DNA from: an uncultured Bacteroidota bacterium
GTDB taxonomy: Bacteria; Bacteroidota; Bacteroidia; Bacteroidales; DTGW01
DNA length: 64,000 nucleotides
Reading direction: 5' to 3'
Assembly (NCBI GenBank): GCA_963701015.1
Contig: OY969556.1
Span: forward strand, 4,025,509-4,089,508
Shown here: positions 1 through 64,000 of the stretch, piece after piece
Layout of the letters: the number at the start of each line of letters is the position of its first letter
How positions within the stretch are numbered: the first letter of the stretch is position 1
Notes under the pieces: generated by a model
Databases searched by the model: none
The model's input: only the letters and a program-made list of their open reading frames with translations
What the model was told of the DNA's origin: nothing
Position numbers and translations under genes: made by a program

Positions 1-245
1 AATGTTATTGCATTTATTGTCGGAGGATATGATTCGGGATGTGCATATATAGATATAACAATGTTCATAATATATAGAATTATTTTTAATTGTTAAAAAT
101 AAAATTAATTACAAAATTTAAAAAAAATATTGGCAGCATATATAGATAAAAAAAATTTGTTTAGTTAATAAATTTAAATAAAATCTAAAATTATGGAATT
201 TGGTAAAAACAATCCAATGGCTTAAAATGAATTATATATATAGTA

Positions 246-1136
246 TCAGCATTCATTTAATGAACTTACGTAATTTATAAATTCTTTATCATTTTCGTCA
301 ATATATTTTTCGTAAAACCCATTACCACGGATTGATATTGGATGCTGAGGATGGATAATTACAGGTGAAACGGAAATAAATGCTGCCCAATAACTAAATG
401 AACTACCTGCAGAAGTAATTATTACCTTGCATTTACTCAATTTGCACAGGTCAACAATGTCTGAATCTGATTCGGTCAAACAACAATTACTAATTTTTAA
501 AATTTCTTCTAACTCAAATTTATGACCATCTGAAAAAATAATTACTTTTAAGTTTTTATTCGCTATTATTCTTAATTTTATAATAGTGTCAATAAAATAA
601 TTTAGAGGTGTACGTACTACTCCTACTTTTGAAAAATCTTCATTATCTCTTAATAGTCTGAAATCGCCCATGCGTATATGTACACCAATGCAATTCCCAT
701 TAAATATATTTATTTTAGCCAATAATAGAGGATTAATCATATTATAGAATTGTTTAATAATAGTATCACGAATTGGCCTTATGCCAGAAAAATAATCAGA
801 CCAATGGGGCATTTTATCGTAAACGATTAAGGAATTAGGTTTTAATTCATTTAACCCTATGTTAAATTGCTGCTTTTGTTTAAAAATTAATAATAGTAGT
901 AATTGTAAATAATTAATTATATATTTTGATTTAAAATAATTGTAATATATCCTTTTTGATTTTTCGCGACGAATATAGGGACCAATATGAAAATCAATCC
1001 AGCCATAACTATATAATTCCATTTCCCTTTCATTTGCAAATACCAAGGCATGAGCCCATACCAATAACTTATTTGCTAAACCAGCGTTAGGGAGTTTTGC
1101 TAAAATAATTGAGTTTTTATTATAAATACTAATCAT
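246..1136 (-). CDS. putative glycosyltransferase, GT11/fucosyltransferase-like fold
   Basis: 296-aa ORF. It has an HxRxGD-type motif (GVHIRMGDF) and a C-terminal SAGSSFSYWAAF, resembling the HIRRGDY and SNSSFSWWGAWL motifs of the clear GT11 at 13081-13959. Confidence 0.5.
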   Translation of the reverse strand: MISIYNKNSIILAKLPNAGLANKLLVWAHALVFANEREMELYSYGWIDFHIGPYIRREKSKRIYYNYFKSKYIINYLQLLLLLIFKQKQQFNIGLNELKPNSLIVYDKMPHWSDYFSGIRPIRDTIIKQFYNMINPLLLAKINIFNGNCIGVHIRMGDFRLLRDNEDFSKVGVVRTPLNYFIDTIIKLRIIANKNLKVIIFSDGHKFELEEILKISNCCLTESDSDIVDLCKLSKCKVIITSAGSSFSYWAAFISVSPVIIHPQHPISIRGNGFYEKYIDENDKEFINYVSSLNEC

Positions 1137-1171
1137 ATAATATTTGCATAAATAATTTGTAAAGTTTTAGC

Positions 1172-1909
1172 TTAATCTGCTTTTACAAATATGGCATCAC
1201 ACCATAGAATTCGGGTTAAATTATAATATGGATTATAAATATCCTCAAGATAAAACCCATTATTTTGTAAAAATTCTGTGATTTTATAAAACAAAGGTTG
1301 GTTCTCATATTGCTCTATAAAATATGCCTCAGTATATATAAGCTTTATTGCCCCTTTAGTTAGTAATTCTGTTGCTCCTCTCAATATACTTAACTCTGAA
1401 CCTTGAACATCTAATTTGAGAATATCAATTCGCTCTATTTTCTGCTGTTGGCAAAAATTGTCAAGTGTATTTACTTCAACATCAATTATTGACTTGTTTT
1501 TGCATTGAGCATCGGATGAGGCTCCTATGATAGTTGGCTTCAAAAGTGAATTTGTATCTGAACTTTCATTAACATAAAAACTCAATGAGCCTTGTTTTTC
1601 AGATAAAGCAATACGATTAAGTTGAATGTTTTTTTGGTATGAAAAACGAAAATCAAAAATATCGGCATTTTCAGGAAAAGGTTCGAAGGCAAAAATTTTT
1701 GAATTAGGAAATAATGAATTATACTTTTGAGTTATATCACCTCTATTTGATCCAACATCAAATATTGTAATATTTCCCTTTCCAATAATTGATTTTTGTG
1801 TATCGAATGCATCTTTCTTAAATTCGCCTTTTTGTAACTTCTTTAAGCTACCATTGCCTATTAATTGAAATCCAAATTTGGAAATACGACTATTTATTTT
1901 TTGAATCAT
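1172..1909 (-). CDS. FkbM-family SAM-dependent methyltransferase
   Basis: 245-aa ORF with FDVGSNRGD...IFAFEPFPEN, typical of the FkbM family. Its start overlaps the upstream ORF by 4 nt (operon coupling). Confidence 0.8.
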   Translation of the reverse strand: MIQKINSRISKFGFQLIGNGSLKKLQKGEFKKDAFDTQKSIIGKGNITIFDVGSNRGDITQKYNSLFPNSKIFAFEPFPENADIFDFRFSYQKNIQLNRIALSEKQGSLSFYVNESSDTNSLLKPTIIGASSDAQCKNKSIIDVEVNTLDNFCQQQKIERIDILKLDVQGSELSILRGATELLTKGAIKLIYTEAYFIEQYENQPLFYKITEFLQNNGFYLEDIYNPYYNLTRILWCDAIFVKAD

Positions 1910-2676
1910 AAATAATTTTTTAAGATTTCATACGCTTGAATTGCCCTTGCTTTATAACTATAATCAAAATTAATACTTTTGTTGTATGCCAAAACCCTCA
2001 ATTTATTGACGGCATCAGTAGAAAGGCTTAATAATTCTACAACTTTTTCTCTACATCCTTCAGTAGTATTATAAAGAAATATTTCTTTCCCATTTTCAAA
2101 AAACATTCTATGTTCAGGGGTATCAGGGGCCAATTGAATACCACCAACAGCCGGAATTTCAAATGTACGCATGTTATGTGATGCTAAATTGTGAATACGC
2201 ATAATGTTTAATTGCACCCTGTATTGCCGCATTACTTTGTAAAAATCGTTTCCATATATTGCCGGAAAAAGATTATTTTGCTTCGAAGAAACAAATTTCC
2301 CCCAATTATTACCATATATATCAAGTTTAATCCCTAATTTGTTAAGTTCTTTTATAAAACTGGCTCTGTCATTATCAGGGTTTCCCAAAAAACATGGTTT
2401 CACAATTTCTGGTACTTTCAAAATTTCATCAATGTTTATTTGGCTTAAATCATAACCAAAAGGTAAAAATTCAACAGGTTTATTTGTAAACTTAATTAAT
2501 TGCTTTTGTATTTCAAGGTTATAGGTAAAATGGATGTTGTATAACCCTATCGACTCGGTAACATTGCTGTTGCCGCTTCCCCTGCCCGTGAAAATAAATG
2601 GATTATCTGGATTATAATTGGCGAGTTTTATTCCCAATCGTTTTGCTTTTATAAGTGTTTCTGGCAGTACCTGCAT
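1906..2676 (-). CDS. CgeB-like glycosyltransferase (DUF3880 + Glyco_trans_1_2 type), apparently lacking its N-terminus
   Basis: 256-aa ORF with ...NYNPDNPF... and a C-terminal GT-B half. 78 further sense codons with family-like sequence (IYFDYL...KPEWIWVFKG) run upstream in the same frame to the TAG of the preceding gene, with no ATG/GTG/TTG among them. Confidence 0.6.
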   Translation of the reverse strand: MQVLPETLIKAKRLGIKLANYNPDNPFIFTGRGSGNSNVTESIGLYNIHFTYNLEIQKQLIKFTNKPVEFLPFGYDLSQINIDEILKVPEIVKPCFLGNPDNDRASFIKELNKLGIKLDIYGNNWGKFVSSKQNNLFPAIYGNDFYKVMRQYRVQLNIMRIHNLASHNMRTFEIPAVGGIQLAPDTPEHRMFFENGKEIFLYNTTEGCREKVVELLSLSTDAVNKLRVLAYNKSINFDYSYKARAIQAYEILKNYL

Positions 2677-2910
2677 GCCTTTAAAAACCCATATCCATTC
2701 AGGTTTATATTCTTCAATGGTTTGCCAAAGTACGTTATTTATTTTTTGATATATGTCACTAATACCTATACGATTCTTAACTTTGTTAAGAATTGATTGG
2801 TTTAAATAATCGAAATATATATTTTGTGCAGCAAATAATTTTATATCTGAATTTATTTTCTGAATATATTTAAAATAATATCGTTCAATGGACCAGTATA
2901 TAATCGGATC

Positions 2911-4086
2911 CTATAAATAAAATTCGCATTTTTCTAAAATTGTTGTTGTTAAAATATTTACAGTTTTCTGTATTGTCCAATCTGAAATTATTTTTAATGA
3001 GTTTTGTCCCATAATTTTCAATTTTTCTTTATTCAGTTCTTTTTCAATAATTTTATTAAATGCATTTTCATCATTAATATCAAATACATAACCATTATAA
3101 TTATTTTTAATTAAATCATTTGCGCAGCCAACCTTATTGCTTGCAATAATAGCTTTGCCACATGCCATAGCTTCATTAATAGTAAGCCCCCATGTTTCGC
3201 CGGGTCCTTTTGAAGGCAAGCACAATACATCACAAACGTAGTAAATACTGGGCATAACGGACTGGTTCTGAAAGCCTAAAAAATGCACATTTTTATTCTC
3301 TTTGGCCATTTGTTTTAGCTCTGTCTCTAATTTACCGCTGCCGGTAAATATTAAATGTAAGTTTTTGTTATTACTTTTGTTAAATACCTTTAATAAAAAA
3401 ATTGGATTTTTCTTGGGTTCTAATTTACCAACAAATAATATTACTATATCATTTTCAGATATGTCCAAATTTTTTGCTAACTTGTTTGATTCTTCAGTTC
3501 TATTCAATTGAAAGAACTTATTATCAACACAGTGGGGCGCCCAAATCAATTGTTTTTCCTTTAAACCATGCTTTAAATAGTATTTTTTATTTTCACTACC
3601 AACATAAAATGCATAATTTACATATCGGAATATAAACTTAAGTGAAATCCTACGGAAAATTGTTTTTATATTTTTCTTTTCGTCTAATAAATTTGAATCA
3701 CCTCTGAAGAAGATAGGTATTTTTCCTTTGAAACTTAATAAAACTCTTAAATGACTTATAAATGACCAACCATATATTAAAATAGCATTGGCTTCCCATG
3801 TTTCAATGTCCTTTAATAAACTTGGGTTGTTAATGCCCCAAAAATGATGTGTTCCTGGTTTCTTTGAAATATTCTTTTCAAAGGTATATTCATATCCTTC
3901 TAATAGAGGAATATCCCATTTTATTACTTTTCCAAAACCCGGATCAAATTTATTACTCAAACATTCTTCACCCCATGTATAAAAAACTTTTAATTGAATA
4001 GATGGATTATTTGCAATTTCCTTAAAGACTGGTGCATTATATTGAATAGGATGGCTGATTATTATTGCTAATTTCAAGTGGTTCAT
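2911..4086 (-). CDS. GT4-family (GT-B, group 1) glycosyltransferase
   Basis: 391-aa ORF with an EX7E-type C-terminal motif (GETWGLTINEAMACGKAIIAS). Confidence 0.8.
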   Translation of the reverse strand: MNHLKLAIIISHPIQYNAPVFKEIANNPSIQLKVFYTWGEECLSNKFDPGFGKVIKWDIPLLEGYEYTFEKNISKKPGTHHFWGINNPSLLKDIETWEANAILIYGWSFISHLRVLLSFKGKIPIFFRGDSNLLDEKKNIKTIFRRISLKFIFRYVNYAFYVGSENKKYYLKHGLKEKQLIWAPHCVDNKFFQLNRTEESNKLAKNLDISENDIVILFVGKLEPKKNPIFLLKVFNKSNNKNLHLIFTGSGKLETELKQMAKENKNVHFLGFQNQSVMPSIYYVCDVLCLPSKGPGETWGLTINEAMACGKAIIASNKVGCANDLIKNNYNGYVFDINDENAFNKIIEKELNKEKLKIMGQNSLKIISDWTIQKTVNILTTTILEKCEFYL

Positions 4087-4165
4087 TTAATTTATTTTTT
4101 GGTTTACTTTTTATATTGGGGTGCAAAATATTGAATAGGATGGCTTTGCAAGCTATATATTTTTT

Positions 4166-5110
4166 TCATCGTATATATTTCCTTATTTTTAAAGCATTTT
4201 CAAATCCTATAATTTTAGCAAATAGTTTAAAATTACGTCCCCCAACTGGTTCAATATTTTTAAAACCCAATTGTTTTATTCTTTCCTTGGCTTTTAAGCC
4301 CAATTCTGGATATTTATAATAAAAGCTATAGACAAAACCCGCATAATTTATCATCAGGGCATGTCGCACCCGCAATGAATCTTCAACCTGTAATATATGT
4401 TTTTCATATAATTTATAACTTAACAATCGCGATGCAACTTTATTCTTACTTAATTGCTGGCTTACACTCGCTTCAAGTCCCGATCGGTAATACACTTTTG
4501 CTTCAGGGCAAAACTTTATTCCCTTAACTTGCAAAAGTACCCTGCAAAAAAATTCCCCATCCTGATTAATAGCCAAGCTTTCATTCCATTTTCCGGCTTT
4601 TTCTATTAGGTTTTTATTTGTTAGCCAAACCGAAGTTTGTGCCATTCCTTTTCCCTCCCAACTAGCCAACAACCAATCCATGACATTAGCCCAGTCCTTA
4701 TCGAGAAATCGCTTTGGAAATTTTGCTTCCTCAGGTTTTATATAAAACCTGTCCCATTGGCATGAAACTATTATATCGTTACCGAATTTATCAAATAACT
4801 TTAATTGGTTTTCAATTTTGTTTGGGCTTAATAAATCATCGGCATCTAAATATTGTATATAATCCCCTTTCGAAAGTTCAAAAGCTTTATTCCTTGCAGC
4901 ACAAGCCCCTTTGTTTTCCTGATTGTAAACTTTTACTACATCCGATTCAAAACTTTTAGCAATTTCATAACTTTTATCGGTAGAGCCATCGTCCACTACA
5001 ACAATTTCCTTATTTGGCCAGGATTGGCCTAAAGCTGATTGCAAAGTTTCGGCAATATATTTTTCGGAATTGTAAAGTGGGATGAGTATGGAAACTAAGG
5101 GTTGTTGCAT
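4166..5110 (-). CDS. GT2-family glycosyltransferase
   Basis: 314-aa ORF with N-terminal SILIPLYNSEKYI...VVVDDGSTDKS and a DAD motif. Confidence 0.85.
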   Translation of the reverse strand: MQQPLVSILIPLYNSEKYIAETLQSALGQSWPNKEIVVVDDGSTDKSYEIAKSFESDVVKVYNQENKGACAARNKAFELSKGDYIQYLDADDLLSPNKIENQLKLFDKFGNDIIVSCQWDRFYIKPEEAKFPKRFLDKDWANVMDWLLASWEGKGMAQTSVWLTNKNLIEKAGKWNESLAINQDGEFFCRVLLQVKGIKFCPEAKVYYRSGLEASVSQQLSKNKVASRLLSYKLYEKHILQVEDSLRVRHALMINYAGFVYSFYYKYPELGLKAKERIKQLGFKNIEPVGGRNFKLFAKIIGFENALKIRKYIR

Positions 5111-5175
5111 GTGTTGAAGTTCTTGGAAAATTTAAAAATAAATTTGGGGCTTACTTAAACTAATTACTTAGCTTA

Positions 5176-5309
5176 ACTTTGACAGATTTACCTGCTTCAA
5201 AGATTTTCAGCTTTTATTACCCCAGCCCCTAAAGGGTGAAAGCTGAAAATCAGACTGTTCCCTTTAGGGATTAAGGGTAAAAACAGGAAGATTTTCTATC
5301 TGTCAAAGT
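5176..5309. mobile_element. MITE-like element, copy 1 (about 134 bp, perfect 12-bp terminal inverted repeats)
   Basis: ACTTTGACAGAT at 5176-5187 pairs with ATCTGTCAAAGT at 5298-5309. The interior holds two hairpin units and a GATTTTCAGCTTT/AAAGCTGAAAATC inverted repeat. A second copy, inverted relative to this one, lies at 49055-49188. Confidence 0.8.
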
Positions 5310-5399
5310 ACGATTAGTTTAAAAAGCTGTATTAAATTCAAGCAATTTCAAGTCATCTTTTAAAATTTAAAAATTAAGGCAGTTGTTCTATATTTTTAT

Positions 5400-5723
5400 T
5401 TAGCATAATGTAACCCCTTCCATTAAAGCGGTTTTAATTATTCCCCTGCAATCGTCTGGTTGCCCTATTAGTACATCTATTTTCTGATCTTCCAGTTTTT
5501 CTTTTAAATGTACCAGGTATCTGATTTTTTTCCTGTATAATAAAGTTGCTTCATCCGGTAAAGGGATAACCATAAGGTCAATGTCCCCTCCGCAGGCCTG
5601 GTCGTTAACACGTGAACCGAAAAGTATTACCCTGGCTTCTTTACCAAATTCATTCCAGGCCTCCTGTACAATTATTTCTTTTTCTTTAGCGCTAATTCGC
5701 ATAGGTTTTATAGTAAAAGTCAT
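5400..5723 (-). CDS. minimal nucleotidyltransferase (MNT-type, toxin-antitoxin-associated NTase fold)
   Basis: 107-aa ORF with the LFGSRVNDQACGGDIDLMV signature (GS...DxD). No adjacent HEPN partner ORF is visible. Confidence 0.7.
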   Translation of the reverse strand: MTFTIKPMRISAKEKEIIVQEAWNEFGKEARVILFGSRVNDQACGGDIDLMVIPLPDEATLLYRKKIRYLVHLKEKLEDQKIDVLIGQPDDCRGIIKTALMEGVTLC

Positions 5724-5915
5724 ATTTCAAACAAAGATAAAAAACATTCACTGAATTAATAAATTTACGTTTGCAATGTTTCTAATCTATAAATAACCCT
5801 TCGCAAACAAGTGTTTAAGTATGGAAACTAAGGGTTGTTGCATGTATTTAAAAAAAATTGTTCTTATACTGATTAATTGTCAAAAAGTATTAAAAATGTA
5901 CCAATTGAAAAACAT
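5563..5915. repeat. direct repeat DR-A, copy 1 (about 350 bp)
   Basis: Near-identical to 9342-9627, with weaker similarity continuing to about 9695. It covers the 5' 160 bp of the MNT gene, its upstream region and a copy of the GT2 gene start. Confidence 0.9.
5819..5845 (-). repeat. duplicated 5' end of the GT2 gene (copy 2 of 3)
   Basis: GTATGGAAACTAAGGGTTGTTGCATGT matches the true start region of the 4166-5110 gene at 5086-5112. A third copy lies at 9599-9627. Confidence 0.9.
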
Positions 5916-6990
5916 TGGGAAAAGTTAACACTTCCCCGCTATTGAGGGTCTATGTCTACAGGGCAAACGCATTAAAAACGACTGTATAGGGTTAATAAAT
6001 AGCATCTTATGGCATGTTTTACTTTTTTACCTCCCTGCCCTCCTTAAAAAGGAGGGTAAACTGAGTTGTGGACTGCGAATATGATCGCCCAGTTATAGCT
6101 CCTTTTAAAGTGGTTGGGGTTAATAAAAAACAAACAAATTTTAATGCGTTTGCCCTGGCTATGTTTATGCACATGTCTCTAAATCCCATATATTTCGCCC
6201 CAATGGGGCTATTAAAATTCATTTATATTATTCTTTAAACATATCATCACTAAGTGTTTTTTAATATTTTATTGGCTCCAGAGGGGTTAAATATTTATAG
6301 ATATAAACAATTATCCTGTTATTCTAGTCCCATGGGGACGAAATATTCAAGATGTGAGTATATCCATGTCTTGTAAAGGGGAGGAAACAAATTTATTTCT
6401 TTCTCCCTCTCCGTTTGGAGAGGGTTGGGGAGAGGTCAAATTCTTTTATTCCTCTTCTTTTTGGCTTGAACCAGTTGGAGGATTAAAGGAAAACGGTGGA
6501 CGGAAAAAGGATTGAAATAATGAGCGAGGGATGTCCACTTTTGAATTTATTCTCCTTCTTTTTGGCTTGAAACCCGAAGGGCTCAACGAAGTTAACCAAA
6601 AAGAAGCAAAACTTAGCGAAGCGTTCTCATGACCGAAGGGAGTAAAGTTCAAGTTTCAAGTTTCCCCTCCTTTTATAAGAACGGCAAAGCCCTCATGACC
6701 GAAGGGAATAACGGGTTGGGGTGGTTCTTAAGGCTCGCGGATGATCGGGCAATTTAACCTCACCCTTTCTCCCTCTCCAAAAGGAGAGGGAATAAAAATT
6801 TGAGTGCTGTCGTTCACGGTTGGTACGATCTGAAAGCCAATCAGCTCGTACAAAAGGGAACCCTCTACGCCAGCTGGGGCAGCTGGCAATGAGAATATCT
6901 AAAATTATTAGGCTCTGGCATACATGGATGGTGCGAGTTTGTTGGTCAGTCAAAGGTACTGACAACATGTTCGTGCCAGTTGGTTGCTAA
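5850..6990. repeat. GC-hairpin mosaic region (modular REP/BIME/BOX-like repeats)
   Basis: A dense series of short palindromic units shared with 20.1-28.6 kb, often in opposite orientation. Examples are CTCCCTCTCC..GGAGAGGGTTGGGGAGAGG and CTTAGCGAAGCGTTCTCATGACCGAAGGGAGT. ORFs here have nonsense-like low-complexity translations. Confidence 0.85.
5959..6157. repeat. 199-bp segment bounded by a perfect 19-bp inverted repeat
   Basis: CAGGGCAAACGCATTAAAA at 5959-5977 pairs with TTTTAATGCGTTTGCCCTG at 6139-6157. The 161-bp interior contains a CCCTCCTTAAAAAGGAGGG hairpin. Confidence 0.85.
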
Positions 6991-7098
6991 ACAGATGTGA
7001 AAATTATTTCTGAATCTTATTAATTTAATTTTTTTGGCTAAAACTAAGACACAGCCGACACATCCGTGCTAGAAAGTGTATTTGTCATCTATTATTTT

Positions 7099-8277
7099 TT
7101 ACTTTATTGATCCACCCCATATAACATTTTCGACATTGCGGGGTGGATGATTGCTTATTATTGTATAATTATTTAACCCGATGTTTTTGGATAATTTAAT
7201 TAATTGTTGCAAATCAGCAGGAGTAGCTGTTTCTTTTACCTCAAAAGCATGACTATTGTTTAAAACAAAATCAATTTCATGCCCGGTTTTCAAGGCATAA
7301 TAATTTAATATACCAAAATGATGCAACTGGTTGTAAATAGCATTTTCAAATAATACCCCACCCGAAACTTTTGCAAGTCGATTCAATATTCCATTGTCGC
7401 AAAAAAACACCTTTTTTGCCTTAACAATTTCACGGTCAGGGTTTTTTGACGTTACCGCAATACGTTGAATAATATAAGTTTTCTCAAACAATTCAATATA
7501 ATTTGTTACGGTTGGCTTAGACAAGCCTGTAAGAGCAGAAATTTTCGCAAAATCGAGTTTGGAAGCAGTACGAGAGGCCAACATGATTAATAAATTTCTT
7601 ATGTTGTTGGCATTCTTAAAATCAGAAAGCCACTTTATATCTATGTTAATGTACGAACTTATTAAATCTTCAAGAATATCTGTTTTTTGATTGATAGCAT
7701 CTGTTAGTACAACTTCGGGCATACCACCGAAATTTAAATATTCATTATAATATCCTTGTAGCCTTTCATAATCGTTTTGCTGAAATACCTGTTTGCTAAA
7801 GTTGAACGGAGTCCACGCAACTGATTTAAAAGTCAGGAATTCACCAAAGTCGAGTGGGTAAAGCTCAAATATTTTTTTCCTACCGGCTAATGATTCCGAA
7901 AAAAGGTTTTTTAAATAGTAAGAGCTCGAGCCTGTAATGATGAATTTAATACTATAATTGTCGTACAAATATTTTACAACGCTCGGCAGGTTTGGTAATA
8001 ATTGAGCCTCGTCAATTGCAATTGCCAATTGAGAGTCAAAATTTATGCCTCGCTGTTTTAGTGCCAATATTATGTTTTCGTAATTCGGGTCATTAAACAA
8101 ATTGCGGTTATCAAGTCGTTCTAAATCAAAATAAACACTGTTGTTTTGAAAATATTCGTCCAGCAATTTTTTTACCAGGGTAGTTTTACCAGTACGTCGT
8201 AAACCTGTAATTATGCTAACTTGTGGTTGTTTGGCATGTTCTACAAGCGCTGCATGTATTTTTCGTTCAAAAAACAT
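7099..8277 (-). CDS. AAA+ ATPase (AAA_14 + DUF4143 type)
   Basis: 392-aa ORF with Walker A (ITGLRRTGKTTL) and the architecture of the widespread DUF4143 ATP-binding proteins. Confidence 0.75.
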   Translation of the reverse strand: MFFERKIHAALVEHAKQPQVSIITGLRRTGKTTLVKKLLDEYFQNNSVYFDLERLDNRNLFNDPNYENIILALKQRGINFDSQLAIAIDEAQLLPNLPSVVKYLYDNYSIKFIITGSSSYYLKNLFSESLAGRKKIFELYPLDFGEFLTFKSVAWTPFNFSKQVFQQNDYERLQGYYNEYLNFGGMPEVVLTDAINQKTDILEDLISSYINIDIKWLSDFKNANNIRNLLIMLASRTASKLDFAKISALTGLSKPTVTNYIELFEKTYIIQRIAVTSKNPDREIVKAKKVFFCDNGILNRLAKVSGGVLFENAIYNQLHHFGILNYYALKTGHEIDFVLNNSHAFEVKETATPADLQQLIKLSKNIGLNNYTIISNHPPRNVENVIWGGSIK

Positions 8278-8517
8278 AGTCTGTAATTCTGTTTTTGATT
8301 TTCAAATTTACTAAAATAAAAATCATATTTTACTTTTAGTTGAATATTTAGTAAAATACAATATTACTTTTTTTGTAGCTATATATGTAGTATGGACAAC
8401 ATGTTGAGGTCAGGTTCCCTTTATTCCTTACCAATATTTTTGGCTTGCAAGCGATGCAAAATTTCAAGGGTGAAGTTATAAAATGCCTAGTAATTGTTGG
8501 CTTTAATTATAGCCAAT

Positions 8518-8598
8518 ATGTCCGCGCCAGCAAATGGATAATGAAGTTACAAACTTCAGGAATATATAGGCACTAGTTGCAGACTTGCGCCATACTGG
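8518..8598. repeat. about 82-bp direct repeat flanking the DUF4160/DUF2442 cassette (left copy)
   Basis: ATGTCCGCGCCAGCAAATGGATAATGAAGTTACAAACTTCAGGAATATATAGGCACTAGTTGCAGACTTGCGCCATACTGG is about 80% identical to 9224-9306. Confidence 0.8.
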
Positions 8599-8663
8599 CA
8601 TTTAACACTACAAATTGAGAAACCGAGGAAATTTATTTATCTTTGTATATAAAGATAGAGTTT

Positions 8664-8966
8664 ATGCCTAAATTGTATGAATATTTCGGATTGATTTTTC
8701 TATTTTACTCTCAAGAGCATGAACCGATTCATGTTCATGGGAAATATCAAGATAAGGAAAGTAAAGCTGAGATTATCTTTGAGAATGGGAAGTTTAAGGA
8801 AATTGTAATTAAAGATGTTCCAGGTAAAGCTCCATTAGATACACAAAATCTTAAAAAGTTCAAAAAAGTAATTGAATTGTACCGTGATGATATAGTTAGA
8901 AAATGGATTGACTTTTTTGTTTATAATATTGAGTTTCCATCTGAAAAAATAACAAAAAAAATATAA
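8664..8966 (+). CDS. DUF4160-family small protein
   Basis: The ORF has an EHEPIHVHGKY motif. The ATG at 8664 is preferred over the TTG at 8643. It sits 2 nt from the downstream DUF2442-like ORF. Confidence 0.65.
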   Translation: MPKLYEYFGLIFLFYSQEHEPIHVHGKYQDKESKAEIIFENGKFKEIVIKDVPGKAPLDTQNLKKFKKVIELYRDDIVRKWIDFFVYNIEFPSEKITKKI

Positions 8967-8968
8967 TT

Positions 8969-9211
8969 ATGGTCATATCGATTGATATAGCTGATTATGT
9001 AGGAGAATATAAAATTAAATTTTTATTCTCTGATGGAGTTGAGAAATTAATTGATTTCTCTGAGTTTTTAAAAGGAGCAAAGAATCCAATGACAAAAAAA
9101 TATCTTGATAAACAATTGTTCAAATCATATTCAATTAATTATGGAGATATAATTTGGAATGATTATGAAATGTGTTTCCCAATTTGGGATTTACATGAAG
9201 GGAAAATATAA
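8969..9211 (+). CDS. DUF2442-family small protein
   Basis: 80-aa ORF tightly coupled to the DUF4160 ORF. The same two-gene arrangement recurs at 25427-25877. Confidence 0.6.
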   Translation: MVISIDIADYVGEYKIKFLFSDGVEKLIDFSEFLKGAKNPMTKKYLDKQLFKSYSINYGDIIWNDYEMCFPIWDLHEGKI

Positions 9212-9223
9212 ACGCCGGCTAAA

Positions 9224-9306
9224 ATGTCCACGCAAGTAAAGGGATAATATTAAGTTATAAACTTCAAGAATATATAGGCACTAGTCGCAGATTTGTGCCA
9301 CACTAG
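9224..9306. repeat. about 82-bp direct repeat flanking the DUF4160/DUF2442 cassette (right copy)
   Basis: See 8518-8598. It contains a GGCAC...GTGCC stem. Confidence 0.8.
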
Positions 9307-9334
9307 TTATAAAAAGCGTAGTTGCAAACTACGC

Positions 9335-9502
9335 TTAGCTTGGGATAACCATAAGGTCAATGTCCCCTCCGCGGGCCTGGTCGTTAACACGTGAACCGAA
9401 AAGTATTACCCTGGCTTCTTTACCAAATTCATTCCAGGCCTCCTGTACAATTATTTCTTTTTCTTTAGCGCTAATTCGCATAGGTTTTATAGTAAAAGGC
9501 AT
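9335..9502 (-). pseudogene. truncated duplicate of the MNT nucleotidyltransferase gene (first about 54 codons)
   Basis: Encodes MPFTIKPMRISAKEKEIIVQEAWNEFGKEARVILFGSRVNDQARGGDIDLMVIPS*. It is near-identical to the 5' part of 5400-5723, and homology stops at 9342. Confidence 0.85.
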
Positions 9503-9695
9503 ATTTCAAACAAAGATAAAAAACATTCACTGAATTAATAAATTTACGTTTGCAATGTTTCTAATCTATAAATAACCCTTCGCAAACAAGTGTTTAAGCA
9601 TGGAAACTAAGGGTTGTTGCATGTGTTTTAAAAAAATTATCATTGTTACTGATTATTTGTAAAAAGTGTTATAAAAGTACAAATTGGTAAACTTA
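9342..9695. repeat. direct repeat DR-A, copy 2
   Basis: Aligns with 5563-5915. It includes the third copy of the GT2 gene start (9599-9627). Confidence 0.9.
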
Positions 9696-9706
9696 GTGAA
9701 TCTTTT

Positions 9707-9737
9707 CCCCTCCTGGGAGGGGATTGGGGTGGGTTTC
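9707..9737 (+). repeat. hairpin + TTGGGG unit (REP-like)
   Basis: CCCCTCCTGGGAGGGGATTGGGGTGGGTTTC. The same architecture occurs about 20 times in the window. Confidence 0.85.
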
Positions 9738-9759
9738 AATAGAAATTTAGACAAGCATA

Positions 9760-9903
9760 CTATACAAAACCCTGACAATATTTTAAAGAATTTACTACAA
9801 TTTGTCTAATTTCTTTTCTTGTAAATACGTCAATCCAATTAATTGTAGTAATTGTAATAAAATATAGTTTGTCGTCACTTGGAATTTTGTACTTCTCCTA
9901 CAT
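9760..9903 (-). pseudogene. relic of a Y1 (IS200/RAYT-like) tyrosine transposase N-terminus
   Basis: The minus strand reads ATG TAG then EKYKIPSDDKLYFITITTINWIDVFTRKEIRQIVVNSLKYCQ. This resembles the conserved N-terminal region of Bacteroidota Y1_Tnp/REP-associated transposases. There is a stop at codon 2, and the relic is truncated next to a REP-like unit. Confidence 0.55.
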
Positions 9904-10134
9904 AATAACTAAAAAATATGTAAAATAGGATAACTTTCGCTATTGTGAAAATTATTTCTGTATTTGAATAATTAAGAGCTATTTTGTTGAGCAGTCAAAG
10001 GCACTGACAGCATGTCCGCGCCATCGGGGGTAATTTTGCAATAGTTATAGCCTTTTTTTAATTATAATTTTATTCATAATTAAATTTTTATTCATGATAT
10101 GGACCTATAGTATAGTAATTAAATAACTACATAA

Positions 10135-11253
10135 TCATTTTTTTATTTTTAATGATTGCCTATTATTTATATAATTTACGCTTTCTTTTAAAAGTAATTT
10201 TACTTTATAAGTATGTTTTTCGGAAATGAAATAAATTAAATATGCAATAATCAAACCTATCATTAATTCAACAAAATAATATGAAATAGATTTAATACAT
10301 AAATTCTTACTCCTAGGGAATCCAAAGTATGACATTAATCCCATTAGTGGATAATGAGTCAAATATAAGCTATATGAAAATTTAGCTAATTTACTGCCTA
10401 ATTTGTCAATTGCAACTGAAAGTTTTTTCTTTGGAATTGTTGTAATTAAACTATATATTATAAAACTAGTAAATATAGCTATGAATATGATTGCAATATT
10501 ACGATTTAAGCCATTTAAATTATTAATTGTAATGCTTCTTGACTTTGAAAAAGTCTGAGATAACACAAAGGAAGCGAAAAGTAAGATAATTAGAATTACT
10601 ATTTTTAATTTCCTATATGAAATATTATTGCGAGGTAATAAAAATGCAAAAGCCCCCATGAACCAAATGAATAAAAATAATGGGTTTAATCTGATAAAAA
10701 TATATATACAAAATGCAAGAATTAAGAAGGGTAGAAGTATATAGGTATTATTTTTCCTGCAAATAACCATAATGCAACCCATTAATACATAAAACCATAC
10801 TTCGTATGACAATGACCATAAAACTACATTATAATTACAACCTGTAATTATACCCTGAGTAGCAAAGAAACTGCCCATTATATCAATATAAGGAATAGAT
10901 TTATTCATTATAATATCAATTATTACCACTAGTATTGTAGATGCAGCTAAAGGCAGTAAAATACGCACTACCCTATCTATTGAATAGGATTTTATATCTA
11001 CCTTATTGTTTAAGATTTTTTCAATTGAATTGCCCCCAACAAGAAAACCACTTAGTATAAAAAATACAACAACAGATTCTTCTCCAAACCTTGTAAGTAA
11101 ATAAAAGATTTGAACGTATAAATTATGCTGGGTTTGAGGAAGTAAACCGTATTCAACAAAGAACATACCCCTGTAATGTGCTGCCATAACAAGGAATGCT
11201 GAAATAAATCTTAATAAGTCGATCCAATAATAGTGTTTACTGCTTATATCCAT
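10135..11253 (-). CDS. acyltransferase family 3 membrane protein (O-acyltransferase)
   Basis: 372-aa polytopic ORF with an N-terminal WIDLLRFISAFLVMAAHY motif. Confidence 0.8.
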   Translation of the reverse strand: MDISSKHYYWIDLLRFISAFLVMAAHYRGMFFVEYGLLPQTQHNLYVQIFYLLTRFGEESVVVFFILSGFLVGGNSIEKILNNKVDIKSYSIDRVVRILLPLAASTILVVIIDIIMNKSIPYIDIMGSFFATQGIITGCNYNVVLWSLSYEVWFYVLMGCIMVICRKNNTYILLPFLILAFCIYIFIRLNPLFLFIWFMGAFAFLLPRNNISYRKLKIVILIILLFASFVLSQTFSKSRSITINNLNGLNRNIAIIFIAIFTSFIIYSLITTIPKKKLSVAIDKLGSKLAKFSYSLYLTHYPLMGLMSYFGFPRSKNLCIKSISYYFVELMIGLIIAYLIYFISEKHTYKVKLLLKESVNYINNRQSLKIKK

Positions 11254-11664
11254 AAACTAATCATTAATTTTAATGTTTAATATACGTTATATTATAATTT
11301 TAAATTAGAAACCTCTAAATATACAATTATTCGAATCACTTAAAAATCATTTGGGTAATAAAATGACTTTTTCCGATTACCCACATAATGTAATTTTTTA
11401 TTAAAATACTTGCTAATTCTGACACGGATATGTTGCCATTACATTGTCTTAAAATTCAAGATTCGTTGTAATTTCTTAGTTACGTCGTACTTTTCTTCCT
11501 GCTACTTGCGGTTTAATTACAACAAATATATACTATCCAGCAATTTGATAATGAAAACAACAGCAAATCATTTGCTTTTATTCTTCATCATTTTGGCTTA
11601 GACCAGTCGAAGCACAAATGGAAATTGGTAAACAGAAAAGGGATAGAAATAATGCACGAAGGCT

Positions 11665-11753
11665 GTCCACGGATTGTACGATACGAATGCCAATCTGCAC
11701 GAGCGGCGGTGACATATGCTGAAAGGTTGGCTTTGGGATGGTATATGTGGTGA
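11665..11753. repeat. 89-bp repeat family copy (inverted relative to 20579-20667)
   Basis: GTCCACGGATTGTACGATACGAATGCCAATCTGCACGAGCGGCGGTGACAT... aligns at about 75-80% with the reverse complement of 20579-20667. Confidence 0.75.
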
Positions 11754-12035
11754 CAAGATACTACTTTCAGTTGTGAACTAAGCAATGCTTTCTCAATACC
11801 AAAGGGAGTAATACGCTTCGTTAATTTGAAGGTAGATAGTTTGCATATTTAAGCTCGGCAACCCCGGGCTTTATATATTTTGAAATATTCCTTTACCAGC
11901 AAATAAACACGCAAAATTCGGTTTAAGTGTTATTTTGTTGGTTAAGGCACTTAAAACATTTCAATACCAACTGGTTACCTACTAACTTTTGAATTTCATT
12001 TTATAAGCCAAACTATAATTGCTCCTATTTCAAAG

Positions 12036-12779
12036 TTAAATTGATTTTATCATTTTGGCTGGTACTCCACCCCATAAAGTATTAGGAGGAACTGACTTTG
12101 TTAAAACACTTCCTGCAGCAATTACGGATCTTTCTCCAATTGTTACTCCAGGTAATATTGTGACTCCACTTCCAATCCAAGCGCCATTACCAATTATTAT
12201 TGCTTTTGATATTACTCCACCTTGCCATCGGGCATTAATTTCTGTTGTATAATCGTGGTCATGTGTATATATAACGCAATTAGGCCCTATTGCAACTTCA
12301 TCGCCAATACTTATATCGTCAGTAACATCTATAATTGTATTATCACCAATATTTGACCAACTTCCTATTATAAGTTTTCCGTAGTGATTTTTTTCTCTTG
12401 AAAAGATAGCACAATTGGTAGCAATACTTACATTATTTCCAAATTGCCATTTATTATTAATATATAATTTGCTTTGTGAGCCAAAACTACATTCCTTGAG
12501 TGTTTGCAATGACCCATTTGAACTAATATTTATTTCAATTGCTTTATCTAAGTTTGATCCATTACCTAATTCAAGGGTGGCTTTTTTAGATATTCTTAAA
12601 ATTACTTTAGGAGATAATATTGTATTTTTGCCGAGATATATCTTCCCTTTCCCTTCAACAATTATAGGTAAACTAAATTTTGTTTGGTTAATACCTTCAA
12701 TTTTAGATGCATTATATAACCAAAATAAATTGCGCATAAGCAATTTAATATAGTAAGTTATCAATTTTATAAGAATCAT
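12036..12779 (-). CDS. hexapeptide-repeat (LbH) O-acetyltransferase
   Basis: 247-aa ORF with C-terminal left-handed beta-helix repeats (IGDNTIIDV.., IGSGVTILPGVTIGERSVIAAGSVL). Confidence 0.8.
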   Translation of the reverse strand: MILIKLITYYIKLLMRNLFWLYNASKIEGINQTKFSLPIIVEGKGKIYLGKNTILSPKVILRISKKATLELGNGSNLDKAIEINISSNGSLQTLKECSFGSQSKLYINNKWQFGNNVSIATNCAIFSREKNHYGKLIIGSWSNIGDNTIIDVTDDISIGDEVAIGPNCVIYTHDHDYTTEINARWQGGVISKAIIIGNGAWIGSGVTILPGVTIGERSVIAAGSVLTKSVPPNTLWGGVPAKMIKSI

Positions 12780-13080
12780 AATAATTCATTTGTAAAAATT
12801 CCAAAATATAAAAAAATTATTTGCTTATTCATTTCTAGGGTTTTTGACGATATTTAATATTTTACTGTTGATATAATTAAACAATAGGTGGTTAAAAACG
12901 TTTAGTAATGTAATAGATTTAATCTTTAGAGCAATCATTTAAAACAAAAATAGCTTTATTTGGGTAAATTTGTTGCAAAGTGGATTAAATTGTTTTTAAG
13001 GAGTTTTCTCACTTTTATAAAAAGCAATTATAATTAAGACTACGGAAAATTGAATCATGACTAAATGAATAAAATATTTT

Positions 13081-13959
13081 CTAAATTTTTACCCAGCTAT
13101 CTGGCATAATATTATCTCCATTCTTGAACCATTTTTTTGGACCAACTACTATCTTATCTTTACCAACACCCAACCAAGCTCCCCACCAGCTGAAACTACT
13201 ATTGGCAATTATAAAATGTTTACATGCTGACATTAATCTTAAATCTTCATGAGGTGTTTGATTATTATAATCATCTATATATGTGGCATTGGCCAATTTT
13301 ATATTTTTTTTAGCCCATTCCGTATCATCTGAAAAAATAAAAAAATGAAGATTTTCTATGCGTTCATTTAAGTAATCAATCGCTTTATGGTAATAATCTA
13401 TATTGCAAAGTTCTAAATTCGTCACTGCATGCTTATCGGTTAAGTAATCACCTCTTCGAATATGCATACCTACTGCATTATCTTGGCATTGAATTTTATC
13501 CAATAGATTTTGATTGTGATTATCGGGTTGGTTCTTATGAGAGAAATCATTTCTGATGATTTGGGCATATTCATGAAAATACAATTCATTTTGCCAATAA
13601 CCATGGAGATAGCAAGTTCTCTTTAACCCAAACAATCGCTCGTCAAAGGTTCTATCTACTTCTGTTATAAAACTTCTGTATACAAGTGGCAGAATATATT
13701 TTTCAAATTGCCTTATTCTTCTTAGAATAAAATTTGGGCGTGTATATCGCAATATCTCTTGAACAGTTGCTATGTTTTCGTTTATATTAAAATTATTAAG
13801 CGCATACGTTCGTTTAGCAATATCCACATCAGGTTCATAACTGTAAAAAGACAAATCTAATTTAAAAGGTTTGTTAAGATATAACGACAAGCTTTTTGCA
13901 AATGCATACTGGAACATTTGGTTTCCCAAACCGTAATGTATTTTTACATATATCATCAT
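13081..13959 (-). CDS. GT11-family alpha-1,2-fucosyltransferase
   Basis: Carries the GLGNQMFQYAFAKSL, HIRRGDY and SNSSFSWWGAWL motifs. Confidence 0.85.
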   Translation of the reverse strand: MMIYVKIHYGLGNQMFQYAFAKSLSLYLNKPFKLDLSFYSYEPDVDIAKRTYALNNFNINENIATVQEILRYTRPNFILRRIRQFEKYILPLVYRSFITEVDRTFDERLFGLKRTCYLHGYWQNELYFHEYAQIIRNDFSHKNQPDNHNQNLLDKIQCQDNAVGMHIRRGDYLTDKHAVTNLELCNIDYYHKAIDYLNERIENLHFFIFSDDTEWAKKNIKLANATYIDDYNNQTPHEDLRLMSACKHFIIANSSFSWWGAWLGVGKDKIVVGPKKWFKNGDNIMPDSWVKI

Positions 13960-13964
13960 AAAAT

Positions 13965-14951
13965 TTAAATGAATAACCTGAATATTTTCTTAACCTTTAC
14001 ACCTATTGTTATTATTGGGCCAGTTTTTGAGTAAATTTTAAATATATACAAGGCACATTGTATCCATGATAATTCTAAGGCTCTTCTCATCAACCAAATC
14101 GTTTCATTAATGTGTTTCATACTTAGACCTCTGTAATGGTTTGTTACCACCATTAAAAAATTTGCGCGAAGAGCCTTGAGCATTTGGTCATATGAAATCT
14201 CACTATTGTTATATCTTAAATATTGAAAATGTTTAACTAACCATTTAATAAATTGAAAATAACCTTTTATAGTTTTATCTCTGTTTTTATAAGCATTCTT
14301 AGTAATATTAACATCACTTCTTCTCCAATATAAAATAGCATCGGGTATAATTTGAATACCATTTTCTTTAGAAAACAGGATAGAAGTAGCCCAATCTGCT
14401 GATTGTCCAAAATCGGTATTTACAAACCCTCCATTTGATTCATAGACTTTACGCGAAAATATATGATCAGGCATTGTGTTTCCCCTTTTACCAATTAGAA
14501 TATGATATGCCATTGATTCCGAAGATTCATAATCTGGCCCAATAGCTGAAGGCTTGCCACTCTTCCCATTTCCATCAATGACTGTTGTATTGAACCGAAA
14601 CACATCGACATGACATATTTTTTTTATTTCATAAAATTTTTCAACACAATTTGAATCCATTATATCGTCATCAGAAAACAACCAAATCCATTTTTCCGAT
14701 TTTGATAACTCCACACATCTATTCCACTGACCAACTAAATCCTTACTTCCTAAATTGTCCGAATACCTATGGTAAACTATTGGCAAATCATTAAATTCAT
14801 CAATAATGGATTTAAGATTATCAGGGCTGTTGTCATCACCAATGTATATGTTGAAATCCTTTCGCGTTTGTTTTCTTAATGATTCTATACTCTCACGAAA
14901 ATATTTTGCTTTATAGGCAGGTATAATTATGGCTAACTCAACATTATTCAT
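13965..14951 (-). CDS. GT2-family glycosyltransferase
   Basis: N-terminal IIIPAYKAKYF...YIGDDNSPD and a DDD motif. Confidence 0.8.
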   Translation of the reverse strand: MNNVELAIIIPAYKAKYFRESIESLRKQTRKDFNIYIGDDNSPDNLKSIIDEFNDLPIVYHRYSDNLGSKDLVGQWNRCVELSKSEKWIWLFSDDDIMDSNCVEKFYEIKKICHVDVFRFNTTVIDGNGKSGKPSAIGPDYESSESMAYHILIGKRGNTMPDHIFSRKVYESNGGFVNTDFGQSADWATSILFSKENGIQIIPDAILYWRRSDVNITKNAYKNRDKTIKGYFQFIKWLVKHFQYLRYNNSEISYDQMLKALRANFLMVVTNHYRGLSMKHINETIWLMRRALELSWIQCALYIFKIYSKTGPIITIGVKVKKIFRLFI

Positions 14952-14952
14952 T

Positions 14953-15777
14953 TCATAAAAAAAACTTAAATTTTTTTAAAAATTTATACACAAATAAATT
15001 TTCAATCCGTAATATCCGTCCTTTGTAAAATTCTAATTTTTTATACAGAGTGATTGGATCTCCAAGCATTTCATATATAAAGTCGGCATGTTTTTTACTT
15101 GCATAACTTTGTGCTTTAATAGTATATTCATTTGGAATATTAACGAACATTGAACTTTCCTTTATCCGGTAAAAAAAACCAACATAGTCCAATCTATATA
15201 CTACATTGGAATTTTTTTCATTTTTCAATATATTTATCCAAAACTCCCAATCTTCATGCCCGTCGCGCATTTCACCATCATATCCTCCAACTCTCTCCCA
15301 TTCTGATTTTCTAAAGAAGGCTGTACAAAAAATCAAATTAGTATATGCTAATGTTTTAAAATCAAATGGTGGCAGATTCCACACACCTGATTTACCTCCA
15401 AAGTATTCAGCTTTACAATAAACCAATTTTGTCTGCTTATTTTCTACAAAATGACGAACGGCAAGTAATAGATAATCTTTGCCAATTTTATCATCTGCAT
15501 CCAAAGGAAGTATCAACTCACCTTTTGCATTTTTAATCCCTTCATTTCTTGCACTTGGTAATCCACCATTTGTTTTAATTACATATTTAATACGTTTATC
15601 TTTTAAAATATATTGTCCAGCAACTTCTTCAGTTTCATCTGGCGAACCATCATTAACAATAATACATTCCCAGTTTTCATAGCTTTGTGCCAACACTGAA
15701 TCAATTGCAACGGGTAAATATTGTGCTTGCTTATAACAGGGTATAATAACCGAGACTAAATGTTCAATCATTGTCAA
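14953..15777 (-). CDS. GT2-family glycosyltransferase
   Basis: SVIIPCYKQAQYL...IIVNDGSPDET and LDADD motifs. Confidence 0.85.
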   Translation of the reverse strand: MTMIEHLVSVIIPCYKQAQYLPVAIDSVLAQSYENWECIIVNDGSPDETEEVAGQYILKDKRIKYVIKTNGGLPSARNEGIKNAKGELILPLDADDKIGKDYLLLAVRHFVENKQTKLVYCKAEYFGGKSGVWNLPPFDFKTLAYTNLIFCTAFFRKSEWERVGGYDGEMRDGHEDWEFWINILKNEKNSNVVYRLDYVGFFYRIKESSMFVNIPNEYTIKAQSYASKKHADFIYEMLGDPITLYKKLEFYKGRILRIENLFVYKFLKKFKFFL

Positions 15778-15779
15778 TA

Positions 15780-16550
15780 TTAATTATGAAATATTTTCTT
15801 AAAAAACTTTTTTGAATAATACCAAAATGGGTTTGTCATTAATTTTATCTTCAACTCTTCCATTTCTTCATAATCTTTCAAATAGGTACCGAACTGTTTC
15901 TGCAAAAAAAGTTTCTTTTCATTTTTTATTAGTTCATCATTTGATTGGTATGAGCTTATCCCAGTGTGGTTAAAAACAGTAACTTCGGTATTTACATATT
16001 TATAACTGGCATTTAATATACATACGGTATAAATAAAAAATTCCCAGTCTGATGTAATTTTATTTTGCTCGTTATACGGGTTTCTGTTCAACAATTCTCT
16101 TCTAATTAAGGTAGCCGGATGGGGTAATGTATCTTTTAATAAATAACCAAAAGTAATTAAGGGGGGATAATATTTTATCCATTTTCTCGTACCATCGTCA
16201 ACTAATAAATTTCCGTAAATCAAATCTTTATCATTCCCTCTATTCAGAAGTTTATATAAAGATTCATTGTCAACGAAATAATCGCCACTATTTAAAAAAA
16301 TGCAATATTCCCCAATTGCTTTTGCAATGCCTTTGTTCATGGCATTATAAATTCCCTTGTCGGGTTCGCTTACCCAGTAAGTTATTTTATCAAAATATTC
16401 TTTAATAATATCTATACTTCCATCGGTACTGGCTCCATCAATTATAATATATTCGTAATCGGTAAAAGTTTGAGTAACTACGCTTTCAATAGTTTTGTGA
16501 AGACCAGTGGCATTATTAAGGTTAATAGTTATAATGGAGAGTTTGGGCAT
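15780..16550 (-). CDS. GT2-family glycosyltransferase
   Basis: LSIITINLNNATGL...IIIDGASTDGS motif. Confidence 0.85.
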   Translation of the reverse strand: MPKLSIITINLNNATGLHKTIESVVTQTFTDYEYIIIDGASTDGSIDIIKEYFDKITYWVSEPDKGIYNAMNKGIAKAIGEYCIFLNSGDYFVDNESLYKLLNRGNDKDLIYGNLLVDDGTRKWIKYYPPLITFGYLLKDTLPHPATLIRRELLNRNPYNEQNKITSDWEFFIYTVCILNASYKYVNTEVTVFNHTGISSYQSNDELIKNEKKLFLQKQFGTYLKDYEEMEELKIKLMTNPFWYYSKKFFKKIFHN

Positions 16551-16737
16551 TAAATTACTTTTTCAATTATTATTGTACTATTTAAGGTATAATTAAATAA
16601 ATTCCGCATTTAATATGCAATTTTATAAATATTTTAATAATGGCAAATTGTGATAAAGATTATTAGAGCAAAAATAATTGTAATTTTGAATATATTAGCT
16701 CTGTTACATTTTTTTGAAGATATTTTTAAATTAATTT

Positions 16738-17823
16738 ATGGGAATAATTAGAATATTATTAGCAATTGCTGTAATATTGACTCATTCAGGACCAATTTAT
16801 GGATTTAATTATATTGACGGCTTAATGGCTGTACAATCCTTTTTTATAATTTCCGGGTTTTATATGTCTTTAATTTTGAATGAAAAATATAATGGTGTAA
16901 AATCATATAAACTTTTTATTTCAAATAGATTGTTAAGATTGTTTCCAACTTATTTTTTAATAATAATTATTACTTTAATTGTGGCAACTATATTTAACAA
17001 TTTGGGAATACAACAAATTATAATTTCAGGGTTTTCTAATTTAAATTTCTTTTCGAAGTTTTATTTGATTTTTATAAACACTTTTATTGTTGGCCAGGAT
17101 ACTACATTATTTCTTGGATTTAACCTAAATGGATCGTTACATTTTATAAAAGATTTTCATAATTCAAATCCACAGGTTTGGAAATTTTTAATTTGTCCTC
17201 AGGCTTGGTCATTGAGTTTAGAGTTAATGTTTTATGCAATTGCACCATTTTTAGTTAAAAAGGACCTACGTTTTATTTTAGTTATAATGATTTTATCATT
17301 CATATTACGGCTATTTATTTATAAAAATGGATTGTATTATGATCCTTGGACTTATCGGTTTTTCCCAATTGAGTTGTTTTTCTTTCTATTAGGGAATATT
17401 TCATACAGGATTTATAAGTATATAAAGGAAATAAAATTCCCAAAGGAATTTGGAATGGATATGCTCATATTTATTTTGCTTTTACTATTTCTTTTCAATT
17501 TTATATCTGTAAAATATTACATTAAACAATATGCTTTTTATTTATTTTTCACTTTAGCAATTCCATTTATTTTTCATTATTCTAAAAACTATAAATTTGA
17601 TAGATTTATAGGCGAATTATCATATCCAGTGTATTTATCTCATAGTTTCATAATTACTTTTTGCATCCCAATTCTTTTTCATTTCTTTGGGTATAATTCT
17701 TCTTTAAAAAGTATAATTGCAGTTGTAGGGTCAATTATTTTTTCCTATTTAATTATTTTACTTCTAGTAAAGAGAATAGATGTATATAGAGAAAAAAGAG
17801 TTCAAAAATTTCAACTTAAGTAA
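16738..17823 (+). CDS. acyltransferase family 3 membrane protein
   Basis: 361-aa polytopic ORF. It is the only plus-strand gene inside the glycan locus. Confidence 0.7.
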   Translation: MGIIRILLAIAVILTHSGPIYGFNYIDGLMAVQSFFIISGFYMSLILNEKYNGVKSYKLFISNRLLRLFPTYFLIIIITLIVATIFNNLGIQQIIISGFSNLNFFSKFYLIFINTFIVGQDTTLFLGFNLNGSLHFIKDFHNSNPQVWKFLICPQAWSLSLELMFYAIAPFLVKKDLRFILVIMILSFILRLFIYKNGLYYDPWTYRFFPIELFFFLLGNISYRIYKYIKEIKFPKEFGMDMLIFILLLLFLFNFISVKYYIKQYAFYLFFTLAIPFIFHYSKNYKFDRFIGELSYPVYLSHSFIITFCIPILFHFFGYNSSLKSIIAVVGSIIFSYLIILLLVKRIDVYREKRVQKFQLK

Positions 17824-17863
17824 ACAAAATGGTTATATAAGTTTTGCCAAAATTAAATAATTA

Positions 17864-18760
17864 TTATTTCAATCGTTCAAGAACTTGCTCAACATTTTTT
17901 GTAGCTATCAAATTTACATAAGGATAATGTAACCGTTTAGTATCTTCGGTTAATGTATTATTTTTTGAATTATATACGTACCATTTATAACCAAAAGAAA
18001 CAAAATTATCATAAAGTTCATAACAATTTGTACCTGCTGCAAATAAATTACTTTCAGTAAATTCAACCATAAAAACAGGCGCATCCTGCTTACTTAAAAG
18101 TTCTTTAGCCCCTTTTAAAACCTCCATTTCCCAACCTTCAACATCCATTTTAATAAGTGCAATATCTTTTGAATAGATATTATTTTCAGCAAGGTAACTA
18201 TCAAGTGTTGTTACATTAATTTCAATTTTTTTATCAAAACTAATTTCAGAATTTTGAGCAAATGTATTCCAGGCATCGTGGCCATCAGTTGAAACATTTA
18301 AAAATAATTTTCCTTTATTTGAAGATAAGCCAATGTTATAGGCGGTTATTATATTTTGGAATTCATTTAATTCAATATTCTCTTTTAATCGTGAAAATGT
18401 TATGGGTGTAGGTTCAAAGGCATATATTCTACCCTTAGGGGAAATAATTTGGGCTGCATGTAAAGAAAAAAGTCCAATGTTTGCGCCAATATCAATAAAA
18501 GTATCTGCAGGCTTGAGAAATTTTCTCAAAAATATTATTTCATCTTGTTCAAAACCTGTATAAATGAGATTTGATAAAATGCTGTCTTTATAAAAGTTAA
18601 TTTGTAATTTATCATTGAGTTTACCTACAAAACTTGTGTTATTTCCAAATAAGTTATTCCAATTATCTTCTTCAATTTTCTTTTTTTTAATATTTTGTTT
18701 TTTAATATAATTATTCGCTCGGTTAGCAATTGCATATGCAATTCTTAAATCTAAATTCAT
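17864..18760 (-). CDS. FkbM-family methyltransferase
   Basis: FIDIGANIGLFSL...IYAFEPTPITF motif. It lies directly downstream of wzt. Confidence 0.8.
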   Translation of the reverse strand: MNLDLRIAYAIANRANNYIKKQNIKKKKIEEDNWNNLFGNNTSFVGKLNDKLQINFYKDSILSNLIYTGFEQDEIIFLRKFLKPADTFIDIGANIGLFSLHAAQIISPKGRIYAFEPTPITFSRLKENIELNEFQNIITAYNIGLSSNKGKLFLNVSTDGHDAWNTFAQNSEISFDKKIEINVTTLDSYLAENNIYSKDIALIKMDVEGWEMEVLKGAKELLSKQDAPVFMVEFTESNLFAAGTNCYELYDNFVSFGYKWYVYNSKNNTLTEDTKRLHYPYVNLIATKNVEQVLERLK

Positions 18761-18774
18761 TTATTTTAAATTTT

Positions 18775-20112
18775 TTAAATAGTTTCTGAATTAATCCAAT
18801 CAATTTTTGGCATTATTACACCAGGCCTGTTGTCGGCATATTGTTTGTTAAGTCCATCAATGTTAATAATAGAAAAGGGATATATAACTTTTTCAAAGCT
18901 TATCCATTTTACATTATGTATTCCAATGGCAATATTAATAATATAGGAACCAGGTTTTAAAAAATTTGAAGGAATTATTGCAGTTGATTTATAATTTCCA
19001 ATTTCAAAAGTCTCTGTTCGTATAATATCATCATGAAAAGTTCTGAAAAGTGTAAGCCCACTTTTAGAATCAATTAAATCAAAACCTATTCTTAGCCCAC
19101 TTATTTTTTTCTTTACAAAATATTCATATTCAATAATTATTTCATCTTTTGTATAAAACTCATTAGCATTTGATCCTTTCTGATATATATTTAACTTTTT
19201 AAGTTTAAAATATTCATCATCTGGTAAATTTATTTCTGCCAAAGAATCTCTGCTTTCTTTATTATTATTGGCAGATGATAAATAATATTCAATACCTTCA
19301 TTAACATTACCATTATAAACTGTTGTTCCGTTTTGAAGTACATATAAATTATTGCATAAATTCGCAATAGCAGTCATATTATGGCTCACAAATATAACAG
19401 TTCGGCCTTGTCCCTGGCTTACTTCCTGCATTTTGCCAATGGCTTTTTTCTGGAACTCGGCATCGCCCACGGCCAATACTTCATCAACCACCAATATTTC
19501 CGGCTCCAAATGGGCTGCCACTGCAAAGCCCAGGCGCACGGTCATACCGCTACTGTAACGTTTTACGGGAGTGTCAATGTATTTTGCTACGCCGGCAAAA
19601 TCAACAATTTCGTCCAGCTTCTTGTCAATTTCCCACTTGCGCATGCCCATTATGGTTCCATTCACGTAAATGTTTTCGCGGCCGGTCATTTCGGGGTGAA
19701 AGCCCGTGCCAACTTCCAGTAGGCTGGCAATACGGCCTTTTACTTTTATACTGCCCGTGGTGGGAGAGGTTACCTTGGAGAGTATTTTTAGCAAGGTGCT
19801 TTTACCGGCACCGTTTTTGCCTATAATACCCAGCACTTCGCCCTGCTTAACTTCAAGGTTAATATCCTTTAAAGCCCAAACTAATTCGGCCTCCCCCCTG
19901 CCCCCTCCATGAGAGGGGGAGTTAGCCTTCCCCCCTTTGGGGGGATTGAGGGGGGCTAATATATTTGTCTGCCCTACTTTGGTATAAGGGTCGGGTTGCC
20001 CAAGCAGGTTCATGCGCCACCAGCGGTTAAGGTCGTGGCTAAGCGTGCCGGTGCCTATTTGCCCCAGGCGGTAAAGTTTCGAGAGGTTTTCAATTTTAAT
20101 TACGGTGGACAT
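18775..20112 (-). CDS. wzt: O-antigen/glycan ABC exporter ATP-binding protein Wzt, with a C-terminal glycan-binding-type domain
   Basis: Walker A GKNGAGKSTLLK, signature YSSGMTVRL and Walker B ILVVDE, plus an extra C-terminal domain of about 190 aa. It carries an in-frame GC-rich palindromic insertion at 19888-19956. Confidence 0.85.
   Translation of the reverse strand: MSTVIKIENLSKLYRLGQIGTGTLSHDLNRWWRMNLLGQPDPYTKVGQTNILAPLNPPKGGKANSPSHGGGRGEAELVWALKDINLEVKQGEVLGIIGKNGAGKSTLLKILSKVTSPTTGSIKVKGRIASLLEVGTGFHPEMTGRENIYVNGTIMGMRKWEIDKKLDEIVDFAGVAKYIDTPVKRYSSGMTVRLGFAVAAHLEPEILVVDEVLAVGDAEFQKKAIGKMQEVSQGQGRTVIFVSHNMTAIANLCNNLYVLQNGTTVYNGNVNEGIEYYLSSANNNKESRDSLAEINLPDDEYFKLKKLNIYQKGSNANEFYTKDEIIIEYEYFVKKKISGLRIGFDLIDSKSGLTLFRTFHDDIIRTETFEIGNYKSTAIIPSNFLKPGSYIINIAIGIHNVKWISFEKVIYPFSIINIDGLNKQYADNRPGVIMPKIDWINSETI
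19888..19956. repeat. REP-like double-hairpin unit inserted in frame within wzt
   Basis: CCCCCTC-catga-GAGGGGG and CCCCCC-ttt-GGGGGG followed by ATTGAGGGGGG. On the coding strand it is translated as ILAPLNPPKGGKANSPSHGGGRGEAE. Confidence 0.8.
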
Positions 20113-20775
20113 TGTGTAAATTACAAATTACAAAGGACAATTTGCAAAATTAGCGAATTTATACCAAAACGGAAAATGAAAAAGGGAAAAGGCCTCTCCC
20201 CAACGCTACTCCCTTCGGTCGTGAGAACGCTGCGCTTAGTTCTCCCAAGGAGAGGGAGAAAGATAAAAAATAATTTCTTAAAGTCCCTTTCTTTAGGAAA
20301 GGGTTGGGGATAGGCTACTTTAAAGAGCGGTGGCCAGATCATCCGCGTAAGCCAGCGTTGGCTTTGAGCGAGGGGTTTCGGATGATCTTGAATTTTACTC
20401 CCTTCGGTCATGAGAACGCTTCGCTAAGTTTTGCTTCTTTTTGTGTCAAGACAAAAAGAAGAGGAATAAAAGAAATTGGCCTCTCCCCAGCCCTCCCCTA
20501 AGGAGAGGGAGAAAGATAAAAAATTGTGAATTTACTTTTCTTTGCCTGCCATACATAGAAAAGGTAACAAAAGAAAAATCACTACGGATACCATCCCCAA
20601 GCCAATCTATTCGCACATGCCACCGCCACTTGTGCCGATTGGCTTTCGGATCGCACTATCCGTGGACGTCAACGCGCAAAGCAATTTAATGAATTATCTT
20701 CTTATCATGCGAAGCATGAAAGAGTGTGAGCCAGATCATCCGCGCGAGCCAGTGTTGGCTTTGAGCGAGGGGTAT
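20113..20775. repeat. GC-hairpin mosaic region upstream of wzt
   Basis: Contains a vestigial heptamer tract (20166-20192), the GATCATCCG...CGGATGATC long hairpin (twice), the 32-bp mini-insert (20208-20239, 20397-20428), hairpin+TTGGGG units and the 89-bp repeat (20579-20667). Confidence 0.85.
20145..20164 (-). promoter_or_regulatory. conserved promoter-like box (TAATTTTG on the coding strand), 33 nt upstream of the wzt ATG
   Basis: The plus strand reads CAAAATTAGCGAATTTATAC, so the coding strand carries TAATTTTG, which matches the Bacteroidota -7 consensus TAnnTTTG. The box recurs upstream of 5 other starts. Confidence 0.55.
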
Positions 20776-20841
20776 AGTTTCGAGAGGTTTTACCTTCGGT
20801 GAGAACGCTTCGCTTAGTTCAATTTTAATTACGGTTGACAT
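20776..20841 (-). pseudogene. duplicated 5' end of wzt (38 bp of CDS) interrupted by a 28-bp mini-insertion
   Basis: AGTTTCGAGAGGTTTT[ACCTTCGGTGAGAACGCTTCGCTTAGTT]CAATTTTAATTACGGTTGACAT compared with the uninterrupted 20075-20112. Confidence 0.9.
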
Positions 20842-20887
20842 TGTGTTAATTACAAATGACTAATTACTAATTACAAATTACAATTTA

Positions 20888-20907
20888 CAAAATTAGCGAA
20901 ATTATAA
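20888..20907 (-). promoter_or_regulatory. conserved promoter-like box copy
   Basis: CAAAATTAGCGAAATTATAA, 47 nt upstream of the relic wzt start. Confidence 0.45.
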
Positions 20908-20908
20908 T

Positions 20909-21141
20909 AAAACGGAAAATGGTTGGCGGAAAACGGTAAACGGAGTAAGGTAAAAGGGTAAACGGAGAAGGGAGAACGGAAAACGGTTGGCGGAAAACGG
21001 AAGAAGGGGAAAGGAAAACGGAAAACGGGGAATGGAGGAAGGAGGACGGAAAACGGTAAACGGAAAACGGTAAACGGAGAAGGGAAGACGGTAAACGGAG
21101 AAGGGAGAATGGAGGAAGGAAAACGAGGAATGGAGGAAGGA
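20909..21141. repeat. purine-rich heptamer minisatellite, array 1 (about 33 units)
   Basis: GGAAAAC/GGTAAAC/GGAGAAG/GGAGAAC units stay in a continuous 7-bp phase, with one 8-bp slip. Confidence 0.9.
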
Positions 21142-21183
21142 TAAATGAAACTGTCTTATTTGTTATTGAAACCCACCCCTTAG

Positions 21184-21199
21184 CCCCTCCCGGGAGGGG
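21184..21199 (-). terminator. candidate hairpin terminator or insulator (perfect 16-bp palindrome)
   Basis: CCCCTCCCGGGAGGGG lies 18 nt downstream of the stop of the 21218-22006 ORF. There is no clear U-tract. Confidence 0.3.
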
Positions 21200-21217
21200 A
21201 AATTGAATTATGTTTTT

Positions 21218-22565
21218 TCATTTTACCACCTCCCAATGCCCCCCTTTATCGGGGCCAATGCGTTTAATTGCTTTTCTGTCTTTTAATATTTTTAAATATC
21301 TTTGAATAGACCGTTCTGTAAGGGTCATTCTTTTTGCCAAATCGGAAGCTGATAATTGATTGTTTATTTTCAATAATTTAATTATTTCTATCTCATTTTC
21401 TACGACATTTTCTACGACATTTTCGGTGTCCTTATCGAATGTTTCAATATTTGCAGTCGTCTTTTGTTTGGTATAACTTAATTCAACAAAAAAACCGTTT
21501 GGAATTTCGTTGTAATCGAAATTCATTGTCGGGTATTGCCTAAGTTCATCACGTATCCGTTTAAACCCACTGCCATATTTTTCAATATCGCCGGTTAAAT
21601 AAAATGCTTCGGCCAGTAATTTATTTCGGGCATAGGCCTGATAATTATTGGTTTTTAAATCGGCAATAGTTAGATTGCCAAACAAAGTGCCGGGATTAAA
21701 AAAAGTAATGCTTTTGTCGAATATCTTAATTTGAATATCAACAGGGCTTAAATAATCGCGATGGATTAGCGAGTTTAATACCAATTCCCTGAGCGCTGGC
21801 AAGGGGTATTCAAATATTTCGGTTCGTTGTGTTGTTCTACCTGAAATTTCGAAAGCTACTTTTATTTGCGAAATTAAATATTTCATGGTTTCATCAACAG
21901 CCTCAAACAAGGGTAACCTCAACATTTTATCGTCAATAATAAGCGATGGGGTTTTAAAACGGCCTAAATGCACATTATACGAAATATCGGTTTTTGCAAA
22001 AAGCAAGTATGCTGCATTTGTAATTTTATTATTTGAAATGAACCTGAGTTTTTCGAGATTTTCAATCGTAGTCCCTTCTAAATTTAAAACGCCCGATAGT
22101 ATTTACTTTCTGTATAAATTTATCTACCTTTTTGAGGTCAATATCCACTAAATTTATATTATTTGCAGGATATGAATCCCATGAAACCTGCAGCGATTGC
22201 ATGCTTAAATCGGCTATCTCAAGTGCAGTCAACTGGTGATTCGAGTTTTTTACCCTTTTATAATAACGGCCTTTAAACGAAATTGGCTTTACCGGAAATT
22301 CATGAATAATTAAGGCAACTGTTTTTTTGCCTTTATAATTTATTAATTCAATATCAGGAATAATGGAGGGTTGTGTTTTTACTTTTATTTCGTTTATCCA
22401 TTTTTGAAAAGTTTCTTTGCCATACGTGAAGTTTTTATTAATACTTCCGTCATCGTTAATGCCAACAAATACTTTACCCCCTTTACAATTGGCATAGGCA
22501 ACCAAAGTTTCAATAACAGTATCGTTAAAGCCTGATTTATATTCTATGTGCTCGTTTTCAAGCAT
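21218..22565 (-). pseudogene. Schlafen/AlbA_2 + HATPase_c_4-like + wHTH putative regulator, split by a frameshift
   Basis: ORFs 22062-22565 (AlbA_2 N-terminus, HIEYKSGF...) and 21218-22006 join to read ...GRFKLEGTTIENLEKLRFISNNKITNAAYLLFAKTD if one T is removed from the run at about 22080-22090. Confidence 0.75.
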
Positions 22566-22598
22566 TAGGTAGTATTTTTTTTAACACTTTACCAATTA

Positions 22599-22618
22599 CA
22601 AAATTAGTGAATTTATAA
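22599..22618 (-). promoter_or_regulatory. conserved promoter-like box copy
   Basis: CAAAATTAGTGAATTTATAA, 34 nt upstream of the AlbA_2 ORF start. Confidence 0.5.
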
Positions 22619-22902
22619 TAAAACGGAAGACGGTAAACGGAGAAGGGAAAACGGAGAAGGGAGAACGAAAAACGGAGAATGGTAAACGGAGAAGGGAAAA
22701 CGGAAAACGAGGAATGGTAAACGGAGAAGGGAGAACGGAAAACGGAAAACGAAAAACGGAGAATGGTAAACGGAGAAGGGAGAACGGAAAACGGAAAACG
22801 GAAAACGGGGAATGGAAAACGGAGAAGGGAGAACGGAAAAAGGGAAACGGAGAAGGGAAATCGAAAAACGGAAAAGGGAAAACGGAGAAAGGAAAACGAG
22901 GA
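22619..22902. repeat. purine-rich heptamer minisatellite, array 2 (about 40 units)
   Basis: Same heptamer family, with a 49-bp higher-order repeat (GAGAATGGTAAACGGAGAAGGGAGAACGGAAAACGGAAAACGAAAAACG). Confidence 0.9.
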
Positions 22903-23099
22903 TAATTTTTTAAAAATTAGGGCAAAATTTCAAAATTATGCAAATTCGTATTCCACACTATTTACAGGTATTTGTCATCATTTACTTTAATTAAAAATAT
23001 CTATAGCTTTTTCAATTAAATAGGCTTTTATCTCTTCTTCATTAACAGCCGGTACAATATATTCAACAGGCTCGGAGTAATCAATGTCATTAAAATAGG

Positions 23100-23603
23100 C
23101 TAACTGGCACTGAATTGTTTCTCGGAAAATAAATCATTGTATATAGTTAAGGCCTTTTCTGAAACTTGTTTAATGGAATAAAATTTTCTTAAAATAAAAT
23201 ATAAATCAACATAATCTTTCCATTTCGATCGTCTGCTCATGGCAAATGCCTTCATAGCAGCTAATGTTAATAAATCAGGCATTTTTAAATACCCCTCAAA
23301 TTCACACGACGCAATTATTTGATAAGGGTACTGAAAAAAAGTAAATTTTACATCTTGAATAGTTACATTTAGCTGTTCATAAACCCTTCTGTTAACAATA
23401 TACTTTTTATGTAACGAATCAATCTTTTTAAGCAACCTTTTAGGTTGGATTTCATTTTGTTTAAACAAATCAAAATCAATAGATCTTCTATGGCCAATGT
23501 GTAATGCAATAGCAGTTCCTCCAACAAGATAAAATTCTCTTTTAAACAATTTCACCAATGGCAATAATTCTAATTGATCAGTATTTAAAATTTCTTTATG
23601 CAT
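23100..23603 (-). CDS. AbiEii/AbiGii-type nucleotidyltransferase toxin-like protein (3' end frameshifted)
   Basis: LVGGTAIALHIGHRRSIDFDLF motif. A further 37 codons (QLAYFNDIDYSEPVEYIVPAVNEEEIKAYLIEKAIDIFN*) continue in another frame down to 22987. Confidence 0.65.
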   Translation of the reverse strand: MHKEILNTDQLELLPLVKLFKREFYLVGGTAIALHIGHRRSIDFDLFKQNEIQPKRLLKKIDSLHKKYIVNRRVYEQLNVTIQDVKFTFFQYPYQIIASCEFEGYLKMPDLLTLAAMKAFAMSRRSKWKDYVDLYFILRKFYSIKQVSEKALTIYNDLFSEKQFSAS

Positions 23604-23871
23604 ATCGTGAGAAAAGAATAAAAAAGTAATTATAAATTTCAGGAAAGAAATTCATTTTCTTCCTACCTTGCATATTATTAAACACTTTTGCCACGTTTTC
23701 AATACCCATTATTGAAAAAAGTTTATGCACTGCATCTAATGAGCCATAATTTAAAATGTGTTCTACCAATAATTCGTGGCTTATATTCTCCTTTTCTTTT
23801 TCGGGTGTGTACCAAAAAAGGGAGCTGTTTTGGCGTATAAATGCTTTTAGTTCTTCAGTATTTTCAGGCAT
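23596..23871 (-). CDS. small partner protein of the AbiEii-like gene (putative antitoxin)
   Basis: 91-aa ORF overlapping the downstream NTase gene by 8 nt. Confidence 0.45.
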   Translation of the reverse strand: MPENTEELKAFIRQNSSLFWYTPEKEKENISHELLVEHILNYGSLDAVHKLFSIMGIENVAKVFNNMQGRKKMNFFPEIYNYFFILFSRYA

Positions 23872-23898
23872 CTAGATAGTATTAGAAATATAAAATTA

Positions 23899-24194
23899 CT
23901 AAAATATACTTGTAAACATTTTATATAAGGTAATTTTGCCTGCCCCGTTACGGCCAGTTATGCCCACACGGTCGTTTGTTTTATTTCAAAATTTAAATCC
24001 TTTAAAGCCCAAAAATCTTCCATTTCATCGTTGGCAATAAGCTGTCCGCCTTTAAATATTTGGCGGGTTTTAGATGCTATTTGCCGGACTTTATTGGCCA
24101 GAACATCGCGCAAAGCGGTATAACGCTCGTGCTTTTCGTGGCCTATAATATAACTTTTGCCCAGGTTCTCGGCTTTAATTACTGTATGGCTCAT
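23899..24194 (-). pseudogene. relic of a second, divergent wzt/tagH-type ABC ATPase gene (N-terminal about 90 codons, frameshifted and truncated)
   Basis: Encodes MSHTVIKAENLGKSYIIGH...FWALKDLNFEIKQ, then after a 1-nt shift DRVGITGRNGAGKITL (Walker A). Homology ends where the AbiE-like pair begins. Confidence 0.85.
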
Positions 24195-24240
24195 GAAGAC
24201 AATTACTAATTACTTATCACAAATGTCAAATGACAATTTG

Positions 24241-24260
24241 CAAAATTAGTGAATTTATAA
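24241..24260 (-). promoter_or_regulatory. conserved promoter-like box copy
   Basis: CAAAATTAGTGAATTTATAA, 47 nt upstream of the relic wzt' ATG. Confidence 0.5.
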
Positions 24261-24280
24261 CAAAACAGAAAATTGTAGTC

Positions 24281-24550
24281 GGAAGACGGAGAAGGGAAAA
24301 AGGTGGACGGAAAACGGAAAACGGAGAATGGAAAACGGAGGATGGTGGACGGAAAACGGAGAAGGGAAAACGGAAAACGGAGAATGGTAAACGGAGAAGG
24401 GAGAATGGTAAACGGAGAAGGGAGAATGGTAAACGGAGAAGGGAGAATGGTAAACGGAGAAGGGAGAACGGAAAACGAAAGACGGAGAATGGTAAACGGA
24501 GAAGGGAGAACGGAAAACGGAGAAAGGAAAACGGAAAACGGGGAAGAGAA
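24281..24550. repeat. purine-rich heptamer minisatellite, array 3 (about 38 units)
   Basis: Includes 3 perfect copies and 1 near-perfect copy of the 21-bp unit GGTAAACGGAGAAGGGAGAAT at 24386-24469. Confidence 0.9.
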
Positions 24551-24835
24551 ATAATATTTGTGAGATTGTTGTAATTTGAAACCCACCCTTTAGCCCCTCC
24601 CGGGAGGGGAAATATTTTTTCGTATCACACAAAGTGTGAAAGAGCGATGGCTTGATCATCCGAGCGAGCCTTAAGAACCACCCATTAGCCCCTCCTTTAA
24701 AAGGAGGGGAAACTGATTTGTTAACTTTACTCGACTTCGTCTAATGAACTAAGCGAAGCGTTCTCACGAGTTTTACGAGTAGCTTAGCCTTTGGCGTTCT
24801 CACGACCAAAGGGAATAAATCGCTTCGCTTAGACA
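24551..24835. repeat. conserved 285-bp GC-hairpin block (copy a)
   Basis: Collinear with 28126-28410, and partly with 26221-26345 and 21142-21215. It contains CCCCTCCCGGGAGGGG, TCACAC-aaa-GTGTGA, GATCATCCG... and CCCCTCCTTTAAAAGGAGGGG. Confidence 0.9.
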
Positions 24836-25400
24836 GCCCGCAGCTGAAATTGTATTTTTTTTATCACACTTTGTGTGAAAGAGCGTGAACCAGATCATCC
24901 GCGCGAGCCAGCGTGGGCATTGAGCGAGGGGTTTCGGATGATCTTGAATTTTACTCCCTTCGGTCATGAGAACGCTTCGCTAAGTTTTGCTTCTTTTTGG
25001 TTCATGCCAAAAAGAAGGGGAATGAATGCAAAAGATTTGCTGTTGTATTTATTATATGCAATGTTGGCTAGTAGCGATTTATTTTTCTTTGCTTGCCATG
25101 CAAAGAAAAGGTAACAAAACTTAGCGATATGGTTTACTCACTGTGGTCATGAGAACGCGTTGCTAAGTTCATGAACGAAGGGAGCAAAGGGGTTGGGGAT
25201 AGGCCTTTTGGCTTTCGGACCGCACCATCTGTGGACTCCCTACGCGCAAAGCTCAAAACTCTTTACAGTTTACAACCATTTACCGTTAACCGTTTTCCTT
25301 TTATCCGTCAAATGGTTCAAGCCAAAAATAAGAGGAATGCTGGAAAAAGCTTTATTTGTAAATTAAAATCAGCTTTAACCGCCTATCGAGGAAATGAAGT
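24836..25400. repeat. GC-hairpin mosaic region
   Basis: Same modules as 20113-20775, in similar order. Confidence 0.85.
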
Positions 25401-25426
25401 TGAATTTAACCATTTTCCCATTATTG

Positions 25427-25663
25427 TTAATATAACAATGCTTCAACTAAAATATCTTCATCAAGAATTTCCCAATGAATCCCTTCGCCACCACCAATAA
25501 ACCTATAATTTTCCCTATCTTTTTTGGAAGCATCGCGCAAACTGGGAAACCAATCAATTGGTACTGAAAGTTCTCTTCCATCGTCAAGTAAAATATGCAT
25601 CATTAAGTCTGAAAACCAAACTTTTGTTGCATTAGCCGATTTAATAATTGTTGTGATATTCAT
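25427..25663 (-). CDS. DUF2442-family small protein
   Basis: 78-aa ORF (ILLDDGRELSVPIDWFPSLRDAS...GIHWEILDEDI) that overlaps the upstream DUF4160 ORF. Confidence 0.65.
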   Translation of the reverse strand: MNITTIIKSANATKVWFSDLMMHILLDDGRELSVPIDWFPSLRDASKKDRENYRFIGGGEGIHWEILDEDILVEALLY

Positions 25664-25877
25664 TCCATTTAATATTAAGAAAGTCTAAATTTTGAATTAT
25701 TAAATTTCTTATTTCATGAATCTCTGAAGAATTAAAATGTTTTGATTTAATAATTTCAACAGGATTTAATAAAAATTTTGCGGTACCTTCTGCTTTTTCA
25801 ATATGAATATGTGCAGGAGAATGATCATTAACATAAAAGAAAAACCTGTATCCATTAATATTTAATATTGTTGGCAT
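25641..25877 (-). CDS. DUF4160-family small protein
   Basis: 78-aa ORF with a HSPAHIHIEKAEGTAKF motif. Confidence 0.65.
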   Translation of the reverse strand: MPTILNINGYRFFFYVNDHSPAHIHIEKAEGTAKFLLNPVEIIKSKHFNSSEIHEIRNLIIQNLDFLNIKWNEYHNNY

Positions 25878-25905
25878 AACAATTTAGATATTGTTTGACA
25901 AAACT

Positions 25906-25925
25906 CAAAATTAGCGAATAAAATA
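25906..25925 (-). promoter_or_regulatory. conserved promoter-like box copy (proximal)
   Basis: CAAAATTAGCGAATAAAATA, 29 nt upstream of the DUF4160 ATG. Confidence 0.5.
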
Positions 25926-25968
25926 ACTTATTGCCAATGACTAATTACTGATTATAAATGATAATTTT

Positions 25969-25988
25969 CAAAATTAGCGAATTTATAA
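25969..25988 (-). promoter_or_regulatory. conserved promoter-like box copy (distal, tandem)
   Basis: CAAAATTAGCGAATTTATAA, directly abutting array 4. Confidence 0.45.
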
Positions 25989-25989
25989 T

Positions 25990-26222
25990 AAAACGGAAAA
26001 AGGGAAACGCAGTAAGGAAAAAGGGAAAACGGAGAAGGGAGAAGGGAGAAAGGAAAACGGGAAAGGAAAACGGAAAACGGAAGACGGAAGACGGAAAACG
26101 GGGAATGGAGAATGGTAAACGGAGAACGGAAAACGGAAGACGGAAGACGGAGAAGGGAAAACGGAAGACGGAAGACGGAGAACGGAAAAAGGAAAAAGGA
26201 AAATGGAAAACGGGGAAGAGAA
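25990..26222. repeat. purine-rich heptamer minisatellite, array 4 (about 33 units)
   Basis: Same heptamer family (GGAAGAC, GGAAAAC, GGAGAAG ...). Confidence 0.9.
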
Positions 26223-26900
26223 ATAATATTTGTGAGATTGTTGTAATTTGAAACCCGCCCCAACCCCTCCCGGGAGGGGAAATATTTTTTCGTATCACAC
26301 GAAGTGTGAAAGAGCAGCGGCCGGATCATCCGCGCGAGCCAGCGTTGGCTTTTAGCGAGGGGTTTCGGATGATCTTGAATTTTTGCTTCTTTTTGGTTCA
26401 GGCCAAAAAGTAGAGGAATAAATGAAATTGGCCTCTCCCCAGCCCTCTCCTAAAGAGAGGGAGTAGGAAAGTATTAAAAAATTTGGTGCAAAATAAATTA
26501 TTTCATAAAACTTCTTTCTTTTGGAACTTAGCGAAACGGTCTCATGACCGAAGTGAGTAAAGGGGTTTGGGATAGGCACTTTGGCTTTCAGATCGCACTA
26601 TCCGTGGACGACAGCGCGCAATACTCAAGACTTTTAACTGTATAAAACCATTTACCATTCACCGTTTTCCTTTTATCTGTCAAATGGTTCAAGACAAAAA
26701 GAAGAGGAATAAAATTTAGGAGAATTGTGCTCTCAATCCCCCAGCCCCCTTTTCAAAGGGGGAAAGCCCTGCTTTACAGTATAAAACCATTTACCTTTCT
26801 CCGTTTTCCTTTTATCCGTCAAATGGTTCAGGCCAAAAAGTAGAGGAATGCAAAGCTTTTGTAATACGCGTTTAAACTATCTTCATGAACGAAGTGTATA
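26223..26900. repeat. conserved hairpin block (copy b) plus GC-hairpin mosaic
   Basis: 26223-26345 matches 24553-24670. It is followed by an empty site for the 32-bp mini-insert (T-run 26380-26384), hairpin+TTGGGG units and two AACCATTT...AAATGGTT units. Confidence 0.85.
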
Positions 26901-26967
26901 AACTCGTACAAGTTGGACATTATGTATAAATCACTAACATCTATCAACAAGCAACTTACAACCTCTT

Positions 26968-27837
26968 TTATACGGTATCAATAAAACTTCTTTCAGTACG
27001 GTTAAAGATAATTATACCTAAAAACAAAACCACCAGGGTAAAAACTGTAGTGTATATTATCCCGGTTGAACTATGGGTGCCTGAACCCAGGAATCCGTAT
27101 TTAAATGTTTCTAAAATTGGTGTCATAGGATTAGCCATAATGAAAGGGCGTAATTTGCCATGAATCATAGAAACAGGGTAAATTACAGGGGTTGCATACA
27201 TAAGTAATTGAACTCCAAATGTTATAAGAAATGTCAGGTCGCGGTATTTAGTTGTTAGCGAAGTGAAAATAATCCCGAATCCCAAGCCAAGTCCACCCAT
27301 CAATAAAATAAGATACGGTGTTAACAACATATAAATATTGGGATGAATTGACAAATTGTGTTTTAATAAATAATAAATAAATACAGCTAAAAACAAACCA
27401 AATTGGATGCCAAATTTTATTAATCCCGATAAAACTTTTGACATTGGTGAAACAAGCCTTGGGAAATAGACCTTACCAAAAACATTGGCATTATCGGTAA
27501 ATGTCTTAGATGTTATACTAAAGCATTCTGAAAAATAATTCCAAACAATAATACCTGCAAGATAGAATAGCATCATGGGAATACCATCGGTAGGCATTTT
27601 GGCAATATTACCGAAAACCACAATATATATAGCCGTGGTTAAAATAGGTTGAAGTATAAACCAAATTGGACCAAGAACGGTTTGTTTATAAACCGTAACA
27701 ATGTCACGTTTAACAAACATGGTAAGTAAGTCACGATACTGCCAAATTTCTTTCAGGTTAATATCGAGAAGATGTTTCTTAGGCTGTATTATTTGAGTCC
27801 ATTGCTCTTCCGTAGTATTAAATTTTTCTTCGGGCAT
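26968..27837 (-). CDS. wzm: ABC-2 type glycan/O-antigen exporter permease Wzm
   Basis: 289-aa ORF with 6 predicted TM segments and a typical N-terminus (...EIWQYRDLLTMFVKRDIVTVYKQTVLGPIWFILQP). Confidence 0.85.
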   Translation of the reverse strand: MPEEKFNTTEEQWTQIIQPKKHLLDINLKEIWQYRDLLTMFVKRDIVTVYKQTVLGPIWFILQPILTTAIYIVVFGNIAKMPTDGIPMMLFYLAGIIVWNYFSECFSITSKTFTDNANVFGKVYFPRLVSPMSKVLSGLIKFGIQFGLFLAVFIYYLLKHNLSIHPNIYMLLTPYLILLMGGLGLGFGIIFTSLTTKYRDLTFLITFGVQLLMYATPVIYPVSMIHGKLRPFIMANPMTPILETFKYGFLGSGTHSSTGIIYTTVFTLVVLFLGIIIFNRTERSFIDTV

Positions 27838-27886
27838 TCTATTTTAAATTACCTATTACAAATGATTGTTAACAAATGATAAATTG

Positions 27887-27906
27887 CAAAATTAAGGAAA
27901 TTAAAC
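27887..27906 (-). promoter_or_regulatory. conserved promoter-like box copy
   Basis: CAAAATTAAGGAAATTAAAC, 50 nt upstream of the wzm ATG. Confidence 0.5.
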
Positions 27907-27918
27907 CAAATCTGACAA

Positions 27919-28125
27919 TGGAAAAGGGAGTTCGGAAAACGGAAGACGGAAAAGAGAGAAGGGAAGTCAATTACAAATTACGAATGACAAATTGGAAAAC
28001 GGAAAACGGAAGACGGAAGACGGAGAAGGGAAAACGGATAAGGGAAATCAATGACAAATTACAAATTACGGATGACAAATTGGAAAACGGAAGACGGAGA
28101 AGGGAAAACGGAGAACGGGAAAAAG
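27919..28125. repeat. heptamer minisatellite, array 5 (about 29 units, interleaved with A/T heptamers)
   Basis: GGAAAAC/GGAAGAC/GGAGAAG runs are interrupted twice by ATTACAA-ATTACGA-ATGACAA type heptamers, in the same 7-bp phase. Confidence 0.9.
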
Positions 28126-28410
28126 AAATAAGATTTGTGAGAGGGGTGTAATTTGAAACCCACCTCAACCGCTTCCGGGAGGGGAAATAATTTTTCGTAT
28201 CACACGAAGTGTGAAAGAGCGCGAGCCTGATCATCCGCGCGAGCCTTAAGAACCACCCCTTAGCCCCTCCTTTTAAAGGAGGGGAAACTGATTTGTTAAC
28301 TTTACTCGACTTCGTCTCATGAACTAAGTGAAGCGTTCTCACGAGTTTTACGAGTAACTTAGCAACGCGTTCTCACGACCAAAGGGAGTAAAACGCTTCG
28401 CTAAGTTCTA
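28126..28410. repeat. conserved 285-bp GC-hairpin block (copy c)
   Basis: Collinear with 24551-24835. Confidence 0.9.
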
Positions 28411-28639
28411 AGGGAGAAAAGCCTTGCCTTACAATATAAAACCATTTACCGTTCACCGTTTTTCTTTTATCCGTCAAATGGTTCAAGCCAAAAAGAAGAG
28501 GAATGTTAGCAAAAGCTTTAATACTTTATTGGTATGGAATTTATTTTTTATTTTGTAACACACGCTAGTAGTGTCACCACAGCTACTATCAGTTGATGCT
28601 TTGTACGTAATGCAAATTAATTTCCACTCCCGGGAAGGG

Positions 28640-29770
28640 TTAGAGTAGTGGTTGTTCTAAATCTAATACTTCTTTTCGAATCCATATTTGGAAAAGGGGA
28701 TCAGAGAAAACATAACCTTTATTAGTCTTCAAAATCAAACCTTTATTCAATAGAGCATGTATGGTACGTGAAATATTAATCAATTTTACATCAATAGTCG
28801 AATAGGGTTTTAAGCTTTCAGCCAAAGCCAATAAAACTGTCCGTTGCTCACGACTGCCAGATATGTCTTCCCATAATTTTTCGAGATAACCTTTTTCTGA
28901 ATCCAAAAGTAAGGACAGAATTAAATCATAAGCTTTTTGGGTATCGTTGGGTAATTCATTAACCAATAGTAAATGCTGTAGCACAAGTGATGAATAGTAT
29001 GGGTGCCCTCCGGTAAAATCGAGTAATTTATCTATTAGCAGATTATTTACCTTAATTCCCGATAGGTTGAGTTTTGAAGTATAATATTTTTTATAGGTTT
29101 TAGAGTCAATACAGCCTATGTGAACAATACGGGCAAATCGATAAAAAGGCGATTTTGCAGTGGTAAACAATTGGTTCATCACCGATTCGTAGCTTCCTGA
29201 AAAAATATAACTAACATTTTTTTGGGTTTGCATTTTAGCCCGCAGCATTTTTGCAACGTCCGTTCCGCCAAGTTTCTCAATGTCCCCAAATTCATCAAGC
29301 CCTATAATTAATTGTTTTTGGTATTTTAATGAAAACTTATCGGCAAAGTCAATGCTGTTTTCAAGTAATTCCCAAGGATCACTTTCGGGTTTGGCATATT
29401 TCAGTACAAAATCAAATTCTTCAATAGTACTGCGTAATTCAACATTTTTAATCAGTTCGCCTAAGTTCTTTTTTACCAATTGAATAATATTTTCGAGTTT
29501 CTTATTTTCTAAAATCTTGGAAGTTAATTGTTCTGATAGTCTCGTAATGTCGCGGGTAGTAAAAATATCAAGGTATGCAGTAAATTCCCCTTCATTCTTC
29601 AATAAGTCCAATATTTTAAATACCAGTGAGGTTTTACCAAAACGTCTGGGCGCTATTAAAACAACACTTTGTCCATTTTTCAATAAATTGCAAAGTTCAG
29701 CGATTTCTTTTGTACGCCCAATAAAATCAATACCCGTTACCGGTTTCCCTACTTGTAATGAATGTGTCAT
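28640..29770 (-). CDS. AAA+ ATPase (archaeal-ATPase/Orc1-like P-loop protein)
   Basis: 376-aa ORF with Walker A (IAPRRFGKTSL) and Walker B (IIGLDEF). Confidence 0.6.
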   Translation of the reverse strand: MTHSLQVGKPVTGIDFIGRTKEIAELCNLLKNGQSVVLIAPRRFGKTSLVFKILDLLKNEGEFTAYLDIFTTRDITRLSEQLTSKILENKKLENIIQLVKKNLGELIKNVELRSTIEEFDFVLKYAKPESDPWELLENSIDFADKFSLKYQKQLIIGLDEFGDIEKLGGTDVAKMLRAKMQTQKNVSYIFSGSYESVMNQLFTTAKSPFYRFARIVHIGCIDSKTYKKYYTSKLNLSGIKVNNLLIDKLLDFTGGHPYYSSLVLQHLLLVNELPNDTQKAYDLILSLLLDSEKGYLEKLWEDISGSREQRTVLLALAESLKPYSTIDVKLINISRTIHALLNKGLILKTNKGYVFSDPLFQIWIRKEVLDLEQPLL

Positions 29771-29942
29771 AGTTTCATTTATTATTCAACAAATATAATA
29801 CAAAAAGTGTATGGTACAAAAAGTGTATGGTACAAAAAGTGTCTTTATAAAATTTGTGGAATAGTAAAAGGTTTAATACAATAAAAAAATAGGGCAAAAA
29901 ATTCAATATTTCTGTAATATATAGAAAGGCAGGGAAAGTAAT

Positions 29943-30485
29943 TTATTTATTGATAAGTATTTCTGAATTCTCAACAAAATTCGATTCCTGGATTCGTCTT
30001 AAACTTGAAGGGTGTATTTCTACCAGCAAAGATTGATTAATTGCATCGATTTGCAATAATGCTCTTTTCTTTCCTTTGTAAGTTACTAATGTACCACAGA
30101 ATCCGGTTAAAGCACCGCGATAGACTTCTACCATCTCCCCGTATTCAAATAAATCATAGCTAACTTCAAATTTCTCTGTAGATTTTAAAAGCATTTTCAG
30201 GAATTCAATTTGATAGTCGGGTATTTTTGCCGGTTGAAATTCGAAGGATACAAAACCCGCAACACCGTCAATTGCTCTTACAATATGATATTTCTTATAG
30301 TTGGTGCGAACAAAAACATACGATCGGAATAAAGGCATTTCAACCATTTTTTTTCTGTCATGCCACTGGCGAAGGGTTTTTTGTAATGGCAAATAGGCTT
30401 CAATGCCATGCTCACATAACCGGGCATAAGCAACCTTCTCACTTCGCGACCGCACATAAATTGCATACCAATGAAGTTGCAACAT
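29943..30485 (-). CDS. UpxY-family (NusG/RfaH-like) transcription antiterminator
   Basis: WYAIYVRSRSEKVAYARL...PLFRSYVFVR plus a C-terminal KOW-like region. The ATG at 30485 is preferred over the longer ORF. Its position at the head of the glycan locus fits the family. Confidence 0.8.
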   Translation of the reverse strand: MLQLHWYAIYVRSRSEKVAYARLCEHGIEAYLPLQKTLRQWHDRKKMVEMPLFRSYVFVRTNYKKYHIVRAIDGVAGFVSFEFQPAKIPDYQIEFLKMLLKSTEKFEVSYDLFEYGEMVEVYRGALTGFCGTLVTYKGKKRALLQIDAINQSLLVEIHPSSLRRIQESNFVENSEILINK

Positions 30486-30637
30486 ATAACTAATTTTGGG
30501 GATGGTAAATATAAGTAATAATGTGCTGATTTGCCAATGAAACAATGCGCCAATGATTAAGTAGTAATTGAATTAGGATATAGAAAATTCGCTTACTGTT
30601 ATCATTTTAATTTACAATTAGTGCATTAGCAAATTGT

Positions 30638-31531
30638 TTAATTAACCATATCTTTTCTAATTTGGGCAACTATTGATTTTATTCCCTTCAGGTCGGTTTG
30701 ATCTACAGTAAAATCGATTTTGTGTGCATTGATAAGTTTGTTAAGCGTATCAATACTTACATCACCTTTTTCGTAGTAAATTTCAAATTTGCTAAAAGTT
30801 TTGTCAAGTGCTTTTAACATCAATATATATTTTGTAATGTTAGGGTCGCTTTGGTAATTGCTTAAAAGTGAAATAAGTGTGCGCAATGAATATTTTTGGA
30901 AAGCAATACGTTCAACTATTTCCTGGTTTGATACATTGTCGTCAGCAACTTTTGTAGCTATATAAAGCGCTTCAATCCATCCTCCCACTATAATCATGGC
31001 TGATATAGCCTGACGGTCGTTTTCGTTTAGGAAATGACTTGCCGAAACATAAATGTCCATGGCATATTTTGAGAGCGAATCGCGATTGGAAATATTTTTT
31101 TCCATTTTTTTAATGGCAATAGCAAACTGATTATCTGGAATACCAAGCTGTTGCGATAGCTTATGAATGACTGAAAAGTACAACAATGTTTTTTGATTCT
31201 GACCGAACATTTTGTTGTAACTCAGGTCAACGCCATAAATACCCATATTTAAAGCCGCTTTGGCACTGGTCTCGTAAAGATTTACATTTTCAACCGGATT
31301 TAAAATGTCAGGATTATAAACTGCACCAGCTTTTTCGAATATCTTGTACATCTCGCTTGGAAGATACATTTGGTAAAAAATGCTTTTGGCTTTTCGTACG
31401 CTTTCAACAGTGGTTTTTGTAGAGTCGGTATCATAAATTGCTTTATTGTCAGACGATTCGTTATGGCACGATGTTGCAATTAACAAAATAGCCACTAACC
31501 CTATCAATAAAAATTCCTTTACACTGCTCAT
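30638..31531 (-). CDS. hypothetical lipoprotein
   Basis: Signal/lipobox (LLIATSC). I recognise no family. Confidence 0.5.
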   Translation of the reverse strand: MSSVKEFLLIGLVAILLIATSCHNESSDNKAIYDTDSTKTTVESVRKAKSIFYQMYLPSEMYKIFEKAGAVYNPDILNPVENVNLYETSAKAALNMGIYGVDLSYNKMFGQNQKTLLYFSVIHKLSQQLGIPDNQFAIAIKKMEKNISNRDSLSKYAMDIYVSASHFLNENDRQAISAMIIVGGWIEALYIATKVADDNVSNQEIVERIAFQKYSLRTLISLLSNYQSDPNITKYILMLKALDKTFSKFEIYYEKGDVSIDTLNKLINAHKIDFTVDQTDLKGIKSIVAQIRKDMVN

Positions 31532-31859
31532 AGTACGTTTATTTTGTGCCAATAAATATAGCAATTTCACATTGGAATTCAAAGATAAAAATCAATTGCT
31601 AGTTTTCATGGTAGGATGAATAATATTTTTTGGAGAAATGCGATTGATTTTTGGCCTTTAGGTTTTAGTGTTTACATTACGACTGATTTAAACAACACAA
31701 ATTGGATATTAATAGGTTTGAAGTTTATGATAACATAATAATTACAGAAAATCTGAAAAAAACATTATCTGAATTAACAAGTGTTGTATTATTTAAGTAT
31801 TATAGAATAATTATGAGAATCGGACTTTAAGGAATTTAGAAGGTAATAATAAATAGTTC

Positions 31860-32240
31860 TTAATTTGTAAGTACACTAAATATAAATGGAACATTTGAAA
31901 GTTTTTCGTAATCTTTACCGGTTTCTAAAGCGTCTTCATCTTCTTCATTATACACCCAGTTCACAGTCACTTCTATACCCTTGTCTAAAGGTTCCTGCAA
32001 CATGCAAATTATTTCAAAAATGTTTTTTGACGAAGTTGAGTTGGCATATTCTAATTCGAAGGTTATTGTAGTTGATTTGTTTGGGTTTTTAAAATAATCT
32101 TTCAACCATTCCATTATTGGTACATAAAACGAAACTGCATTTTCAGGCAAGGACCGGCCAATAATTTGATATATTTCTTTATTCTTATCAAGAATAACTT
32201 TTGGTGTTAATTTTGTGGGCTCAATATATAACGGCTCCAT
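31860..32240 (-). CDS. SiaC-like DUF1987 protein (partner-switching component)
   Basis: 126-aa ORF with an N-terminus (IEPTKLTPKVILD...IIGRSLPENAVSFY.PI.EWL) typical of DUF1987. Confidence 0.65.
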   Translation of the reverse strand: MEPLYIEPTKLTPKVILDKNKEIYQIIGRSLPENAVSFYVPIMEWLKDYFKNPNKSTTITFELEYANSTSSKNIFEIICMLQEPLDKGIEVTVNWVYNEEDEDALETGKDYEKLSNVPFIFSVLTN

Positions 32241-32342
32241 AATGTTAATTATTAATGGTTTGGCAAATATAAGCTATATTATCTAATTTGATTTAAAATT
32301 TAAATTATTAAAATAATCGGCAATAATAACAGATAAAAGATA

Positions 32343-34403
32343 TTAAAATTTACATATAGCCTGAATGCCAATTTGTGTTTTGCAATTTCCATTTATTTGT
32401 GCAGGGCCAGTTCCTATACAATTCCTGTCGGAATAAAATATTTCACTGTATTTGGCAATAATTGTAAGTTTATATATAGGTCGCCAATTCAGGAGAAAAC
32501 AAATTGCAGATCCTTTTCCACTATACGCCGGAACGCTATATGAATACTTTAAATCGCTTTCGATTGAATATATCCGGCAATTATAATTATCGGTATAAAA
32601 AGCTATATATTTTGCATTGATTGATAACTTGGTTTTATTGGGCTTCCACAGAATATCCTGAGAAAATAAGAATCCATTTTGAAATGGTGATTCTGCTTTT
32701 GCATAAGCCGATATTTCAATTCTGTTTCGAATTTCAAATGACTCAGAAATTTTATAATTTTCCTGGAAACGATAATGTTGCAGATTTGTGGTTACTGTAA
32801 TTGGTGGATTTGGAGGAATTGAAGTTGTATCAATCATTTTGTTTATTATGGTATAACGAACTGAAAATGATAAATTCTCATTTTGATTATAATTACAGGC
32901 AATGGAATAATTTGAACCTGAAGAAGGCTGACTAATCTGGTATTTCAGCCAGGGATATTTAAAGAAATCAGCATATGCATTAATCTTCCAATTCGTTGAA
33001 GGTATATATTCTAAAGCATAATATAATCCATTTTCGTTGGTTGGCTGTCCGGTTTGACCAAATGCATTGGCGAAAGGTGACCAAAAAGCCGGCTGGTAAT
33101 GTCGGTAAACAGCAGCTATGGATAATTCCGAAGCCAGTTGACTGGTTATCCCATTCATTGCAGCAACAGCATTTTTATCATTTTTAGCAACTTCACCAAA
33201 AGTTTCGAATATTTTTGATTTATATATATAATCTATGGATGTTATTGAAACAGCATTACCTGAAAATGCATATTTATTGTATAACTCATTTGTCTTCTCA
33301 ACTTGAGCATCATAATGAATATTACAAAATGTTGCTCCAATTCGCAGTCTGCCAAAATAATAATTTATATTACTTCCAAAAACTCTTTCGCCTAATGATT
33401 TTTCATCTGCCACTTCACCTGGCAAGGCATGAACTCCTGAGTTTTGAAAAGTTGAAACAGATATAACTTTACCCGTGCTATCAATTGAAGTAATATTAGC
33501 GTCAATTTTTTTATTACTGAAAAAAGTTGAAATATTTAAACCTATAACTTTTACAGTACTTGCAATGCCGCGCATAAACCCATTTTCGTTATACGAAGCA
33601 AAATGGTCGAAACCTTGCGAAAACTTATTTATATTAATTGTCATTGTTCCTCTTCCAGGAGCAAATCCATTCCAAAATACAAGACCCTGGCCGAATTTTA
33701 CGTTATAATCGCCAATAATTATATTCTTAATATATTTTTTTGAACGATATTGTAAATACCCCGATGCAAAATCGAAAGTTTTATTATTGCTAAACCAAAT
33801 TTCACCCTGATCTTTTTCAGTGGTCAAACCTGCCTGAATATTTGAATTATATTCAAGTTGGTACTTGGTCATAACTTTATATGAATTACCCAAATAGTAT
33901 GAATTTGGACTTTTTGCCTTAATAGAATCCGAAACATTTCTATACCCATTTTGAAGTTCAATTATACGTGATGTGCCTGCCATAAACATTTGATTTAAGC
34001 CTTTATGAACATTTCCCAGATTTAAATTTTCATTATCAACTGTTATATAAGGTAAAATTTCCTCGATTGTTTCAACAGGCAAACCGTCAACACCATTTAG
34101 TTCAAATACTGACAGAAATGAACCATGTTTTTCTTTATATTCTATTATATTATTTATCTGAAATGGAGTCAGCATTCCGAGTTTTTCAAAATCATCCGCA
34201 ACTGCTTTATTTAAGTCAATTGGATGGTTATGCAAGTATTCAAGTGATTCAATAAAACTACTGGCATCAATAGAATTCTCAGCATTTTCGGCTGCATTTT
34301 CAATTGTTTCATCTTTATATTTTGAATTATCCTGTGCTTTTAAATTGTTTTTAATAATAAACAATATTGAAATGAGGATTATATATTGTTTAATCGGGAT
34401 CAT
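32343..34403 (-). CDS. helix-hairpin-helix (ComEA-like) domain protein with a large predicted outer-membrane beta-barrel region
   Basis: Signal peptide, an HhH-like segment (DFEKLGMLTPFQINNIIEYKEKHGSF), then about 550 aa of alternating aromatic-rich beta-strand-like sequence ending in F. Confidence 0.5.
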   Translation of the reverse strand: MIPIKQYIILISILFIIKNNLKAQDNSKYKDETIENAAENAENSIDASSFIESLEYLHNHPIDLNKAVADDFEKLGMLTPFQINNIIEYKEKHGSFLSVFELNGVDGLPVETIEEILPYITVDNENLNLGNVHKGLNQMFMAGTSRIIELQNGYRNVSDSIKAKSPNSYYLGNSYKVMTKYQLEYNSNIQAGLTTEKDQGEIWFSNNKTFDFASGYLQYRSKKYIKNIIIGDYNVKFGQGLVFWNGFAPGRGTMTININKFSQGFDHFASYNENGFMRGIASTVKVIGLNISTFFSNKKIDANITSIDSTGKVISVSTFQNSGVHALPGEVADEKSLGERVFGSNINYYFGRLRIGATFCNIHYDAQVEKTNELYNKYAFSGNAVSITSIDYIYKSKIFETFGEVAKNDKNAVAAMNGITSQLASELSIAAVYRHYQPAFWSPFANAFGQTGQPTNENGLYYALEYIPSTNWKINAYADFFKYPWLKYQISQPSSGSNYSIACNYNQNENLSFSVRYTIINKMIDTTSIPPNPPITVTTNLQHYRFQENYKISESFEIRNRIEISAYAKAESPFQNGFLFSQDILWKPNKTKLSINAKYIAFYTDNYNCRIYSIESDLKYSYSVPAYSGKGSAICFLLNWRPIYKLTIIAKYSEIFYSDRNCIGTGPAQINGNCKTQIGIQAICKF

Positions 34404-34408
34404 ATATA

Positions 34409-35233
34409 TTAGAATGAAACCAACAAGTCAAATGAAGGCGTAGTACCAAGTTCAGGATGATTGGCAAAACCAAAACCTGCAATATATTTTTTCCAATGAT
34501 ACCCAATCCCGAAACTATATGGAATTGTTCCGGTTGATATACCAATTCTTAATGCCAATGAATTTATGGGATTATATTCAATTCCAATTTTTATAAATGG
34601 TTTTTGAATATAATTATATTCTGCTTCGGCCATTATGCAAATTTCTGACTTAATTGTATAAGCTCCCCCAAATTGCACAATCGAAGGAAGTGAGACTTCT
34701 GTATTTGTATTTTCTTTTTTAAGAATTGGATTAAAGACATGAAACCCTATTTTTATATTTTCAGTAAGTAATGAAATAATTCCTGCTTCAAAAGTTATCC
34801 GTTTATCCTGATGAGTAGAATTTGCTATAGTTGAACTGAAATAATCGAGTTGTACGCCTGCCATGATATTCTTTCCAAGCTTGCTCGAAAATGCCATTCC
34901 AAGTTTCATTTCGTGGTATAACGAATATCCGAAATAATTCATTTGCAAACCCATAGTTCCAGGTTTTATAGGACATGCAAATGCAAGCGAACTTAGGCTC
35001 AATTCTTTCATTAAAAACCTTTGTTCATGATATAAGCCTAAATTATCTGTACTTAATTGGGCTAGTCCTGCCTGATTATGAGAAACCGACCAGACATCAG
35101 AATTTGTTACACCACAACCCGATAATGACATAGAACGGCTTCCAACATAATAATCGTTAAAAGCATAAATTGTAAAATTCTCAAAAATGATTAATAAAAT
35201 GCAAACTGCATTTTTTAAAAATTGAATTCCCAT
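34409..35233 (-). CDS. PorV/PorQ-like outer-membrane beta-barrel protein
   Basis: 274-aa ORF with SRSMSLSGCGVTNSDVWSVSHNQAGLA, similar to the PorQ-family N-terminal motif, and a C-terminal F. Confidence 0.45.
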   Translation of the reverse strand: MGIQFLKNAVCILLIIFENFTIYAFNDYYVGSRSMSLSGCGVTNSDVWSVSHNQAGLAQLSTDNLGLYHEQRFLMKELSLSSLAFACPIKPGTMGLQMNYFGYSLYHEMKLGMAFSSKLGKNIMAGVQLDYFSSTIANSTHQDKRITFEAGIISLLTENIKIGFHVFNPILKKENTNTEVSLPSIVQFGGAYTIKSEICIMAEAEYNYIQKPFIKIGIEYNPINSLALRIGISTGTIPYSFGIGYHWKKYIAGFGFANHPELGTTPSFDLLVSF

Positions 35234-35446
35234 TCGTTATAAAATTGTAACGAAACTCCTCAGAATCCTTATATTTATAGGATATTACACAAAACGGACA
35301 GCACTGTTTCGAATCATTCAATATAAAAATATAAAATGAAAATTAATTTTCCAAAAAAATATTTATGATAATTAATTGAATTGGATTTTGGTAAAAACAA
35401 AAAATCCGACTTTTTGCCGGACTTTCAGTGCTTTATTCTTGGGCTC

Positions 35447-38400
35447 TTATTCTTTTACAAATTTAAAAATATGAGCGTTATCCTTATCATTGTAGTGAAG
35501 TATGTATATGCCGGTCTGTAGTAACCGGATATTTATATTTTCTTGCGCATTATTAATTTGTTCCGATAAAATATTTCTTCCATTTAAATCAGTAATAATT
35601 ATTGTTGCCTGATTATCTGATTTGCGTGAAAAAGTAAGATAATCTTTTGCAGGATTAGGGAATATGCTGATTTCTGATAGTTTAGATTGATCAACACTCA
35701 CAATACTTGAATTAAATGATTGTTCAGTTGCCCAATTCCCACCAGCATAGCAATTGTCAATGGCTTGTACGCTCCAGTAATAATTACCTTTCGGAAGATT
35801 GTTGACAATATAGCTATTATTTTGTCCAACATTTCCCAAAGCTACAATTCGCCTAAACCCATTAACCGGGTCTGACATAGGATTGATAATATCAGCACCT
35901 CCCGGAGTTGTTCCAATTCTAATATTATAACTTAATCCATTGGAAGGAGTTTCATTATCAGTAGACTTGTTCCATTGGAAATTAACGGTATTATTGTTAT
36001 ATGAGGCCACAAGACTTGATGGTGCTGTTGGAACAGTATTCGAAATCCTCGGTGCATTATTTTTATATAATTTCGAAGCCAAGTTTAGAACATCATCTCC
36101 TGAAATAAATAAATCTGTTTTTCCATCTTTATCGAAATCGGCAACAGCGGCAGAGCAATTAAATACTTGTGTTAATGAATCGATACTTCTGCCAATTTCC
36201 TGAAATGTCCCATCCTGGTTGTTTTCGAAATATCTCGAAAAGCCATTGCCAACTAAAAGAATATCCTGATAACCATCATTATTAATATCGGCCCATAAAG
36301 CAGAGCCAGAAATAATGCCAGGCAGTGGAACATTGGTTTGTTCTGTAAATGTACCATCGCCATTATTTTCCCATATTTGAGAAATAATTGCATTTTCACT
36401 TAATCCGGAAAGTAAAATATCTAAATTACCATCGTTGTTATAATCACCCCATGCTACTGAACTATAACCTACACCTGGTAAATTAATATTTACTTGCGAA
36501 AAAGTACCATCGCCATTGTTTTTATACAAATATGAAACAGCGCTATCATCAGTGGTGAAACCAGTTAGCAGAATATCGGGATATCCGTCGTTATTGAAAT
36601 CGCCCCAAGCAACGGAACTGTAATAAACCCCGGTTAAATTAGCACTGGTATTTTCGCTAAATGTGCCGTCGCCATTATTCTGGTATAATTTTGAAATTGC
36701 AGCGGAACCGTTCCATCCGGTAAGTAAAATATCCTGATGCCCATCGTTATTGTAATCGCTCCAGGCAACTGATCCTTTTGATACATTTGCCAAAACAATA
36801 TTTTTTTGCTCGGTAAAAGTACCATTGCCATTATTTTTGTAAACTTTTGATGTTTGCAGCCTAGTGGTAGTTGCAGAAGTTGAACTTCCGGTAACTAATA
36901 TATCTGCTAAATTATCATTGTTAAAATCACCCCAGGCTACGGAACTATTGCTATAACCAATGGTATCAATATTTGTTCCACTAAATGTGCCATCGCCATT
37001 ATTTTTGTACAACTTGAATACATTTCCGCCACTGGATTTACCAGTAATCAATAAATCTAAATTCCCGTCATTATTATAATCGGCCCAGGCAACCGAACCT
37101 AATTTAACCCCCACAAATAAATTGGGCTGTTCTTTAAAAATATTTTCGGCTTGAAAAGTTGTATCGTTTTTGTAACCCAAACTTAAGTTATAATGAACAC
37201 CAGTGCCGTTATTGTAATATTCTAAAACATAAACTGTATAATTAAAGCCATCTTTTAAACTATCAATAAGTACCCTGGAATTTTTTCCTTTATAGGCACA
37301 ATACCAACCCGAAGTGTCCATAAGTTCTGTACCAGTTTTGTCATAGCCCTTTGCTGGCTTGAAAATAGAATCGGCTTTGTAATTCTGCAAATTTGTTGGG
37401 TAATAAATACTATCGCGTCTTGCCCCTTCAGCAATAAATACGATACAGGAATCACCATTTCCTCTTGTCCAATTTAATAAAGCACTATGAACCGATAAGC
37501 TTTTATAAGTTATATTAGAAGCCTGAACTGCCGAAATAGTAAATGATCCTTCAGTTGCCCATGCACCACCCATAAAACCATTGTCAATTGCCTGTACACT
37601 CCAGTAATATTTCCCGGCTGAAAGACTGTTTATGGAATAGCTGTTTGTATTAATTTTACCTGCAGCTACAATTCTTCTGAATCCTGTTTTAGCATCAGCC
37701 ATTGGGCTTAATATATCAATTCCTCCGGGAGTTGTTCCAATGCGTATATTATAACTTAATCCGTTTTGAGGTGTTTCATTATCAGTCGTTTTGTTCCATG
37801 AAAATGATACAATATCTCTGTTTGTACTTGTCTGTAAGTTTGTTGGCGCTATAGGTGGAGTATTTATAGTGTCCCTGGGCTTTGCTTTAAATATTCTTGT
37901 TTTATAAACCGAATCTTTGTTATTGTAACCTGATAAGAAAATATCTAAAATTCCATTATTGTTGTAATCGCCCCAAACGCCAGTTCCATATTCCACCCCA
38001 GGCAAAGTGTCGGCAATAGTGAAAGTTCCATCGCCATTATTTTTATATATCTCTGACATTCTGTTGTCACCTTTATAAGTTCTGCCAGTTAATAATATGT
38101 CAGTTTTGCCATCGTTATTAAAATCACCCCAGGCTGCTGAACCATGAGCTACTCCCGGCAAAACAATTCCTGTTTGTTCAGTGAATGTACCATTTCCATT
38201 ATTTCTATAAACTTTCGATATAATATTTGGCGCAGCATAGCCGGTTAAAAGAATATCCAAATAACCATCATTGTCATAATCACCCCAGGCAACTGAACTG
38301 TATTCAACGCCTGGAAGAACTATACTGGTCTGTTCTGTAAAATTGCCATTGCCGTTATTCTTATAAATTTTTGTAACAGACCTTGTACTATCATAACCTG

Positions 38401-39070
38401 TTAATAAAATATCGGAAAATCCATCATTATTGTAATCGCCCCAGGCAACTGAACCAAAATCAACTCCATCAAGTACAATATTAAATTGTTCGGTGAAATT
38501 GTTGTTGCCATTGTTTCTGTAAATTTTTGAAATATATCTTCCTTTGGCAGTATAACCGGTAATTAAAATATCCTGACGGCCATCATTATTATAATCACAC
38601 CATGAAGCAGTTGCTTGCGTAACGCCTTTTAAAAATATTTTATGCTGCCTGTTAAAAGTATTATTGCCAACATTCTTGTACACTCTTGCAACATAACCTG
38701 AATCGGAACTACCAACTGTAAGTATATCTAATCGTCCGTCGTTATTATAATCACCCCAGGTAACAGCACCATTGGTGACGAATAACAGTGTGTCCTCAAT
38801 GTTTGTTTGATTCTGCAAAAAACCAAAAGTATCGCGCTTGTAAACTTCCGTTAAATTACCATCGTTGTATCCCGTAATAATAAAGCCTAAATATCCACTG
38901 TTTGAGTAATCGCCCCATTGAAAACTGGTATGATTTACTTCAGTTAGAGTATCAGCATAATATAAAGGTGTATAAAGTGATTGGGCTTTTGAATTATTGA
39001 AAAAACTTAATGAAAGAACCAGAATTGTAAGAATACAAGTCAGTAACTTTTTAAAATTTGGTTTAACCAT
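35447..39070 (-). CDS. FG-GAP/VCBS-repeat giant protein with two FN3-like domains and a T9SS C-terminal sorting domain
   Basis: Over 20 WGDYNNDGxxDILLTG repeats. Two paralogous FN3-like segments (...SFSWNKTTDNETPQNGLSYNIRIGTTPGG...). The C-terminus (ISIFPNPAKDYLTF...GIYILHY...) is typical of type A T9SS cargo. Confidence 0.85.
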   Translation of the reverse strand: MVKPNFKKLLTCILTILVLSLSFFNNSKAQSLYTPLYYADTLTEVNHTSFQWGDYSNSGYLGFIITGYNDGNLTEVYKRDTFGFLQNQTNIEDTLLFVTNGAVTWGDYNNDGRLDILTVGSSDSGYVARVYKNVGNNTFNRQHKIFLKGVTQATASWCDYNNDGRQDILITGYTAKGRYISKIYRNNGNNNFTEQFNIVLDGVDFGSVAWGDYNNDGFSDILLTGYDSTRSVTKIYKNNGNGNFTEQTSIVLPGVEYSSVAWGDYDNDGYLDILLTGYAAPNIISKVYRNNGNGTFTEQTGIVLPGVAHGSAAWGDFNNDGKTDILLTGRTYKGDNRMSEIYKNNGDGTFTIADTLPGVEYGTGVWGDYNNNGILDIFLSGYNNKDSVYKTRIFKAKPRDTINTPPIAPTNLQTSTNRDIVSFSWNKTTDNETPQNGLSYNIRIGTTPGGIDILSPMADAKTGFRRIVAAGKINTNSYSINSLSAGKYYWSVQAIDNGFMGGAWATEGSFTISAVQASNITYKSLSVHSALLNWTRGNGDSCIVFIAEGARRDSIYYPTNLQNYKADSIFKPAKGYDKTGTELMDTSGWYCAYKGKNSRVLIDSLKDGFNYTVYVLEYYNNGTGVHYNLSLGYKNDTTFQAENIFKEQPNLFVGVKLGSVAWADYNNDGNLDLLITGKSSGGNVFKLYKNNGDGTFSGTNIDTIGYSNSSVAWGDFNNDNLADILVTGSSTSATTTRLQTSKVYKNNGNGTFTEQKNIVLANVSKGSVAWSDYNNDGHQDILLTGWNGSAAISKLYQNNGDGTFSENTSANLTGVYYSSVAWGDFNNDGYPDILLTGFTTDDSAVSYLYKNNGDGTFSQVNINLPGVGYSSVAWGDYNNDGNLDILLSGLSENAIISQIWENNGDGTFTEQTNVPLPGIISGSALWADINNDGYQDILLVGNGFSRYFENNQDGTFQEIGRSIDSLTQVFNCSAAVADFDKDGKTDLFISGDDVLNLASKLYKNNAPRISNTVPTAPSSLVASYNNNTVNFQWNKSTDNETPSNGLSYNIRIGTTPGGADIINPMSDPVNGFRRIVALGNVGQNNSYIVNNLPKGNYYWSVQAIDNCYAGGNWATEQSFNSSIVSVDQSKLSEISIFPNPAKDYLTFSRKSDNQATIIITDLNGRNILSEQINNAQENINIRLLQTGIYILHYNDKDNAHIFKFVKE

Positions 39071-39371
39071 AAATCAATCAATTTTAACATATAACTTATA
39101 ATTCCCTTAATTAGTATGAACGCTTGAACCAATAAGGTATTTTAACTAAAATTCACAATAGTAATTCGCTAATTTTAGAATAAAAGTGTGGCAAAGTTAT
39201 CAAAAGACACGAGCAAATAGGCAGGTAATTTTATTTTTTAACAGAAAATGATTGTAAGTAAATGGTTTTATGAATTAAATTGGGCTATCAGGTTATTATG
39301 AAGATGTAGTTTATTTTTATATCATAAGCAATTTAAATTTATTTTTTGTAAAATTTCAAAGCGTATATTTT

Positions 39372-40106
39372 CTATTGTTCGTAGTTTCTTAATTCAAAAT
39401 TTTTGCCCAGGTACAGTTTTCTTACTTGTTCGTCTTCGGCTAATTCACGTGCTGTACCGTATTTCAAAATATCTCCTTCGTAAAGTAAATAGGCGCGGTC
39501 AGTAATAGATAGTGTTTCATGTACATTGTGATCGGTGATTAAAACGCCAATATTTTTAGTTTTGAGTTTTTTTACTATTTCCTGAATATCTTCAACCGCA
39601 ATAGGATCGACTCCCGCAAAAGGTTCGTCGAGTAAAATAAATTTTGGGTCAATAGCCAAAGCCCTTGCAATTTCAGTTCTTCGGCGTTCACCCCCAGAGA
39701 GCTGTATGCCCAAACTTTTTCGAATTTTTTGCAGACCAAATTCATTCAACAAGGTTTCAACTTTTGCCCTTTGTTCTTCCTTCGGAAGTTCAGTCATTTC
39801 AAGCACTGCATGAATATTGTCTTCTACACTCAATTGGCGGAATACTGAAGCCTCCTGGGCCAGGTAACCAATTCCTTTTTGAGCCCTTCGGTACATTGGT
39901 TCTTTGGTTATATTTTCGTCATTTAAAAATATTTTGCCTTCATTAGGAACAATAAGCCCAACAATCATATAAAATGAAGTTGTTTTTCCAGCACCATTTG
40001 GGCCAAGCAAACCAACTATTTCACCTTGTTCAACATGAAATGAAACGCCCTTTACAACAGTACGGTTCTTGTATTTTTTGACTAAATGTTCTGTTCGAAG
40101 TATCAT
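39372..40106 (-). CDS. lptB: LPS export ABC transporter ATP-binding protein LptB
   Basis: 244-aa ORF with Walker A GPNGAGKTT, signature LSGGERRR and typical LptB length and sequence. Confidence 0.85.
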   Translation of the reverse strand: MILRTEHLVKKYKNRTVVKGVSFHVEQGEIVGLLGPNGAGKTTSFYMIVGLIVPNEGKIFLNDENITKEPMYRRAQKGIGYLAQEASVFRQLSVEDNIHAVLEMTELPKEEQRAKVETLLNEFGLQKIRKSLGIQLSGGERRRTEIARALAIDPKFILLDEPFAGVDPIAVEDIQEIVKKLKTKNIGVLITDHNVHETLSITDRAYLLYEGDILKYGTARELAEDEQVRKLYLGKNFELRNYEQ

Positions 40107-40134
40107 ATTATATTTCTTTCAAAATAACAAAAAA

Positions 40135-40965
40135 TTATTGTTTTAATCTTCTTTTCAAAACCATTCCCGAAATTAAAATACTTGCAAAGTACAAAGTAAT
40201 TAGCGGTATTGCAACAATTGTCTGGCTAACAACATCGGGTGGTGTAATAATTGCTGCTAAAATTAAAATAACAACCACGGCATGCCGCCAATATTTCATC
40301 ATAAAGGCTGGTGTAAGAAGACCAATTGCTGATAGGAAATAAACTATAATTGGCAATTCAAATACTATGCCACAAGCTAGTACCACCATAGTAACATTGG
40401 AAACATAAGAAACAAAATTAATTTTATTTTCAATCTGGTCGCTAACACTATAGGTCGTTAGAAAATCAATTGAAAAGGGCAGTAACACAAAATAGCCAAA
40501 AAAAATGCCTACCAGAAACAAACTTGAACTATAAAATACAGCACCACGGGCGTTTTTCCTTTCTTTTGAATTCAAAGCAGGTGCAATAAATTTCCAAAAT
40601 TGATAAAAGATATATGGAAAAACCATTATAACTCCGGCAACCAATGAAACCCAAATGTGCATATTAAATTGCCCTCCCATGGTTATATTTTGCAAAGGCA
40701 TTGGATGCTGATTAATACACATATCAGGAATACTAAAATAGCGCTGTAACAAATGTCTCGTAGCTAAACCAATTTTGCATATAATACGGTTACTAATAAA
40801 ATCAGGATAACGTGGGCCAAGTAACACATGATCGAATATATAACTTTTATAAATAAACGCGAGAGTTGCTCCAATTATAACTGCCATAAGCGATCGGATA
40901 ATTACCCAGCGCAGTTCTTCCAGGTGTTGAAGAAATGACATTTCACGGGTATCCTTTTCAGCCAT
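40135..40965 (-). CDS. tatC: twin-arginine translocase subunit TatC
   Basis: MSFLQHLEELRWVIIRSL N-terminus and a 6-TM profile. Confidence 0.85.
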   Translation of the reverse strand: MAEKDTREMSFLQHLEELRWVIIRSLMAVIIGATLAFIYKSYIFDHVLLGPRYPDFISNRIICKIGLATRHLLQRYFSIPDMCINQHPMPLQNITMGGQFNMHIWVSLVAGVIMVFPYIFYQFWKFIAPALNSKERKNARGAVFYSSSLFLVGIFFGYFVLLPFSIDFLTTYSVSDQIENKINFVSYVSNVTMVVLACGIVFELPIIVYFLSAIGLLTPAFMMKYWRHAVVVILILAAIITPPDVVSQTIVAIPLITLYFASILISGMVLKRRLKQ

Positions 40966-41333
40966 TTTAGATTATTTTAAGCGTTGGCAAAAATATGTAA
41001 ATTTTCTTCAACTTTTAAAAAGTGGCTAATTGGTGATATTCATCATTATCTCCAACTTTGTCACTAAATTTCCGTTATATTATTTAAGGAATGAGTCAGG
41101 TAAATTAATTCCAGCAATAGAATTCTTTATAAAATTTAAACTTTTTTAAAGGTTTATTTAGTAGCATATTAACAATCACTTATTTAAAAAGAATACAAAC
41201 AAGTCTGTTTTTTATTTAAAATTCATTAAATTTGGATTAAAAGTTTAATTATAGGGAAATTTAAATATTAAATTTGCAATCCTTTTTAAAAAACCCGAAA
41301 ATTTTAAAATGAAAAGGTTGAACGAAATAAATT

Positions 41334-43524
41334 ATGGTTACTAAGGAAGATCAGTCGCTGCTTGAATATTTGAAGAAATATTTTGGGTTCTCCAGTTTTA
41401 AAGGAAATCAGGAAGCAATTATTCACAATGTGCTAGAAGGGAATGATACTTTTGTACTTATGCCAACAGGCGGAGGGAAATCATTGTGTTATCAGTTACC
41501 GGCTTTACTATTGGAAGGTACAGCTGTAATTATTTCTCCACTTATTGCCTTAATGAAAAATCAGGTTGATGCTATGCGCAGCTTTAGCGAGGAAGATGGA
41601 ATTGCACATTTTATGAATTCGTCTTTAACTAAAGCCCAGATAAATAAGGTTAAAGAAGATATTCTGTCAAAAAAAACCAAGCTATTGTATGTTGCGCCTG
41701 AGTCGTTAACGAAAGAAGAAAATATTCAATTTTTAAAACAAGTTGTTGTTTCTTTTTATGCAGTCGATGAGGCCCATTGTATATCAGAATGGGGGCATGA
41801 TTTCAGACCTGAATACAGGCGTATTCGGCCAATTATTAATCAAATAGCTAACGCTCCAATTATGGCGCTTACTGCAACAGCTACGCCAAAGGTACAAAGC
41901 GATATTCAAAAAACACTTGAAATGCTTGATGCCAAAGTGTTTAAATCTTCGTTTAACAGACCTAATTTATACTATGAAATAAGGCCAAAAATTGAAGCTT
42001 CAAAACAAATTATAAAATATATAAAAAATAACCACAACAAATCAGGAATAGTTTATTGCTTAAGCCGCAAAAAGGTTGAGGAACTTACTGAATTGCTGCA
42101 AGTGAATGGAATAAGGGCTTTGCCTTATCATGCGGGAATGGATGCAACTACACGTGCCACTAACCAGGATAAATTTCTGATGGAAGAAGCCGAAGTTATT
42201 GTTGCCACTATTGCATTTGGAATGGGAATTGATAAACCCGATGTAAGATTTGTTATTCATTACGATATTCCAAAAAGCCTTGAAGGATATTACCAGGAAA
42301 CAGGCCGTGCCGGTCGCGATGGTGGTGAAGGCCAGTGTATAACTTTTTACCGTTATCAGGATATTCAAAAGCTTGAAAAATTTATGCAGGGTAAACCGGT
42401 TGCTGAACAGGAAATTGGTAAACAATTGCTGCTCGAAACGGTTTCGTATGCTGAAACATCTCTTTGCCGGAGACGTTTTCTCTTGCATTACTTTGGAGAA
42501 ATATACGACCGTGAAAATTGCGAATGTTGCGACAATTGCGTTCACCCAAAAGTACAATTCGATGGTAAGGAATATGTTTTGCAGGTGCTGGAATGTGTGC
42601 TTGCTGTAAAAGAAAAATTTAAATCAGAACATATTGCCAACGTTTTGGCGGGGAATCTTAATACAGCAATTAAATCATACAAACACAACAAGCTCGAAAT
42701 ATTCGGTGCTGGAGGCGAAAAGAATGTGAAATTTTGGAATGCTGTTATAAGGCAAATGCTGGTTTCGCAATTGTTGCTAAAAGATATTGAAAATTACGGA
42801 CTTTTAAGATTGTCAGAAGCCGGGCTTAAATATTTAGATAACCCGGAAACACTCATGCTTTCGGAGGACCGATGATTATGAAGTTGAAAATGATGAAGAA
42901 CAAACCGTAGCCCTTTCAAAAACAACAACGGTTGACGAAGAGCTTTTGCACATTTTAAAAGATTTACGAAAGAAAATTGCCAAACAGAAGAACCTGCCGC
43001 CTTTTGTAATTTTTCAGGATCCTTCGTTGGAAGATATGGCCATCCAATACCCAATCAATAATGAAGAACTGCAAAATATTGTAGGCGTAGGTACCGGTAA
43101 AGCTCAAAGATATGGAAAGGAGTTTACTGAAATTATTAAAGCCTATGTTGAGGAAAAAGAAATAATCAGGCCTCAGGATATGGTGGTTAGGTCGGTTGTG
43201 AATAAATCGGGAATGAAAGTGTTTATTATTCAAAGCATCGACCGTAAAATGAACCTCGAAGATATTGCTTCGTCTAAAGGAATTACTTTAAATGACTTAT
43301 TGACCGAAATAGAAGCCATTGTTAACAGTGGAACGAAGCTGAATATCGATTATTATATTGATGAAATTTTAGACGAAGAACACCAGCAGGAAGTTTACGA
43401 CTATTTTCGCGAAGCTGAATCGGAATCTGTTGCCGATGCTTTAGCTGAATTAGGCGATGATGAATATTCCGAAGAAGATTTACGGTTAATGCGAATTAAG
43501 TTTCTGTCGGAAATGGGCAATTAA
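41334..43524 (+). pseudogene. recQ: ATP-dependent DNA helicase RecQ, interrupted by a +1 frameshift near 42870-42875
   Basis: ORF 41334-42875 holds the helicase core plus the RQC/Zn motif (CRRRFLLHYFGE...CCDNC). ORF 42946-43524 holds the HRDC region. Reading frame 2 is open from 42838 and gives ...DYEVENDEEQTVALSK...LHILKDLRKK. Confidence 0.8.
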
Positions 43525-43536
43525 ATTCATTGATAA

Positions 43537-44721
43537 TCAATACAACAGGTTATCGTAAGGATATCTTTTGATATGCACTTCTTTCACTTTCTGGTAAAGC
43601 ATTTCACGGAAAATATTCAGGTTGGTTTTTTCTATTGCCGATATAAACAAACAAGGTTGGTTCGATTTTGCAATCCAGCTGTTTTTCATTTCTTCCAATG
43701 TCCAATTTTCCCGGGTTACTGGAGTGAGGTCGTCCAAATCTTTTTGGATAAATTTAAAAGCATCAATTTTATTAAAAACCATAAAAATAGGTTTATTGGC
43801 TGCATCAATATCTTTTAAAGTTTCATTAACTGTATTAATTTGATCTTCAAATAATGGATGAGAAATATCCACTACGTGCAATAATATATCTGCCTCGCGC
43901 ACTTCATCTAATGTTGATTTAAACGATTCTACCAAATGATGTGGTAGTTTGCGTATAAAACCAACTGTATCGGATAATAAAAAAGGCAAATTTTCTACTA
44001 CTACTTTACGAACTGTAGTGTCGAGTGTGGCAAAAAGCTTGTTTTCGGCAAAAACATCACTTTTGCTCAAAAGGTTCATAATGGTTGATTTGCCAACATT
44101 GGTGTAACCAACAAGGCTTACACGCACAAGCTTGCCCCTGTTTTTTCGCTGTGTGGCCATTTGCTTGTCAATTTTTTTCAATTGATCTTTCAACCATGAA
44201 ATGCGTTCACGTATTACACGCCGGTCTGTTTCAATTTCAGTTTCACCCGGTCCACGTACACCAATACCTCCCTGCTGACGTTCGAGGTGTGTCCACATAC
44301 CAACAAGCCGTGGCAACAGATACTGTAACTGAGCAAGCTCAACCTGGGTTTTGGCGTGTGCAGTCTGTGCACGCTTGGCAAAAATATCGAGAATCAGGTT
44401 TGTTCGGTCAAGTACTTTACAACCCAATGATTTTTCAATATTACGGAGTTGACTTGGCGTAAGTTCGTCATCAAAAACAATGAAGTTAATAGTGTTTTCT
44501 TCAATATATTTTGCAATTTCAGCGAGTTTTCCTTCGCCAACAAAAGTTCGTGGATTTGGAAATTCGAGTCGTTGTGTAAATTGTTTTTTAACAATAGCTC
44601 CGGCTGTATCAACTAAAAATGCAAGTTCTTCCAAATATTCGGCTTCCAACTGCTCGTTTTGTTCCTGGTTTATTATCCCTACTAATACAGCAGTTTCTAT
44701 AACCGGCGTTGTTTCTATCAT
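43537..44721 (-). CDS. hflX: GTPase HflX
   Basis: HflX N-domain plus G domain (GYTNVGKSTIMN, DTVGF, NKID). Confidence 0.85.
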   Translation of the reverse strand: MIETTPVIETAVLVGIINQEQNEQLEAEYLEELAFLVDTAGAIVKKQFTQRLEFPNPRTFVGEGKLAEIAKYIEENTINFIVFDDELTPSQLRNIEKSLGCKVLDRTNLILDIFAKRAQTAHAKTQVELAQLQYLLPRLVGMWTHLERQQGGIGVRGPGETEIETDRRVIRERISWLKDQLKKIDKQMATQRKNRGKLVRVSLVGYTNVGKSTIMNLLSKSDVFAENKLFATLDTTVRKVVVENLPFLLSDTVGFIRKLPHHLVESFKSTLDEVREADILLHVVDISHPLFEDQINTVNETLKDIDAANKPIFMVFNKIDAFKFIQKDLDDLTPVTRENWTLEEMKNSWIAKSNQPCLFISAIEKTNLNIFREMLYQKVKEVHIKRYPYDNLLY

Positions 44722-44830
44722 TTATAAATATAAAGAATTTTGTACAAAGATATGTTTTCCATTACAATCAAATTGCATCGAGTTTCACTACATGAAAATA
44801 ATGGCTTATTAAGCAGTTTTGTGTTGGATA

Positions 44831-46714
44831 TTATTTTTCAGCCAATAATTTTTCTAATTGATCCAACAGTTCATTCATTTTTGCAATGGTTTGCAATATT
44901 GGCTCAGGCGATGTCATATCAACCCCGGCCTTTTTTAAAATTTCAATTGGATAATCGGAACTGCCCGACTTCAGGAAGTTTAAATATTTATCAATTGCAG
45001 GCTGTTTTTCATTAATTATTTTTTTAATCAATACTTGCGAAGCCGCAAAACTTGTTGCATACTGATAAACATAAAAATTATAATAAAAATGTGGAATTCG
45101 CGCCCAGGTATAAGTTTCTTCCTCATCAATAACCATATCGGGACCTAAATATTTATCAGTAATATTTTTATATAATGCAGTCAGCGATTCTGCAGTTAAA
45201 GGTTCTCCTTTTTCAAGCATTTCATGCGCATCTTTTTCGAATTCGGCAAACATAACCTGTCGGTAGAAAGTAGATGTGATATTTGAAATATACTTTTCAA
45301 GCAAGGCTAGTTTTTCATCTTTCGAACTTGCATTTTTAATCAAATAATCAAGTAACATTGCTTCGTTGCAAGTGGATGCTACTTCTGCAACAAATATTGA
45401 ATAATCGGAATAAATGTATGGCTGTGTTTTTTCGGAATATAACGAATGCATGTTGTGTCCCATTTCATGGGCAAGTGTAAAAACATCACTCAATTGACCG
45501 CTCCAATTGAGCAAAACGTAAGGATGAGTTCCATACGTTGTTCCAGAGGAATAGGCACCATTCATTTTTCCTTTGGTTTCATAAACGTCTATCCAACGGT
45601 TATCAAAAGCAAAATTGAGATTTTTAATATAATCTTCACCCAAAGGTTTTAATGCTTCTCGAACAATTTCAACACTTTTATCATAACTATATTCTTTTTT
45701 AACATCGGGAAATAATGTTACATTAAAATCATAAGGATGAATTTCAGATAACCCGAGTATTTTCTTACGCAAGCGTATCCAACGGTGCAACGGTTCAAGA
45801 TTGCTATCGACAGTTGAAATTAAGTTGTTATAAACTGAAACAGGTATGTTATTTACACTTAAGGCCGCTTCGAGTGAAGAACTGTATTTTCGGGCTTTTG
45901 CAGTAAAAATAGTGGTTTTAACCTGACCGCTATATAAAGATGCTAATGTATTGCTGAATTCTTTGTACGGTTTATAAAATGCCTTGTATGCCTTTTCACG
46001 ATAAGCCCTGTCGGTGCTATAAATTGCAGCATAATATCGGCCTTGCGAAAGTTGTATCTCTTTTCCATCCGTTCCGGTAATAGTAGGATAAGGGAAATCG
46101 GCATTAGTAAATACCTCAAAAGTGTTTTCAGGAATTTGGGTAACTTCCCCGGCCATTGCTAATAAAGCTTCCTGATCTTTTGGCAAAATATGGGCTTTCA
46201 TCCTTTGCAGCGATTCGAAATCGTGTTTGTAAATTTTTAATTCAACATTTTCGACCATGAATGAATCTATTCTTTCTTCAGGAATGCTTAAAAGCTCAGG
46301 TTGAAGAAATGAACCTGTTGTACTTACTTTTAAATTCAATTGGTTTATCCTATCGAAGCGACCTAAATTAGTTGAGTTAGACAGATCGAGATTTTTTGAA
46401 CTTGAAGCATATAAATACAGTTTTCCAATTTTAATTGAAATTTCTTCATCGAATTTTAAAGCGGCTAAAAGTTCATTTGCAGATGAACCTAGCTTTCCTT
46501 CAAAATTTTTATAGTTTTTAAAATTTTCGCTAACCCATACAAAATCTTTTTCCCATAATTCATCACTTGCATAAATATCTGCAAGGTTCCAAGTATATTT
46601 CGGGTCAATTTTATCGTGGGTTGGTAGTTCAGCACTGCTTTGTGCTGAAGAATTGTTTGCCATCCAAATACAAGAGGTCATAAAAGTTAATATTTTCAAA
46701 TTAAAACTGTTCAT
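44831..46714 (-). CDS. pepF: M3B oligoendopeptidase F
   Basis: 627-aa ORF with the HEMGH zinc motif and a signal peptide. Confidence 0.8.
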   Translation of the reverse strand: MNSFNLKILTFMTSCIWMANNSSAQSSAELPTHDKIDPKYTWNLADIYASDELWEKDFVWVSENFKNYKNFEGKLGSSANELLAALKFDEEISIKIGKLYLYASSSKNLDLSNSTNLGRFDRINQLNLKVSTTGSFLQPELLSIPEERIDSFMVENVELKIYKHDFESLQRMKAHILPKDQEALLAMAGEVTQIPENTFEVFTNADFPYPTITGTDGKEIQLSQGRYYAAIYSTDRAYREKAYKAFYKPYKEFSNTLASLYSGQVKTTIFTAKARKYSSSLEAALSVNNIPVSVYNNLISTVDSNLEPLHRWIRLRKKILGLSEIHPYDFNVTLFPDVKKEYSYDKSVEIVREALKPLGEDYIKNLNFAFDNRWIDVYETKGKMNGAYSSGTTYGTHPYVLLNWSGQLSDVFTLAHEMGHNMHSLYSEKTQPYIYSDYSIFVAEVASTCNEAMLLDYLIKNASSKDEKLALLEKYISNITSTFYRQVMFAEFEKDAHEMLEKGEPLTAESLTALYKNITDKYLGPDMVIDEEETYTWARIPHFYYNFYVYQYATSFAASQVLIKKIINEKQPAIDKYLNFLKSGSSDYPIEILKKAGVDMTSPEPILQTIAKMNELLDQLEKLLAEK

Positions 46715-46807
46715 GTCTGTTGTTTTACAACGTATTTTATTGTGAATTAGAATTTTTATTGATTTTAAATTAGCACATTGCTAAAACGAGTTCCCTGCAC
46801 ATATGGT

Positions 46808-48940
46808 TTATACCCTAACACCAATTACCATTATATCATCTACCTGGTCAAGTTCGCCTCGCCAGTCAGTGATAGTTTTATCGAGCAATTCTTTTTGATT
46901 TTCCATTGGTTCATTTTGCAAACCTGCTAAAAGTTGTTTGAATTTTTTACTCATAAATTTTTTACCACTTTCGCCACCAAATTGGTCAATATATCCGTCG
47001 GAAAATATATATAACGAATCACCTTTTTGCAATTGCAGTTCATTATTTGTAAAAGGTATATTCAATTTATCGTGGAAACCAACTGGCATACGGTCAGCAT
47101 TGGTTTCAATAATTTCCGAATTGCGGATTAATATTAATGGATTAAAAGCTCCTGCAAATTGAACAGTTGCAGCATCTTTATCAATCATACAAAGTGCTAC
47201 ATCCATACCATCTTTTGTTTCTTCCGTTTTGCCTCGCTGATGAAGTGCATTTACAATTAAATGGCGTAATTGGTCAAGCATATGAGCTGCATTGGAAAAA
47301 TCGCCTTTTGTAACAATTTCATTCAACATAGTAATACCCAACATGCTCATAAAAGCTCCGGGCACACCGTGACCAGTACAGTCGGCAGCTGCAATAATAA
47401 CTTTATTGTCTTTTTGGTTTATCCAATAAAAGTCGCCACTGACTATATCTCGAGGCTTGTATAAAATGAAATACTGAAGTCCATAATCTTCCAATATTTT
47501 GGTAGAAGGCAATACCGCACGCTGAATTCGGCTTGCATAGTGGATACTATCAGTAATTTCTTTTTTCTGTTGGAATATTTGGTCGCGTTGGAGCTTAATT
47601 TCATCGTTTTGTTGCGCCAGCAAAATATTTGCCTTTTTCTTTTCTGCAAATTGCCTATAAAGGACAAATGAAAAACCTATTACCAAAAGCGCTATCAAAG
47701 CAACTCCCAATAAAAGTATATTTTTCCGTTTGGCTTCCAAATCCTTTTTTTCTAAATCCTTTTTATTCAATAATATTTCCTTATCTTTTTTGTCCGATTC
47801 GTATTTAGTTTGAAGTTCCTGCATTTGTTTTAAGTAATCTTCACCCATTAGGGAATCTTTAATTGTGCTAAAAGATTGGTAGTCATTATATGCCATTTTA
47901 TAATTACCCAATGCATATTGTGCATTGGCTATTTGCTTATATGTATCGGAGATTTCTTTTTTAAGTTTTTGGGCTTTAAATATTTTAATGGCTTCAGAAT
48001 AATAATTCAATGCAGTTTGGTAATTTTTATCAGATGAATGTACTGTTCCTATTGCTTTAAGTGAATTTGCCATATTTACAATATCTCCCATTTGTTTGTA
48101 TGTACTATAGGCACTTTGTGCAAACCGGAGGGCTTGTTCATTGCTGCCCATTTCTAAATATACAACTGAAAGATTATTTTCTACCCTGGCTATATTGGTC
48201 GGAATTTTTATTTCTTCAAATAATTTTAAAGCACCTTTTAAGTTATCTAATGATTTGGCATAATTTTTTTTCTTTTGATAAATCAGGCCAATGTTAATCA
48301 TAACCATGCCCATATAACTTTTATCACCTGCTTTTTCAAACAACTTAAAGCCTTCCTGGTAACTTTTTAAAGCATTATCATTATCATGGAGTATATAATC
48401 ATAAATTAGTCCAATATTGCTTAAAGCCAAACCTGTTTGCAGAGGATATCCCAGTTCTTCATATATACTTTGACTTTCCTGAAAACATTTGATAGCTTTT
48501 TGATAATTACCTTGTTGTTTGTATATTACTCCAAGATAGTTAAGAACATAGGCAGTTTGTTTTTTTAATTTTAATTCCCTTGATATATTTAATGAACTTA
48601 AATTATAATCAAGCGCTTTCGTTAAATCTCCTTTTTGATAATAGCCCATTCCAAGCCCATTATAAGCATAAGCCAATTCCTTTTCATTATTATATTTTTT
48701 ACTTAATTCAAGGGCTTGTTGTGCAAACTCTATAGCTTTATCATTTGAATAATTCAGTTCTTCATAGCTTAAGTCATTAAGAATATGTGCTTTACTAGAA
48801 TCGGGTGCGGTCTTTAAAACATTCAACAAACTATCAATATATTCTGTTCCCTTTGCAGGATATACAATACCTAAAATTATACTGCATAGCAATAAGAACT
48901 TTATTTTTTTAAATTTTATAGAATCTAATAAAATCAACAC
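46808..48940 (-). CDS. TPR-repeat, membrane-anchored SpoIIE/PP2C-family phosphatase
   Basis: N-terminal TPR array, one TM segment, a coiled coil, and a C-terminal PP2C domain (SGDFYW...AADCTGHGVPGAFMSM...DGYIDQ...DDIMVIGVRV). GTG start. Confidence 0.8.
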   Translation of the reverse strand: MLILLDSIKFKKIKFLLLCSIILGIVYPAKGTEYIDSLLNVLKTAPDSSKAHILNDLSYEELNYSNDKAIEFAQQALELSKKYNNEKELAYAYNGLGMGYYQKGDLTKALDYNLSSLNISRELKLKKQTAYVLNYLGVIYKQQGNYQKAIKCFQESQSIYEELGYPLQTGLALSNIGLIYDYILHDNDNALKSYQEGFKLFEKAGDKSYMGMVMINIGLIYQKKKNYAKSLDNLKGALKLFEEIKIPTNIARVENNLSVVYLEMGSNEQALRFAQSAYSTYKQMGDIVNMANSLKAIGTVHSSDKNYQTALNYYSEAIKIFKAQKLKKEISDTYKQIANAQYALGNYKMAYNDYQSFSTIKDSLMGEDYLKQMQELQTKYESDKKDKEILLNKKDLEKKDLEAKRKNILLLGVALIALLVIGFSFVLYRQFAEKKKANILLAQQNDEIKLQRDQIFQQKKEITDSIHYASRIQRAVLPSTKILEDYGLQYFILYKPRDIVSGDFYWINQKDNKVIIAAADCTGHGVPGAFMSMLGITMLNEIVTKGDFSNAAHMLDQLRHLIVNALHQRGKTEETKDGMDVALCMIDKDAATVQFAGAFNPLILIRNSEIIETNADRMPVGFHDKLNIPFTNNELQLQKGDSLYIFSDGYIDQFGGESGKKFMSKKFKQLLAGLQNEPMENQKELLDKTITDWRGELDQVDDIMVIGVRV

Positions 48941-49054
48941 CTACAAATTTTTTAAGTTACTTTATTAAATTGATATCAGTTTAAGTAAATGTATCAAAGT
49001 TAATAAAATTTTTTCGGCAGCATTTTTTGTTTAAAATAAAAACTACTTAATTCT

Positions 49055-49188
49055 ACTTTAACAGATTCGAAAACAAACTGTTTTTACCCTTAGTCCCTAA
49101 AGGGAACAGTTTGATTTTCAGCTTTCACCCTTTAGGGTTTGGGGTAAATAAAGCTGAAAATCATAGAAGACAGTTAATGTGTTAAAGT
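49055..49188. mobile_element. MITE-like element, copy 2 (inverted relative to copy 1)
   Basis: The ends are ACTTTAACAGAT and ATGTGTTAAAGT (1 mismatch). The interior aligns with the reverse complement of 5188-5297. TA dinucleotides flank it on both sides. Confidence 0.8.
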
Positions 49189-49265
49189 AGGATTAAATTT
49201 TTATAACATTCAACTTAATAATGGTTTATAAATATAAACCTATTTTTGTATTTAATACTTTGTTC

Positions 49266-50792
49266 ATGAAAATTTTCAAATCAAATCAAGTTAAATTAAT
49301 TGATGATTACACCATCAAGAATGAACCTGTTAAGTCAATTGAATTGATGGAGCGGGCTGCATTTCAATGTGTTTCGTGGATAATGTCAAACTATAGTCGT
49401 TCTATCTGTTTTAAAATTTTTGCAGGGTTTGGAAACAATGGCGGTGATGGATTAGCAATTGCAAGAATATTATTAATGAACGATTATAAAGTTGAAGTTT
49501 ATTTGATCCAAGCGGGTTCAAAATTATCAACTGATTGTATGTTGAATTTAGAAGCCTTGCAAAAATTAGGGTTTAGTCAGATTCTTGAAATTAATAAAGA
49601 AATTGATTTACCACAAATTGACCGGGATGATATTATTATTGATGCATTATTTGGGTCAGGCTTGAGCAGGCCATTGGAAGGAATTTTTGAAACTACAGTC
49701 CATTATTTAAATAAAATAAATTGTGAGAAAATTGCAATAGACATCCCATCCGGCCTCAATGGAGAAGGAATTGCAATACATGAAACAGTTTTTAAAGCAA
49801 ATCATACTTTAACTTTTCAATTCCCATTTTTGTCATTCTTTTTTGCTGAAAATACTGAATATATAGGTGAATATCATGTTCTTGATATTGGTTTGCATCC
49901 TGATGCAATTAAAAACATGCAATCTGAATTTATATTATCTGAACAAAATGATATAACATATAATCAAAGGTCGAAATTTGGCCACAAAGGAACATTTGGT
50001 CATGGTTTACTAATTGCCGGAAGTAAAGGAATGGCCGGCGCTGCTGTATTATCATCGAAAGCTGCGTTGCATAGTGGTTGCGGATTGGTTACACTGCATG
50101 CTCCGAAGCATGTTACATCTATTTTACAAACATCATTCCCCGAAGCTTTGGTTTCAATTGATAAAAGTGTTGATTTCCCATTCGAATTACCTTATATCTC
50201 AAAATATACTGCAATTGCAATTGGACCTGGAATTGGAGTTTCTGAAAAAAGCAAAAATATTCTCAGACAACTTTTAAATCAATGGAAAAAGCCTTTGGTA
50301 ATTGATGCTGACGCCTTAAATATTATAGCTTCGGAGAAAGAGATGTTAAAAATGATTCCGGATAATTCAATTTTAACTCCTCACCCTAGAGAATTTGACA
50401 GATTATTTGGGGTTTCAACAAATAGTTCTGAAAGGCTTCAAAAACAAATAAATGCATCTGCTGAACATAAAATTATAATTGTTTTGAAGGGGAAATATAC
50501 TACAATATCTTTACCCAATGGAACTTGTTATATAAATTCAACTGGGAATTCAGGAATGGCAACTGCCGGAAGTGGCGATGTGCTGACTGGTATAATAGTT
50601 TCGCTGCTTGCTCAAGGTTATAAGCCTGAACAAGCTGCAATTACAGGAGTATATTTGCATGGTTTGGCAGGAGATGAAGCTAAAGTATCACTTGGAGAGG
50701 AGTATATGGTGGCATCTGATATAATAAGAGCAATTTCAAAAGCGTTTAATAAATTAAAGTACAACACAAAGATTTTGCAAACAATACTTTGA
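49266..50792 (+). CDS. nnr: bifunctional NAD(P)H-hydrate repair enzyme Nnr (epimerase + ADP-dependent dehydratase)
   Basis: YjeF-N (GNNGGDGLAIAR) and YjeF-C (GPGIG...GSGDVLTG) domains. The ATG at 49266 is preferred. Confidence 0.85.
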   Translation: MKIFKSNQVKLIDDYTIKNEPVKSIELMERAAFQCVSWIMSNYSRSICFKIFAGFGNNGGDGLAIARILLMNDYKVEVYLIQAGSKLSTDCMLNLEALQKLGFSQILEINKEIDLPQIDRDDIIIDALFGSGLSRPLEGIFETTVHYLNKINCEKIAIDIPSGLNGEGIAIHETVFKANHTLTFQFPFLSFFFAENTEYIGEYHVLDIGLHPDAIKNMQSEFILSEQNDITYNQRSKFGHKGTFGHGLLIAGSKGMAGAAVLSSKAALHSGCGLVTLHAPKHVTSILQTSFPEALVSIDKSVDFPFELPYISKYTAIAIGPGIGVSEKSKNILRQLLNQWKKPLVIDADALNIIASEKEMLKMIPDNSILTPHPREFDRLFGVSTNSSERLQKQINASAEHKIIIVLKGKYTTISLPNGTCYINSTGNSGMATAGSGDVLTGIIVSLLAQGYKPEQAAITGVYLHGLAGDEAKVSLGEEYMVASDIIRAISKAFNKLKYNTKILQTIL

Positions 50793-50840
50793 AATTAGGA
50801 ATATAAGCGTTGTATACACTTTTATAAATTGATTTTTAAA

Positions 50841-51938
50841 ATGAAAAGACTGGTAGTTAGTTTATTGATAAGTTGTTTTTTATATACTATTAATTTTGGG
50901 CAAGGGATCAATTTGGTTCAAAAAGTTGGGGAAAGACCAATAAAATCTCAGGAAGACCAGTTTATTTATTGCCTGCCCCGCACATCACTCTCTATCAGGG
51001 TTTACTCAAGCAGAAAGATTACATTGTGTGGCCCTTATTTTGCTTATGCTGAAGAAATGCTAGGAATTAAAGGCGTTCCTGCTGAGAATATGGTTGAATG
51101 GCATATTGATAGTATTCGTATTTTTCCTTTCAATGAACCCGATCCTTCTGAATTTTATTCAATTACAACAGAAAAAGGTTTTAGACCAGGTTCATTTTTT
51201 GATTTGAACAAAGCTGATTTTATTATAGATCCGTCCATTCCTGACCAATTGAACTCAGAAAACTTTTCCGATCACAACCAAAATAAAAAACTGCCCTACG
51301 CATTTAAGGAACTTACTATGCAAGGTTCATATACTACAACTGCCGATACATTTTATAAAACAATTTTAAAAGACTCAATGTATATACGTGTACCGATAAT
51401 CAGACAAAGAACCGAAGTCCGTACATTAAAAGATAAAGCAAAAGAAGCAGCTGATATTATAATGAGAATAAGGCAACGTCGTTTTGATTTAATTATGTCA
51501 GAAGATGTGGCGTTGCCTGAAGCAAATTCATTCAAACTCGACCTGGATGAATTGCGTGAAATGGAAGATTCATATACTGCTTTATTTATTGGAAAACGAA
51601 TGGCGGAGCAACATTTAGATATTTATTATTTTTCTCCGTCAGCAAATACAACCAATGAAAATCAATTTGAATTGTTCCGTTTTTCTTCAAAAGGTGGGAT
51701 TGGTGATAAAACCAATGCTGAAGTAACCCCTGTAGTTATTATGTTTGAGAAAGATGGCGATACAAAAGTATTAAACGATTGGTTGAAAAATGCCGATAAG
51801 CCTCAGAAAGACCATTTATTTTATAGAATTCCCGATAATGCAATGGTAAATGTTTTATGGAAAGGCAATATTTTAGCTTCACAAAAGCTACTATTTTATC
51901 AATTTGGAACAACCGTTCCTTTTCCAGTAAAACCTTAA
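50841..51938 (+). CDS. hypothetical secreted protein or lipoprotein
   Basis: Has a signal peptide. I do not confidently recognise a family (possibly DUF4831-like). Confidence 0.45.
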   Translation: MKRLVVSLLISCFLYTINFGQGINLVQKVGERPIKSQEDQFIYCLPRTSLSIRVYSSRKITLCGPYFAYAEEMLGIKGVPAENMVEWHIDSIRIFPFNEPDPSEFYSITTEKGFRPGSFFDLNKADFIIDPSIPDQLNSENFSDHNQNKKLPYAFKELTMQGSYTTTADTFYKTILKDSMYIRVPIIRQRTEVRTLKDKAKEAADIIMRIRQRRFDLIMSEDVALPEANSFKLDLDELREMEDSYTALFIGKRMAEQHLDIYYFSPSANTTNENQFELFRFSSKGGIGDKTNAEVTPVVIMFEKDGDTKVLNDWLKNADKPQKDHLFYRIPDNAMVNVLWKGNILASQKLLFYQFGTTVPFPVKP

Positions 51939-51944
51939 TAAATG

Positions 51945-52898
51945 TTAAAAAATTGCCTGGGCAATTTGCTTAACATTGTCAGAAATGCCATAAGTGTAAA
52001 AATGTATAGCCGGAGCGCCATTTGAAATTAATTCCTTCGATTGTATAATGGCCCATTTTATCCCAACTTCTTTAACATCCTGGTTGTTTTTGCATTTTTC
52101 TAATTCTTTATAAAACTCCTGGGGAATATCGCAACTAAAAATCTGTGGAACTAGTTTTATATCATTAAGTGTGGATAATGGTTTAATACCAGGAACAATT
52201 GGAACAGTAATACCAATTTCACGACATTTTTTTACGAATTCAAAAAACTTATTATTGTCAAAAAATAACTGTGTTACAATATAATCAGCTCCGGCATCAA
52301 CTTTTTCTTTTAAATATTTTAAGTCAACATCCATGTTTGGCGCTTCAATATGTTTTTCGGGATAACCGGCAACACCTACGCTAAAATTGGTTGGAACAGG
52401 GTTTTTTAAAGTTGGGTCGAGATAAATTCCTTTATTCATATCCATTATCTGGCGAACCATTCCACTTGTATTGGCATGACCATTTTTTTCAGGCATAAAT
52501 ACCTTCTGGCCTTTCGGGGCATCGCCACGTAACAATAAAAGATTATCAAGACCAAGAAAATGGAAATCAATCAAAAGGTCTTCAATATCATCTTTTGTAT
52601 GGCCTCCGCAAATTAAGTGAGGCACAACGGTTATATTATATCTGAATTTAATTGCAGCAGAAAGCGCCACGTTCCCTGGACGTTTACGAACAACTTTTTT
52701 TTCTATTGTTCCATCAAAATTTGTATTAAAAACTGTTTCGTGCTGGTGGTACGTAATGTTAATGTTGATAGGATTAAATTCTATTAACGGATCAATGGCT
52801 TTGTAAATATCGTCAATGCTTCGACCTTTTAATGGAGGAAGTAATTCAAAAGAAAAAAGAGTTTTTTTGGTGGAAGCCAATTGATCTGAAATTTTCAT
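51945..52898 (-). CDS. metF: methylenetetrahydrofolate reductase
   Basis: FSFELLPPLKG N-terminus, 317 aa, typical MetF. Confidence 0.85.
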   Translation of the reverse strand: MKISDQLASTKKTLFSFELLPPLKGRSIDDIYKAIDPLIEFNPININITYHQHETVFNTNFDGTIEKKVVRKRPGNVALSAAIKFRYNITVVPHLICGGHTKDDIEDLLIDFHFLGLDNLLLLRGDAPKGQKVFMPEKNGHANTSGMVRQIMDMNKGIYLDPTLKNPVPTNFSVGVAGYPEKHIEAPNMDVDLKYLKEKVDAGADYIVTQLFFDNNKFFEFVKKCREIGITVPIVPGIKPLSTLNDIKLVPQIFSCDIPQEFYKELEKCKNNQDVKEVGIKWAIIQSKELISNGAPAIHFYTYGISDNVKQIAQAIF

Positions 52899-53019
52899 AT
52901 TCTATTTGTATTTTAAATTCAATTCAAAATTTAACTTAATGCTAATTAATTTTGAATGCAATTTTAGGGTTAATAAAATAAATATGCAAATTCGATTTAT
53001 TAAAGAAAGTGAGTAGGAT

Positions 53020-54189
53020 TTAAGAAGGTATCAGGTTACTATGATTTTGCTTAAATTTTGGAATTGTGATTTTAAATATACTTCCCTGGCCTTTTGTGCT
53101 TTCAGCTTCAATTTTACCATAGTTGAGTTGAATAAACTCATTGCATAAAATCAATCCTAATCCTGTTCCTCTTTCTTTTTCAGTTCCGAGTGTAGTATAA
53201 TCATTGCTTAAGCTGAATAAATTCGTAAGTTTTAAAGGATCAATCCCAACGCCATTGTCAATAACTTCTAAAATTACATTTTCATTTGAGTTCTCTGATT
53301 TAATTGTAATAACACCTTTACGTGGAGTAAATTTTATGGCGTTTGAAATGAGGTTTCGAATTACAGTGCGGATCATATTCTGGTCAGCATAAACATATAT
53401 ATCAGTCGGTATTTTTTGATTTATTTTAATTTCTTTCTTTGATGCAATTCCTTGTAATAGATTCACAGACTCTAAGGTTATATTGTTTAAGTTAAATATA
53501 ACAGGATTAATGTCAATTTTACGTGTATTTGCCCTAGCCCAATCTAATAAATTTTCCAATAGTTGATGCCCATGGTTGGCTGCTTTTGACATATATTCAA
53601 TATATTCCTTAATTTTTTGTTCATTATATCTTTCAAAATTAGTAAGTAAAAGAGTAGAAAACCCAACCAATGAATTAAACGGGCTACGCAAGTCATGTGC
53701 AATAATAGAAAGGAACTTCATTTTAGCAAGGTTCGATTCTTTAAGTTTATTTTCAATATCAATTCGTTCAGAAATATCAAATCCAATTCCAATAAAACCA
53801 GACAATATCCCATCTTTAATTATTTTTGAAAAGTAAGCGGTAAACGGAAATTGGCTGCCATCCTTGTGAATAGCGGTTAGTTCTTTGGCATGAAAATTTC
53901 CCCTGTTTTGTTCTTTTAAATAAAGTTTTCTGATATGGATAAGACTTTCAGCAGTTATTATGTCTTTTAAATAAATGCCATCTTCCATTTCATTTTCAGT
54001 AAACTTGAATTTTTCGATACAGGTATTATTAAGGAAAGTAAAGCGTTCGTTCATGTCTATCAGGAAAACAATCTCGGGCAAATCCCTGAGAATCGAGAAT
54101 TCCCTTTCTTTAAGGGTTTTATTTTCAGCTTCAAGTAACTTAATTTTTCGTTCAAGTTCCTCACAAACATATTGCAAGTCAGCAACCAT
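53020..54189 (-). CDS. PAS-domain sensor histidine kinase
   Basis: PAS segment, then HisKA (FLSIIAHDLRSP) and HATPase_c (GTGLGL). Confidence 0.8.
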   Translation of the reverse strand: MVADLQYVCEELERKIKLLEAENKTLKEREFSILRDLPEIVFLIDMNERFTFLNNTCIEKFKFTENEMEDGIYLKDIITAESLIHIRKLYLKEQNRGNFHAKELTAIHKDGSQFPFTAYFSKIIKDGILSGFIGIGFDISERIDIENKLKESNLAKMKFLSIIAHDLRSPFNSLVGFSTLLLTNFERYNEQKIKEYIEYMSKAANHGHQLLENLLDWARANTRKIDINPVIFNLNNITLESVNLLQGIASKKEIKINQKIPTDIYVYADQNMIRTVIRNLISNAIKFTPRKGVITIKSENSNENVILEVIDNGVGIDPLKLTNLFSLSNDYTTLGTEKERGTGLGLILCNEFIQLNYGKIEAESTKGQGSIFKITIPKFKQNHSNLIPS

Positions 54190-54354
54190 AAGGTCAATTA
54201 TAATTTCCGTTCGAGTAAATTACGCTTTTGTATAAAACAAATCAAAGTTTAAAAAAAATGTTCTTAGAATGAAACTATTTTGACCAAAATAAGGATTTAA
54301 TTCAAAATATTTTCTTAAGCTATGAATGTCAGTAGTTTAAGTACTTGATAAGTT

Positions 54355-55212
54355 TTATCTGAAATGATAATTTTTATTTGTTGGGCTGAATTCATCCCAT
54401 TCAAATTGCTTGTTTATTTGAAGGTTGTTGTACGAATACGAACCATAAAGTCCTTTATTGTCGAAGATGTCAATTTGTACTGGCATTAAAATAGACTTAT
54501 CAAGGTATAAAACCATTTTTGAGGCATACGAATTTGGGATTTTAATTACCTGGCCTGGTTTAACATCGTTATAATTTTCTATTTTAGGATTATTTTCTAA
54601 TATCATATAATCATTGGTGTACATACATTTTGCAATAGTAGTAAGGTTTTCATTTGCCTGAACAGTGTAATTAATAAACTGAAAATTGTTGTTGTATAAC
54701 ACAATTTTATAACAATCCTTGCCATCTTTAATTTCAGAACCTTCCAGTTCAATTTTAATATCATCGGGATGTGATTTTATAATAGCTTCAATTACGTTTG
54801 AAAAATATGTAAATCCAGCTTCGAAAATTGTATGGTGATGGTTTTCACGCACCCGTTTCCCTTTCGGGTCAAGGGAAACTTGTATCCAGGGAAACCCAAT
54901 AGTTGCAATAAGCAATTTATTATTATTGGTACCTTCCACATATAATGCATCAAGTTTTATTCCAATAAATGATTGTCGTACATAAATTTTAACAGGTGAA
55001 TTATTAATTTTGAAAAACGATTTTTTTACAACCATTTTACCTTTAATACGTTCACTCATTACTGCATTATATTCAATAGTATTTACCTTTTCCGAATTTT
55101 CAATCATTGATTGTAGTAACTTTACAGCATCGTCAGTTGATTGCGAATTTATTGCAAAGCAAGAAATAATTATTGAAAATATCAGTAATAGAACGATTTT
55201 CAAAAATTTCAT
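54355..55212 (-). CDS. hypothetical secreted protein with a LysM-like segment
   Basis: Signal peptide and a LysM-like stretch (NENLTTIAKCMYTNDYMILENNP...VKPGQVIKIP). Confidence 0.4.
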   Translation of the reverse strand: MKFLKIVLLLIFSIIISCFAINSQSTDDAVKLLQSMIENSEKVNTIEYNAVMSERIKGKMVVKKSFFKINNSPVKIYVRQSFIGIKLDALYVEGTNNNKLLIATIGFPWIQVSLDPKGKRVRENHHHTIFEAGFTYFSNVIEAIIKSHPDDIKIELEGSEIKDGKDCYKIVLYNNNFQFINYTVQANENLTTIAKCMYTNDYMILENNPKIENYNDVKPGQVIKIPNSYASKMVLYLDKSILMPVQIDIFDNKGLYGSYSYNNLQINKQFEWDEFSPTNKNYHFR

Positions 55213-55333
55213 GATAGTAATTTAATTTTTTTTCGTTTGCAAATATAAAAGAAATGTCATTGTTACGTTAAATCTATTTCAACCTGATTGGCACTCTTTA
55301 AAAAAATTGTAATTTAGCTTATAAATTAATCTT

Positions 55334-55906
55334 ATGATTAACGATTTAGTATTAAGAAACAGAAGTTATAGAAGGTTTTTTCAGGAAGAACTTATTCCGA
55401 AGCAAATATTATTGGAATTGGTTGACCTGGCAAGGTTATCAGCTTCTGCCAAAAATATGCAATCATTAAAATATATTCTCTCAAATGATACAAAGAAGAA
55501 TAATTTAATTTTTCCCACACTTGCTTGGGCTGCATACTTAAAAGATTGGGATGGTCCGGTGGAAGGGGAGCAACCATCTGCTTATATCATTATATTAAAC
55601 GACAACACTTTATCAACCAATTATTTTTGCGACCATGGAATTGCTTCTCAAAGTATTTTATTAGGTGCAGTTGAAAAGGGATTAGGTGGTTGCATAATTG
55701 CCAGTATTGCCCGTGACAAGCTTAGAACGATTTTGCATATCCCTGAAAAATTTGAAATTGTGCAAATTATTGCACTTGGTAAACCTAAAGAAACTGTTGT
55801 TATTGAGCCATGTTACGAAAATGGCGATATTAAATATTGGCACGATGAAAATCAAATACATCATGTGCCTAAACGCTTATTAAATGAAATTATTTTAAAA
55901 TATTAA
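55334..55906 (+). CDS. nitroreductase-family protein
   Basis: RRSYRRF N-terminal motif, 190 aa. Confidence 0.75.
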   Translation: MINDLVLRNRSYRRFFQEELIPKQILLELVDLARLSASAKNMQSLKYILSNDTKKNNLIFPTLAWAAYLKDWDGPVEGEQPSAYIIILNDNTLSTNYFCDHGIASQSILLGAVEKGLGGCIIASIARDKLRTILHIPEKFEIVQIIALGKPKETVVIEPCYENGDIKYWHDENQIHHVPKRLLNEIILKY

Positions 55907-55929
55907 CCTTCACCCAAACCTTAATTATT

Positions 55930-58900
55930 ATGAAAATTCTTAAAATCCTAAAAATTACTTGCTTCATTGTAGTTTTGACAATTTCACAATTTACAATTGC
56001 TCAGGAAGGAAGTCCATTTCAAACAAATTTTATTCCAGACGATGAATCATTAACTGAGAATTATAGCATTTGTAACGATAAAGACGGTGTACTAATTATC
56101 GCTAATCGAAAGGGAATATTGACCTTCGATGCCGAAGATTGGAAACTAATTCAAACGCCAGAATTGCCTATTGTGGTTTCATTTGACCCAAAAAGCCAGA
56201 TTGTTTTTGTAGGTTGTAGAAATAGTTTAGGCTATTTGAATAAAAATTATTTTGGCGATTATGAATATATAAAACTTTCAGATAATCAGGTAGGAGCTGT
56301 TGTTCAAATTGCCTATGCAGGAAATTATGTTTATTTTATGAGTTCTACTTATATAACTCGTATAAATACACAAAATTTTAAAGATATTTTGCAATGGAAA
56401 TCTGCCGAAAAAACACCTTTACAAACTTTAATTCCACTTAAAGATAAAGTATTGGTTGATGTTGCTGGGATAGGTCTGGAATCAACCGATGATAAAGTTT
56501 TGAAACCATTTTTAAAAGACTTTTCTTTATCAGGAAAGGTACTGTTTGCTTTAAATTACGATGAAAGTTCAGTTTTATTAGGAGCTACCGATAACAAATG
56601 TTATTTATTTAATGGGGTAACAGTAAAACCTTTTATTCTACAAGATCAACAATATATTTCGGATGGGTCAATTGTTGATGCTAAAAATTTAGATAATGAT
56701 AAAATTGTTATTTCAACCGTAGGTGCAGGTTGTTTGGTTTTTGATAAAAAGACCGGGAAAACAGTATTTACAGCAAATTACCAGACCGGATTACCTGATG
56801 ATGAAATTTTTGCTTTGGCAACTGATAAAAATCATGGTGTATGGCTTGCACATTCTTATGGACTTACAAGAATTGATGCAGGTATTCCTGTTAAAAACTT
56901 TTCGTATTATAAAGGGCTTTCAGGTAACCTTCAATCAATTGAATTTTTAAATGGAAAGCTTTTTATAGGCTCTAGCAATGGCGTATATTATCTCGATAAA
57001 AAAAAGGATTACGTTGAATATACTGTAAAAGAAGCACAAAAAACTGAAACTTCTGCTTTGCCTGCTAAAAAGACTGAACAAACTGATGTATCAAAAGAAG
57101 CGTCAAAATCTGAACAAGTTCAGCCAAAAGAACAAAAGCGTGGTTTTTTCGGAAGATTATTTTCACGAAAATCGAAAAATGATGAAACAGTTGCAAAAGA
57201 AGAAGAAAAATCAACTGGTTCAGAAGAGGAAGCAGCGCCTAAAACTTCAATCTGGAATATATTGGGCGTAAATAAAGCAAAAGAGTCGCAAACGGAACGG
57301 CAGGACTTACAACATAAAGTATATAAAATATCATCTATTACCCATGTTTATAATAAAGTTCCTAATTTCGAACATAAGTGCAAGCAATTGTTGTTGTTTA
57401 ATGGCAAACTCATTGCAGTTAGTGTTGCAGGAATTTATGAAATAAATGAATTAAAAGCTACTCTTATATTACCTAATGTTGAGGTTAATTATATTTATGC
57501 TGAGCCGCAGACGAATACATTGTATTTATGTACAAAAACTGGAGTTTTAAAAGAAACGATTAATAAAGGTAAATGGGACGAAACAGAATTTCCTGGTCTT
57601 AAGAAGGAACCTGTATATTCATTTGCAAGGGATATTTTCGATAATTATTGGATAGGGGCAGAAAGTAAAACCTATAGAATTAAATTGAAAAAAGATGGAA
57701 GCCTGAAGGAATCTAAAACTTTTATATTTAATGTTGATTCACGCGAAAGGGTTATAGTTAGGATAATAAATAAAAAACCTGCATTCTTCCTTTCCTCTGG
57801 CATTTACTCAATATTCAATGATTCAGTTCAAATGAACCTGCCTCTATCGCATTACGTTGGAACTAATACTAAATATTTCTTTCCGCAGCAAGACAATACT
57901 TTCATTCGTAACGGGCAGGATTGGATTAGTTTATCAGCATCAAATGGAATTGATTCTGTAGTGCCTACATATTTGAATTTATTTGATAAAATAAATACTA
58001 TCTATAAAGATAATACTTCGAATTTATGGTTAATTAACGATAATTCAACAATTTATAAAGTTGACCAAAAGGGAATTGAACATTATTCAAGTGATTTTAA
58101 TGCATTTATTAAACATTTTTCAGGAGCATCCAATGTCCCTTTTTCATTATATGGTGTAGAGCTTGACAAAAAGAACCATCAGGTAAAAATTTATATCAGT
58201 GCACCGTTTTATGTAAGGCCTAATTCAAATCAATTTCAATATAAAATTGGCGATCAGGAATGGTCAGAATGGAGTTCTCAACCATATTTCGGCATATATT
58301 TGGCTAATTCAGGTAAATACGAAATTCATGTTAGGGCAAAAAATATATTTGGAAAAATTAGCGAAGAAAAAATATTACGATTCTCAATTAAAAAGCCATT
58401 TTACGAAACCGTTTGGTTTTATTTACTCTGTGTAATAGCATTGGTTTATTTAATTTATTTGTTCATTAAATTCAGAGAAAGGAATTTATTACACGAAAAA
58501 GAAGTGCTGGAACAAAAAGTTAAAGAACGAACCAAGCAAATTGAAGAACAAAAAGAAGAAATTGAAGCCCAGCGCGATAATTTGGCTGAAAAGAATGAAC
58601 AAATATTAATTCAAAAAGAGGCTATTATAATTCAGAGTGATAAAATTGCTTTGCAGAATCGTGAAATAAAGGATAGTATCCGATATGCCAAACGCCTTCA
58701 AACAGCTGTTTTACCTGATAATGATATTATAAGCAGTTTATTATCGGACTATTTTGTGCTTTTTAAACCAAAGGATATTGTGTCTGGTGATTTTTACTGG
58801 GTTAAATCTAAAAACGATAAAGTAATTGCAGTTGCCGCTGATTGCACAGGTCATGGCGTTCCCGGTGGATTCCTGAGTATGTTAGGAGTTTCGTTGTTAA

Positions 58901-59418
58901 ACGAAATTTCAGCAATAGATAAAGATTTTAAAGCTAATGAAATTTTGAACCTGCTTAGGGTTAGATTAAAAAGTACTTTAATTAAGGAAGGTCATGACCA
59001 AAATGAAACCAAAGATGGGATGGATATTGCACTGGTAATTATTGATAAAAAGCAAATGAAGGTTCAATATGCGGGAGCTAACAATCCATTATACCTTATA
59101 AGAAATAAAGAAATTATTGAATATAATGCTGATAAAATGCCTGTTGGATCATTTATTGCTGAAAAAGAATCGTTTACCAATAATGAAATTGACATTCAAC
59201 ATGGCGACCAATTGTTTATGTTTTCCGATGGATTCAGGGACCAGCTTGGTGGACCGAATGAAAAACGTATAAAATCGCCAGGGCTAAGAAATTTATTATT
59301 GGAGGTCAATGAAAATCCTATGAGGAAGCAAAAAGAGCTTATTGATAAATTTTTTGAAGATTGGCAAGGTGATTATGAGCAAGTTGATGATATTTTGATT
59401 TTTGGAATAAAAATATAA
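55930..59418 (+). CDS. two-component-regulator-propeller/Y_Y_Y domain protein fused to a SpoIIE/PP2C phosphatase
   Basis: Signal peptide, a large beta-propeller-like region, one TM segment, a coiled coil, and a C-terminal PP2C domain paralogous to that of 46808-48940. Confidence 0.75.
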   Translation: MKILKILKITCFIVVLTISQFTIAQEGSPFQTNFIPDDESLTENYSICNDKDGVLIIANRKGILTFDAEDWKLIQTPELPIVVSFDPKSQIVFVGCRNSLGYLNKNYFGDYEYIKLSDNQVGAVVQIAYAGNYVYFMSSTYITRINTQNFKDILQWKSAEKTPLQTLIPLKDKVLVDVAGIGLESTDDKVLKPFLKDFSLSGKVLFALNYDESSVLLGATDNKCYLFNGVTVKPFILQDQQYISDGSIVDAKNLDNDKIVISTVGAGCLVFDKKTGKTVFTANYQTGLPDDEIFALATDKNHGVWLAHSYGLTRIDAGIPVKNFSYYKGLSGNLQSIEFLNGKLFIGSSNGVYYLDKKKDYVEYTVKEAQKTETSALPAKKTEQTDVSKEASKSEQVQPKEQKRGFFGRLFSRKSKNDETVAKEEEKSTGSEEEAAPKTSIWNILGVNKAKESQTERQDLQHKVYKISSITHVYNKVPNFEHKCKQLLLFNGKLIAVSVAGIYEINELKATLILPNVEVNYIYAEPQTNTLYLCTKTGVLKETINKGKWDETEFPGLKKEPVYSFARDIFDNYWIGAESKTYRIKLKKDGSLKESKTFIFNVDSRERVIVRIINKKPAFFLSSGIYSIFNDSVQMNLPLSHYVGTNTKYFFPQQDNTFIRNGQDWISLSASNGIDSVVPTYLNLFDKINTIYKDNTSNLWLINDNSTIYKVDQKGIEHYSSDFNAFIKHFSGASNVPFSLYGVELDKKNHQVKIYISAPFYVRPNSNQFQYKIGDQEWSEWSSQPYFGIYLANSGKYEIHVRAKNIFGKISEEKILRFSIKKPFYETVWFYLLCVIALVYLIYLFIKFRERNLLHEKEVLEQKVKERTKQIEEQKEEIEAQRDNLAEKNEQILIQKEAIIIQSDKIALQNREIKDSIRYAKRLQTAVLPDNDIISSLLSDYFVLFKPKDIVSGDFYWVKSKNDKVIAVAADCTGHGVPGGFLSMLGVSLLNEISAIDKDFKANEILNLLRVRLKSTLIKEGHDQNETKDGMDIALVIIDKKQMKVQYAGANNPLYLIRNKEIIEYNADKMPVGSFIAEKESFTNNEIDIQHGDQLFMFSDGFRDQLGGPNEKRIKSPGLRNLLLEVNENPMRKQKELIDKFFEDWQGDYEQVDDILIFGIKI

Positions 59419-59420
59419 CG

Positions 59421-59810
59421 TTATTGATATTTTTCAAAAGCTTGTTCAATATTATTAAATAAAATGTCTGGATTAATTGGCTTAGCTATAAAAAAGTCAC
59501 AACCGGCATCCATGCTTTTTTTAATATACGAGTCAAATGAATATGCCGATTGGATGATGATTGGCATGTTTTTTTTTACTTTCTTAATTATTCGTGTTGC
59601 TTGCCATCCGTTCATGTCAGGCAGTTGAATGTCCATTAAAATAAGATCAATAGATTTATTTTCATGAACTGCATAAATAGCATCGGAAACATTAACAACA
59701 TGAAGTGTTTTAGCATTAGTATCTTCAAATAAGTCTATCAGAAACCGGGCGCTCATTTCATCATCTTCAACTATCAGGATAGTCTTATTGCTAAAATCAG
59801 GGTTATTCAT
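59421..59810 (-). CDS. stand-alone response-regulator receiver protein
   Basis: ILIVEDDE...LILMDIQLPDMNG...AKP motifs. Confidence 0.85.
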   Translation of the reverse strand: MNNPDFSNKTILIVEDDEMSARFLIDLFEDTNAKTLHVVNVSDAIYAVHENKSIDLILMDIQLPDMNGWQATRIIKKVKKNMPIIIQSAYSFDSYIKKSMDAGCDFFIAKPINPDILFNNIEQAFEKYQ

Positions 59811-60017
59811 TCAAAATTTGATTCAGTATTCTAGGGTTTTATCTAATAAAGACTTCAAATATAAAAATTATTATTAAATTTATAAGAGGTCTGATTTTAC
59901 AATATTATCTAACTTACATTGATATTCATATTTATTTCTATCATTTAACTTTATATTGTGCATAAATTTTCATAATTTTAAAATAGAAATTATTGAAATA
60001 ACTAACATTAAATAATA

Positions 60018-60413
60018 ATGAAATATAATTCAGGGCTTTATTTAAAAGGGAAAACAATATTAATTGTTGAAGACGATTATGTCTGCTCCCAGTTAATCAG
60101 GGAGCTTTTGGCTGACACTGAAGCTACAATTATACATGCATTAACTGCTGCCAAAGCTGTTGAAACAGTTGCAAAAAATACGCACATCGATTTAATTTTG
60201 ATGGATATTCAACTGCCTGACATGACCGGTTTACAGGCTGCACAAAGTATAAAAAATATAAACAAAAGTATTCCAATTGTGGTTCAAACTGCTTATGCTT
60301 TTGAATCGTACATGAAAAAAAGCAGGGAAATAGGTTGTGATGGATTTATTGTAAAACCTATTGATGCTCAAAAACTATATGAAGCAGTAAAAAAACATTT
60401 AGGAAAAAAATAA
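60018..60413 (+). CDS. stand-alone response-regulator receiver protein (paralog of 59421-59810)
   Basis: ILIVEDDY...LILMDIQLPDMTG...VKP. Divergently transcribed from its paralog. Confidence 0.85.
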   Translation: MKYNSGLYLKGKTILIVEDDYVCSQLIRELLADTEATIIHALTAAKAVETVAKNTHIDLILMDIQLPDMTGLQAAQSIKNINKSIPIVVQTAYAFESYMKKSREIGCDGFIVKPIDAQKLYEAVKKHLGKK

Positions 60414-60455
60414 AAGTTCCCGAAATTTATTTTATCAATAATAAATATTTCAATT

Positions 60456-60971
60456 TTATTTTGAAACGTAACAATTAATAATTTCACCAATATAGATATG
60501 ATGATAATCTTTCCCAGGATACAACCTGTGAATCAATTCTTTATTATGAAAATTTTCTGGTTTAAATACATCTGAATAAATTTTATGACAATCTATCACA
60601 AGCCTGGATTGTTCAAAACTTATACCACCATCTTTAGTAAATATAGGAATTAGCCCGGTCTCTTTAATCTTATCAACTTTTTTACCGGAATTTTGACCGC
60701 AATAGTTTAAAATATGTTTGAACTCCTCATTAAAAAAAGATACTGTAAAACTTGTTGCTTCTTCAATAAACTTAAGTGTATGCCGGTGAGGACGAATATA
60801 AATAATGGCAACTGGTTTGTTCCAAAGAATTCCAAATGAACCCCAACTAACTGTCATAGTGTTAAATGAATCTTTTTTCCCGGCAGTTATTAATGCCCAC
60901 TCATCATCTAATATCTTAAATACATTCTCATTCAGGCCTTTGACATCAATTTCTTTGAATTTTTCTATCAT
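60456..60971 (-). CDS. flavin reductase-like (FMN-binding split barrel) protein
   Basis: FKILDDEWALITAGK...FNTMTVSWG motif. An internal ATG is preferred as the start. Confidence 0.65.
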   Translation of the reverse strand: MIEKFKEIDVKGLNENVFKILDDEWALITAGKKDSFNTMTVSWGSFGILWNKPVAIIYIRPHRHTLKFIEEATSFTVSFFNEEFKHILNYCGQNSGKKVDKIKETGLIPIFTKDGGISFEQSRLVIDCHKIYSDVFKPENFHNKELIHRLYPGKDYHHIYIGEIINCYVSK

Positions 60972-61146
60972 AATATTCATTAAAAAACAAAATCTAAGGT
61001 AATTCAATTTGATTAATGTTTGAAAAAAAATCAGACGATTTTACCCATTTTTATTGAATATTATTGAATATTATTGAATGAATTGTATTTACGGTTAAAT
61101 TTATTTTTACTATATTTATTTTAAATCTGAAAATTCTAAAATTTAT

Positions 61147-61866
61147 ATGCTGGAGACAATTAAACCCGAAAAAATATTATTTCTTGATATTGAAACTGTT
61201 CCATTTCTGCCTTCATTTAATGAACTTTCAAATGATATTAAGGAATTTTGGGATAAAAAATCACAACATTTCAGAAAGGAAACTCAATCGGCTGAAGATG
61301 TTTATAATAGGGCTGGAATTTATGCCGAGTTTGGCAAAATAATTTGTATTTCATTTGGTATAATTCATTCTAAAAATAATATACGAATGCTTAGGCTTAA
61401 ATCAATTTGCATGGACGATGAATTCAAATTATTAAGTGAGTTTTCTTCATTGTTGATCAAAATGAATTCTGGCAAGGATTTAATTTTATGTGGACATAAT
61501 GGCAAAGAATTCGATTTCCCTTATTTATCACGACGAATGCTTATAAGTAATATTAAATTGCCATCCATTCTGGATATTGCTGGTAAAAAACCATGGGAAA
61601 CCCAATTTTTAGACACAATGGAAATGTGGAAATTTGGCGATTATAAGAATTATACTTCTTTAAATTTATTATCGTATTTGTTCAATATTCCTTCACCAAA
61701 AACAGATATTGATGGAAGTCAGGTTGCATCGGTCTATTGGAATGACCACGATTTGTCAAGGATTTCCAGATATTGTCAAAATGATGTTTTGGCCGTTGTT
61801 CAATTATTTTTAAAGTTTAAAGGTGAACCCATAATTTCAGATGAAAATATTGAGTTTGTTAGTTAA
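61147..61866 (+). CDS. RNase H-like 3'-5' exonuclease domain protein
   Basis: ILFLDIETVP and GHNGKEFDFPYL motifs (DEDD-type exonuclease I/II). Confidence 0.65.
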   Translation: MLETIKPEKILFLDIETVPFLPSFNELSNDIKEFWDKKSQHFRKETQSAEDVYNRAGIYAEFGKIICISFGIIHSKNNIRMLRLKSICMDDEFKLLSEFSSLLIKMNSGKDLILCGHNGKEFDFPYLSRRMLISNIKLPSILDIAGKKPWETQFLDTMEMWKFGDYKNYTSLNLLSYLFNIPSPKTDIDGSQVASVYWNDHDLSRISRYCQNDVLAVVQLFLKFKGEPIISDENIEFVS

Positions 61867-61979
61867 TATTATTGGAATATATTTCTAATTTATCAATTTA
61901 TAAAAGTTATTTTTCGTAAATTTAATCTACAAATAAGCTTAAATCGGCTTATTTAATTGCACATTTTACATTATATAGG

Positions 61980-63659
61980 ATGAAATGGTTAAATTATATT
62001 TTAGGAAATCAATTAAATCTAACACTTGAAAAGAGATTACTAATTATAATAAGCTTATCAGGAGCATTATTGTCATTTATAGCTATAATTATAAATTTCT
62101 TTTTAGTACTTGGTTTTTGGATTCAAGTTGTTGTTATTTCTGGTATAATTCTTTTGGGGAGCTTATATTATTTATTACGGTTTCAGAAATATCATGAAAT
62201 ATATAAATGGTTTGCAACATTTATTGGTTTCGTTTATATTGATTTTCTGTGGTTTGTGAATAATGGCTCATTTGGGCCAATTCCGTATTTGTTTGTCATT
62301 GTATTTATATCTTTTATATTTATTTGGAGAGGTTGGAAACTGGCAGTAATTATGTTATTTTTTGCCTTAAATTTTTATAGTTTGTTTTATATTGAATATC
62401 ATTATCCAAATATTATTGTTCCATATGCAAATTTAGAGACCAGATTTCTTGATTTTTATTTAGGATTTACTCTTTATTTGGGCATGATTTTAGCCTTGGT
62501 TATGTTTGCCCGAAATGTTTATGTAAAAGAAAAGGAATTGGCGGAAAATGCCGATAGGTTGAAATCGGCTTTTTTAGAAAATATGAGCCATGAAATTCGA
62601 ACGCCAATGAATGCAATTATGGGATTCGCTGGATTATTAAGAAGAAAAAATTTGGACGAAAAACGACGTGAAAATTATATAGAGATAATTAATAATAGTG
62701 GCACTTATTTGCTTCAATTAATAAACGATATAATTGATTACTCTAAAATTGAAGCTAATGTAGTTGAACTTAATATTAAAAATACTGATATACATATATT
62801 GTTGAATGAATTGAAATTGACTGTTGATCAATTGTTGCAAAAATATGAAAAGTCAAATATTTTATTTTCATATTCGATATTAAAACCTGATTTTGAGCTA
62901 TTTACAGATGCAAACAGGTTAAGACAAATATTATATAATTTAATTGTAAATGCTATAAAATTTACCGAAACCGGAACTATCAAACTAAATTGTATAATTG
63001 AAAAGGAAAGGGTTTTATTTTCAGTTAAAGATACCGGAATAGGGATCGAAGCTAGTTATAAAGATAAAATATTTGAACGCTTTGTTAAAGTAGATAAACA
63101 TTCAAATAATAAATTATATCGTGGTACAGGATTAGGTTTATCAATTTCAAAATACCTTGTTGAAAAACTTGGTGGAGAAATATGGGTAGATTCAACAATC
63201 GGGGAAGGTTCTGAATTTTGTTTTTTTATTCCTGTTATTGCAGTTGATTCAAACATTTCAGACATGAATTTAAAATCTTATGCTTACAATAAAATAAATT
63301 TTGATTCTAAAAGAATACTAATTGTTGAAGATGAAGAACAAAATATATCACTTTTATATGAATATCTTGAACCGACTAATATAAATTTATCTTTTGTAAA
63401 AACTGGTGCTGAAGTACTGGAAATTGTTAAAAAATATTCATTTGATATAATTTTAATGGATATTAAATTGCCCGATATTTCTGGTGCTGAGGTATTAAAA
63501 CAAATTAGAGAATTAAATTACAAAAAACCAATAATTGCACAGACAGCTTTTGCCTTAATTGGTGACAGTGAGAAATTTATTAAAATCGGATTTACAGATT
63601 GTATTTCAAAACCATACGGCGAAGAACAGCTTCTGGAATTACTAAAAAAATATTTATAA
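61980..63659 (+). CDS. hybrid sensor histidine kinase/response regulator with an N-terminal multi-TM sensor
   Basis: About 6 TM helices, HisKA (FLENMSHEIRTP), HATPase_c (GTGLGLSI) and a C-terminal receiver (ILIVEDEE...MDIKLPDISG). Confidence 0.8.
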   Translation: MKWLNYILGNQLNLTLEKRLLIIISLSGALLSFIAIIINFFLVLGFWIQVVVISGIILLGSLYYLLRFQKYHEIYKWFATFIGFVYIDFLWFVNNGSFGPIPYLFVIVFISFIFIWRGWKLAVIMLFFALNFYSLFYIEYHYPNIIVPYANLETRFLDFYLGFTLYLGMILALVMFARNVYVKEKELAENADRLKSAFLENMSHEIRTPMNAIMGFAGLLRRKNLDEKRRENYIEIINNSGTYLLQLINDIIDYSKIEANVVELNIKNTDIHILLNELKLTVDQLLQKYEKSNILFSYSILKPDFELFTDANRLRQILYNLIVNAIKFTETGTIKLNCIIEKERVLFSVKDTGIGIEASYKDKIFERFVKVDKHSNNKLYRGTGLGLSISKYLVEKLGGEIWVDSTIGEGSEFCFFIPVIAVDSNISDMNLKSYAYNKINFDSKRILIVEDEEQNISLLYEYLEPTNINLSFVKTGAEVLEIVKKYSFDIILMDIKLPDISGAEVLKQIRELNYKKPIIAQTAFALIGDSEKFIKIGFTDCISKPYGEEQLLELLKKYL

Positions 63660-63672
63660 TAAAGGTGTGCTT

Positions 63673-63984
63673 TTAAAATAGCGACGGCATTGCCATCTGA
63701 AATGGCACATTAATTCTGTTTAACTCGTTCTTTCGATAAACATAAACCAACCCATATTCAATGCATTTTTCACGGCGCAAGTCTTCTGGTAAATTTTTGT
63801 AAGTCAATTCAATTTCATCCCATAAATTTGCTACAACATCATCTGCAGTTTTACGCAGTTCAGTTAACTCATGAATATAACGCGAAGTGCTTTTCTGCAT
63901 TGTTTTATGCGCATGATAGGCATCTTTAAATTGTTCAAAACGAACTTTAACTAAAGCAATTGATGGATTGGTTATAGGGCTCAT
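63673..63984 (-). CDS. hypothetical protein
   Basis: 103-aa ORF with normal composition. I recognise no family. Confidence 0.35.
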   Translation of the reverse strand: MSPITNPSIALVKVRFEQFKDAYHAHKTMQKSTSRYIHELTELRKTADDVVANLWDEIELTYKNLPEDLRREKCIEYGLVYVYRKNELNRINVPFQMAMPSLF

Positions 63985-64000
63985 TCCTTTTTTTAATCGT

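Follow-up and report, generated by a model that had tools for sequence, protein, structure and literature searches.

A putative insertion module of 28 to 35 nucleotides in the Bacteroidota

In a stretch of 64,000 nucleotides from an uncultured Bacteroidota bacterium (the window), a short non-coding unit is repeated at sites that also exist in an uninterrupted version. The unit is very probably a discrete module that is mobile or can be inserted, judging from these filled and empty sites and from its constant ends. Comparison with other genomes and metagenomes makes it probable that the unit forms the core of a tiny insertion module, non-coding and non-autonomous, that is present across Bacteroidota and ranks among the smallest DNA elements that appear to be mobile.

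Results

Copies of the unit in the window

The exact 32-mer ACTCCCTTCGGTCATGAGAACGCTTCGCTAAG is present three times in the window, at 6612-6643 on the minus strand and at 20397-20428 and 24953-24984 on the plus strand, and two further copies, at 20208-20239 (plus) and 26527-26558 (minus), differ from it by three mismatches; the number of 32-mer matches expected by chance was zero (100 shuffles). Additional copies were recovered by looser scans and a profile search, and the total comes to about 13 in this 64-kb window, about ten diverged or partial copies standing beside the three exact ones (Table 1). The preliminary description, which was made from the sequence alone, had counted about a dozen copies in both orientations, and this was correct. 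Its size of 26-32 bp needs correction, as the element measures 28 or 34-35 nt with the TT end included.

The window encodes T9SS-sorted proteins and an UpxY-like NusG that heads an ABC-transporter polysaccharide locus. These genes place it in Bacteroidota, and a cyanobacterial, Nostoc-like origin, which its repeats had suggested, was rejected, the core being found almost only in genomes of Bacteroidota type. Most of the copies lie in a repeat-rich stretch of 7 kb between wzm (26968-27837) and wzt, which also has genes for AbiEii, Schlafen/AlbA_2 and AAA-ATPase proteins with recurring intergenic modules between them. Heptamer tandem repeats and nested small repeats were also observed in the window; heptamer tandem repeats are also known from Nostoc genomes.

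The non-exact copies carry 3-9 substitutions, indels and rearrangements, and some are half copies or inverted fragments, which argues that individual copies are not under selection and are decaying. One member of the mosaic clusters, at 24794-24827 on the minus strand, carries the palindromic arms CCTTTGG…CCAAAGG.

Table 1. Copies of the unit, empty counterparts and associated genes in the 64-kb window.
Feature	Position	Strand	Remarks
Long-form module, TT-ACTCCCTTCGGTCATGAGAACGCTTCGCTAAG-TT, filled site	20395..20430	+	Core first flagged, 20397-20428; exact; net insertion of 35 nt relative to 26374-26390
Long-form module, 32/32 identical, filled paralogous site	24951..24986	+	Flanks 11% diverged from those of the 20397 copy
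Long-form module, 32/32 identical	6610..6645	-	Short-read contig L033 ends within the copy
Empty host site, CTTGAATTTTTGCTTCTTTTTG	26374..26395	+	T-run at 26380-26384; also in independent contig L032
Short-form module (ACCTTCGGTGAGAACGCTTCGCTTAG + TT)	20792..20819	+	28-nt insertion in the duplicated 5' end of wzt; core 20792-20817
Empty counterpart GGTTTTCAAT in the coding start of the real wzt	20085..20094	+	N-terminus MSTVIKIENLSKLYRLG reads through the site
wzt gene	18775-20112	-	
Diverged long-form copy, 3 mismatches	20206..20241	+	In the loop of hairpin CCTCTCCCC…GGAGAGGG; contig L031 starts inside
Diverged long-form copy ACTCACTGTGGTCATGAGAACGCGTTGCTAAG	25134..25169	+	From the looser scan; core 25136-25167
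Diverged long-form copy, 3 mismatches	26525..26560	-	Also in short-read contig L032
Mosaic cluster: long-form copy 28359-28390, variant ACTCGTAAAACTCGTGAGAACGCTTCACTTAG 28322-28355, partial inverted pieces	28298..28410	-	
Paralogous mosaic cluster: variant 24747-24780, copy 24794-24827, inverted 3'-end fragment	24735..24831	-	Repeat family D7
Diverged long-form copy ACTCCCTTTGGTATTGAGAAAGCATTGCTTAG	11779..11812	-	Preceded by an inverted 3'-end fragment
Half copy TTATTCCCTTCGGTCATGAG…	6689..6710	-	Also at L033 2662
RAYT gene remnant, residues 1-44 only, stop at codon 2, then truncated	9772..9903	-	tblastn with the L021 RAYT: 59% identity, E 1e-12

Filled and empty sites

Two comparisons within the window had been put forward as signs of a discrete insertion, and both are borne out. 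For the long form, CTTGAATTTT[unit]TTTTGCTTC at 20387 and 24943 stands against the empty CTTGAATTTTTGCTTC at 26374-26390, with a net gain of 35 nt by direct reading and by alignment. The insertion point is CTTGAATTTT^TGCTTC, and the host motif is found filled three times and empty once; the filled sites include the 6612 copy on the minus strand, around which the motif common to the other two exact copies extends for only about 10 nt to the left and about 18 nt to the right. For the short form, the duplicated start of wzt carries a net insert of 28 nt exactly where the real gene has its uninterrupted sequence. Because this insert sits within copied codons of the real gene (MSTVIKIENLSK…) and, at 28 nt, is not divisible by three, the filled state of the wzt duplicate is the derived one. 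In addition, paralogues of the hairpin CCTCTCCCC…GGAGAGGG that lack the unit are present at about 20480-20510 and 26432-26462, a by-eye comparison in which the junction is imprecise.

The flanks of every copy were then joined and searched for uninterrupted versions, which gave three clean pairs outside the window. In a marine Flavobacteriales contig, one copy of a roughly 150-nt repeated element (L079) is filled and a paralogue is empty, with a net difference of 28 nt. A pair of homologues from termite gut (L039 and L053) is reciprocal: where either has the unit, the other is uninterrupted (+28 and +27 nt). In the third pair (L021), the unit lies in the loop of a REP, at GCGTTT^GCAACGC, and adds 28 nt relative to the plain REPs of homologous RAYT loci. 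Altogether, presence and absence of the unit in homologous sequence are documented by 5-6 independent comparisons.

TT is found on both sides at six clean junctions, and TTT in the long form of the window. The preliminary description had read this as a duplication of 2-4 T within T-runs; TT does flank the junctions on both sides, and an element that ends in a TT of its own and lies beside a TT, with no duplication at all, fits equally well. The junctions are compatible with …TT^[A…AGTT]^ and also with a duplication of 2 nt (once 3 nt), and since both the junctions and the 34- and 35-nt arrays described below fit either account, duplication and a TT-ended element are indistinguishable.

These data also bear on whether the filled state could be ancestral, with empty sites produced by deletion between short T-runs and no insertion at all. 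T-runs do flank the unit, making slippage deletions conceivable, and one copy family has an internal deletion between two CTTCG repeats (upstream fragments L009, L035 and L078). Nevertheless, we consider this account highly improbable, because the empty wzt site is functional coding sequence whose frame a 28-nt insert would shift, because the reciprocal termite-gut pair would require two exact deletions, and because the same unit with the same ends occurs in dozens of unrelated contexts. Ends that varied from copy to copy would favour deletion, as had been pointed out at the outset, and 39 short and 25 long contexts from many genomes shared identical ends. Constant ends in unrelated contexts, the additional filled and empty pairs and the derived insert in the wzt duplicate thus uphold the claim of a discrete insertion.

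All genome matches are metagenome-assembled genomes (MAGs), which would fit an artefact of assembly, adaptor or chimera. The chance of this is negligible, given that the copies come from independent assemblies of different studies and technologies, that they include mutated, nested and tandem ones, and that the same junctions recur when the source sample is assembled independently from short reads (Logan ERR11718638, the sole sample that contains the source genome). The contigs of that assembly agree with the window; the empty site and the 26527 copy are in contig L032, and others (L031, L033) break inside copies of the unit. The unit is not known to match any sequencing adaptor.

Forms, ends and folding of the unit

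The unit recurs in two size classes, …TTA-CCTTCGGT-GAGAACGCTTCGCT-WAGTT… and …TTACTC-CCTTCGGT-CRT-GAGAACGCTTCGCT-WAGTT…, which correspond to a short form, TT-ACCTTCGGTGAGAACGCTTCGCTWAG, of 28 nt net and a long form, TT-ACTCCCTTCGGTCRTGAGAACGCTTCGCTWAG, of 34-35 nt net. The 39 short and 25 long contexts are non-redundant, and within them conservation is at least 0.9 out to the outer TT on each side and falls to background beyond it, the information content dropping from 1.5-1.8 bits inside to about 0.1 just outside TTA…WAGTT or TTACTC…WAGTT. Furthermore, head-to-tail arrays of 3-4 copies without any spacer were found, with a period of 34 nt (L022/L065) or 35 nt (L034/L063), by which the length of the unit is fixed independently. 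No transposase gene lies beside the arrays in L034 and L022, whose neighbours are genes for enolase, L17, a glycosyltransferase, a methyltransferase and an ABC-2 permease. The absence of terminal inverted repeats, already remarked upon from the sequence, is confirmed, as TTACC… at one end and …CTWAGTT at the other show no complementarity.

On either strand, and as DNA or RNA, both forms gave minimum free energies with z values from -0.3 to +1.7 against shuffles; for the long form as RNA, 197 of 200 shuffles had a fold that was equally stable or better. Hence the idea of a C-UUCG-G tetraloop or other RNA structure finds no support in the folding energies, and on its own the unit is predicted to be unstructured. 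The possible pairings are only mini-stems of 2-3 bp (CC-TTC-GG and GC-TTC-GC, or CCGAAGG and GCGAAGC on the other strand), which the energy model does not favour; GCGAAGC is reportedly, from work by Hirao et al., an exceptionally stable DNA mini-hairpin, a stability that the folding parameters used here may miss. A few changes compatible with T·G pairing on the plus strand were seen by eye among the copies, a weak observation given the low variation and the bias of exact-match retrieval. No Rfam 15 family reached its gathering score in the window, where permissive thresholds gave only chance-level matches in 19800-29000, and nothing was found with Rfam at the unit in 20 other loci.

Distribution beyond the window

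An exact-pattern scan for CCTTCGGT and GAGAACGCTTCGCT separated by 0-3 nt, with one genome per species, gave 30 genome stretches with the core; because matching was exact, the copies gathered are skewed toward the consensus. Almost all of these stretches belong to MAGs of Bacteroidales, Flavobacteriales, Chitinophaga, Saprospiraceae and unclassified Bacteroidota; one atypical match is from another candidate division, and none of the 30 is cyanobacterial. A metagenome collection added 46 stretches in unrelated contexts, and a viral collection of 2.9 million contigs a single match. The core of 22-25 nt is identical across at least three orders. Copies are intergenic in 73 of 76 cases, with mixed orientation relative to the neighbouring genes, and most genomes have few exact copies (1-4). 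In several lineages the unit recurs inside larger multi-copy non-coding elements (context families A-C), and it has been passively duplicated along with larger host repeats. One copy adjoins the 3' end of a 5S rRNA.

A full-text literature search with the sequence of the unit returned only a chance match to a primer, and no description from Bacteroidota was found by sequence or keyword in a search that covered only part of the subscription literature.

Landing sites, age and selection

In 26% of 70 contexts, the unit is surrounded by a perfect stem of 6 bp or more, compared to 5.4% (maximum 11.6%) in flank-swapped controls, and the complementary flanks that form such stems differ in sequence among copies. 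Several of the host hairpins (L026, L028, L011, L029 and L027) are built like Bacteroidetes class-2.6 REPs (…ATT / loop / AAT…); other copies are in T-runs or just beside hairpins. Enclosed by a stem of this kind, the unit would be presented as an open loop of about 30 nt.

The copies at 20397 and 24953 have no mismatch over the 32 nt of the unit, compared to 11% divergence in their flanks (P=0.023). Together with the largely unrelated flanks of the third exact copy, this indicates that the unit is younger or more constrained than its surroundings. The sequences suggest that the three identical copies arose by gene conversion or by insertion, more than once, at a preferred site, and their common short host motif could mean one insertion followed by gene conversion instead of three events. 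Furthermore, fresh copies are identical across orders, and for this reason constraint would act at the source, as enzyme recognition or a master template, and not as function at each site.

An alternative which bears on these observations is that the unit is a functional single-stranded recognition module, a site for a protein or an RNA partner shown as an open loop, and that selection with recombination or recruitment, not transposition, has spread it. The core identical in at least three orders, the predicted lack of structure, the frequent loop of about 30 nt on variable stems, the recurrence in conserved multi-copy non-coding elements and the copy abutting the 5S rRNA would all suit such a module. 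Nevertheless, we regard it as unlikely. The unit lies in both orientations relative to neighbouring genes; in the window, many copies have decayed, been truncated or rearranged, or been stacked in tandem, unlike sites under selection; one insertion is in a pseudo-copy of the wzt coding sequence; the same host element exists with and without the unit among paralogues, which makes the unit dispensable there; no Rfam family matches it; and recombination gives no account of a precise TT-bounded insertion into unrelated sequence.

A REP-associated transposase as a lead

A tblastn search with Y1 transposase sequences as queries led to L021, where an intact ORF of 189 aa encodes a REP-associated tyrosine transposase (RAYT; NCBIfam NF047646, 93.6 bits with a cut-off of 80; Pfam Y1_Tnp). 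Its HUH motif NHLH and Y motif YIHSNP are as in class 2.6, a Bacteroidetes-specific class of RAYTs with atypical REPs (PMC6006769), and two unit-bearing REPs, one on each side of the gene, hold the short unit within a 10-bp stem. The RAYT gene remnant in the window (Table 1) is a candidate relative of the mobilising enzyme.

The unit was absent around RAYTs that are 58-79% identical to the L021 protein, at seven places (15 loci, 88.6 kb), all seven being flanked by plain REPs, GCTRG-CGCGCGTT-NNN-AACGCGTG. RAYT presence is therefore not predictive of the unit. That the unit might be the atypical REP belonging to class-2.6 RAYTs was also rejected as a general rule, since the homologous loci have plain REPs and the published class-2.6 list (PMC6006769 Table S1) is without the unit. 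On this comparison, the unit in L021 is an insert, or passenger, in a REP loop and not the REP itself. The link between RAYT and unit is circumstantial, consisting of a single-strand HUH enzyme in these genomes and a matching junction rule, and we put forward only tentatively that a Y1/HUH enzyme moves the unit.

Discussion

The unit appears as a precise insertion beside TT; its sites include T-runs, positions next to hairpins and, in many cases, hairpin loops, among them those of REPs. We propose that a conserved enzyme, of the host or of a mobile element, would move it in trans by recognising its sequence in single-stranded form. Recognition of this kind would explain identical fresh copies in distant orders despite the lack of a stable fold. 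The most specific candidate would be a single-strand 'peel and paste' of HUH/Y1 type, with insertion 3' of a short target …TT by an element ending in …AGTT and no true duplication, which would also explain the tandem arrays without spacer; the Bacteroidota-specific class-2.6 RAYT would be the obvious enzyme candidate. Old copies decay freely, and the unit also occurs in head-to-tail arrays and mosaic clusters. The support for mobility is comparative throughout. Y1 transposases normally need subterminal hairpins, and the unit folds no better than shuffled sequence; likewise, 1-4 exact copies per genome are odd for a selfish element conserved across orders.

Alternatively, the copies might be made repeatedly from a conserved master gene: a reverse transcriptase or a polymerase that switches templates would copy a short, stable segment of RNA or DNA, and the product would be joined into breaks or stalled forks through TT/AA microhomology. 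This would account for the identity of fresh copies in distant lineages in spite of the low copy number per genome, for the TT that borders each clean junction on either side, and for the preference for hairpins and T-runs, at which replication stalls. No master locus was seen, similarity across lineages never extends beyond the unit, two discrete forms are present in one genome, no reverse transcriptase gene was noticed beside any copy and the core is without a match among annotated Rfam RNAs; we thus hold master-gene copying to be quite unlikely, and slightly more so than a recognition module.

Returning to insertion by an enzyme acting in trans, a bolder formulation, which we offer as one possibility, is that Bacteroidota harbour a class of 'nano-transposons', modules of 28 or 34 nt without fold or repeats that would be cut and pasted by a conserved single-strand DNA enzyme beside TT in exposed loops, REP loops among them, with a domesticated class-2.6 RAYT as the candidate enzyme. 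If this is true, the module and the small dispersed repeats (SDRs) of Nostoc would be two cases of one general mode by which DNA far below the size thought to be needed for transposition is moved. On the practical side, the modules break short-read assemblies, shift frames on landing in coding copies and alter REP and terminator hairpins, which matters for the annotation of polysaccharide and defence loci in Bacteroidota.

Mobile DNA is commonly assumed to require, if not an enzyme gene of its own, then at least terminal repeats or hairpins some tens of bases long at both ends. Among the known kinds, the unit resembles MITEs in being non-autonomous and non-coding and in a possible TT target duplication, which is ambiguous. 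It is not a MITE, as it lacks terminal inverted repeats and is two- to ten-fold smaller than known MITEs; it also has no known parent IS. IS608, whose target is TTAC, inserts 3' of a short target without duplication and has an element end that resembles the target. In this regard, the junctions of the unit are compatible with those of IS200/IS605 elements and PATEs, with insertion 3' of a short target and an end resembling it, and equally with a 2-nt duplication; unlike these elements, which have subterminal hairpins and at least about 100 nt, the unit is without hairpins and has no tnpA or tnpB beside any copy. IS elements that target REP hairpins, such as IS1397, are also described (Tobes and Pareja 2006, as cited in PMC3116915), and the unit shares their preference for hairpin and REP loops (L021, L026, L028), but those are full-length protein-coding elements and the unit is a gene-less passenger of 28 nt.

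With REPs and REPINs, the unit shares its short size, extragenic position, multiple copies, BIME-like clusters and mosaics and presence in genomes with RAYT genes (PMC6006769, PMC3116915, PMC3733652), and a single-strand HUH reaction would fit an insertion without true duplication. In contrast to REPs, and the class compared here is class 2.6, or Bertels group 5, of Bacteroidetes, the unit is non-palindromic, is predicted to be unstructured, lacks the layout of a GTAG/GCTAG foot plus hairpin and forms direct arrays instead of inverted doublets. On its minus strand, CTWAG precedes GCGAAGC, which bears only a loose resemblance to the GCTAG foot.

Lastly, the best reading by analogy is that the unit behaves most like the SDRs of Nostocaceae and would be their Bacteroidota analogue. 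SDR4, SDR5 and SDR6 are dispersed modules of 21-27 nt (Elhai et al. 2008, Genome Res 18:1484), SDR5 being 21 nt long and inserting between nucleotides 3 and 4 of HIP1; according to PMC5861425, PMC4390886 and bioRxiv 10.64898/2026.06.24.733823, through which these data were obtained, SDR-like repeats have been reported only in Nostocaceae and their mechanism and function have been unexplained since 2008. The unit is likewise tens of nucleotides long, dispersed, mostly non-coding and near-identical among copies, has a defined short target and is present in or absent from otherwise similar sequence. It differs from SDRs, which were compared by description only, in its phylum, its somewhat larger size of 28 and 34-35 nt, its target, which is TT and not HIP1, and its occurrence in several orders. 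The unit would thus belong to a rare and mechanistically unsolved kind. SDRs of Nostoc have been the only reported exception of such size, thought to be confined to one cyanobacterial family, and a second, independent family in another phylum, with sharp ends, a TT target, clean filled and empty pairs and a sequence common to several orders, is more tractable for finding the enzyme.

Unit contexts, RAYT genes and copy decay in other genomes

The unit, a dispersed non-coding insertion element with TT-bounded ends, was also found in several settings outside the window. In one metagenomic stretch (L049) its short form lies antisense to a 5S rRNA gene, about 12 nt past that gene's 3' end (coordinates 1614-1635 and 1648-1730), and in another (L043, ~1928-2028) two inverted copies about 40 nt apart form a REPIN-like doublet within the conserved context of family C, GTCATTTA[unit]AAGTTCGACCGCAGGGAGAAATCTC. 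The unit is hosted as well by a conserved, multi-copy non-coding element of ~150 nt that is common to marine Flavobacteriales (…GTTGAAATMATTGTC…CCGATTTTTTCATCGG…ATTGTATCGAGAAT…), represented by loci L013, L025, L044, L046, L047, L055, L059, L061, L067, L068, L074 and L079, the last of which holds an empty paralogue. This element gave no Rfam match in the four loci searched (L044, L046, L055 and L067).

In a Chryseobacterium sp. MAG (CAYWET010000041.1; L021, 2672-3538), an intact RAYT (REP-associated tyrosine transposase) gene of class 2.6 lies between two REPs, each with the 28-nt module in its loop; these two copies of the module differ from each other at 3 positions. Tandem pairs of RAYT-like Y1_Tnp genes occur in two unrelated loci (see table). 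In the window itself a RAYT pseudogene, with a stop at codon 2 and truncated past residue 44, adjoins a REP-like GGACATGCTGTC hairpin resembling the REPs at the RAYT of L084, and a small two-gene insert (8643-9211) has an ~80-nt repeat with CTGGCGCGGACAT on either side.

Upstream of the unit in three stretches (L009, L035 and L078) stands ACTCCTCCGGCTTAG, which has the look of a unit that lost an internal segment between its two direct repeats of CTTCG and shows one route by which copies decay. The genome matches to the unit core (L001-L030) were all metagenome-assembled genomes, and no cultured isolate matched the core exactly.

Organization of the wzt-wzm interval

Within the polysaccharide locus, the ABC-transporter genes wzt (18775-20112) and wzm (26968-27837) are separated by ~7 kb (20113-26967) of recurring intergenic modules (repeat families D3-D13), with a start-to-start spacing of ~1.5-1.9 kb and unrelated defence-type genes between them. 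The arrangement looks like a cassette array, and the interval may be a recombination hot spot. The first ~12 codons of wzt and the AT-rich region upstream, with its AATTACA-type repeats and TTCGCTAATTTTG, are duplicated (20075-20185 copied at 20776-20930). The upstream part, which belongs to families D3 and D9, is found 7 times across the region and may be a promoter module copied ahead of each cassette.

Directly upstream of the site favoured by the unit lies a conserved hairpin element of ~75 nt, in which a 10-bp outer stem, AGATCATCCG…CGGATGATCT, encloses AGCCAGCGTTGGCT; it matched no Rfam family.

Coordinates of features in the window and of paired Y1_Tnp genes elsewhere
Feature	Location	Coordinates	Strand
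RAYT pseudogene	window	9772-9903	(-)
REP-like hairpin and ~80-nt repeat near the RAYT pseudogene	window	~10000-10025, 8520-8600, 9220-9300	
HATPase_c_4/HTH gene	window, between wzt and wzm	21218-22006	
Schlafen/AlbA_2 gene	window, between wzt and wzm	22062-22565	
AbiEii gene	window, between wzt and wzm	23100-23603	
~75-nt hairpin element	window	20322-20396, 20719-20775, 24878-24952, 26309-26383	
Heptamer tandem-repeat tracts	window	~20900-21170, 22520-22975, 24177-24616, 25890-26260, 27907-28068	
Paired Y1_Tnp genes	L081	47-580 and 774-1343	
Paired Y1_Tnp genes	L095	3001-3576 and 3637-4188	

Imperfect 7-nt repeats of the GGAAAAC / GGAGAAG type, arranged in tandem and spaced at multiples of 7, also form long tracts in the window. 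These are similar to the heptamer STRR tracts of Nostoc and are uncommon for Bacteroidota.

Follow-up and report, generated by a model that had tools for sequence, protein, structure and literature searches.

Short three-segment repeats in a Bacteroidota genome segment: probable members of the purine-motif intrastrand-triplex class known as BoxC, PIT or TM motifs

What keeps two short arms paired, in unit after unit, while their sequence changes? The question is raised by a stretch of 64,000 nucleotides (the window) from an uncultured bacterium, whose DNA is AT-rich (about 32% GC) and Bacteroidota-like. An earlier note on this sequence described about 20 units built of a hairpin, the string TTGGGG and a short purine tail echoing the stem, and it suggested a structure-specific process such as the one that handles REP elements. 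Our census agrees with that number: 16 units are complete, one is interrupted and several more are mini or partial (Table 1), and all units located in the note are found at their positions. Besides the complete units, there is one split by an insertion of 34 nt, four mini-motifs carried by two MITE-like copies, and three copies lacking the 5' arm.

Read on the G-rich strand, each unit consists of a 5' pyrimidine arm, a loop, a purine arm, a short second loop and a third segment, in that order. The third segment is the mirror of the purine arm: it has G where it faces G, and A or T where it faces A. The string YTGGGG corresponds to the second loop, which is mostly YYR, followed by the first Gs of the third segment. 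The association of hairpin and tail is real, but TGGGG is not a constant part of it: in 5 of the 16 units the second loop is CTAA and TGGGG is absent, and the mirror code is still kept. The tail is not a direct echo of the stem either, since a mirror rule retrieves 12 motifs in the window (stem length of at least 7) and a direct-repeat rule only one. Nor is it purely purine: in the 16 units, the third-segment base opposite A is A in 14 cases, T in 15, C in one and G in one, while the base opposite G is G in 86 cases, A in three and T in one.

Table 1. Three-segment units, related copies and the surrounding mosaic in the window. Segments are given on the G-rich strand as 5' arm / loop / purine arm / loop 2 / third segment.
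Feature	Positions	Strand	Segments and remarks
MITE-like copy 1	5219-5278		two mini-motifs (4-5 triplets), oppositely oriented; neither is significant by itself
G-type unit	6028-6056	-	CCCTCCTT / ttt / AAGGAGGG / ca / GGGAGGTA; 8 triplets; absent from the earlier note
A-type unit	6405-6435	+	CCCTCTCC / gttt / GGAGAGGG / ttg / GGGAGAGG; 8 triplets
A2-type unit	6758-6791	-	TCCCTCTCC / tttt / GGAGAGGGA / gaa / AGGGTGAGG; 9 triplets; absent from the earlier note
B-type unit	9706-9732	+	(T)CCCCTCC / tg / GGAGGGG(A) / (a)tt / GGGGTGG
E2-type unit, within wzt ORF	19891-19919	-	CCCCCTC / tcatg / GAGGGGG / cag / GGGGGAG
E-type unit, within wzt ORF	19929-19955	+	TCCCCCC / ttt / GGGGGGA / ttg / AGGGGGG
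Mosaic between wzt and wzm	20113-26967		6.9 kb inserted; holds the majority of units
A-type unit, purine arm split	20193-20256	-	34-nt insert at 20207-20240 is a T-element (another small repeat), from alignment
C-type unit (flagged in the earlier note)	20285-20313	+	CCCTTTC (20285-20291) / tttag / GAAAGGG (20297-20303) / ttg / GGGATAG (20307-20313), then g; 7 valid triplets
A-type unit	20480-20509	-	one G.T wobble and one third-segment mismatch
B-type unit	21173-21199	-	loop 2 is CTAA; TGGGG absent; mirror code perfect
B-type unit	24583-24609	-	loop 2 is CTAA; one third-segment mismatch
B2-type unit	24676-24709	-	CCCCTCCTT / tta / AAGGAGGGG / ctaa / TGGGTGGTT; one mismatch
Partial unit without 5' arm	25186-25203	+	AAAGGGG / tt / GGGGATA (purine arm and third segment); adjoins a T-element
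B-type unit	26255-26279	-	one mismatch, C opposite A in the third segment
A-type unit	26433-26461	-	CCCTCTC / tttag / GAGAGGG / ctg / GGGAGAG
Partial units resembling 25186-25203	26559-26576 and 6713-6727	+	5' arm absent
D-type unit	26735-26762	-	CCCCCTTT / ga / AAAGGGGG / ct / GGGGGATT; 8 triplets
Degenerate B-type copy	28160-28184	-	CCCCTCC / cg / GAAGCGG / tt / GAGGTGG
B2-type unit	28251-28284	-	CCCCTCCTT / taa / AAGGAGGGG / ctaa / GGGGTGGTT; 9 perfect triplets
MITE-like copy 2	49086-49145		two mini-motifs as in MITE-like copy 1

The mirror relation is strongly enriched over chance. The window has 12 G-rich motifs that are perfect over at least 7 triplets, and 100 dinucleotide shuffles do not yield a single one. 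Over the 16 units, 119 of 122 cells are valid Watson-Crick pairs and 115 of 122 are valid third-segment cells. When G-rich homopurine/homopyrimidine hairpins with a perfect stem of at least 6 are collected on the hairpin alone, 15 distinct ones are obtained in the window; 14 of them have a third segment, on exactly one side, and the fifteenth is the interrupted unit. The polarity of motifs with G-rich arms is exclusively 5'-Y-R-H-3': there are 12 motifs of this kind (class II) in the window against two of class I, both A-only and likely due to chance. Many of the window copies are not independent of each other, because they are located in duplicated composite blocks.

Nine stem types are present, with arms of 7 to 9 nt, and 7 of 9 stem positions vary between types, on all three segments. 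Matched to its own stem, every tail is valid in 100% of the cells, and the best of 133,496 derangements of tails over stems reaches 82%. The claim that pairing is preserved while stems differ thus holds between types, where the tail co-varies as well, and so does the more general idea of a constraint acting at the level of structure. Describing these differences as compensatory changes goes too far. Within a given stem type, the differences consist of uncompensated decay.

Other ways of producing or using the tail were considered. A direct-repeat or duplication origin fails at the asymmetric arms, as tails scored as direct repeats give 52% of valid cells, against 100% with the mirror rule. Nor can the tail and the 5' arm form a hairpin of their own when the arms are asymmetric, as is read directly from them. 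A pyrimidine-motif triplex on the C-rich strand is ruled out because T sits at about half of the positions opposite A. More generally, templated copying of any sort cannot be the source of a mirror repeat. DNA folding with ViennaRNA returns the hairpin of pyrimidine and purine arms with the tail left free, and nothing more, because this program cannot model triplexes.

Units are found on both strands, and all are intergenic except two, which form an inverted pair in frame within wzt. This pair belongs to a 17-amino-acid in-frame insert of wzt that is absent from 12 Wzt homologues. The mosaic separating wzt from wzm also contains small palindromic modules, (AAAACGG)n arrays, toxin/Abi gene cassettes and truncated 5' copies of wzt; a 27-nt insert can be read directly from the sequence of a wzt 5' copy. 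For the T-element, filled and empty sites coexist in the window, which shows that small elements are mobile there. For the triplex unit itself, no clean empty site was found in the window, and part of the multiplication of copies is due to larger composite blocks having been duplicated. Among 10 flanking ORFs, a Pfam scan revealed no transposase, and none of the Y1 type. TAnnTTTG promoter-like boxes, together with the names of Wzt homologues, are the basis for calling the genome Bacteroidota-like.

The three-segment mirror relation, missed in the earlier note, is the triplex code published for a class of motifs first called BoxC in E. coli, then PIT elements, and later TMECO or TM motifs (Bergler 1992; Bachellier 1999; Hoyne, Edwards, Viari & Maher 2000 and 2002; Holder et al. 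2015, PMC4666352). A class II PIT/TM motif requires, within a single strand, a 5' pyrimidine arm and a complementary purine arm (stem of 6-7 or more, loop of at most 8-10 nt), as well as a third segment 3' of the purine arm, 1 to 6 nt away, that is its antiparallel mirror. Hairpin arms of this sort, mirror third segments and an excess over scrambled sequence are all found in the window. From these sequence features we consider it quite probable that the units are class II purine-motif intrastrand-triplex motifs of the BoxC/PIT/TM class, and that the triplex code is the feature under constraint. Their role in vivo is much less certain than their membership of the class. Our finding is the rediscovery of a motif class that has been described before.

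The likeness concerns several traits at once: the order of the elements (a 5' pyrimidine arm is followed, after a loop of 3-6 nt, by the purine arm and, after a second loop of about 3 nt, by a G-rich third segment), the code (G.G-C plus T/A.A-T), second loops of the TTG, CTG, CCG or TTA type, dispersed copies in both orientations with occasional inverted pairs and no associated transposase, and a location in variable, rearranged regions. The A-type units even have the CCCTCTCC/GGAGAGGG core in common with the E. coli motif. In K-12, the ilvC-ppiC spacer contains CCCTCTCCC-tgt-GGGAGAGGG-ccg-GGGTGAGGG, where the arms CCCTCTCCC/GGGAGAGGG are 9-mers. The block is present in some E. coli strains and absent in others, and the polymorphism consists of 9 nt replaced by a 50-nt block, which is not a simple insertion with target duplication.

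Differences exist as well. The strict TMECO pattern (CCCTCNCCC-N3-6-GGGNGAGGG-N3-GGGNGAGGG) has no match in the window, where the A-type arms are of 8 nt (CCCTCTCC) and nine arm spellings of 7-9 nt are used. Literature searches with exact sequence strings gave no match for the A type, and nothing relevant for the B and C types. TMECO motifs were reported in 262 proteobacterial genomes, whereas the present host is an AT-rich, Bacteroidota-like genome; E. coli motifs were reported as always intergenic, whereas two units here are in frame in wzt. Finally, other tiny modules share the mosaic in which the present units lie, and one of these modules interrupts a unit.

The E. coli motif was studied by Holder et al. 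(2015, PMC4666352). Single-stranded TMECO oligonucleotides were shown to fold into a triplex, and the 18 imino signals observed by NMR are consistent with a triplex and not with a G-quadruplex. In vivo DMS footprinting of duplex DNA detected no triplex, promoter or terminator activity was not found, and no transposase was seen near the motifs. The loci containing them are unusually variable between strains.

How would such a structure form here? The two arms of the G-rich strand, pyrimidine and purine, would pair in a Watson-Crick hairpin, and the 3' segment, 1 to 6 nt downstream and antiparallel to the purine arm, would fold back into the major groove, forming reverse-Hoogsteen G.G-C and A.A-T or T.A-T triplets. 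The purine arm and the third segment resemble the mirror repeats of H-DNA in their purine-motif triplet code. They differ by an extra pyrimidine arm, which provides the duplex partner within the same strand, so that a single strand could form the triplex alone, and by the T in the third segment, which breaks the strict homopurine character. We infer that the structure would be only transient, limited to moments at which replication, repair or transcription exposes the G-rich strand as a single strand, and that it may then perturb polymerases and promote local rearrangement. The scrambled state of the 6.9-kb mosaic separating wzm and wzt would be in keeping with such a role. No dedicated enzyme for copying the units is evident.

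The distribution of the motif in other genomes adds a further question. The 19-mer GGAGAGGGYTGGGGAGAGG, used as the A-type core for this search, is found at no fewer than 120 genome loci and recurs, with the same anatomy, in more than 10 phyla, among them Bacteroidota, Planctomycetota, Verrucomicrobiota, Acidobacteriota, Chloroflexota and candidate-phyla-radiation (CPR) bacteria, and the motif is present on 78 viral contigs. A perfect CCCTCTCC arm, which the search did not demand, accompanies 81 of 122 A-type matches, and 65 of the 122 conform to the strict TMECO pattern. Other asymmetric arms at these loci likewise follow the mirror code. The C-type three-part motif is widespread in metagenomes, where GGGATAG is the third segment in 95 of 127 hits (75%) although eight spellings were allowed. 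On this kind of evidence, the stem variants look like separate, old and widely distributed types, and not like recent compensated mutations of this genome. A looser cross-phylum test (hairpin with a nearby GGG), diluted by register errors, gave 62% of valid cells against 52% after permutation, and none of 1,000 permutations reached 62%.

Triplex potential alone does not explain the dominance of one third-segment spelling, nor does it explain near-identical sequences across phyla, even if this identity is partly imposed by the search pattern. Both observations point to a further factor besides the structural code, be it common descent, horizontal transfer or recognition of specific sequences. 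One reading, to which we attach a small probability, is that the units are more than non-B DNA that the cell tolerates passively, and form an ancient pan-bacterial family of elements of about 30 nt, which some universal but unrecognised machinery copies, targets or maintains by acting on the folded single strand. It is motivated by the finding of almost the same core in more than 10 phyla, in CPR bacteria and in phages, by the dominant third-segment spelling together with the strict 5'-Y-R-H-3' polarity, and by the gain and loss of discrete blocks, in-frame insertions included. Replication-restart or primase functions, repair, or an enzyme encoded away from the elements could provide the machinery.

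A second reading, for which we see an equally slim chance, takes the units as sequence-specific recognition sites, or as relics of a tiny, horizontally spread element. A conserved protein or a mobile machinery would then recognise the core of about 30 nt, the triplex pattern being a by-product or only a part of the signal. The exact 19-mer and its constant anatomy, the preference for GGGATAG, the usual YYR loop, the presence or absence of a discrete block at ilvC-ppiC (50 nt for 9 nt) and the in-frame insertion in wzt all speak in its favor. However, no gene family recurs meaningfully beside the units at 318 loci of other genomes (ORFs within 2.5 kb were clustered): the recurrent clusters comprise only prophage genes common to viral contigs and spurious GC-rich ORFs. 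The flanks are also not conserved across phyla, and part of the cross-phylum identity is a product of the search. With nine stems obeying a single chemical code in one genome, a structural constraint is simpler than nine recognition specificities.

Two known groups of small repeats behave in a comparable way. SDRs of cyanobacteria are reportedly very small nested repeats, and Rickettsia palindromic elements are in-frame insertions in genes. Both measure tens of nucleotides and are either nested in other repeats or inserted in frame, just as a T-element lies inside a triplex unit and a pair of units inside wzt. These families are not known to be defined by a triplex code, however, and the resemblance is one of behavior, not of sequence or structure.

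A role at the RNA level appears improbable. The transcribed GC-rich hairpin would act as a terminator, a cassette insulator or an mRNA stabiliser, and the G-rich tail would be incidental or bind a protein. The G-rich strand is the sense strand relative to the surrounding genes, which lie on the minus strand, in 13 of 17 units, a count inflated by block duplication, and one B-type unit (21173-21199) lies 19 nt past a stop codon. A loose terminator scan detected 14 terminator-like sites in the window against 9.3 +/- 2.8 in shuffles, and a few units score in it; most lack a T-run after the hairpin on either strand. Both orientations occur, including the inverted pair within an ORF, and a scan of the whole window at Rfam gathering thresholds returned no hit. 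RNA pairing gives no account of a mirror code with T opposite A, and at asymmetric arms the tail is unable to pair with the 5' arm. Moreover, neither terminator nor promoter activity was seen with the E. coli member, and RNA strands are excluded from purine-motif triplexes (Hoyne & Maher 2002; Semerad & Maher).

The analogy with REP elements, proposed in the earlier note, fares worse, and we regard it as very improbable. In that scheme, a RAYT or IS200-type Y1 transposase would mobilise the units, with the hairpin as the recognition structure and TTGGGG as the cleavage or guide tag. The units do resemble REPs and BIMEs as short, mostly intergenic, multicopy palindromes dispersed in both orientations and clustered with other palindromic modules in a mosaic; an HUH enzyme would find a suitable substrate in a single-stranded DNA structure, and small elements do move in this window, as the T-element indicates. 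The specific marks of the system were not found in the window, however. Neither GTAG nor CGTC lies 5' of the stem in any of the 16 units (CTAC is nearby on the G-rich strand in two), and the supposed TGGGG tag is missing from 5 of the 16, which still keep the mirror code. No RayT-like ORF was detected in the 64-kb window by tblastn and phmmer with E. coli RayT, a single-sequence query of low sensitivity, and the neighboring ORFs are not Y1 transposases; the absence of a recurrent gene at the 318 foreign loci, like that reported around E. coli motifs (Holder et al. 2015, PMC4666352), goes in the same direction. REPs have no third segment, and an enzyme recognising hairpins would leave a mirror-symmetric one with A or T opposite A unexplained. 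Finally, REPs are lineage-specific, whereas the core of the present units is common to more than 10 phyla and to viral contigs.

Least probable of all is a G-quadruplex formed by the G-runs of purine arm and tail, with the C-rich arm as a competing switch: it is possible in principle (Holder et al. 2015, PMC4666352), and four G-tracts of at least 3 exist in the A-type cores of high-GC genomes (GGGAGAGGGTTGGGGAGAGGG) and in B-type units here, but the canonical pattern (four such tracts, loops of 1-7 nt) is present in only 4 of the 16 window units, all of B type, and missing from the C, D, G, A and E types, a quadruplex needs neither the mirror relation, nor A or T opposite A, nor the pyrimidine arm, and the NMR signals of the E. 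coli motif speak against it, so that as a general explanation it is already contradicted.

We are led back to purine-motif intrastrand triplexes. Since the 1990s it has been an open question where BoxC/PIT/TM motifs come from and what they do, and the window offers a compact natural experiment on it: nine different stems in one genome all comply with the purine-motif triplet code, T opposite A included, and essentially every G-rich homopurine hairpin bears a third segment. Judged from sequence, this is stronger evidence for selection on triplex-forming potential than that given by the nearly invariant E. coli copies. Our scans also widen the motif family far beyond Proteobacteria, and show that its units are able to sit in frame within a gene.

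Read on the G-rich strand, each unit consists of a 5' pyrimidine arm, a first loop, a purine arm, a second loop and a third segment, which begins 1 to 6 nucleotides past the stem and is the mirror image of the purine (3') arm, with G opposite G, and A or T opposite A. Purine arms and third segments are paired as follows: GAAAGGG with GGGATAG, AAAGGGGG with GGGGGATT, GGAGGGG with GGGGTGG, AAGGAGGGG with GGGGTGGTT, and GGAGAGGGA with AGGGTGAGG. The tail does relate to the stem, as the earlier note had claimed, but by mirroring the purine arm rather than by a loose purine echo. The 'YTGGGG' string is the second loop (TTG, CTG and so on) plus the initial Gs of the third segment; TGGGG is absent from five units with the loop CTAA, which nevertheless keep the mirror code.

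All units listed previously were found at their place, and a systematic search of the window added others (see table). In total, this AT-rich window (about 32% GC) holds 16 complete units and one interrupted by a 34-nucleotide insertion, together with four mini-motifs within two MITE-like copies and three copies without the 5' arm. Each MITE-like copy has two mini-motifs of 4 to 5 triplets in opposed orientations, one being placed in the loop of a bigger hairpin (TTTCAGCTTT / AAAGCTGAAA).

When mismatches are disallowed and the stem must reach at least 7, 12 motifs in the window follow the mirror rule and a single one the direct-repeat rule, and no G-rich motif of that size occurred in 100 dinucleotide-preserving shuffles. 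To avoid circular ascertainment, hairpins were collected alone, without regard to the tail: among the 15 distinct perfect G-rich homopurine/homopyrimidine hairpins of the window (stem of at least 6), 14 have a third segment (at most one mismatch) on exactly one side, and the fifteenth is the interrupted unit. Across the 16 units, valid cells number 119 of 122 for Watson-Crick pairing and 115 of 122 for the third segment, which places A (14), T (15), C (1) or G (1) opposite A. Each of nine distinct stem types fits its own tail perfectly; among all 133,496 derangements, the highest fit is 82%. The order pyrimidine arm, purine arm, third segment is exclusive, the reverse being found just twice, with A-only arms. 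The three-segment code is enriched, polar and general, and a structure-level constraint on the units is supported. The proposed compensatory pattern exists between stem types that look old and widespread; within a type, however, differences are uncompensated decay, so that the pattern does not reflect recent evolution in this genome.

The triplets G.G-C, A.A-T and T.A-T are precisely those of the antiparallel purine motif, and templated copying cannot produce a mirror relation. Mirror relation and triplet code together place the units in a known class, of which they are new members. To this class belong the intrastrand triplex motifs of 'class II', with TMECO, an abundant motif reading CCCTCNCCC-N3-6-GGGNGAGGG-N3-GGGNGAGGG (Holder et al. 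2015, PMC4666352). Earlier names for the motif are BoxC (Bergler 1992; Bachellier 1999) and PIT elements (Hoyne et al. 2000, 2002). The strict TMECO pattern has no match in the window, because the arms there are 7 to 9 nucleotides long with other spellings. E. coli K-12 has 23 TMECO copies, all intergenic and free of strand bias according to that paper, some in inverted pairs; CD and NMR show that the single strand folds into a very stable triplex, in vivo DMS footprinting revealed no triplex, neither promoter nor terminator activity was found, no transposase lies nearby, motif-bearing loci are more variable between strains, and the origin is given as unknown (PMC4666352). In the ilvC-ppiC spacer (L123, 150-210) we confirmed one K-12 copy ourselves, inside a 50-nucleotide block replaced in other strains (L324, L325) by nine unrelated bases (ATTCAGAGT), with no target-site duplication in this comparison. 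Enterobacterial copies have a common 3' flank, GGGCATCAG. In the window, an AT-rich hairpin (CTTCTTTTTG-loop-CAAAAAGAAG, then AGGAATAAAAG) lies next to a G-rich unit and, on the other strand from it, looks like an A-rich triplex motif in degenerate form, with 7 of 9 triplets; the arrangement is reminiscent of the E. coli inverted pairs.

Features of the window (nucleotide positions)
Feature	Position	Strand	Remarks
Flagged unit, C-type	20285-20314		CCCTTTC-tttag-GAAAGGG-ttg-GGGATAG-g
Added unit	6028-6056	-	
Added unit	6758-6791	-	
Added unit	19891-19919	-	
Added unit	24676-24709	-	
Added unit	28160-28184	-	
Added unit	28251-28284	-	
MITE-like copies	5205-5290, 49075-49160		
AT-rich hairpin	20436-20475, 26385-26425, 24990-25030		
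Mosaic	20113-26967		6.9 kb; separates wzm (26968-27837) from wzt (18775-20112)
Truncated wzt-type 5' ends	~20775-20845, ~23940-24195		at least two
(AAAACGG)n arrays	20909-21125, 22620-22898, 24286-24546, 25990-26213, 27994-28128		five, 200-280 bp
~60-nt module	20337-20385, 20734-, 24654-, 24893-, 26324-, 28229-	+	10-bp stem (GATCATCCG ... CGGATGATC)
T-element	20207-20240, 20396-20430, 20792-20818, 24952-24985		~27-35 nt
T-element, further copies	6621, 24794, 25135, 26536, 28367		
Direct duplicate	5563-5862, 9342-9641		300 nt, 98% identity; overlaps NTP_transf_2 (nucleotidyltransferase) ORF

The A-type 19-mer GGAGAGGGYTGGGGAGAGG occurs at no fewer than 120 loci (at least) in the species-representative genome collection. 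The matches listed belong to Proteobacteria, Bacteroidota, Planctomycetota, Verrucomicrobiota, Acidobacteriota, Myxococcota, Chloroflexota, Actinomycetota, Gastranaerophilales and three CPR lineages; 81 of these 122 have a perfect CCCTCTCC arm 2 to 9 nucleotides upstream, which the search did not require, 65 match the strict TMECO pattern, and the low-GC Bacteroidota and CPR copies among them have the same 8-nucleotide arms as the window. The mirror code also holds for other asymmetric arms at the loci retrieved, and a cross-phylum test with loose ascertainment gave 62% against 52% permuted, a value reached by 0 of 1000 permutations. The motif is also present on 78 IMG/VR contigs, many of which appear to be related Mu-like prophages. 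In one (IMGVR_UViG_3300008144_000181, L188), a MuA-like transposase ORF (242-2561) includes, in frame, PSPQPSPTGRGGAGLPSP, a stretch such as translation of an A-type unit typically gives.

In metagenomes, a three-part C-type pattern with three A/T positions left free retrieved the third segment spelled GGGATAG, as in the window, in 95 of 127 matches listed. A less likely reading, recognition of specific sequences or an origin by horizontal spread, would explain why one third-segment spelling dominates, as well as the identity across phyla. The analogy with REP elements and RAYT transposases is not supported: the units have no GTAG/CGTC tag, their core is common to phyla instead of lineage-specific, the window contains no RayT-like ORF, neighbouring genes include no transposase, and no gene recurs next to the units in 318 foreign loci. 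G-quadruplexes fit only four B-type units, and were excluded by NMR for the E. coli motif (PMC4666352). Terminators or RNA hairpins leave the mirror code unexplained, T-runs are absent from most units, and Rfam has no match. The earlier observation is confirmed and sharpened, and its interpretation partly supported.

The units sit in a (-)-strand LPS/O-antigen cluster (NusG-like gene, wzm, wzt, glycosyltransferases). The wzm and wzt genes are normally adjacent; here they are separated by a mosaic that holds most units, other palindromic modules, (AAAACGG)n arrays, AbiEii, a split AlbA_2/HATPase_c_4 gene, small cassette-like ORFs and truncated wzt-type 5' ends, and appears to be a recombination hotspot. 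Unit copy number stems partly from duplication of composite blocks, not from independent insertions. A repeated promoter-like box, TTATAAATTCGCTAATTTTG, with the Bacteroidota -7 motif TAnnTTTG, follows immediately downstream of each AAAACGG array (CCGTTTT on the gene strand), and the far end of each array carries a B-type triplex unit; the six ~60-nt modules share their composite blocks with the triplex units.

Inside wzt, two units inverted relative to each other correspond to a 17-amino-acid in-frame insert, PLNPPKGGKANSPSHGG, in an alignment with 12 homologues. A homologue from another genome (P0004, alignment A1, columns ~88-101) has a different insert in the same loop, SQITNHKSQITNH, a peptide that resembles the translation of a AATTACAAAT-type repeat; this Wzt loop seems to tolerate repeat insertions. 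The short T-element (ACTTAGCGAAGCGTTCTCATGACCGAAGGGAGTA) has eight copies at no more than three mismatches, against none expected, and both filled and empty sites occur in the window. Of three blocks that otherwise align, two contain it; it also lies inside a duplicated wzt 5' fragment while the real wzt 5' end is without it, and splits the purine arm of one A-type unit (34-nucleotide element). In its behaviour it resembles a tiny mobile insertion.

The E. coli relative forms a single-strand triplex in vitro and is associated with locus variability (PMC4666352). In the present organism, the G-rich strand may fold transiently while single-stranded, and such a fold would stall the polymerase and promote local rearrangement. 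The scrambled wzm-wzt spacer does not prove fold-driven rearrangement, but is consistent with it.

Follow-up and report, generated by a model that had tools for sequence, protein, structure and literature searches.

A polysaccharide-export operon in the window (the whole stretch of DNA analysed here, 64 kb) is disrupted, and in front of its successive genes stand five heptamer arrays, each with its own copy of a promoter-like box and leader. What is the block that recurs, and how did it come to stand before different genes? A preliminary description saw one portable unit of GC-rich palindromes, heptamer array and promoter, belonging to an undescribed class of element. We took the block apart, compared its layers with relatives of the source genome and weighed several origins.

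Organization of the Locus

All parts of the locus described below lie on the minus strand. The polysaccharide locus is headed by a NusG/UpxY-like antiterminator gene (29943–30545; Pfam NusG, E 3.5e-19), followed by an accessory ATPase_2/AAA gene (28640–29770; Pfam ATPase_2) and by wzm, encoding an ABC-2 permease (26968–27837; Pfam ABC2_membrane; homologues 79–84% identical). Downstream lie the accessory DUF4160/DUF2442 gene pair (25427–25877; Pfam) and the open reading frame (ORF) wzt′ (23958–24194), which retains 78 N-terminal codons of a divergent ABC ATPase gene; its translation was compared with the Wzt proteins of the window and the relatives, and its DNA likeness to wzt constitutes repeat family D19. 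A toxin-antitoxin-like accessory pair follows, consisting of a 91-aa ORF and an AbiEii toxin gene (23100–23871; Pfam AbiEii), and then an AlbA_2/HATPase_c_4/HTH regulator gene (21218–22565; Pfam), which is split into two ORFs (22565–22062 and 22006–21218) both here and on the independent contig L160. A relic wzt start (20771–20841) retains 8 codons, a mini-element of ~30 nt and 17 nt more of wzt before it meets a nest of repeats; in L153, the closest relative, the wzt start has the same mini-element and is 91% identical to the relic. The intact wzt (18775–20112) was assigned through Pfam (ABC_tran and Wzt_C) and translation comparison. The NusG-wzm-wzt stretch is presumably a hotspot of accessory-gene insertion, which breaks up the operon. 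Among the ~51 ORFs of the window, no transposase, integrase, RAYT or other recombinase was found.

Five Heptamer Arrays Share Words and Orientation

Tandem Repeats Finder reported period-7 arrays at 20909–21125, 22620–22898, 24286–24546, 25990–26213 and 27920–28128, along with the multiples 14, 21, 35 and 49 at the same places; together with the box search described below, this confirms that five arrays, each followed by a box and an A/T leader, stand before minus-strand starts. Arrays A–D comprise 31–39 units each, and the pyrimidine strand has the same orientation in all five arrays. Array A has 32 units and a single hairpin at 21166–21203 (20909–21203 overall; family D9), and array B (22620–22907) has 38 units and lacks a GC hairpin upstream. 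The 39 units of array C (24262–24557) include a 21-nt higher-order unit (CCCTTCT CCGTTTA CCATTCT) repeated five times, and the 31 of array D (25990–26229) include a local expansion (CCGTCTT CCGTCTT CCGTTTT). Array E (27920–28128; family D6) consists of three sub-arrays of 5, 7 and 8 heptamers set apart by two leader-like A/T heptamer blocks (28056–28087 and 27968–27999), and thereby holds two partial array-plus-leader copies. A further TAATTTTG, the octamer that also ends the boxes, occurs near array B at 22931–22938.

Six words and the motif CCGTTCT-CCCTTCT-CCGTTTA-CCATTCT are common to the arrays, whose unit order differs, as do their local expansions, such as (bce)×5 in array C and (dda)×3 in array D, the letters denoting words. 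The 7-nt register is continuous from array through box to leader. A period-7 scan found no tract of this type elsewhere in the 64 kb. Furthermore, each of the 42 matches to a degenerate five-heptamer pattern fell on the minus strand within one of the five arrays, against 0 expected from shuffled sequences.

The Box Resembles a Bacteroidota Promoter

A 19-nt box, TATAAATTCRCTAATTTTG, occurs with at most 1 mismatch at 20145, 20888, 22599, 24241 and 25969; even with 3 mismatches allowed, only 0.57 matches would be expected. Leaders of 28–49 nt, 74–83% A+T, connect the boxes to the start codons. Copies A (20842–20908; box 20888–20908) and C (24195–24261; box 24241–24261) each have a 46-nt heptameric leader, and the 33-nt leader of copy B (22566–22619; box 22599–22619) is not heptameric. 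Copy D (25878–25989) has its first box (25969–25989) 91 nt from the ATG, followed by a heptameric leader and, exactly 63 nt (9×7) downstream of the first box, a second partial box, TTATTCGCTAATTTTG (25906–25921), with a 28-nt leader. In copy E (27838–27907) the box (27887–27907) has diverged to GGTTTAATTTCCTTAATTTTG, still ending in TAATTTTG, and the 49-nt A/T leader matches the native wzm upstream region (alignment A3). The vestigial copy F (20113–20192) retains ~3 heptamers, the box (20145–20165) and a 32-nt heptameric leader. The uniform architecture first described thus holds for array, box and leader but not in detail, given the second partial box in D, the sub-arrays and diverged box in E and the leader of B, the others (A, C, D and F) being heptameric.

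The TAATTTTG at the end of the box fits the standard Bacteroidota −7 promoter consensus, TAnnTTTG/TAHHTTTG with the G at −5 (PMC6847099). TAnnTTTG also lies upstream of ~17 of 51 other putative genes of the window, 18–57 nt before many first genes, and the module boxes, 28–49 nt from the ATG, have the same geometry. Before the module boxes, no canonical −33 TTTG was found at its usual distance; in copies C and F only, a TTTG stops 12 nt short of the −7 box. Judged by consensus match, the proposal that the box is a promoter is plausible. Its −7 element would be of the canonical sigma-A type, with transcription predicted to start ~5 nt after the G of TAATTTTG. The predicted 5′ UTR of 24–45 nt would be unstructured, A/U-rich and devoid of a Shine-Dalgarno sequence; such sequences are absent in Bacteroidetes (PMC6847099).

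GC-Rich Palindromes Are Separate Small Repeats

Upstream of array E lies a block of nested GC-rich palindromes (28139–28405; families D16, D8 and D4), which includes the hairpin CCCCTCCCGGAAGCGG (28169–28184) and is 93% identical over 195 nt to 24594–24788, upstream of array C (family D8). Nests of small repeats also occupy the gap between wzm and DUF4160 (26230–26967; families D4, D5, D7, D13 and D14, with two D5 copies, several GC-rich palindromic repeats and the hairpin CCCCTCCCGGGAGGGG at 26264–26279), that between DUF2442 and wzt′ (24558–25426; D5, GC-rich palindromes and a hairpin at 24594–24609, the RNA fold of 24560–24990 having z = −5.5) and that separating the relic start from the intact wzt (20193–20770; small GC-rich palindromic repeats of D7, D10, D11, D13, D14, D17 and D18). 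The D5 repeat (28410–28505; other copies at 26755–26850, 26616–26711, 25244–25339 and ~6448–6503) itself carries a mini-array of 4–5 heptamers in inverted orientation, with 76–88% inverted complementarity to the main arrays over 23–34 nt.

The long GC-rich block is common to copies C, D and E only, copy A having a single hairpin and copy B none. GC-rich palindromes also occur at 6.4–6.9 kb, at 11.7 kb and in the relative L153, always without arrays. They are separate small dispersed repeats, independent of the arrays, and a single three-part unit, as originally proposed, is not supported.

Box and Leader Match Native Spacers of Relatives

A NusG gene lies upstream of wzm at the same position in L155, L157 and L159, and L155 lacks an ATPase_2 gene between the two; in L155 and L157 wzm and wzt form a tight pair. 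At the NusG-wzm-wzt locus, neither the two closest relatives nor two more distant ones have an array, and the array is specific to the lineage of the source genome. L153 and L159 gained accessory genes at the same junctions with neither array nor box, and therefore arrays are not needed for insertion. L153 also has the broken AlbA_2 gene at the same position without an array-box-leader block upstream, which argues that the block came after the gene.

The wzm-wzt spacer of L157/L158 contains AAATTCGCTAA, which otherwise matched only three viral loci, themselves retrieved by means of a box pattern. Likewise, the word GTAATTTGTCATTG from the array E block occurs otherwise only in the wzm-wzt spacer of L155/L156, and TTTAAAATAGWATG only upstream of wzm, in copy E of the window and in L155/L156. 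Alignments A2 and A3 agree with this homology, which rests on short A/T-rich words of 11–14 nt. On these words, of which relatives with the ordinary wzm-wzt layout have pieces in the corresponding places, the 21-nt box and the leader appear to be the native upstream region of wzt in copies A, B, C, D and F and of wzm in copy E, and not a portable foreign promoter as had been thought.

Origin of the Recurring Block

That the array-box-leader block has been copied in front of different genes is clear. The genes served had been called unrelated; AlbA_2, DUF4160, wzm and wzt do differ, but copies A, C and F each stand before a wzt 5′ end. Wzt 5′ codons are common to A and F (family D12), and another wzt fragment follows C. 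With three of the six copies before wzt starts, the block was probably copied locally. All copies lie within 8 kb, and the remainder of the 64 kb has none. We consider it reasonably probable that the recurring block arose by local duplication of the operon's promoter region together with a slippage-prone repeat, and is not a new mobile element.

Three unrelated layers, namely promoter/leader, array and hairpins, would then have been copied together. A heptanucleotide repeat of the CCGTTTT family may have grown by replication slippage directly upstream of the promoter, with small GC-rich palindromic repeats building up in the same long intergenic gaps. The array-box-leader block, at times with the first wzt codons, would have been copied inside the 8 kb, most likely through unequal or homologous recombination between the 200–290 bp arrays and allele exchange, a route suggested by the pattern of shared flanks. 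Every inserted gene set, and the cut-off wzt, would thereby have been placed behind a working-promoter copy. The arrays are most likely by-products, slippage- and recombination-prone spacers and not parts of the promoter. All five are co-oriented with the genes, which would also fit a strand-specific function, although arrays copied from each other would count as one observation. The precise placement of the block before AlbA_2 and DUF4160 is only partly accounted for by local duplication.

Alternatively, the arrays could be selected transcriptional insulators, rut-like Rho loading sites that terminate transcription before it restarts at the promoter, a reading we regard as unlikely though the best of the alternatives. 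Read-through would yield 200–290 nt of unstructured, C-rich, G-poor RNA, and polymerase modified by the NusG/UpxY-like factor of the locus could pass through. Indeed, array RNA is YC-rich (31–41% C, 8–10% G, C/G ratio 3–5, ~23–29 YC dinucleotides per 78 nt), array C has a minimum free energy of 0 kcal/mol over 275 nt, the units are separated by few predicted intrinsic terminators on the sense strand, a NusG-family gene heads the locus and the C-rich strand is the sense strand in 5 of 5 arrays. However, any polypyrimidine repeat is automatically C-rich and unstructured, and if all five arrays derive from each other by copying, their common orientation amounts to one observation. Same-word arrays elsewhere, moreover, are antisense to their neighbours or lie between convergent genes, and the wider class has no orientation preference.

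Two further readings seem to us improbable, and about equally so. The first is a self-contained element of hairpins, array and promoter moving before genes genome-wide. The block does precede the unrelated AlbA_2, DUF4160, wzm and wzt, its absence from the AlbA_2 of the closest relative implies secondary arrival, and the genome carries mobile small palindromic repeats. Against dispersal, the 64 kb has no copy beyond the 8-kb cluster, terminal inverted repeats are absent around the block, no transposase, integrase or RAYT gene was found among the ORFs of the window, two metagenome scans and one viral scan gave no match, copy B lacks the hairpins, which in other places occur free of arrays, and box and leader are homologous to the relatives' own spacers.

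The second takes the arrays as homology-based attachment sites: array-array recombination would excise a circle carrying an array, a promoter and one or more genes, which would re-integrate at any other array, making a RecA-dependent cassette system without an integrase. Each gene set is indeed flanked by direct-repeat arrays of 200–290 bp, left and right flanks combine differently (the left block is common to C and E), and all four combinations of box variant (A or G) and following base occur among A, B, C and F. This mosaic evidence comes from very few sites, though, neither circles nor presence/absence variants were observed, and L153 and L159 gained genes at the same junctions without an array.

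An artefact of repeats collapsed or expanded in long-read assembly is largely refuted and very improbable: independent de Bruijn contigs do break inside the arrays, but three Logan contigs (run ERR11718638) match window positions 26271–28023, 21395–22693 and 22771–24403 at 100% without gaps, crossing the junctions of array, box, leader and gene in copies E, B and C as well as the distal end of array B, and so confirming junctions, not total array length.

Comparison with Heptamer Arrays of Other Bacteria

Arrays of the same kind occur in other bacteria. In lower-GC loci 39 of 43 are intergenic, 14 being co-oriented with the downstream gene and 24 opposed to it. Arrays of the same word family are antisense to both flanking genes in L165, lie between convergent genes in L166, present the purine strand upstream of a gene in L162 and, in Neisseria gonorrhoeae, follow a terminator hairpin. 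Such arrays form a general class of repeat without an orientation rule. The element class had been put forward as undescribed; long heptanucleotide repeat arrays are in fact a described class (Mrazek et al., 2007, summarised in PMC4679880), which includes assemblages of mixed heptamers within duplicated intergenic regions of Bacteroidetes (PMC4679880).

Five Arrays, Each Followed by a Box and Leader in a Common Register

The window contains five long C/T-rich arrays of 7-nt units, read on the minus strand, which Tandem Repeats Finder places at 20909-21125, 22620-22898, 24286-24546, 25990-26213 and 27920-28128 (period 7 and multiples of it). With the box and leader that follow them, they make up copies A to E, which precede a relic wzt start, an AlbA_2 gene, wzt′, a DUF4160/DUF2442 pair and wzm, respectively; a vestigial copy, F, precedes the intact wzt. 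A word parse gives 31-39 head-to-tail units per array, the commonest words being CCGTTTT, CCCTTCT, CCGTTTA, CCGTCTT, CCATTCT and CCGTTCT. The arrays have a higher-order motif in common (CCGTTCT CCCTTCT CCGTTTA CCATTCT), and as paralogs they vary in unit number, unit order and local expansions, such as a 21-nt unit repeated five times in C. In copy E, sub-arrays of 5, 7 and 8 units are separated by two blocks of A/T heptamers that resemble leader fragments. A sliding period-7 test across the whole 64 kb found no such tract besides these five, and a degenerate five-unit pattern had 42 matches, all on the minus strand and within the five arrays, against 0 in 100 shuffles, placing array length far above chance for the genome composition. 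The other 56 kb of the window hold no further module copies.

All five arrays are intergenic relative to genes with Pfam or homology support, and the only ORFs overlapping them traverse the repeats and have no other support. These ORFs, of 63-134 aa and on both strands (plus, 22714-22990, 24230-24574, 25958-26251 and 27876-28151; minus, 24206-24659, 25945-26329 and 27971-28342), encode K/R/E/G-rich or F/P/S-rich 7-residue repeats. A coding role for the arrays was rejected because a period of 7 is not divisible by 3 and DNA rich in pyrimidines is stop-free by composition; the plus-strand ORFs are low-complexity K/R/E/G-rich repeats. The array-crossing ORFs are composition artefacts, similar ones being annotated as genes in public assemblies. 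An Rfam 15 search of the whole window gave no match above the gathering score.

All five arrays lead into a box. TATAAATTCRCTAATTTTG (21-nt form, [AG][TG]TATAAWTTCRCTAATTTTG) has five occurrences within one mismatch, and a diverged version precedes wzm in copy E; in copy D, a second, partial box follows exactly 63 nt after the first. The recurring combination of array, box and leader reported in the preliminary description is therefore real, with five arrays, five boxes within one mismatch and the diverged box of copy E. The box consists of exactly three heptamers (ATTATAA ATTCRCT AATTTTG), and a single uninterrupted 7-nt register connects the last array unit, the box and the leader (TAAATTG TAATTTG TAATTAG ...). 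The leader is A/T-rich and spans 28-49 nt between box and ATG.

Box and Leader Appear Native to the Locus

All six copies contain TAATTTTG, which fits the −7 element of Bacteroidota σA promoters, TAnnTTTG, refined to TAHHTTTG with G at −5 (PMC6847099). TAnnTTTG also lies 18-57 nt upstream of about 17 of the 51 putative genes in the window, mostly the first genes of runs, and the module boxes, at 28-49 nt from the ATG, thus have ordinary promoter geometry. The −33 TTTG is absent at its usual spacing (about 19-21 nt upstream of −7) from all six copies; only C and F have a TTTG, whose end lies 12 nt ahead of the −7 box. In F. johnsoniae, the −33 motif is described as weak (PMC6847099). The promoter role proposed earlier is plausible from the −7 match and the geometry, but not supported by the upstream element. 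The predicted 5′ UTRs are 24-45 nt long with 74-83% A+T, and copies A, E and F have A at position −3. In this phylum, which does without Shine-Dalgarno sites, open structure and upstream adenines tune initiation (PMC6847099), and the predicted UTR length and A+T content would suit initiation of this kind.

Pieces of the box and leader are present in relatives. The wzm-wzt spacers of two relatives' wzm loci include TTTAAATTCGCTAA (L157) and TAATTTGCAATTGGTAATTTGTCATTGG (L155), and the region upstream of wzm in L155 matches the copy E box, with the same TTTAAAATAG-ATG ending. Among all 163 loci fetched, such words are essentially unique: AAATTCGCTAA is confined to L157 and L158, besides three viral loci fetched by the box pattern, GTAATTTGTCATTG in L155 and L156 only, and TTTAAAATAGWATG only upstream of wzm. 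Since the relatives hold these pieces at corresponding positions, copies A, B, C, D and F carry a wzt-type upstream region and E a wzm-type one. Judged by this homology, the box and leader appear native to the locus, not imported. Furthermore, the relatives' tight spacers hold only the 7-nt near-miss TAATTTG, versus the canonical 8-nt TAATTTTG in the window, suggesting that the promoter may have gained or kept strength after the operon was broken up.

GC-Rich Palindromes Form a Separate Layer

A block of GC-rich palindromes had been described as part of every copy. This holds for C, D and E, which alone have the long block in common (an upstream block of 195 nt is shared by C and E at 93% identity), but not for B, which has no GC-rich palindromes, or for A, which has a single hairpin. 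The palindromic families are nested within one another, and they are also present, without arrays, in L153, one of the two closest relatives, and elsewhere in the window, at 6.4-6.9 kb and 11.7 kb. The GC-rich palindromes are a layer separate from the arrays. In the window, the small palindrome nests lie at 6380-6900 and 11650-11830, where the surrounding DNA has 30% G+C; L153 has three tandem copies of a 34-nt palindromic-repeat member at 4306-4410. RNA of the palindrome block folds strongly (z = −5.5). The hairpin CCCCTCCCGGGAGGGG was considered as a sense-strand intrinsic terminator and rejected, a T-run following it on the antisense (plus) strand only, which is also the only strand where it scores as a terminator.

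One of the small repeat families, D5, lies downstream of gene ends at 25244-25339, 26616-26711, 26755-26850, 28410-28505 and about 6448-6503. D5 holds an inverted mini-array of 4-5 heptamer units between AACCATTT and AAATGGTT, which matches the main arrays with 76-88% complementarity over 23-34 nt. On a read-through transcript, D5 could pair with main arrays at a distance of 430-940 nt.

Accessory Genes at the Same Junctions in Relatives

The window is one long minus-strand polysaccharide locus, which starts with a NusG/UpxY-like gene (30545-29943, minus strand) and continues through wzm, wzt, methyltransferases, acyltransferases and glycosyltransferases to about 0.2 kb. Between NusG and the intact wzt lie an ATPase_2 gene, the DUF4160/DUF2442 pair, a fragment (78 codons) of a different wzt-like gene, an AbiEii pair and an AlbA_2 regulator gene split in two. 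Between the NusG/UpxY-like and ATPase_2 genes, just before the ATPase_2 start codon, a 16-nt unit (TACAAAAAGTGTATGG) is perfectly repeated in tandem at 29799-29842 (2.8 copies, 100% match). The genes served by the module had been regarded as unrelated to one another; three of the six copies (A, C and F) precede wzt 5′ ends, so that not all of them are.

Four comparator loci (L153, L155, L157 and L159) were obtained from Wzm homologues at 79-84% identity. In L155 and L157 the order is the ordinary one of NusG, wzm, a 60-90 nt spacer and wzt. The two closest relatives, L153 and L159, have accessory genes at the same junctions as the window: a broken AlbA_2 gene between wzm and wzt in L153, and a PIN pair upstream of wzm and a PDDEXK_3 gene downstream in L159. 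Across the four loci, the NusG-wzm and wzm-wzt junctions vary in content (PIN pair, PDDEXK_3, DUF6266, AlbA_2), and such differing accessory genes at the same junctions indicate a lineage-wide insertion hotspot in the polysaccharide locus. None of the four contains a heptamer array or the box; among the loci compared, the arrays are specific to the window's genome. Since L153 and L159 have accessory genes without arrays, insertion does not require them.

On the downstream side of copy A lies the relic wzt start (20841-20771), to which the wzt start of L153 is 91% identical. Both contain a mini-element of about 30 nt (cttagcgaagcg.tctcaccgaaggtaaaa) after wzt codon 8 (window 20788-20817; L153 8499-8528), which in L153 puts the first wzt codons out of frame on translation; the intact wzt start behind copy F (20112) has no mini-element. 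The wzt coding sequence includes a GC-rich palindromic stretch at 19890-19960 (minus strand), translated in frame (...LAPLNPPKGGKANSPSHGGGRGEAE...), which makes a variable linker longer than in Wzt of L155, L157 and L159 and is found also in L153 at about 8655-8700.

The AlbA_2/HATPase_c_4/HTH gene (21218-22565) consists of two ORFs in the window, confirmed on an independent contig (L160), and its counterpart in L153 (6649-7998) is broken too; it is therefore probably a decaying gene and not a sequencing error. RecQ is encoded by two ORFs 160 nt apart, with DEAD, Helicase_C and RQC on 41334-42875 and an HRDC/HTH tail on 43036-43524, reflecting either a split gene or a frameshift. In L153, an 8-nt tandem repeat (GATGGGTT, about 4 copies) runs from the wzm stop at 6238-6270, where the window has a repeat nest.

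Arrays of the Same Word Family Elsewhere

Metagenome scans with the array-box junction and with the 20-nt higher-order array motif gave 0 matches each, as did a viral scan with the array motif. The 18-nt box had 31 viral matches in A/T-rich contigs, which were treated as chance, the one inspected (the first) being without an array. BLAST of module C found no match in phage and, in a plasmid collection, only heptamer arrays in two 2.17-Mb Neisseria gonorrhoeae records tagged as plasmids. In one of these (NZ_CP119142.1, 2.17 Mb, tagged as a plasmid in the collection), about 55 CTGTTTT/CCGTTTT units run from the T-run of a terminator-like hairpin (L164 1410-1790, corresponding to about 1984980-1985360).

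In a contig-level scan with a degenerate pattern of five heptamers, the matches listed were generic heptamer microsatellites of many phyla, which served as a background sample for array statistics. The arrays were intergenic in 39 of the 43 lower-GC loci among these matches listed; within the lower-GC loci among the matches listed, 14 were co-oriented with the downstream gene and 24 opposed, showing no preference. Four further comparators (L162, L163, L165 and L166) came from a search of array-encoded peptides, the window's own such ORFs not being called. Arrays of the same word family are about 300 nt long in L162, about 250 nt and antisense to both neighbours in L165, and about 140 nt between convergent genes in L166.

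Local Copying as a Proposed Origin

The three layers, their local clustering, the wzt codons common to A and F and the partial tandem copies within E are directly visible in the window. We propose that the array-box-leader block was copied inside the hotspot by unequal or homologous recombination between long arrays, and that allele exchange at wzt may have accompanied this copying. Each inserted gene set, and the cut-off wzt, would thereby have kept or gained a promoter. The arrays themselves appear to be a known repeat class shaped by slippage, and presumably are by-products, not parts of the promoter.

A less likely alternative is that the arrays act as Rho-loading insulators. Their RNA is C-rich and G-poor, with a C/G ratio of 3-5 and a minimum free energy of 0 kcal/mol; on composition alone it resembles a rut site, which calls for about 80 nt or more of unstructured RNA rich in C and poor in G, and with a NusG-family gene at the head of the locus such a role is compositionally plausible. 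However, C-richness and lack of structure follow from any polypyrimidine repeat, the five arrays are not independent copies, and related arrays elsewhere follow no orientation rule. The idea that the arrays are homology-based attachment sites is weakened because relatives gained genes at the same junctions without arrays. In a wider version, arrays acting both as Rho-loading insulators and as homology tracts would let the operon tolerate repeated invasion by accessory genes through recombination, with cassettes and cut-off host genes re-equipped with a copy of the operon promoter. We consider this improbable; if true, it would amount to a "terminate, restart and shuffle" cassette system without a dedicated recombinase.

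The block had also been taken for a portable, MITE-like unit. This is disfavoured by the native homology of box and leader and by the local clustering of the copies within the 64 kb. No inverted repeats bounding module B were found, and the long-range inverted matches of C and D are solely those between the D5 mini-array and the main array, with no terminal inverted repeats. Furthermore, Pfam identifies no integrase, transposase or RAYT domain in the approximately 51 window ORFs of at least 100 aa. Finally, an assembly artefact, which the preliminary description had allowed for, is essentially excluded, since three contigs assembled independently from run ERR11718638 match window 26271-28023, 21395-22693 and 22771-24403 at 100% identity and span the array-box-leader-gene junctions of E, B and C, although they end inside the arrays and so leave total array length unconfirmed.

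If local copying is the correct reading, the locus is a worked example of how a broken-up polysaccharide-export operon may keep its genes expressed (promoter activity being predicted), with the native wzt promoter and leader, together with a slippage-prone heptamer array, copied before each inserted gene set. Heptamer slippage would then be able to give a whole tract from promoter to start codon a single 7-nt register. In this Bacteroidales lineage, accessory genes, toxin-antitoxin-like ones among them, have landed repeatedly at the NusG-wzm-wzt junctions. In practical terms, long "ORFs" that cross arrays of this kind are spurious, and assemblies of short reads break at the arrays. These findings do not establish a new class of mobile element.

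Comparison with Known Repeat and Cassette Systems

Integron cassette arrays resemble the locus in having small accessory genes in one orientation, toxin-antitoxin-like pairs included, with a recurring separator. Unlike them, the locus shows no integrase among the window ORFs, and its cassettes do not end in attC-like imperfect palindromes; what recurs is a tandem repeat with a promoter, 5′ of each gene. Neisserial Correia elements and pneumococcal BOX elements, the latter with boxB copies that vary in number, are modular intergenic repeats that can carry promoters or tandem units; they are scattered across whole genomes and have conserved ends or inverted repeats as their boundaries. Compared by their general description, they share with our block a composite intergenic structure, a variable tandem part and a possible effect on neighbour expression, whereas the block is local, lacks terminal inverted repeats and has a native promoter part. 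As for Bacteroidota σA promoters, the predicted promoters have the exact −7 match, the usual ATG distance and an A/U-rich leader, and differ in having no −33 TTTG at the usual spacing.

Forward-oriented heptamer repeats directly upstream of start codons were described by MacGregor (2015), with TAACTGA-type direct repeats in Beggiatoaceae, cyanobacteria and Flexibacter litoralis (PMC4679880). The leader (TAATTTG/TAATTAG/TCATTTG units) is likewise a short forward heptamer repeat, from promoter to ATG, in a genome without Shine-Dalgarno sites. Its unit is different, however, it is confined within the 64 kb to copies of one or two native leaders instead of being genome-wide, and a version of two to three units is already present in the relative L155.

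Among the longer simple-sequence repeats of prokaryotes, long heptanucleotide repeats form the most abundant class, and slippage of the polymerase is given as their origin (Mrazek et al., 2007, as related in PMC4679880). Mixed long heptamer assemblages are known from intergenic DNA of the Bacteroidetes Gramella forsetii, Aequorivita sublithincola and Elizabethkingia anophelis; in Elizabethkingia, near-identical intergenic regions carry them, the flanking ORFs have high-identity stretches, and a role in gene rearrangement has been suggested (PMC4679880). The wzt 5′ ends show this same pattern of shared stretches in flanking ORFs. The arrays agree with this class in their head-to-tail 7-nt units, tens of copies, intergenic position, mixture of several related words and absence from the same locus in the closest relatives. 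They differ in belonging to a CCGTTTT rather than a TAACTGA family, in lying five within 8 kb, and in that each is fused in register to a copy of one promoter and leader. The architecture had not been recognised as a described element class; the arrays belong to the described heptanucleotide repeat class (PMC4679880), and the locus is an unusually dense new example of known things, in which, amid nests of small palindromic repeats, a heptamer repeat in register with a canonical promoter and leader has been duplicated locally.

Follow-up and report, generated by a model that had tools for sequence, protein, structure and literature searches.

Why does the same short sequence recur in front of start codons in one bacterial polysaccharide locus, and what would it do there? 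The locus lies in a 64-kb stretch of a 4.47-Mb Bacteroidota contig, hereafter called the window, where an original prediction placed a conserved 20-bp box with a promoter motif at seven sites, at a fixed distance from unrelated start codons. The host is a low-GC member of the Bacteroidota: a T9SS type A sorting domain and an UpxY-like NusG are encoded in the window, and the best relatives of its Wzt protein are Flavobacterium, Bacteroidales and Chitinophagaceae proteins. The coding strand of nearly all genes between 0.2 and 40 kb is the minus strand. Table 1 lists the features on which the analysis is based. We consider it likely that the box belongs to a reiterated, otherwise ordinary Bacteroidota primary-sigma promoter module set in heptamer repeats, a putative element present in five to seven copies.

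The window was scanned with the box sequence, TTATAAATTCRCTAATTTTG. Exact copies (0 mismatches) begin at 22599, 24241 and 25969, and copies with one mismatch each at 20145 (GTATAAATTC...) and 20888 (TTATAATTTC...), all on the minus strand. The box is a genuine repeat, above chance: five matches were seen where 0.24 were expected, even with three mismatches allowed. Its 13-mer TTCRCTAATTTTG occurs exactly six times, on the minus strand only and between 20.1 and 26.0 kb only. The seven sites of the original prediction are better described as five copies with at most one mismatch, a partial one and a degenerate one. The copy at 25906 has only its 3′ 13-14 nt in common with the box, as though one 7-nt unit had been lost from it, and the copy upstream of wzm differs from it at five positions. 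Among the five full copies, mean pairwise identity is 93% within the box versus approximately 60% in the 49 nt on either side. Boxes 20145 and 27887 were independently reproduced in short-read Logan contigs of run ERR11718638 (L109 and L080, respectively); another short-read contig, L114, begins 128 nt upstream of the AlbA_2 ATG, and box 22599 is expected inside it from its position. The Logan contigs end where the repeats begin to interrupt the assembly. Rfam covariance models identified no family at the gathering score anywhere in the window. Two palindromes, AAATT-CGCT-AATTT in the box and AATTT-TGC-AAATT at the edge between box and leader, consist of AT-only 5-mers that are not kept in every copy, and they were dismissed as chance or too weak.

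Table 1. Features of the wzm-wzt region in coordinates of the window; distances of boxes run from the final G to the ATG.
Feature	Coordinates	Strand	Remarks
wzt, ATP-binding subunit of polysaccharide ABC exporter	18775..20112	-	intact; 445 aa
Insertion block between wzm and wzt	20113..26967	-	6.8 kb
AU-rich TGTAATT-type heptamer leader	20113..20144	-	box to wzt ATG
Equivalent leaders	20842-20887, 24195-24240, 25926-25968, 27838-27886	-	
Box (GTATAAATTCGCTAATTTTG)	20145..20164	-	32 nt upstream of wzt ATG (20112)
Box (TTATAATTTCGCTAATTTTG)	20888..20907	-	46 nt upstream of ATG (20841) of wzt 5′ fragment F1
Heptamer array (CCGTTTT/CCCTTCT)	20909..21125	-	adjoins box 20888 upstream; C 40%, G 9%
Box, exact, R=A	22599..22618	-	33 nt upstream of AlbA_2 ATG (22565)
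Heptamer array	22620..22898	-	adjoins box 22599 upstream
Box, exact, R=A	24241..24260	-	46 nt upstream of ATG (24194) of wzt 5′ fragment F2
Heptamer array, 21-nt super-period	24286..24546	-	upstream of box 24241; strongest C>G window in 64 kb
Partial box (ATTCGCTAATTTTG)	25906..25919	-	28 nt upstream of DUF4160 ATG; 63 nt (9 x 7) from distal copy
Box, exact, R=G	25969..25988	-	distal of tandem pair; 91 nt upstream of DUF4160 ATG (25877)
Heptamer array	25990..26213	-	adjoins box 25969 upstream
wzm, ABC-2 permease	26968..27837	-	
Degenerate box (GTTTAATTTCCTTAATTTTG)	27887..27906	-	49 nt upstream of wzm ATG (27837)
Three short heptamer arrays alternating with leader-type heptamers	27907..28128	-	
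UpxY-like NusG paralogue, head of locus	29943..30485	-	PF02357; 180-aa gene call in L081

The 3′ end of the box, TAATTTTG, is a perfect match to TAnnTTTG, the Bacteroidota -7 element, in 7/7 copies, as had been claimed. The distance between the box and the start codon is not fixed. The gaps from the final G to the ATG are 28, 32, 33, 46, 46 and 49 nt, with 91 nt for the distal tandem copy, and those of the wzt-type leaders differ by multiples of 7. Only some of the starts are unrelated, namely those of wzm, DUF4160 and AlbA_2; the one at 20112 is wzt itself, and those at 20841 and 24194 belong to wzt 5′ fragments. Eleven other promoter candidates, found in the upstream regions of first genes of the same window, have TAnnTTTG 19-57 nt before the ATG. 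The F. psychrophilum -7 box covers positions -12 to -5 (PMC9723704). The predicted 5′ UTRs of the box units are 24-45 nt long, and the median 5′ UTR is 24 nt in Flavobacterium psychrophilum and 32 nt in Bacteroides thetaiotaomicron (PMC9723704). The nearest TAnnTTTG upstream of the start of the AbiEii partner ORF (23871) is that of box 24241, approximately 370 nt away, and no other was found within 200 nt upstream of this start.

GTDB representative genomes, a collection that does not include the source genome, were scanned with the box 19-mer. There were 79 single matches, 32 of them in Bacteroidota, which are over-represented; no representative had several copies, the source genome not being among them. 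The exact 19-mer was intergenic and 15-70 nt before an ATG-started ORF in 20/32 Bacteroidota matches versus 2/47 in other phyla. This enrichment in promoter position is probably driven by the TAATTTTG part, so it is not evidence for the whole 20-mer, and it supports the -7 reading. The sequence support for a promoter is good: it includes the perfect TAnnTTTG, a distance to the ATG like that of the 11 other candidates, the Bacteroidota host and this position test. From these features we infer promoter activity and the start sites.

The original prediction also noted the lack of a properly spaced -33 TTTG, and no box copy has TTTG at 17-21 nt from the -7 element. The further step, that the promoter may be atypical or factor-dependent, is not supported. 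TTTG at 16-21 nt is absent in 8/11 ordinary candidates, the remaining three having it at 16-19 nt, and at the canonical spacing of 19-20 nt, TTTC or TTTT is present in four of the five full copies. In addition, the -33 motif is not detectable in global F. johnsoniae data and is weak or absent in many genuine promoters (PMC7366714). With most ordinary candidates lacking TTTG and the F. johnsoniae motif undetectable, its absence from the boxes is unremarkable. At 12 nt from the -7 element the copies have TTTG or TTTA, with TTTG in three of them. A different matter is TTATAAATTCRC, the 12 nt that precede the -7 element. This stretch is conserved between copies and is not a general promoter feature here, TTCRC being found in 0/11 ordinary candidates. 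Sigma recognition alone does not explain the conservation; recent copying, common descent with gene conversion, or a factor bound there are possible reasons. A scan of the minus strand for terminators showed no consistent intrinsic terminator before each box. A sigma-70 scan was set aside as irrelevant to this phylum.

Conservation is wider than the 20 bp that had been taken as the conserved unit. The box itself is the best preserved stretch of a longer segment of promoter size (about 48 bp), CATTTTCCGTTTTRTTATAAATTCRCTAATTTTGYAAATTGTCATTTG. When the wzt and F2 copies are compared, identity is about 90% over the 48 nt that run from CATTTTCCGTTTT to CAAATTGTCATTTG, and the adjoining coding DNA shows only about 55-60% identity in an alignment read by eye. 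This difference indicates that the conserved segment is approximately the size of a promoter. The same comparison bears on the possibility that segmental duplication or gene conversion left the copies behind as passive remnants. In that case the box would be a non-repetitive stretch between slippage-prone arrays that seems conserved as its flanks evolve fast, and it would be a promoter only before wzt, or nowhere. Several features are in keeping with such an origin. Neighbouring copies share variants (R=A in boxes 22599 and 24241, R=G in 25906 and 25969), the flanks are low-complexity heptamers with indels in 7-nt steps, two copies stand before dead wzt fragments and one before a split gene, and the internal array/leader junctions of the 27968-28087 region (27968-27999 and 28056-28087) have no box. 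The recency of one duplication is nonetheless insufficient to account for the by-eye difference between the promoter segment and the wzt coding DNA, and all copies are found at a promoter distance from an ATG. Because the perfect TAATTTTG is retained in all copies, including the degenerate one at 27887 and the shortened one at 25906, passive duplication fits poorly, and we regard it as unlikely, although it retains some weight.

The surroundings of the box are repetitive. On the coding strand, a unit consists of REP-like mosaic modules (which include the hairpin CCCCTCCCGGGAGGGG), a heptamer array, the box, a TGTAATT-type leader and the ATG. The arrays are 180-280 bp long, of the CCGTTTT/CCCTTCT/CCGTTTA type, and in strict 7-nt register. 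The box is about 20-21 nt long, 21 nt being three heptamer units; the difference in length between wzt-type leaders is 14 nt (2 x 7), and a distance of 63 nt (9 x 7) separates the tandem boxes. These three values indicate that the whole array-box-leader stretch behaves as a 7-nt lattice. The leaders are AU-rich and, with the exception of the AlbA_2 leader, no more structured than shuffled controls; in principle, an unstructured AU-rich leader suits initiation without a Shine-Dalgarno sequence (PMC6847099). REP-like modules are also present without a box at 6.4-6.85, 9.7 and 11.5-11.8 kb, and none was found at 30-64 kb. Similar purine/pyrimidine heptamer arrays are present in other contigs. TAnnTTTG is immediately preceded by a pyrimidine-rich tract in contig L095 and in Pedobacter gandavensis (L076).

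The combination of box and array was searched for in other collections. A 26-mer comprising the box and the array edge had no match in the metagenome collection. An array 20-mer was found in 12 metagenomic contigs with short purine heptamer arrays, and 0/12 had the box. Nothing relevant was found in the viral contigs and plasmids searched. A protein search with the plus-strand ORF that runs through box and array ('CKISEFI...RKTENGK') identified only arrays in other genomes and no box-encoded motif, and the array ORFs of the window are called as genes nowhere. No entry was found for the DUF4160 protein.

The arrays have an extreme base composition. Their coding strand is 37-41% C, 8-9% G and 85-89% pyrimidine, and they include the top C-minus-G windows of the 64 kb. 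RNA made from them by transcription from upstream would be C-rich, G-poor and unstructured, as Rho-loading sites are; the arrays are thus candidates for such (polarity) sites and may insulate each unit. A bolder reading takes the stretch as a portable module made of insulator, promoter and leader. The flanking heptamer arrays would be recombination arms that copy the module before each newly acquired selfish cassette at wzm-wzt, the C-rich array would stop incoming transcription via Rho, and a dedicated factor, bound at TTATAAATTCRC, would co-regulate all units. We think it unlikely that all of this holds. If it did, it would be a new route for the spread of promoters and for the tolerance of an operon to repeated insertions.

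The closest wzt loci available (68% identity) have only 26 nt between wzm and wzt; methyltransferase and GT2 genes come next as in the window, and no box was found. Since relatives have the two genes adjacent and box-free, the box copies belong to the insertion block; all but the one upstream of wzm are inside it. The block contains a DUF4160/DUF2442 pair, F2 with an AbiEii gene pair, a split AlbA_2/HATPase_c_4 gene, F1 and REP-like mosaic modules. F1 is a nearly identical duplicate of the first 50 nt or so of wzt, with a 28-bp repeat module interrupting the copy. F2 comes from a different wzt allele, whose 5′ end it keeps up to just after the Walker A motif; next come the AbiEii toxin gene and the partner ORF that lies upstream of that gene. 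The split of the AlbA_2 gene was confirmed independently, so at least one box may drive a pseudogene.

Insertions of this kind are not confined to one locus. Metagenomic contig L115, an unrelated locus with a GC content of 33%, has an F2-like fragment that is 84% identical and shows the same break after Walker A. In L115, wzm is followed by at least four repetitions of heptamer arrays, heptamer leader and wzt 5′ fragment, with toxin-antitoxin genes after each; its heptamers differ from those of the window, and the box is absent. Contigs L113 and L116 have small genes inserted at the wzm-wzt junction. The window itself offers a further case: the GT2 gene (4166-5110) has its 5′ end duplicated at 5820 and 9600, beside nucleotidyltransferase and DUF4160/DUF2442 cassettes. 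Taken together, F1 and F2, L115, L113 and L116 and the GT2 duplications point to repeated insertion of selfish cassettes at the 5′ ends of genes, in which promoter, leader and 5′ end are duplicated.

Genomic islands that target tRNA genes leave tRNA fragments behind, and by analogy the box, the leader and the wzt 5′ end could be an att-like crossover site. Small non-autonomous cassettes would target the wzt 5′ end and bring a replacement promoter and 5′ end, and their tandem accretion would leave scars of box and wzt fragment. The cassettes are indeed bounded by repeats of box, leader and, in some cases, wzt fragment. The repeated pattern of L115, with its F2-like fragment breaking at the same place, the small genes of L113 and L116 and the accretion with duplicated 5′ ends at the GT2 gene would also be expected of such a site. 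However, the scan of window ORFs identified no integrase, transposase or recombinase. An inverted-repeat core of the recombinase type is also missing from the box: a weak 5-4-5 AT palindrome was read by eye, and the computed inverted-repeat search found none. The junctions vary, being located in the leader, at about wzt codon 20 or at about codon 100, which argues against a single site-specific crossover. Finally, L115 shows the same architecture box-free, so the box is not needed for accretion. With no recombinase among the ORFs scanned, no inverted-repeat core in the box and accretion in L115 proceeding without the box, a recombination site is very unlikely.

The presence of an UpxY-like gene at the head of the locus suggests another role, that of a binding or recruitment site. 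The box would be an operator for a regulator of the locus, or an ops-like non-template site where, after each insertion, RNA polymerase is reloaded with the UpxY antiterminator. JUMPstart/ops elements, which are conserved upstream of polysaccharide genes, are precedents, and so is the opsX of about 40 bp in Bacteroides (PMC11685472). The box is on the non-template strand inside an UpxY-headed operon, and all 20 bp are conserved rather than the -7 element alone. Its location and sequence do not agree with those of opsX: the Bacteroides opsX is in the leader upstream of upxY, and the box copies are downstream of it; the class-1 opsX has a YGCGNAGCR hairpin after a region that encodes a pause hairpin, and the box has no GCG..AGC (PMC11685472). 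The array upstream of the box, with its 85-89% pyrimidine, allows no hairpin. Boxes also precede cassettes that are unrelated to polysaccharides. We consider this role highly improbable. A 9-mer match, AGCGAATTT, upstream of upxY was attributed to chance, about 0.5 such matches being expected.

The promoter module, which we favor, would work as follows. The box would be the spacer and the -7 element TAATTTTG of a primary sigma factor promoter, and the module, some 48 bp in all, would reach from roughly -38 to +10. It would have been copied locally within the 6.8-kb inserted block that separates wzm and wzt, the copies being those known from the 64-kb window. Each copy would start a transcript approximately 5 nt past its final G, and the resulting 5′ UTRs, unstructured, AU-rich and 24-45 nt long, would be fit for Shine-Dalgarno-free translation. 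In this manner the interruptions of the UpxY-headed operon would not keep wzm, each inserted cassette and finally wzt from being expressed. The upstream (CCGTTTT)n and downstream (TGTAATT)n repeats would grow and shrink in 7-nt steps, and they may provide homology for copying or homogenising the module. Read-through from the upxY promoter could account for the expression instead.

Active copies would show how toxin-antitoxin or defence cassettes and repeats can pile up inside a long polysaccharide operon without disabling it, a fresh copy of one promoter following each insertion. The locus and its parallel in L115 point to the wzm-wzt junction as a recurrent site of selfish-gene accretion in Bacteroidota, and they suggest that promoter reuse is linked to heptamer-repeat lattices. 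There is also a warning for annotation, as loci of this kind are probably not transcribed as one UpxY-driven unit. Synthetic biology in low-GC Bacteroidota may gain a compact promoter, for which the 48-bp module is a candidate.

Short dispersed repeats, such as Correia elements in Neisseria and the ERIC, BIME and REPIN mosaics, can place promoters beside genes. The units described here resemble them in being flanked by REP-like mosaic modules. They differ in that these modules also exist elsewhere in the window without a box, and no terminal inverted repeats or target-site duplications, which characterize MITE and Correia elements, were found around the array-box-leader units. Regarding integrons, no recombinase domain was found in the ORFs scanned and no inverted repeat at the box, features expected of attC and other site-specific recombination. 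With the ops/JUMPstart elements of RfaH and the opsX of UpxY, the box shares the condition of a short non-template element in a long polysaccharide operon with a specialised NusG paralogue. Unlike ops (GGCGGTAGnnTG) and opsX, to which it has no sequence resemblance, the box has no pause-hairpin region, occurs in multiple internal copies instead of at one leader site, and matches a promoter motif.

The published definition of putative mobile promoters asks for 80% identity or more over 50 nt or more, between positions -150 and -50 (Matus-Garcia, Nijveen and van Passel 2012; PMC3575422). As in those cases, closely similar upstream sequences precede non-homologous genes in one genome. When the 65-nt copies of the family (D3) were compared with the wzt copy, identity was 80-83% for F1, F2 and the distal DUF4160 copy, 74% for wzm and 68% for AlbA_2, and two of the three copies at 80% or above precede wzt fragments. 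In contrast to the mobile promoters, the best-kept part here is at about -30 to -80, the -150 to -80 region is a degenerate heptamer array, and all copies are within 8 kb of one locus.

TAACTGA heptamer repeats have been described in 5′ leaders and intergenic regions, and larger assemblages of several heptamer types in some Bacteroidetes (Gramella, Aequorivita and Elizabethkingia) include nearly identical repeat-rich intergenic regions (MacGregor 2015, PMC4679880). Like the TAACTGA repeats, the heptamers of the window are forward and tandem, lie between a presumed promoter and the start codon, and vary by 7-nt indels. They are of different types, TGTAATT and CCGTTTT, and a promoter core between two heptamer families is absent from the published description (PMC4679880).

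The closest known counterparts are the promoters of sigma-ABfr and sigma-A. Two differences were observed: the box copies lack the -33 TTTG, an optional element expected about 19-21 nt before the -7 element, and the conserved 12 nt before the -7 element are in no published consensus. The likeness lies in the perfect -7 element, in the fit of the 5′ UTR lengths (PMC9723704, PMC7366714) and in AU-rich leaders without a Shine-Dalgarno sequence.

The junction of wzm and wzt, the polysaccharide ABC exporter genes, has an independent counterpart in the metagenomic contig L115 (JGI 3300081534, Ga0643848_0002028, 2400-7407), which shows the same architecture as the window. There, wzm is followed by at least four repeats of a unit composed of heptamer arrays, a heptamer leader and a wzt 5′ fragment (MSDIVIKAENLG...), and toxin-antitoxin genes are found after each of the fragments. 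One of these fragments ends just past the Walker A motif, as does F2, a wzt 5′ fragment of the window. This parallel suggests that toxin-antitoxin cassettes accumulate recurrently at the wzm-wzt junction. A related structure was found within the window at the GT2 (glycosyltransferase) gene, where the first ~25 nt, together with the upstream DNA, were duplicated twice. The duplicates adjoin a second DUF4160/DUF2442 pair and a nucleotidyltransferase gene that occurs once in full and once truncated. The pattern of putative accretion is the same as that at wzt, with a different promoter region.

Coordinates of repeats, promoter-like motifs and associated genes in the window
Feature	Positions	Remarks
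GT2 gene	4166-5110	
GT2 5′-end copies	5090-5110, 5820-5844, 9600-9623	
Regions listed with the GT2 5′-end copies	5400-5723, 8643-9211, 9335-9502	
Long degenerate heptamer arrays	20909-21125, 22620-22898, 24286-24546, 25990-26213, 27907-28128	GGNRNAN on the plus strand
Leader heptamer TAATTTGT, examples	20113-20144, 20842-20887	
Extra TAATTTTG	22931-22938	Minus strand; directly 5′ of the 22.9-kb heptamer array and 3′ of the toxin gene AbiEii
Perfect 16-bp tandem repeat, TACAAAAAGTGTATGG x2.8	29799-29842	Directly upstream of the -7 element of the AAA-ATPase gene
AlbA_2/HATPase_c_4/HTH gene	21218-22565	Two ORFs, 167 and 262 aa
BIME/REP-like mosaic of short GC-rich modules	20165-20820, 24550-25400, 26215-26960, 28130-28600	
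Further BIME/REP-like modules	6390-6850, 9704-9753, 11548-11836	Opposite orientation
D11 repeat module, 28-35 bp	20785-20812	Inside wzt 5′ fragment F1
Further D11 copies	20207, 20396, 24952	
In-frame insertion in wzt	19880-19960	GC-rich palindromic repeat DNA

The AlbA_2 gene is split in the window, and the same split was present in L114, an independent short-read contig, which ruled out an assembly error.

The heptamer arrays upstream of the boxes keep a strict 7-nt register in which indels are nearly absent, and in one of them a super-period of 21 nt is superimposed. Their gene strand contains ~40% C and ~9% G, with C>G windows more extreme than any others in the 64 kb. Arrays resembling them were detected in other contigs (L087, L089, L091, L094 and L095). 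If the extra TAATTTTG is active, transcripts from it would carry the adjacent array as a long pyrimidine-rich leader. The -7 element of the AAA-ATPase gene is TATATTTG; each unit of the 16-bp repeat before it provides a TTTG on the coding strand, and the spacing of one of these is the canonical 19 nt. The leader heptamer TAATTTGT fits TAnnTTGY, the alternative -7-like motif SM5, which was reported in F. psychrophilum (PMC9723704) for genes connected with LPS biosynthesis, amino-acid scavenging and gliding motility. With its tandem units, the leader would thus form a row of SM5-like boxes, although in AT-rich sequence such a match may arise by chance.

The REP-like modules, such as CCCCTCCCGGGAGGGG and AAAGAGCG..GATCATCCGCGCGAGCC, occur in the window only in the polysaccharide locus, with none at 30-64 kb. 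The D11 module, TTAGCGAAGCGTT on the non-template strand of the operon, has GCGAAGC in common with CTGCGAAGCATA, the opsE core of B. fragilis (PMC11685472). In D11, however, these bases follow an A rather than a Y, and the likeness may be coincidental.

Repeat DNA has also entered the coding sequence of wzt, where the in-frame insertion adds ~20 residues (APLNPPKGGKANSPSHGGGRGEAE) to a variable loop of the protein. The homologue P0012 carries an insertion of two KSQITNH copies in the same loop, which, by back-translation, we infer to derive from a heptamer repeat. The palindromic insertion in Wzt is reminiscent of the Rickettsia palindromic elements, which also insert in frame into genes.
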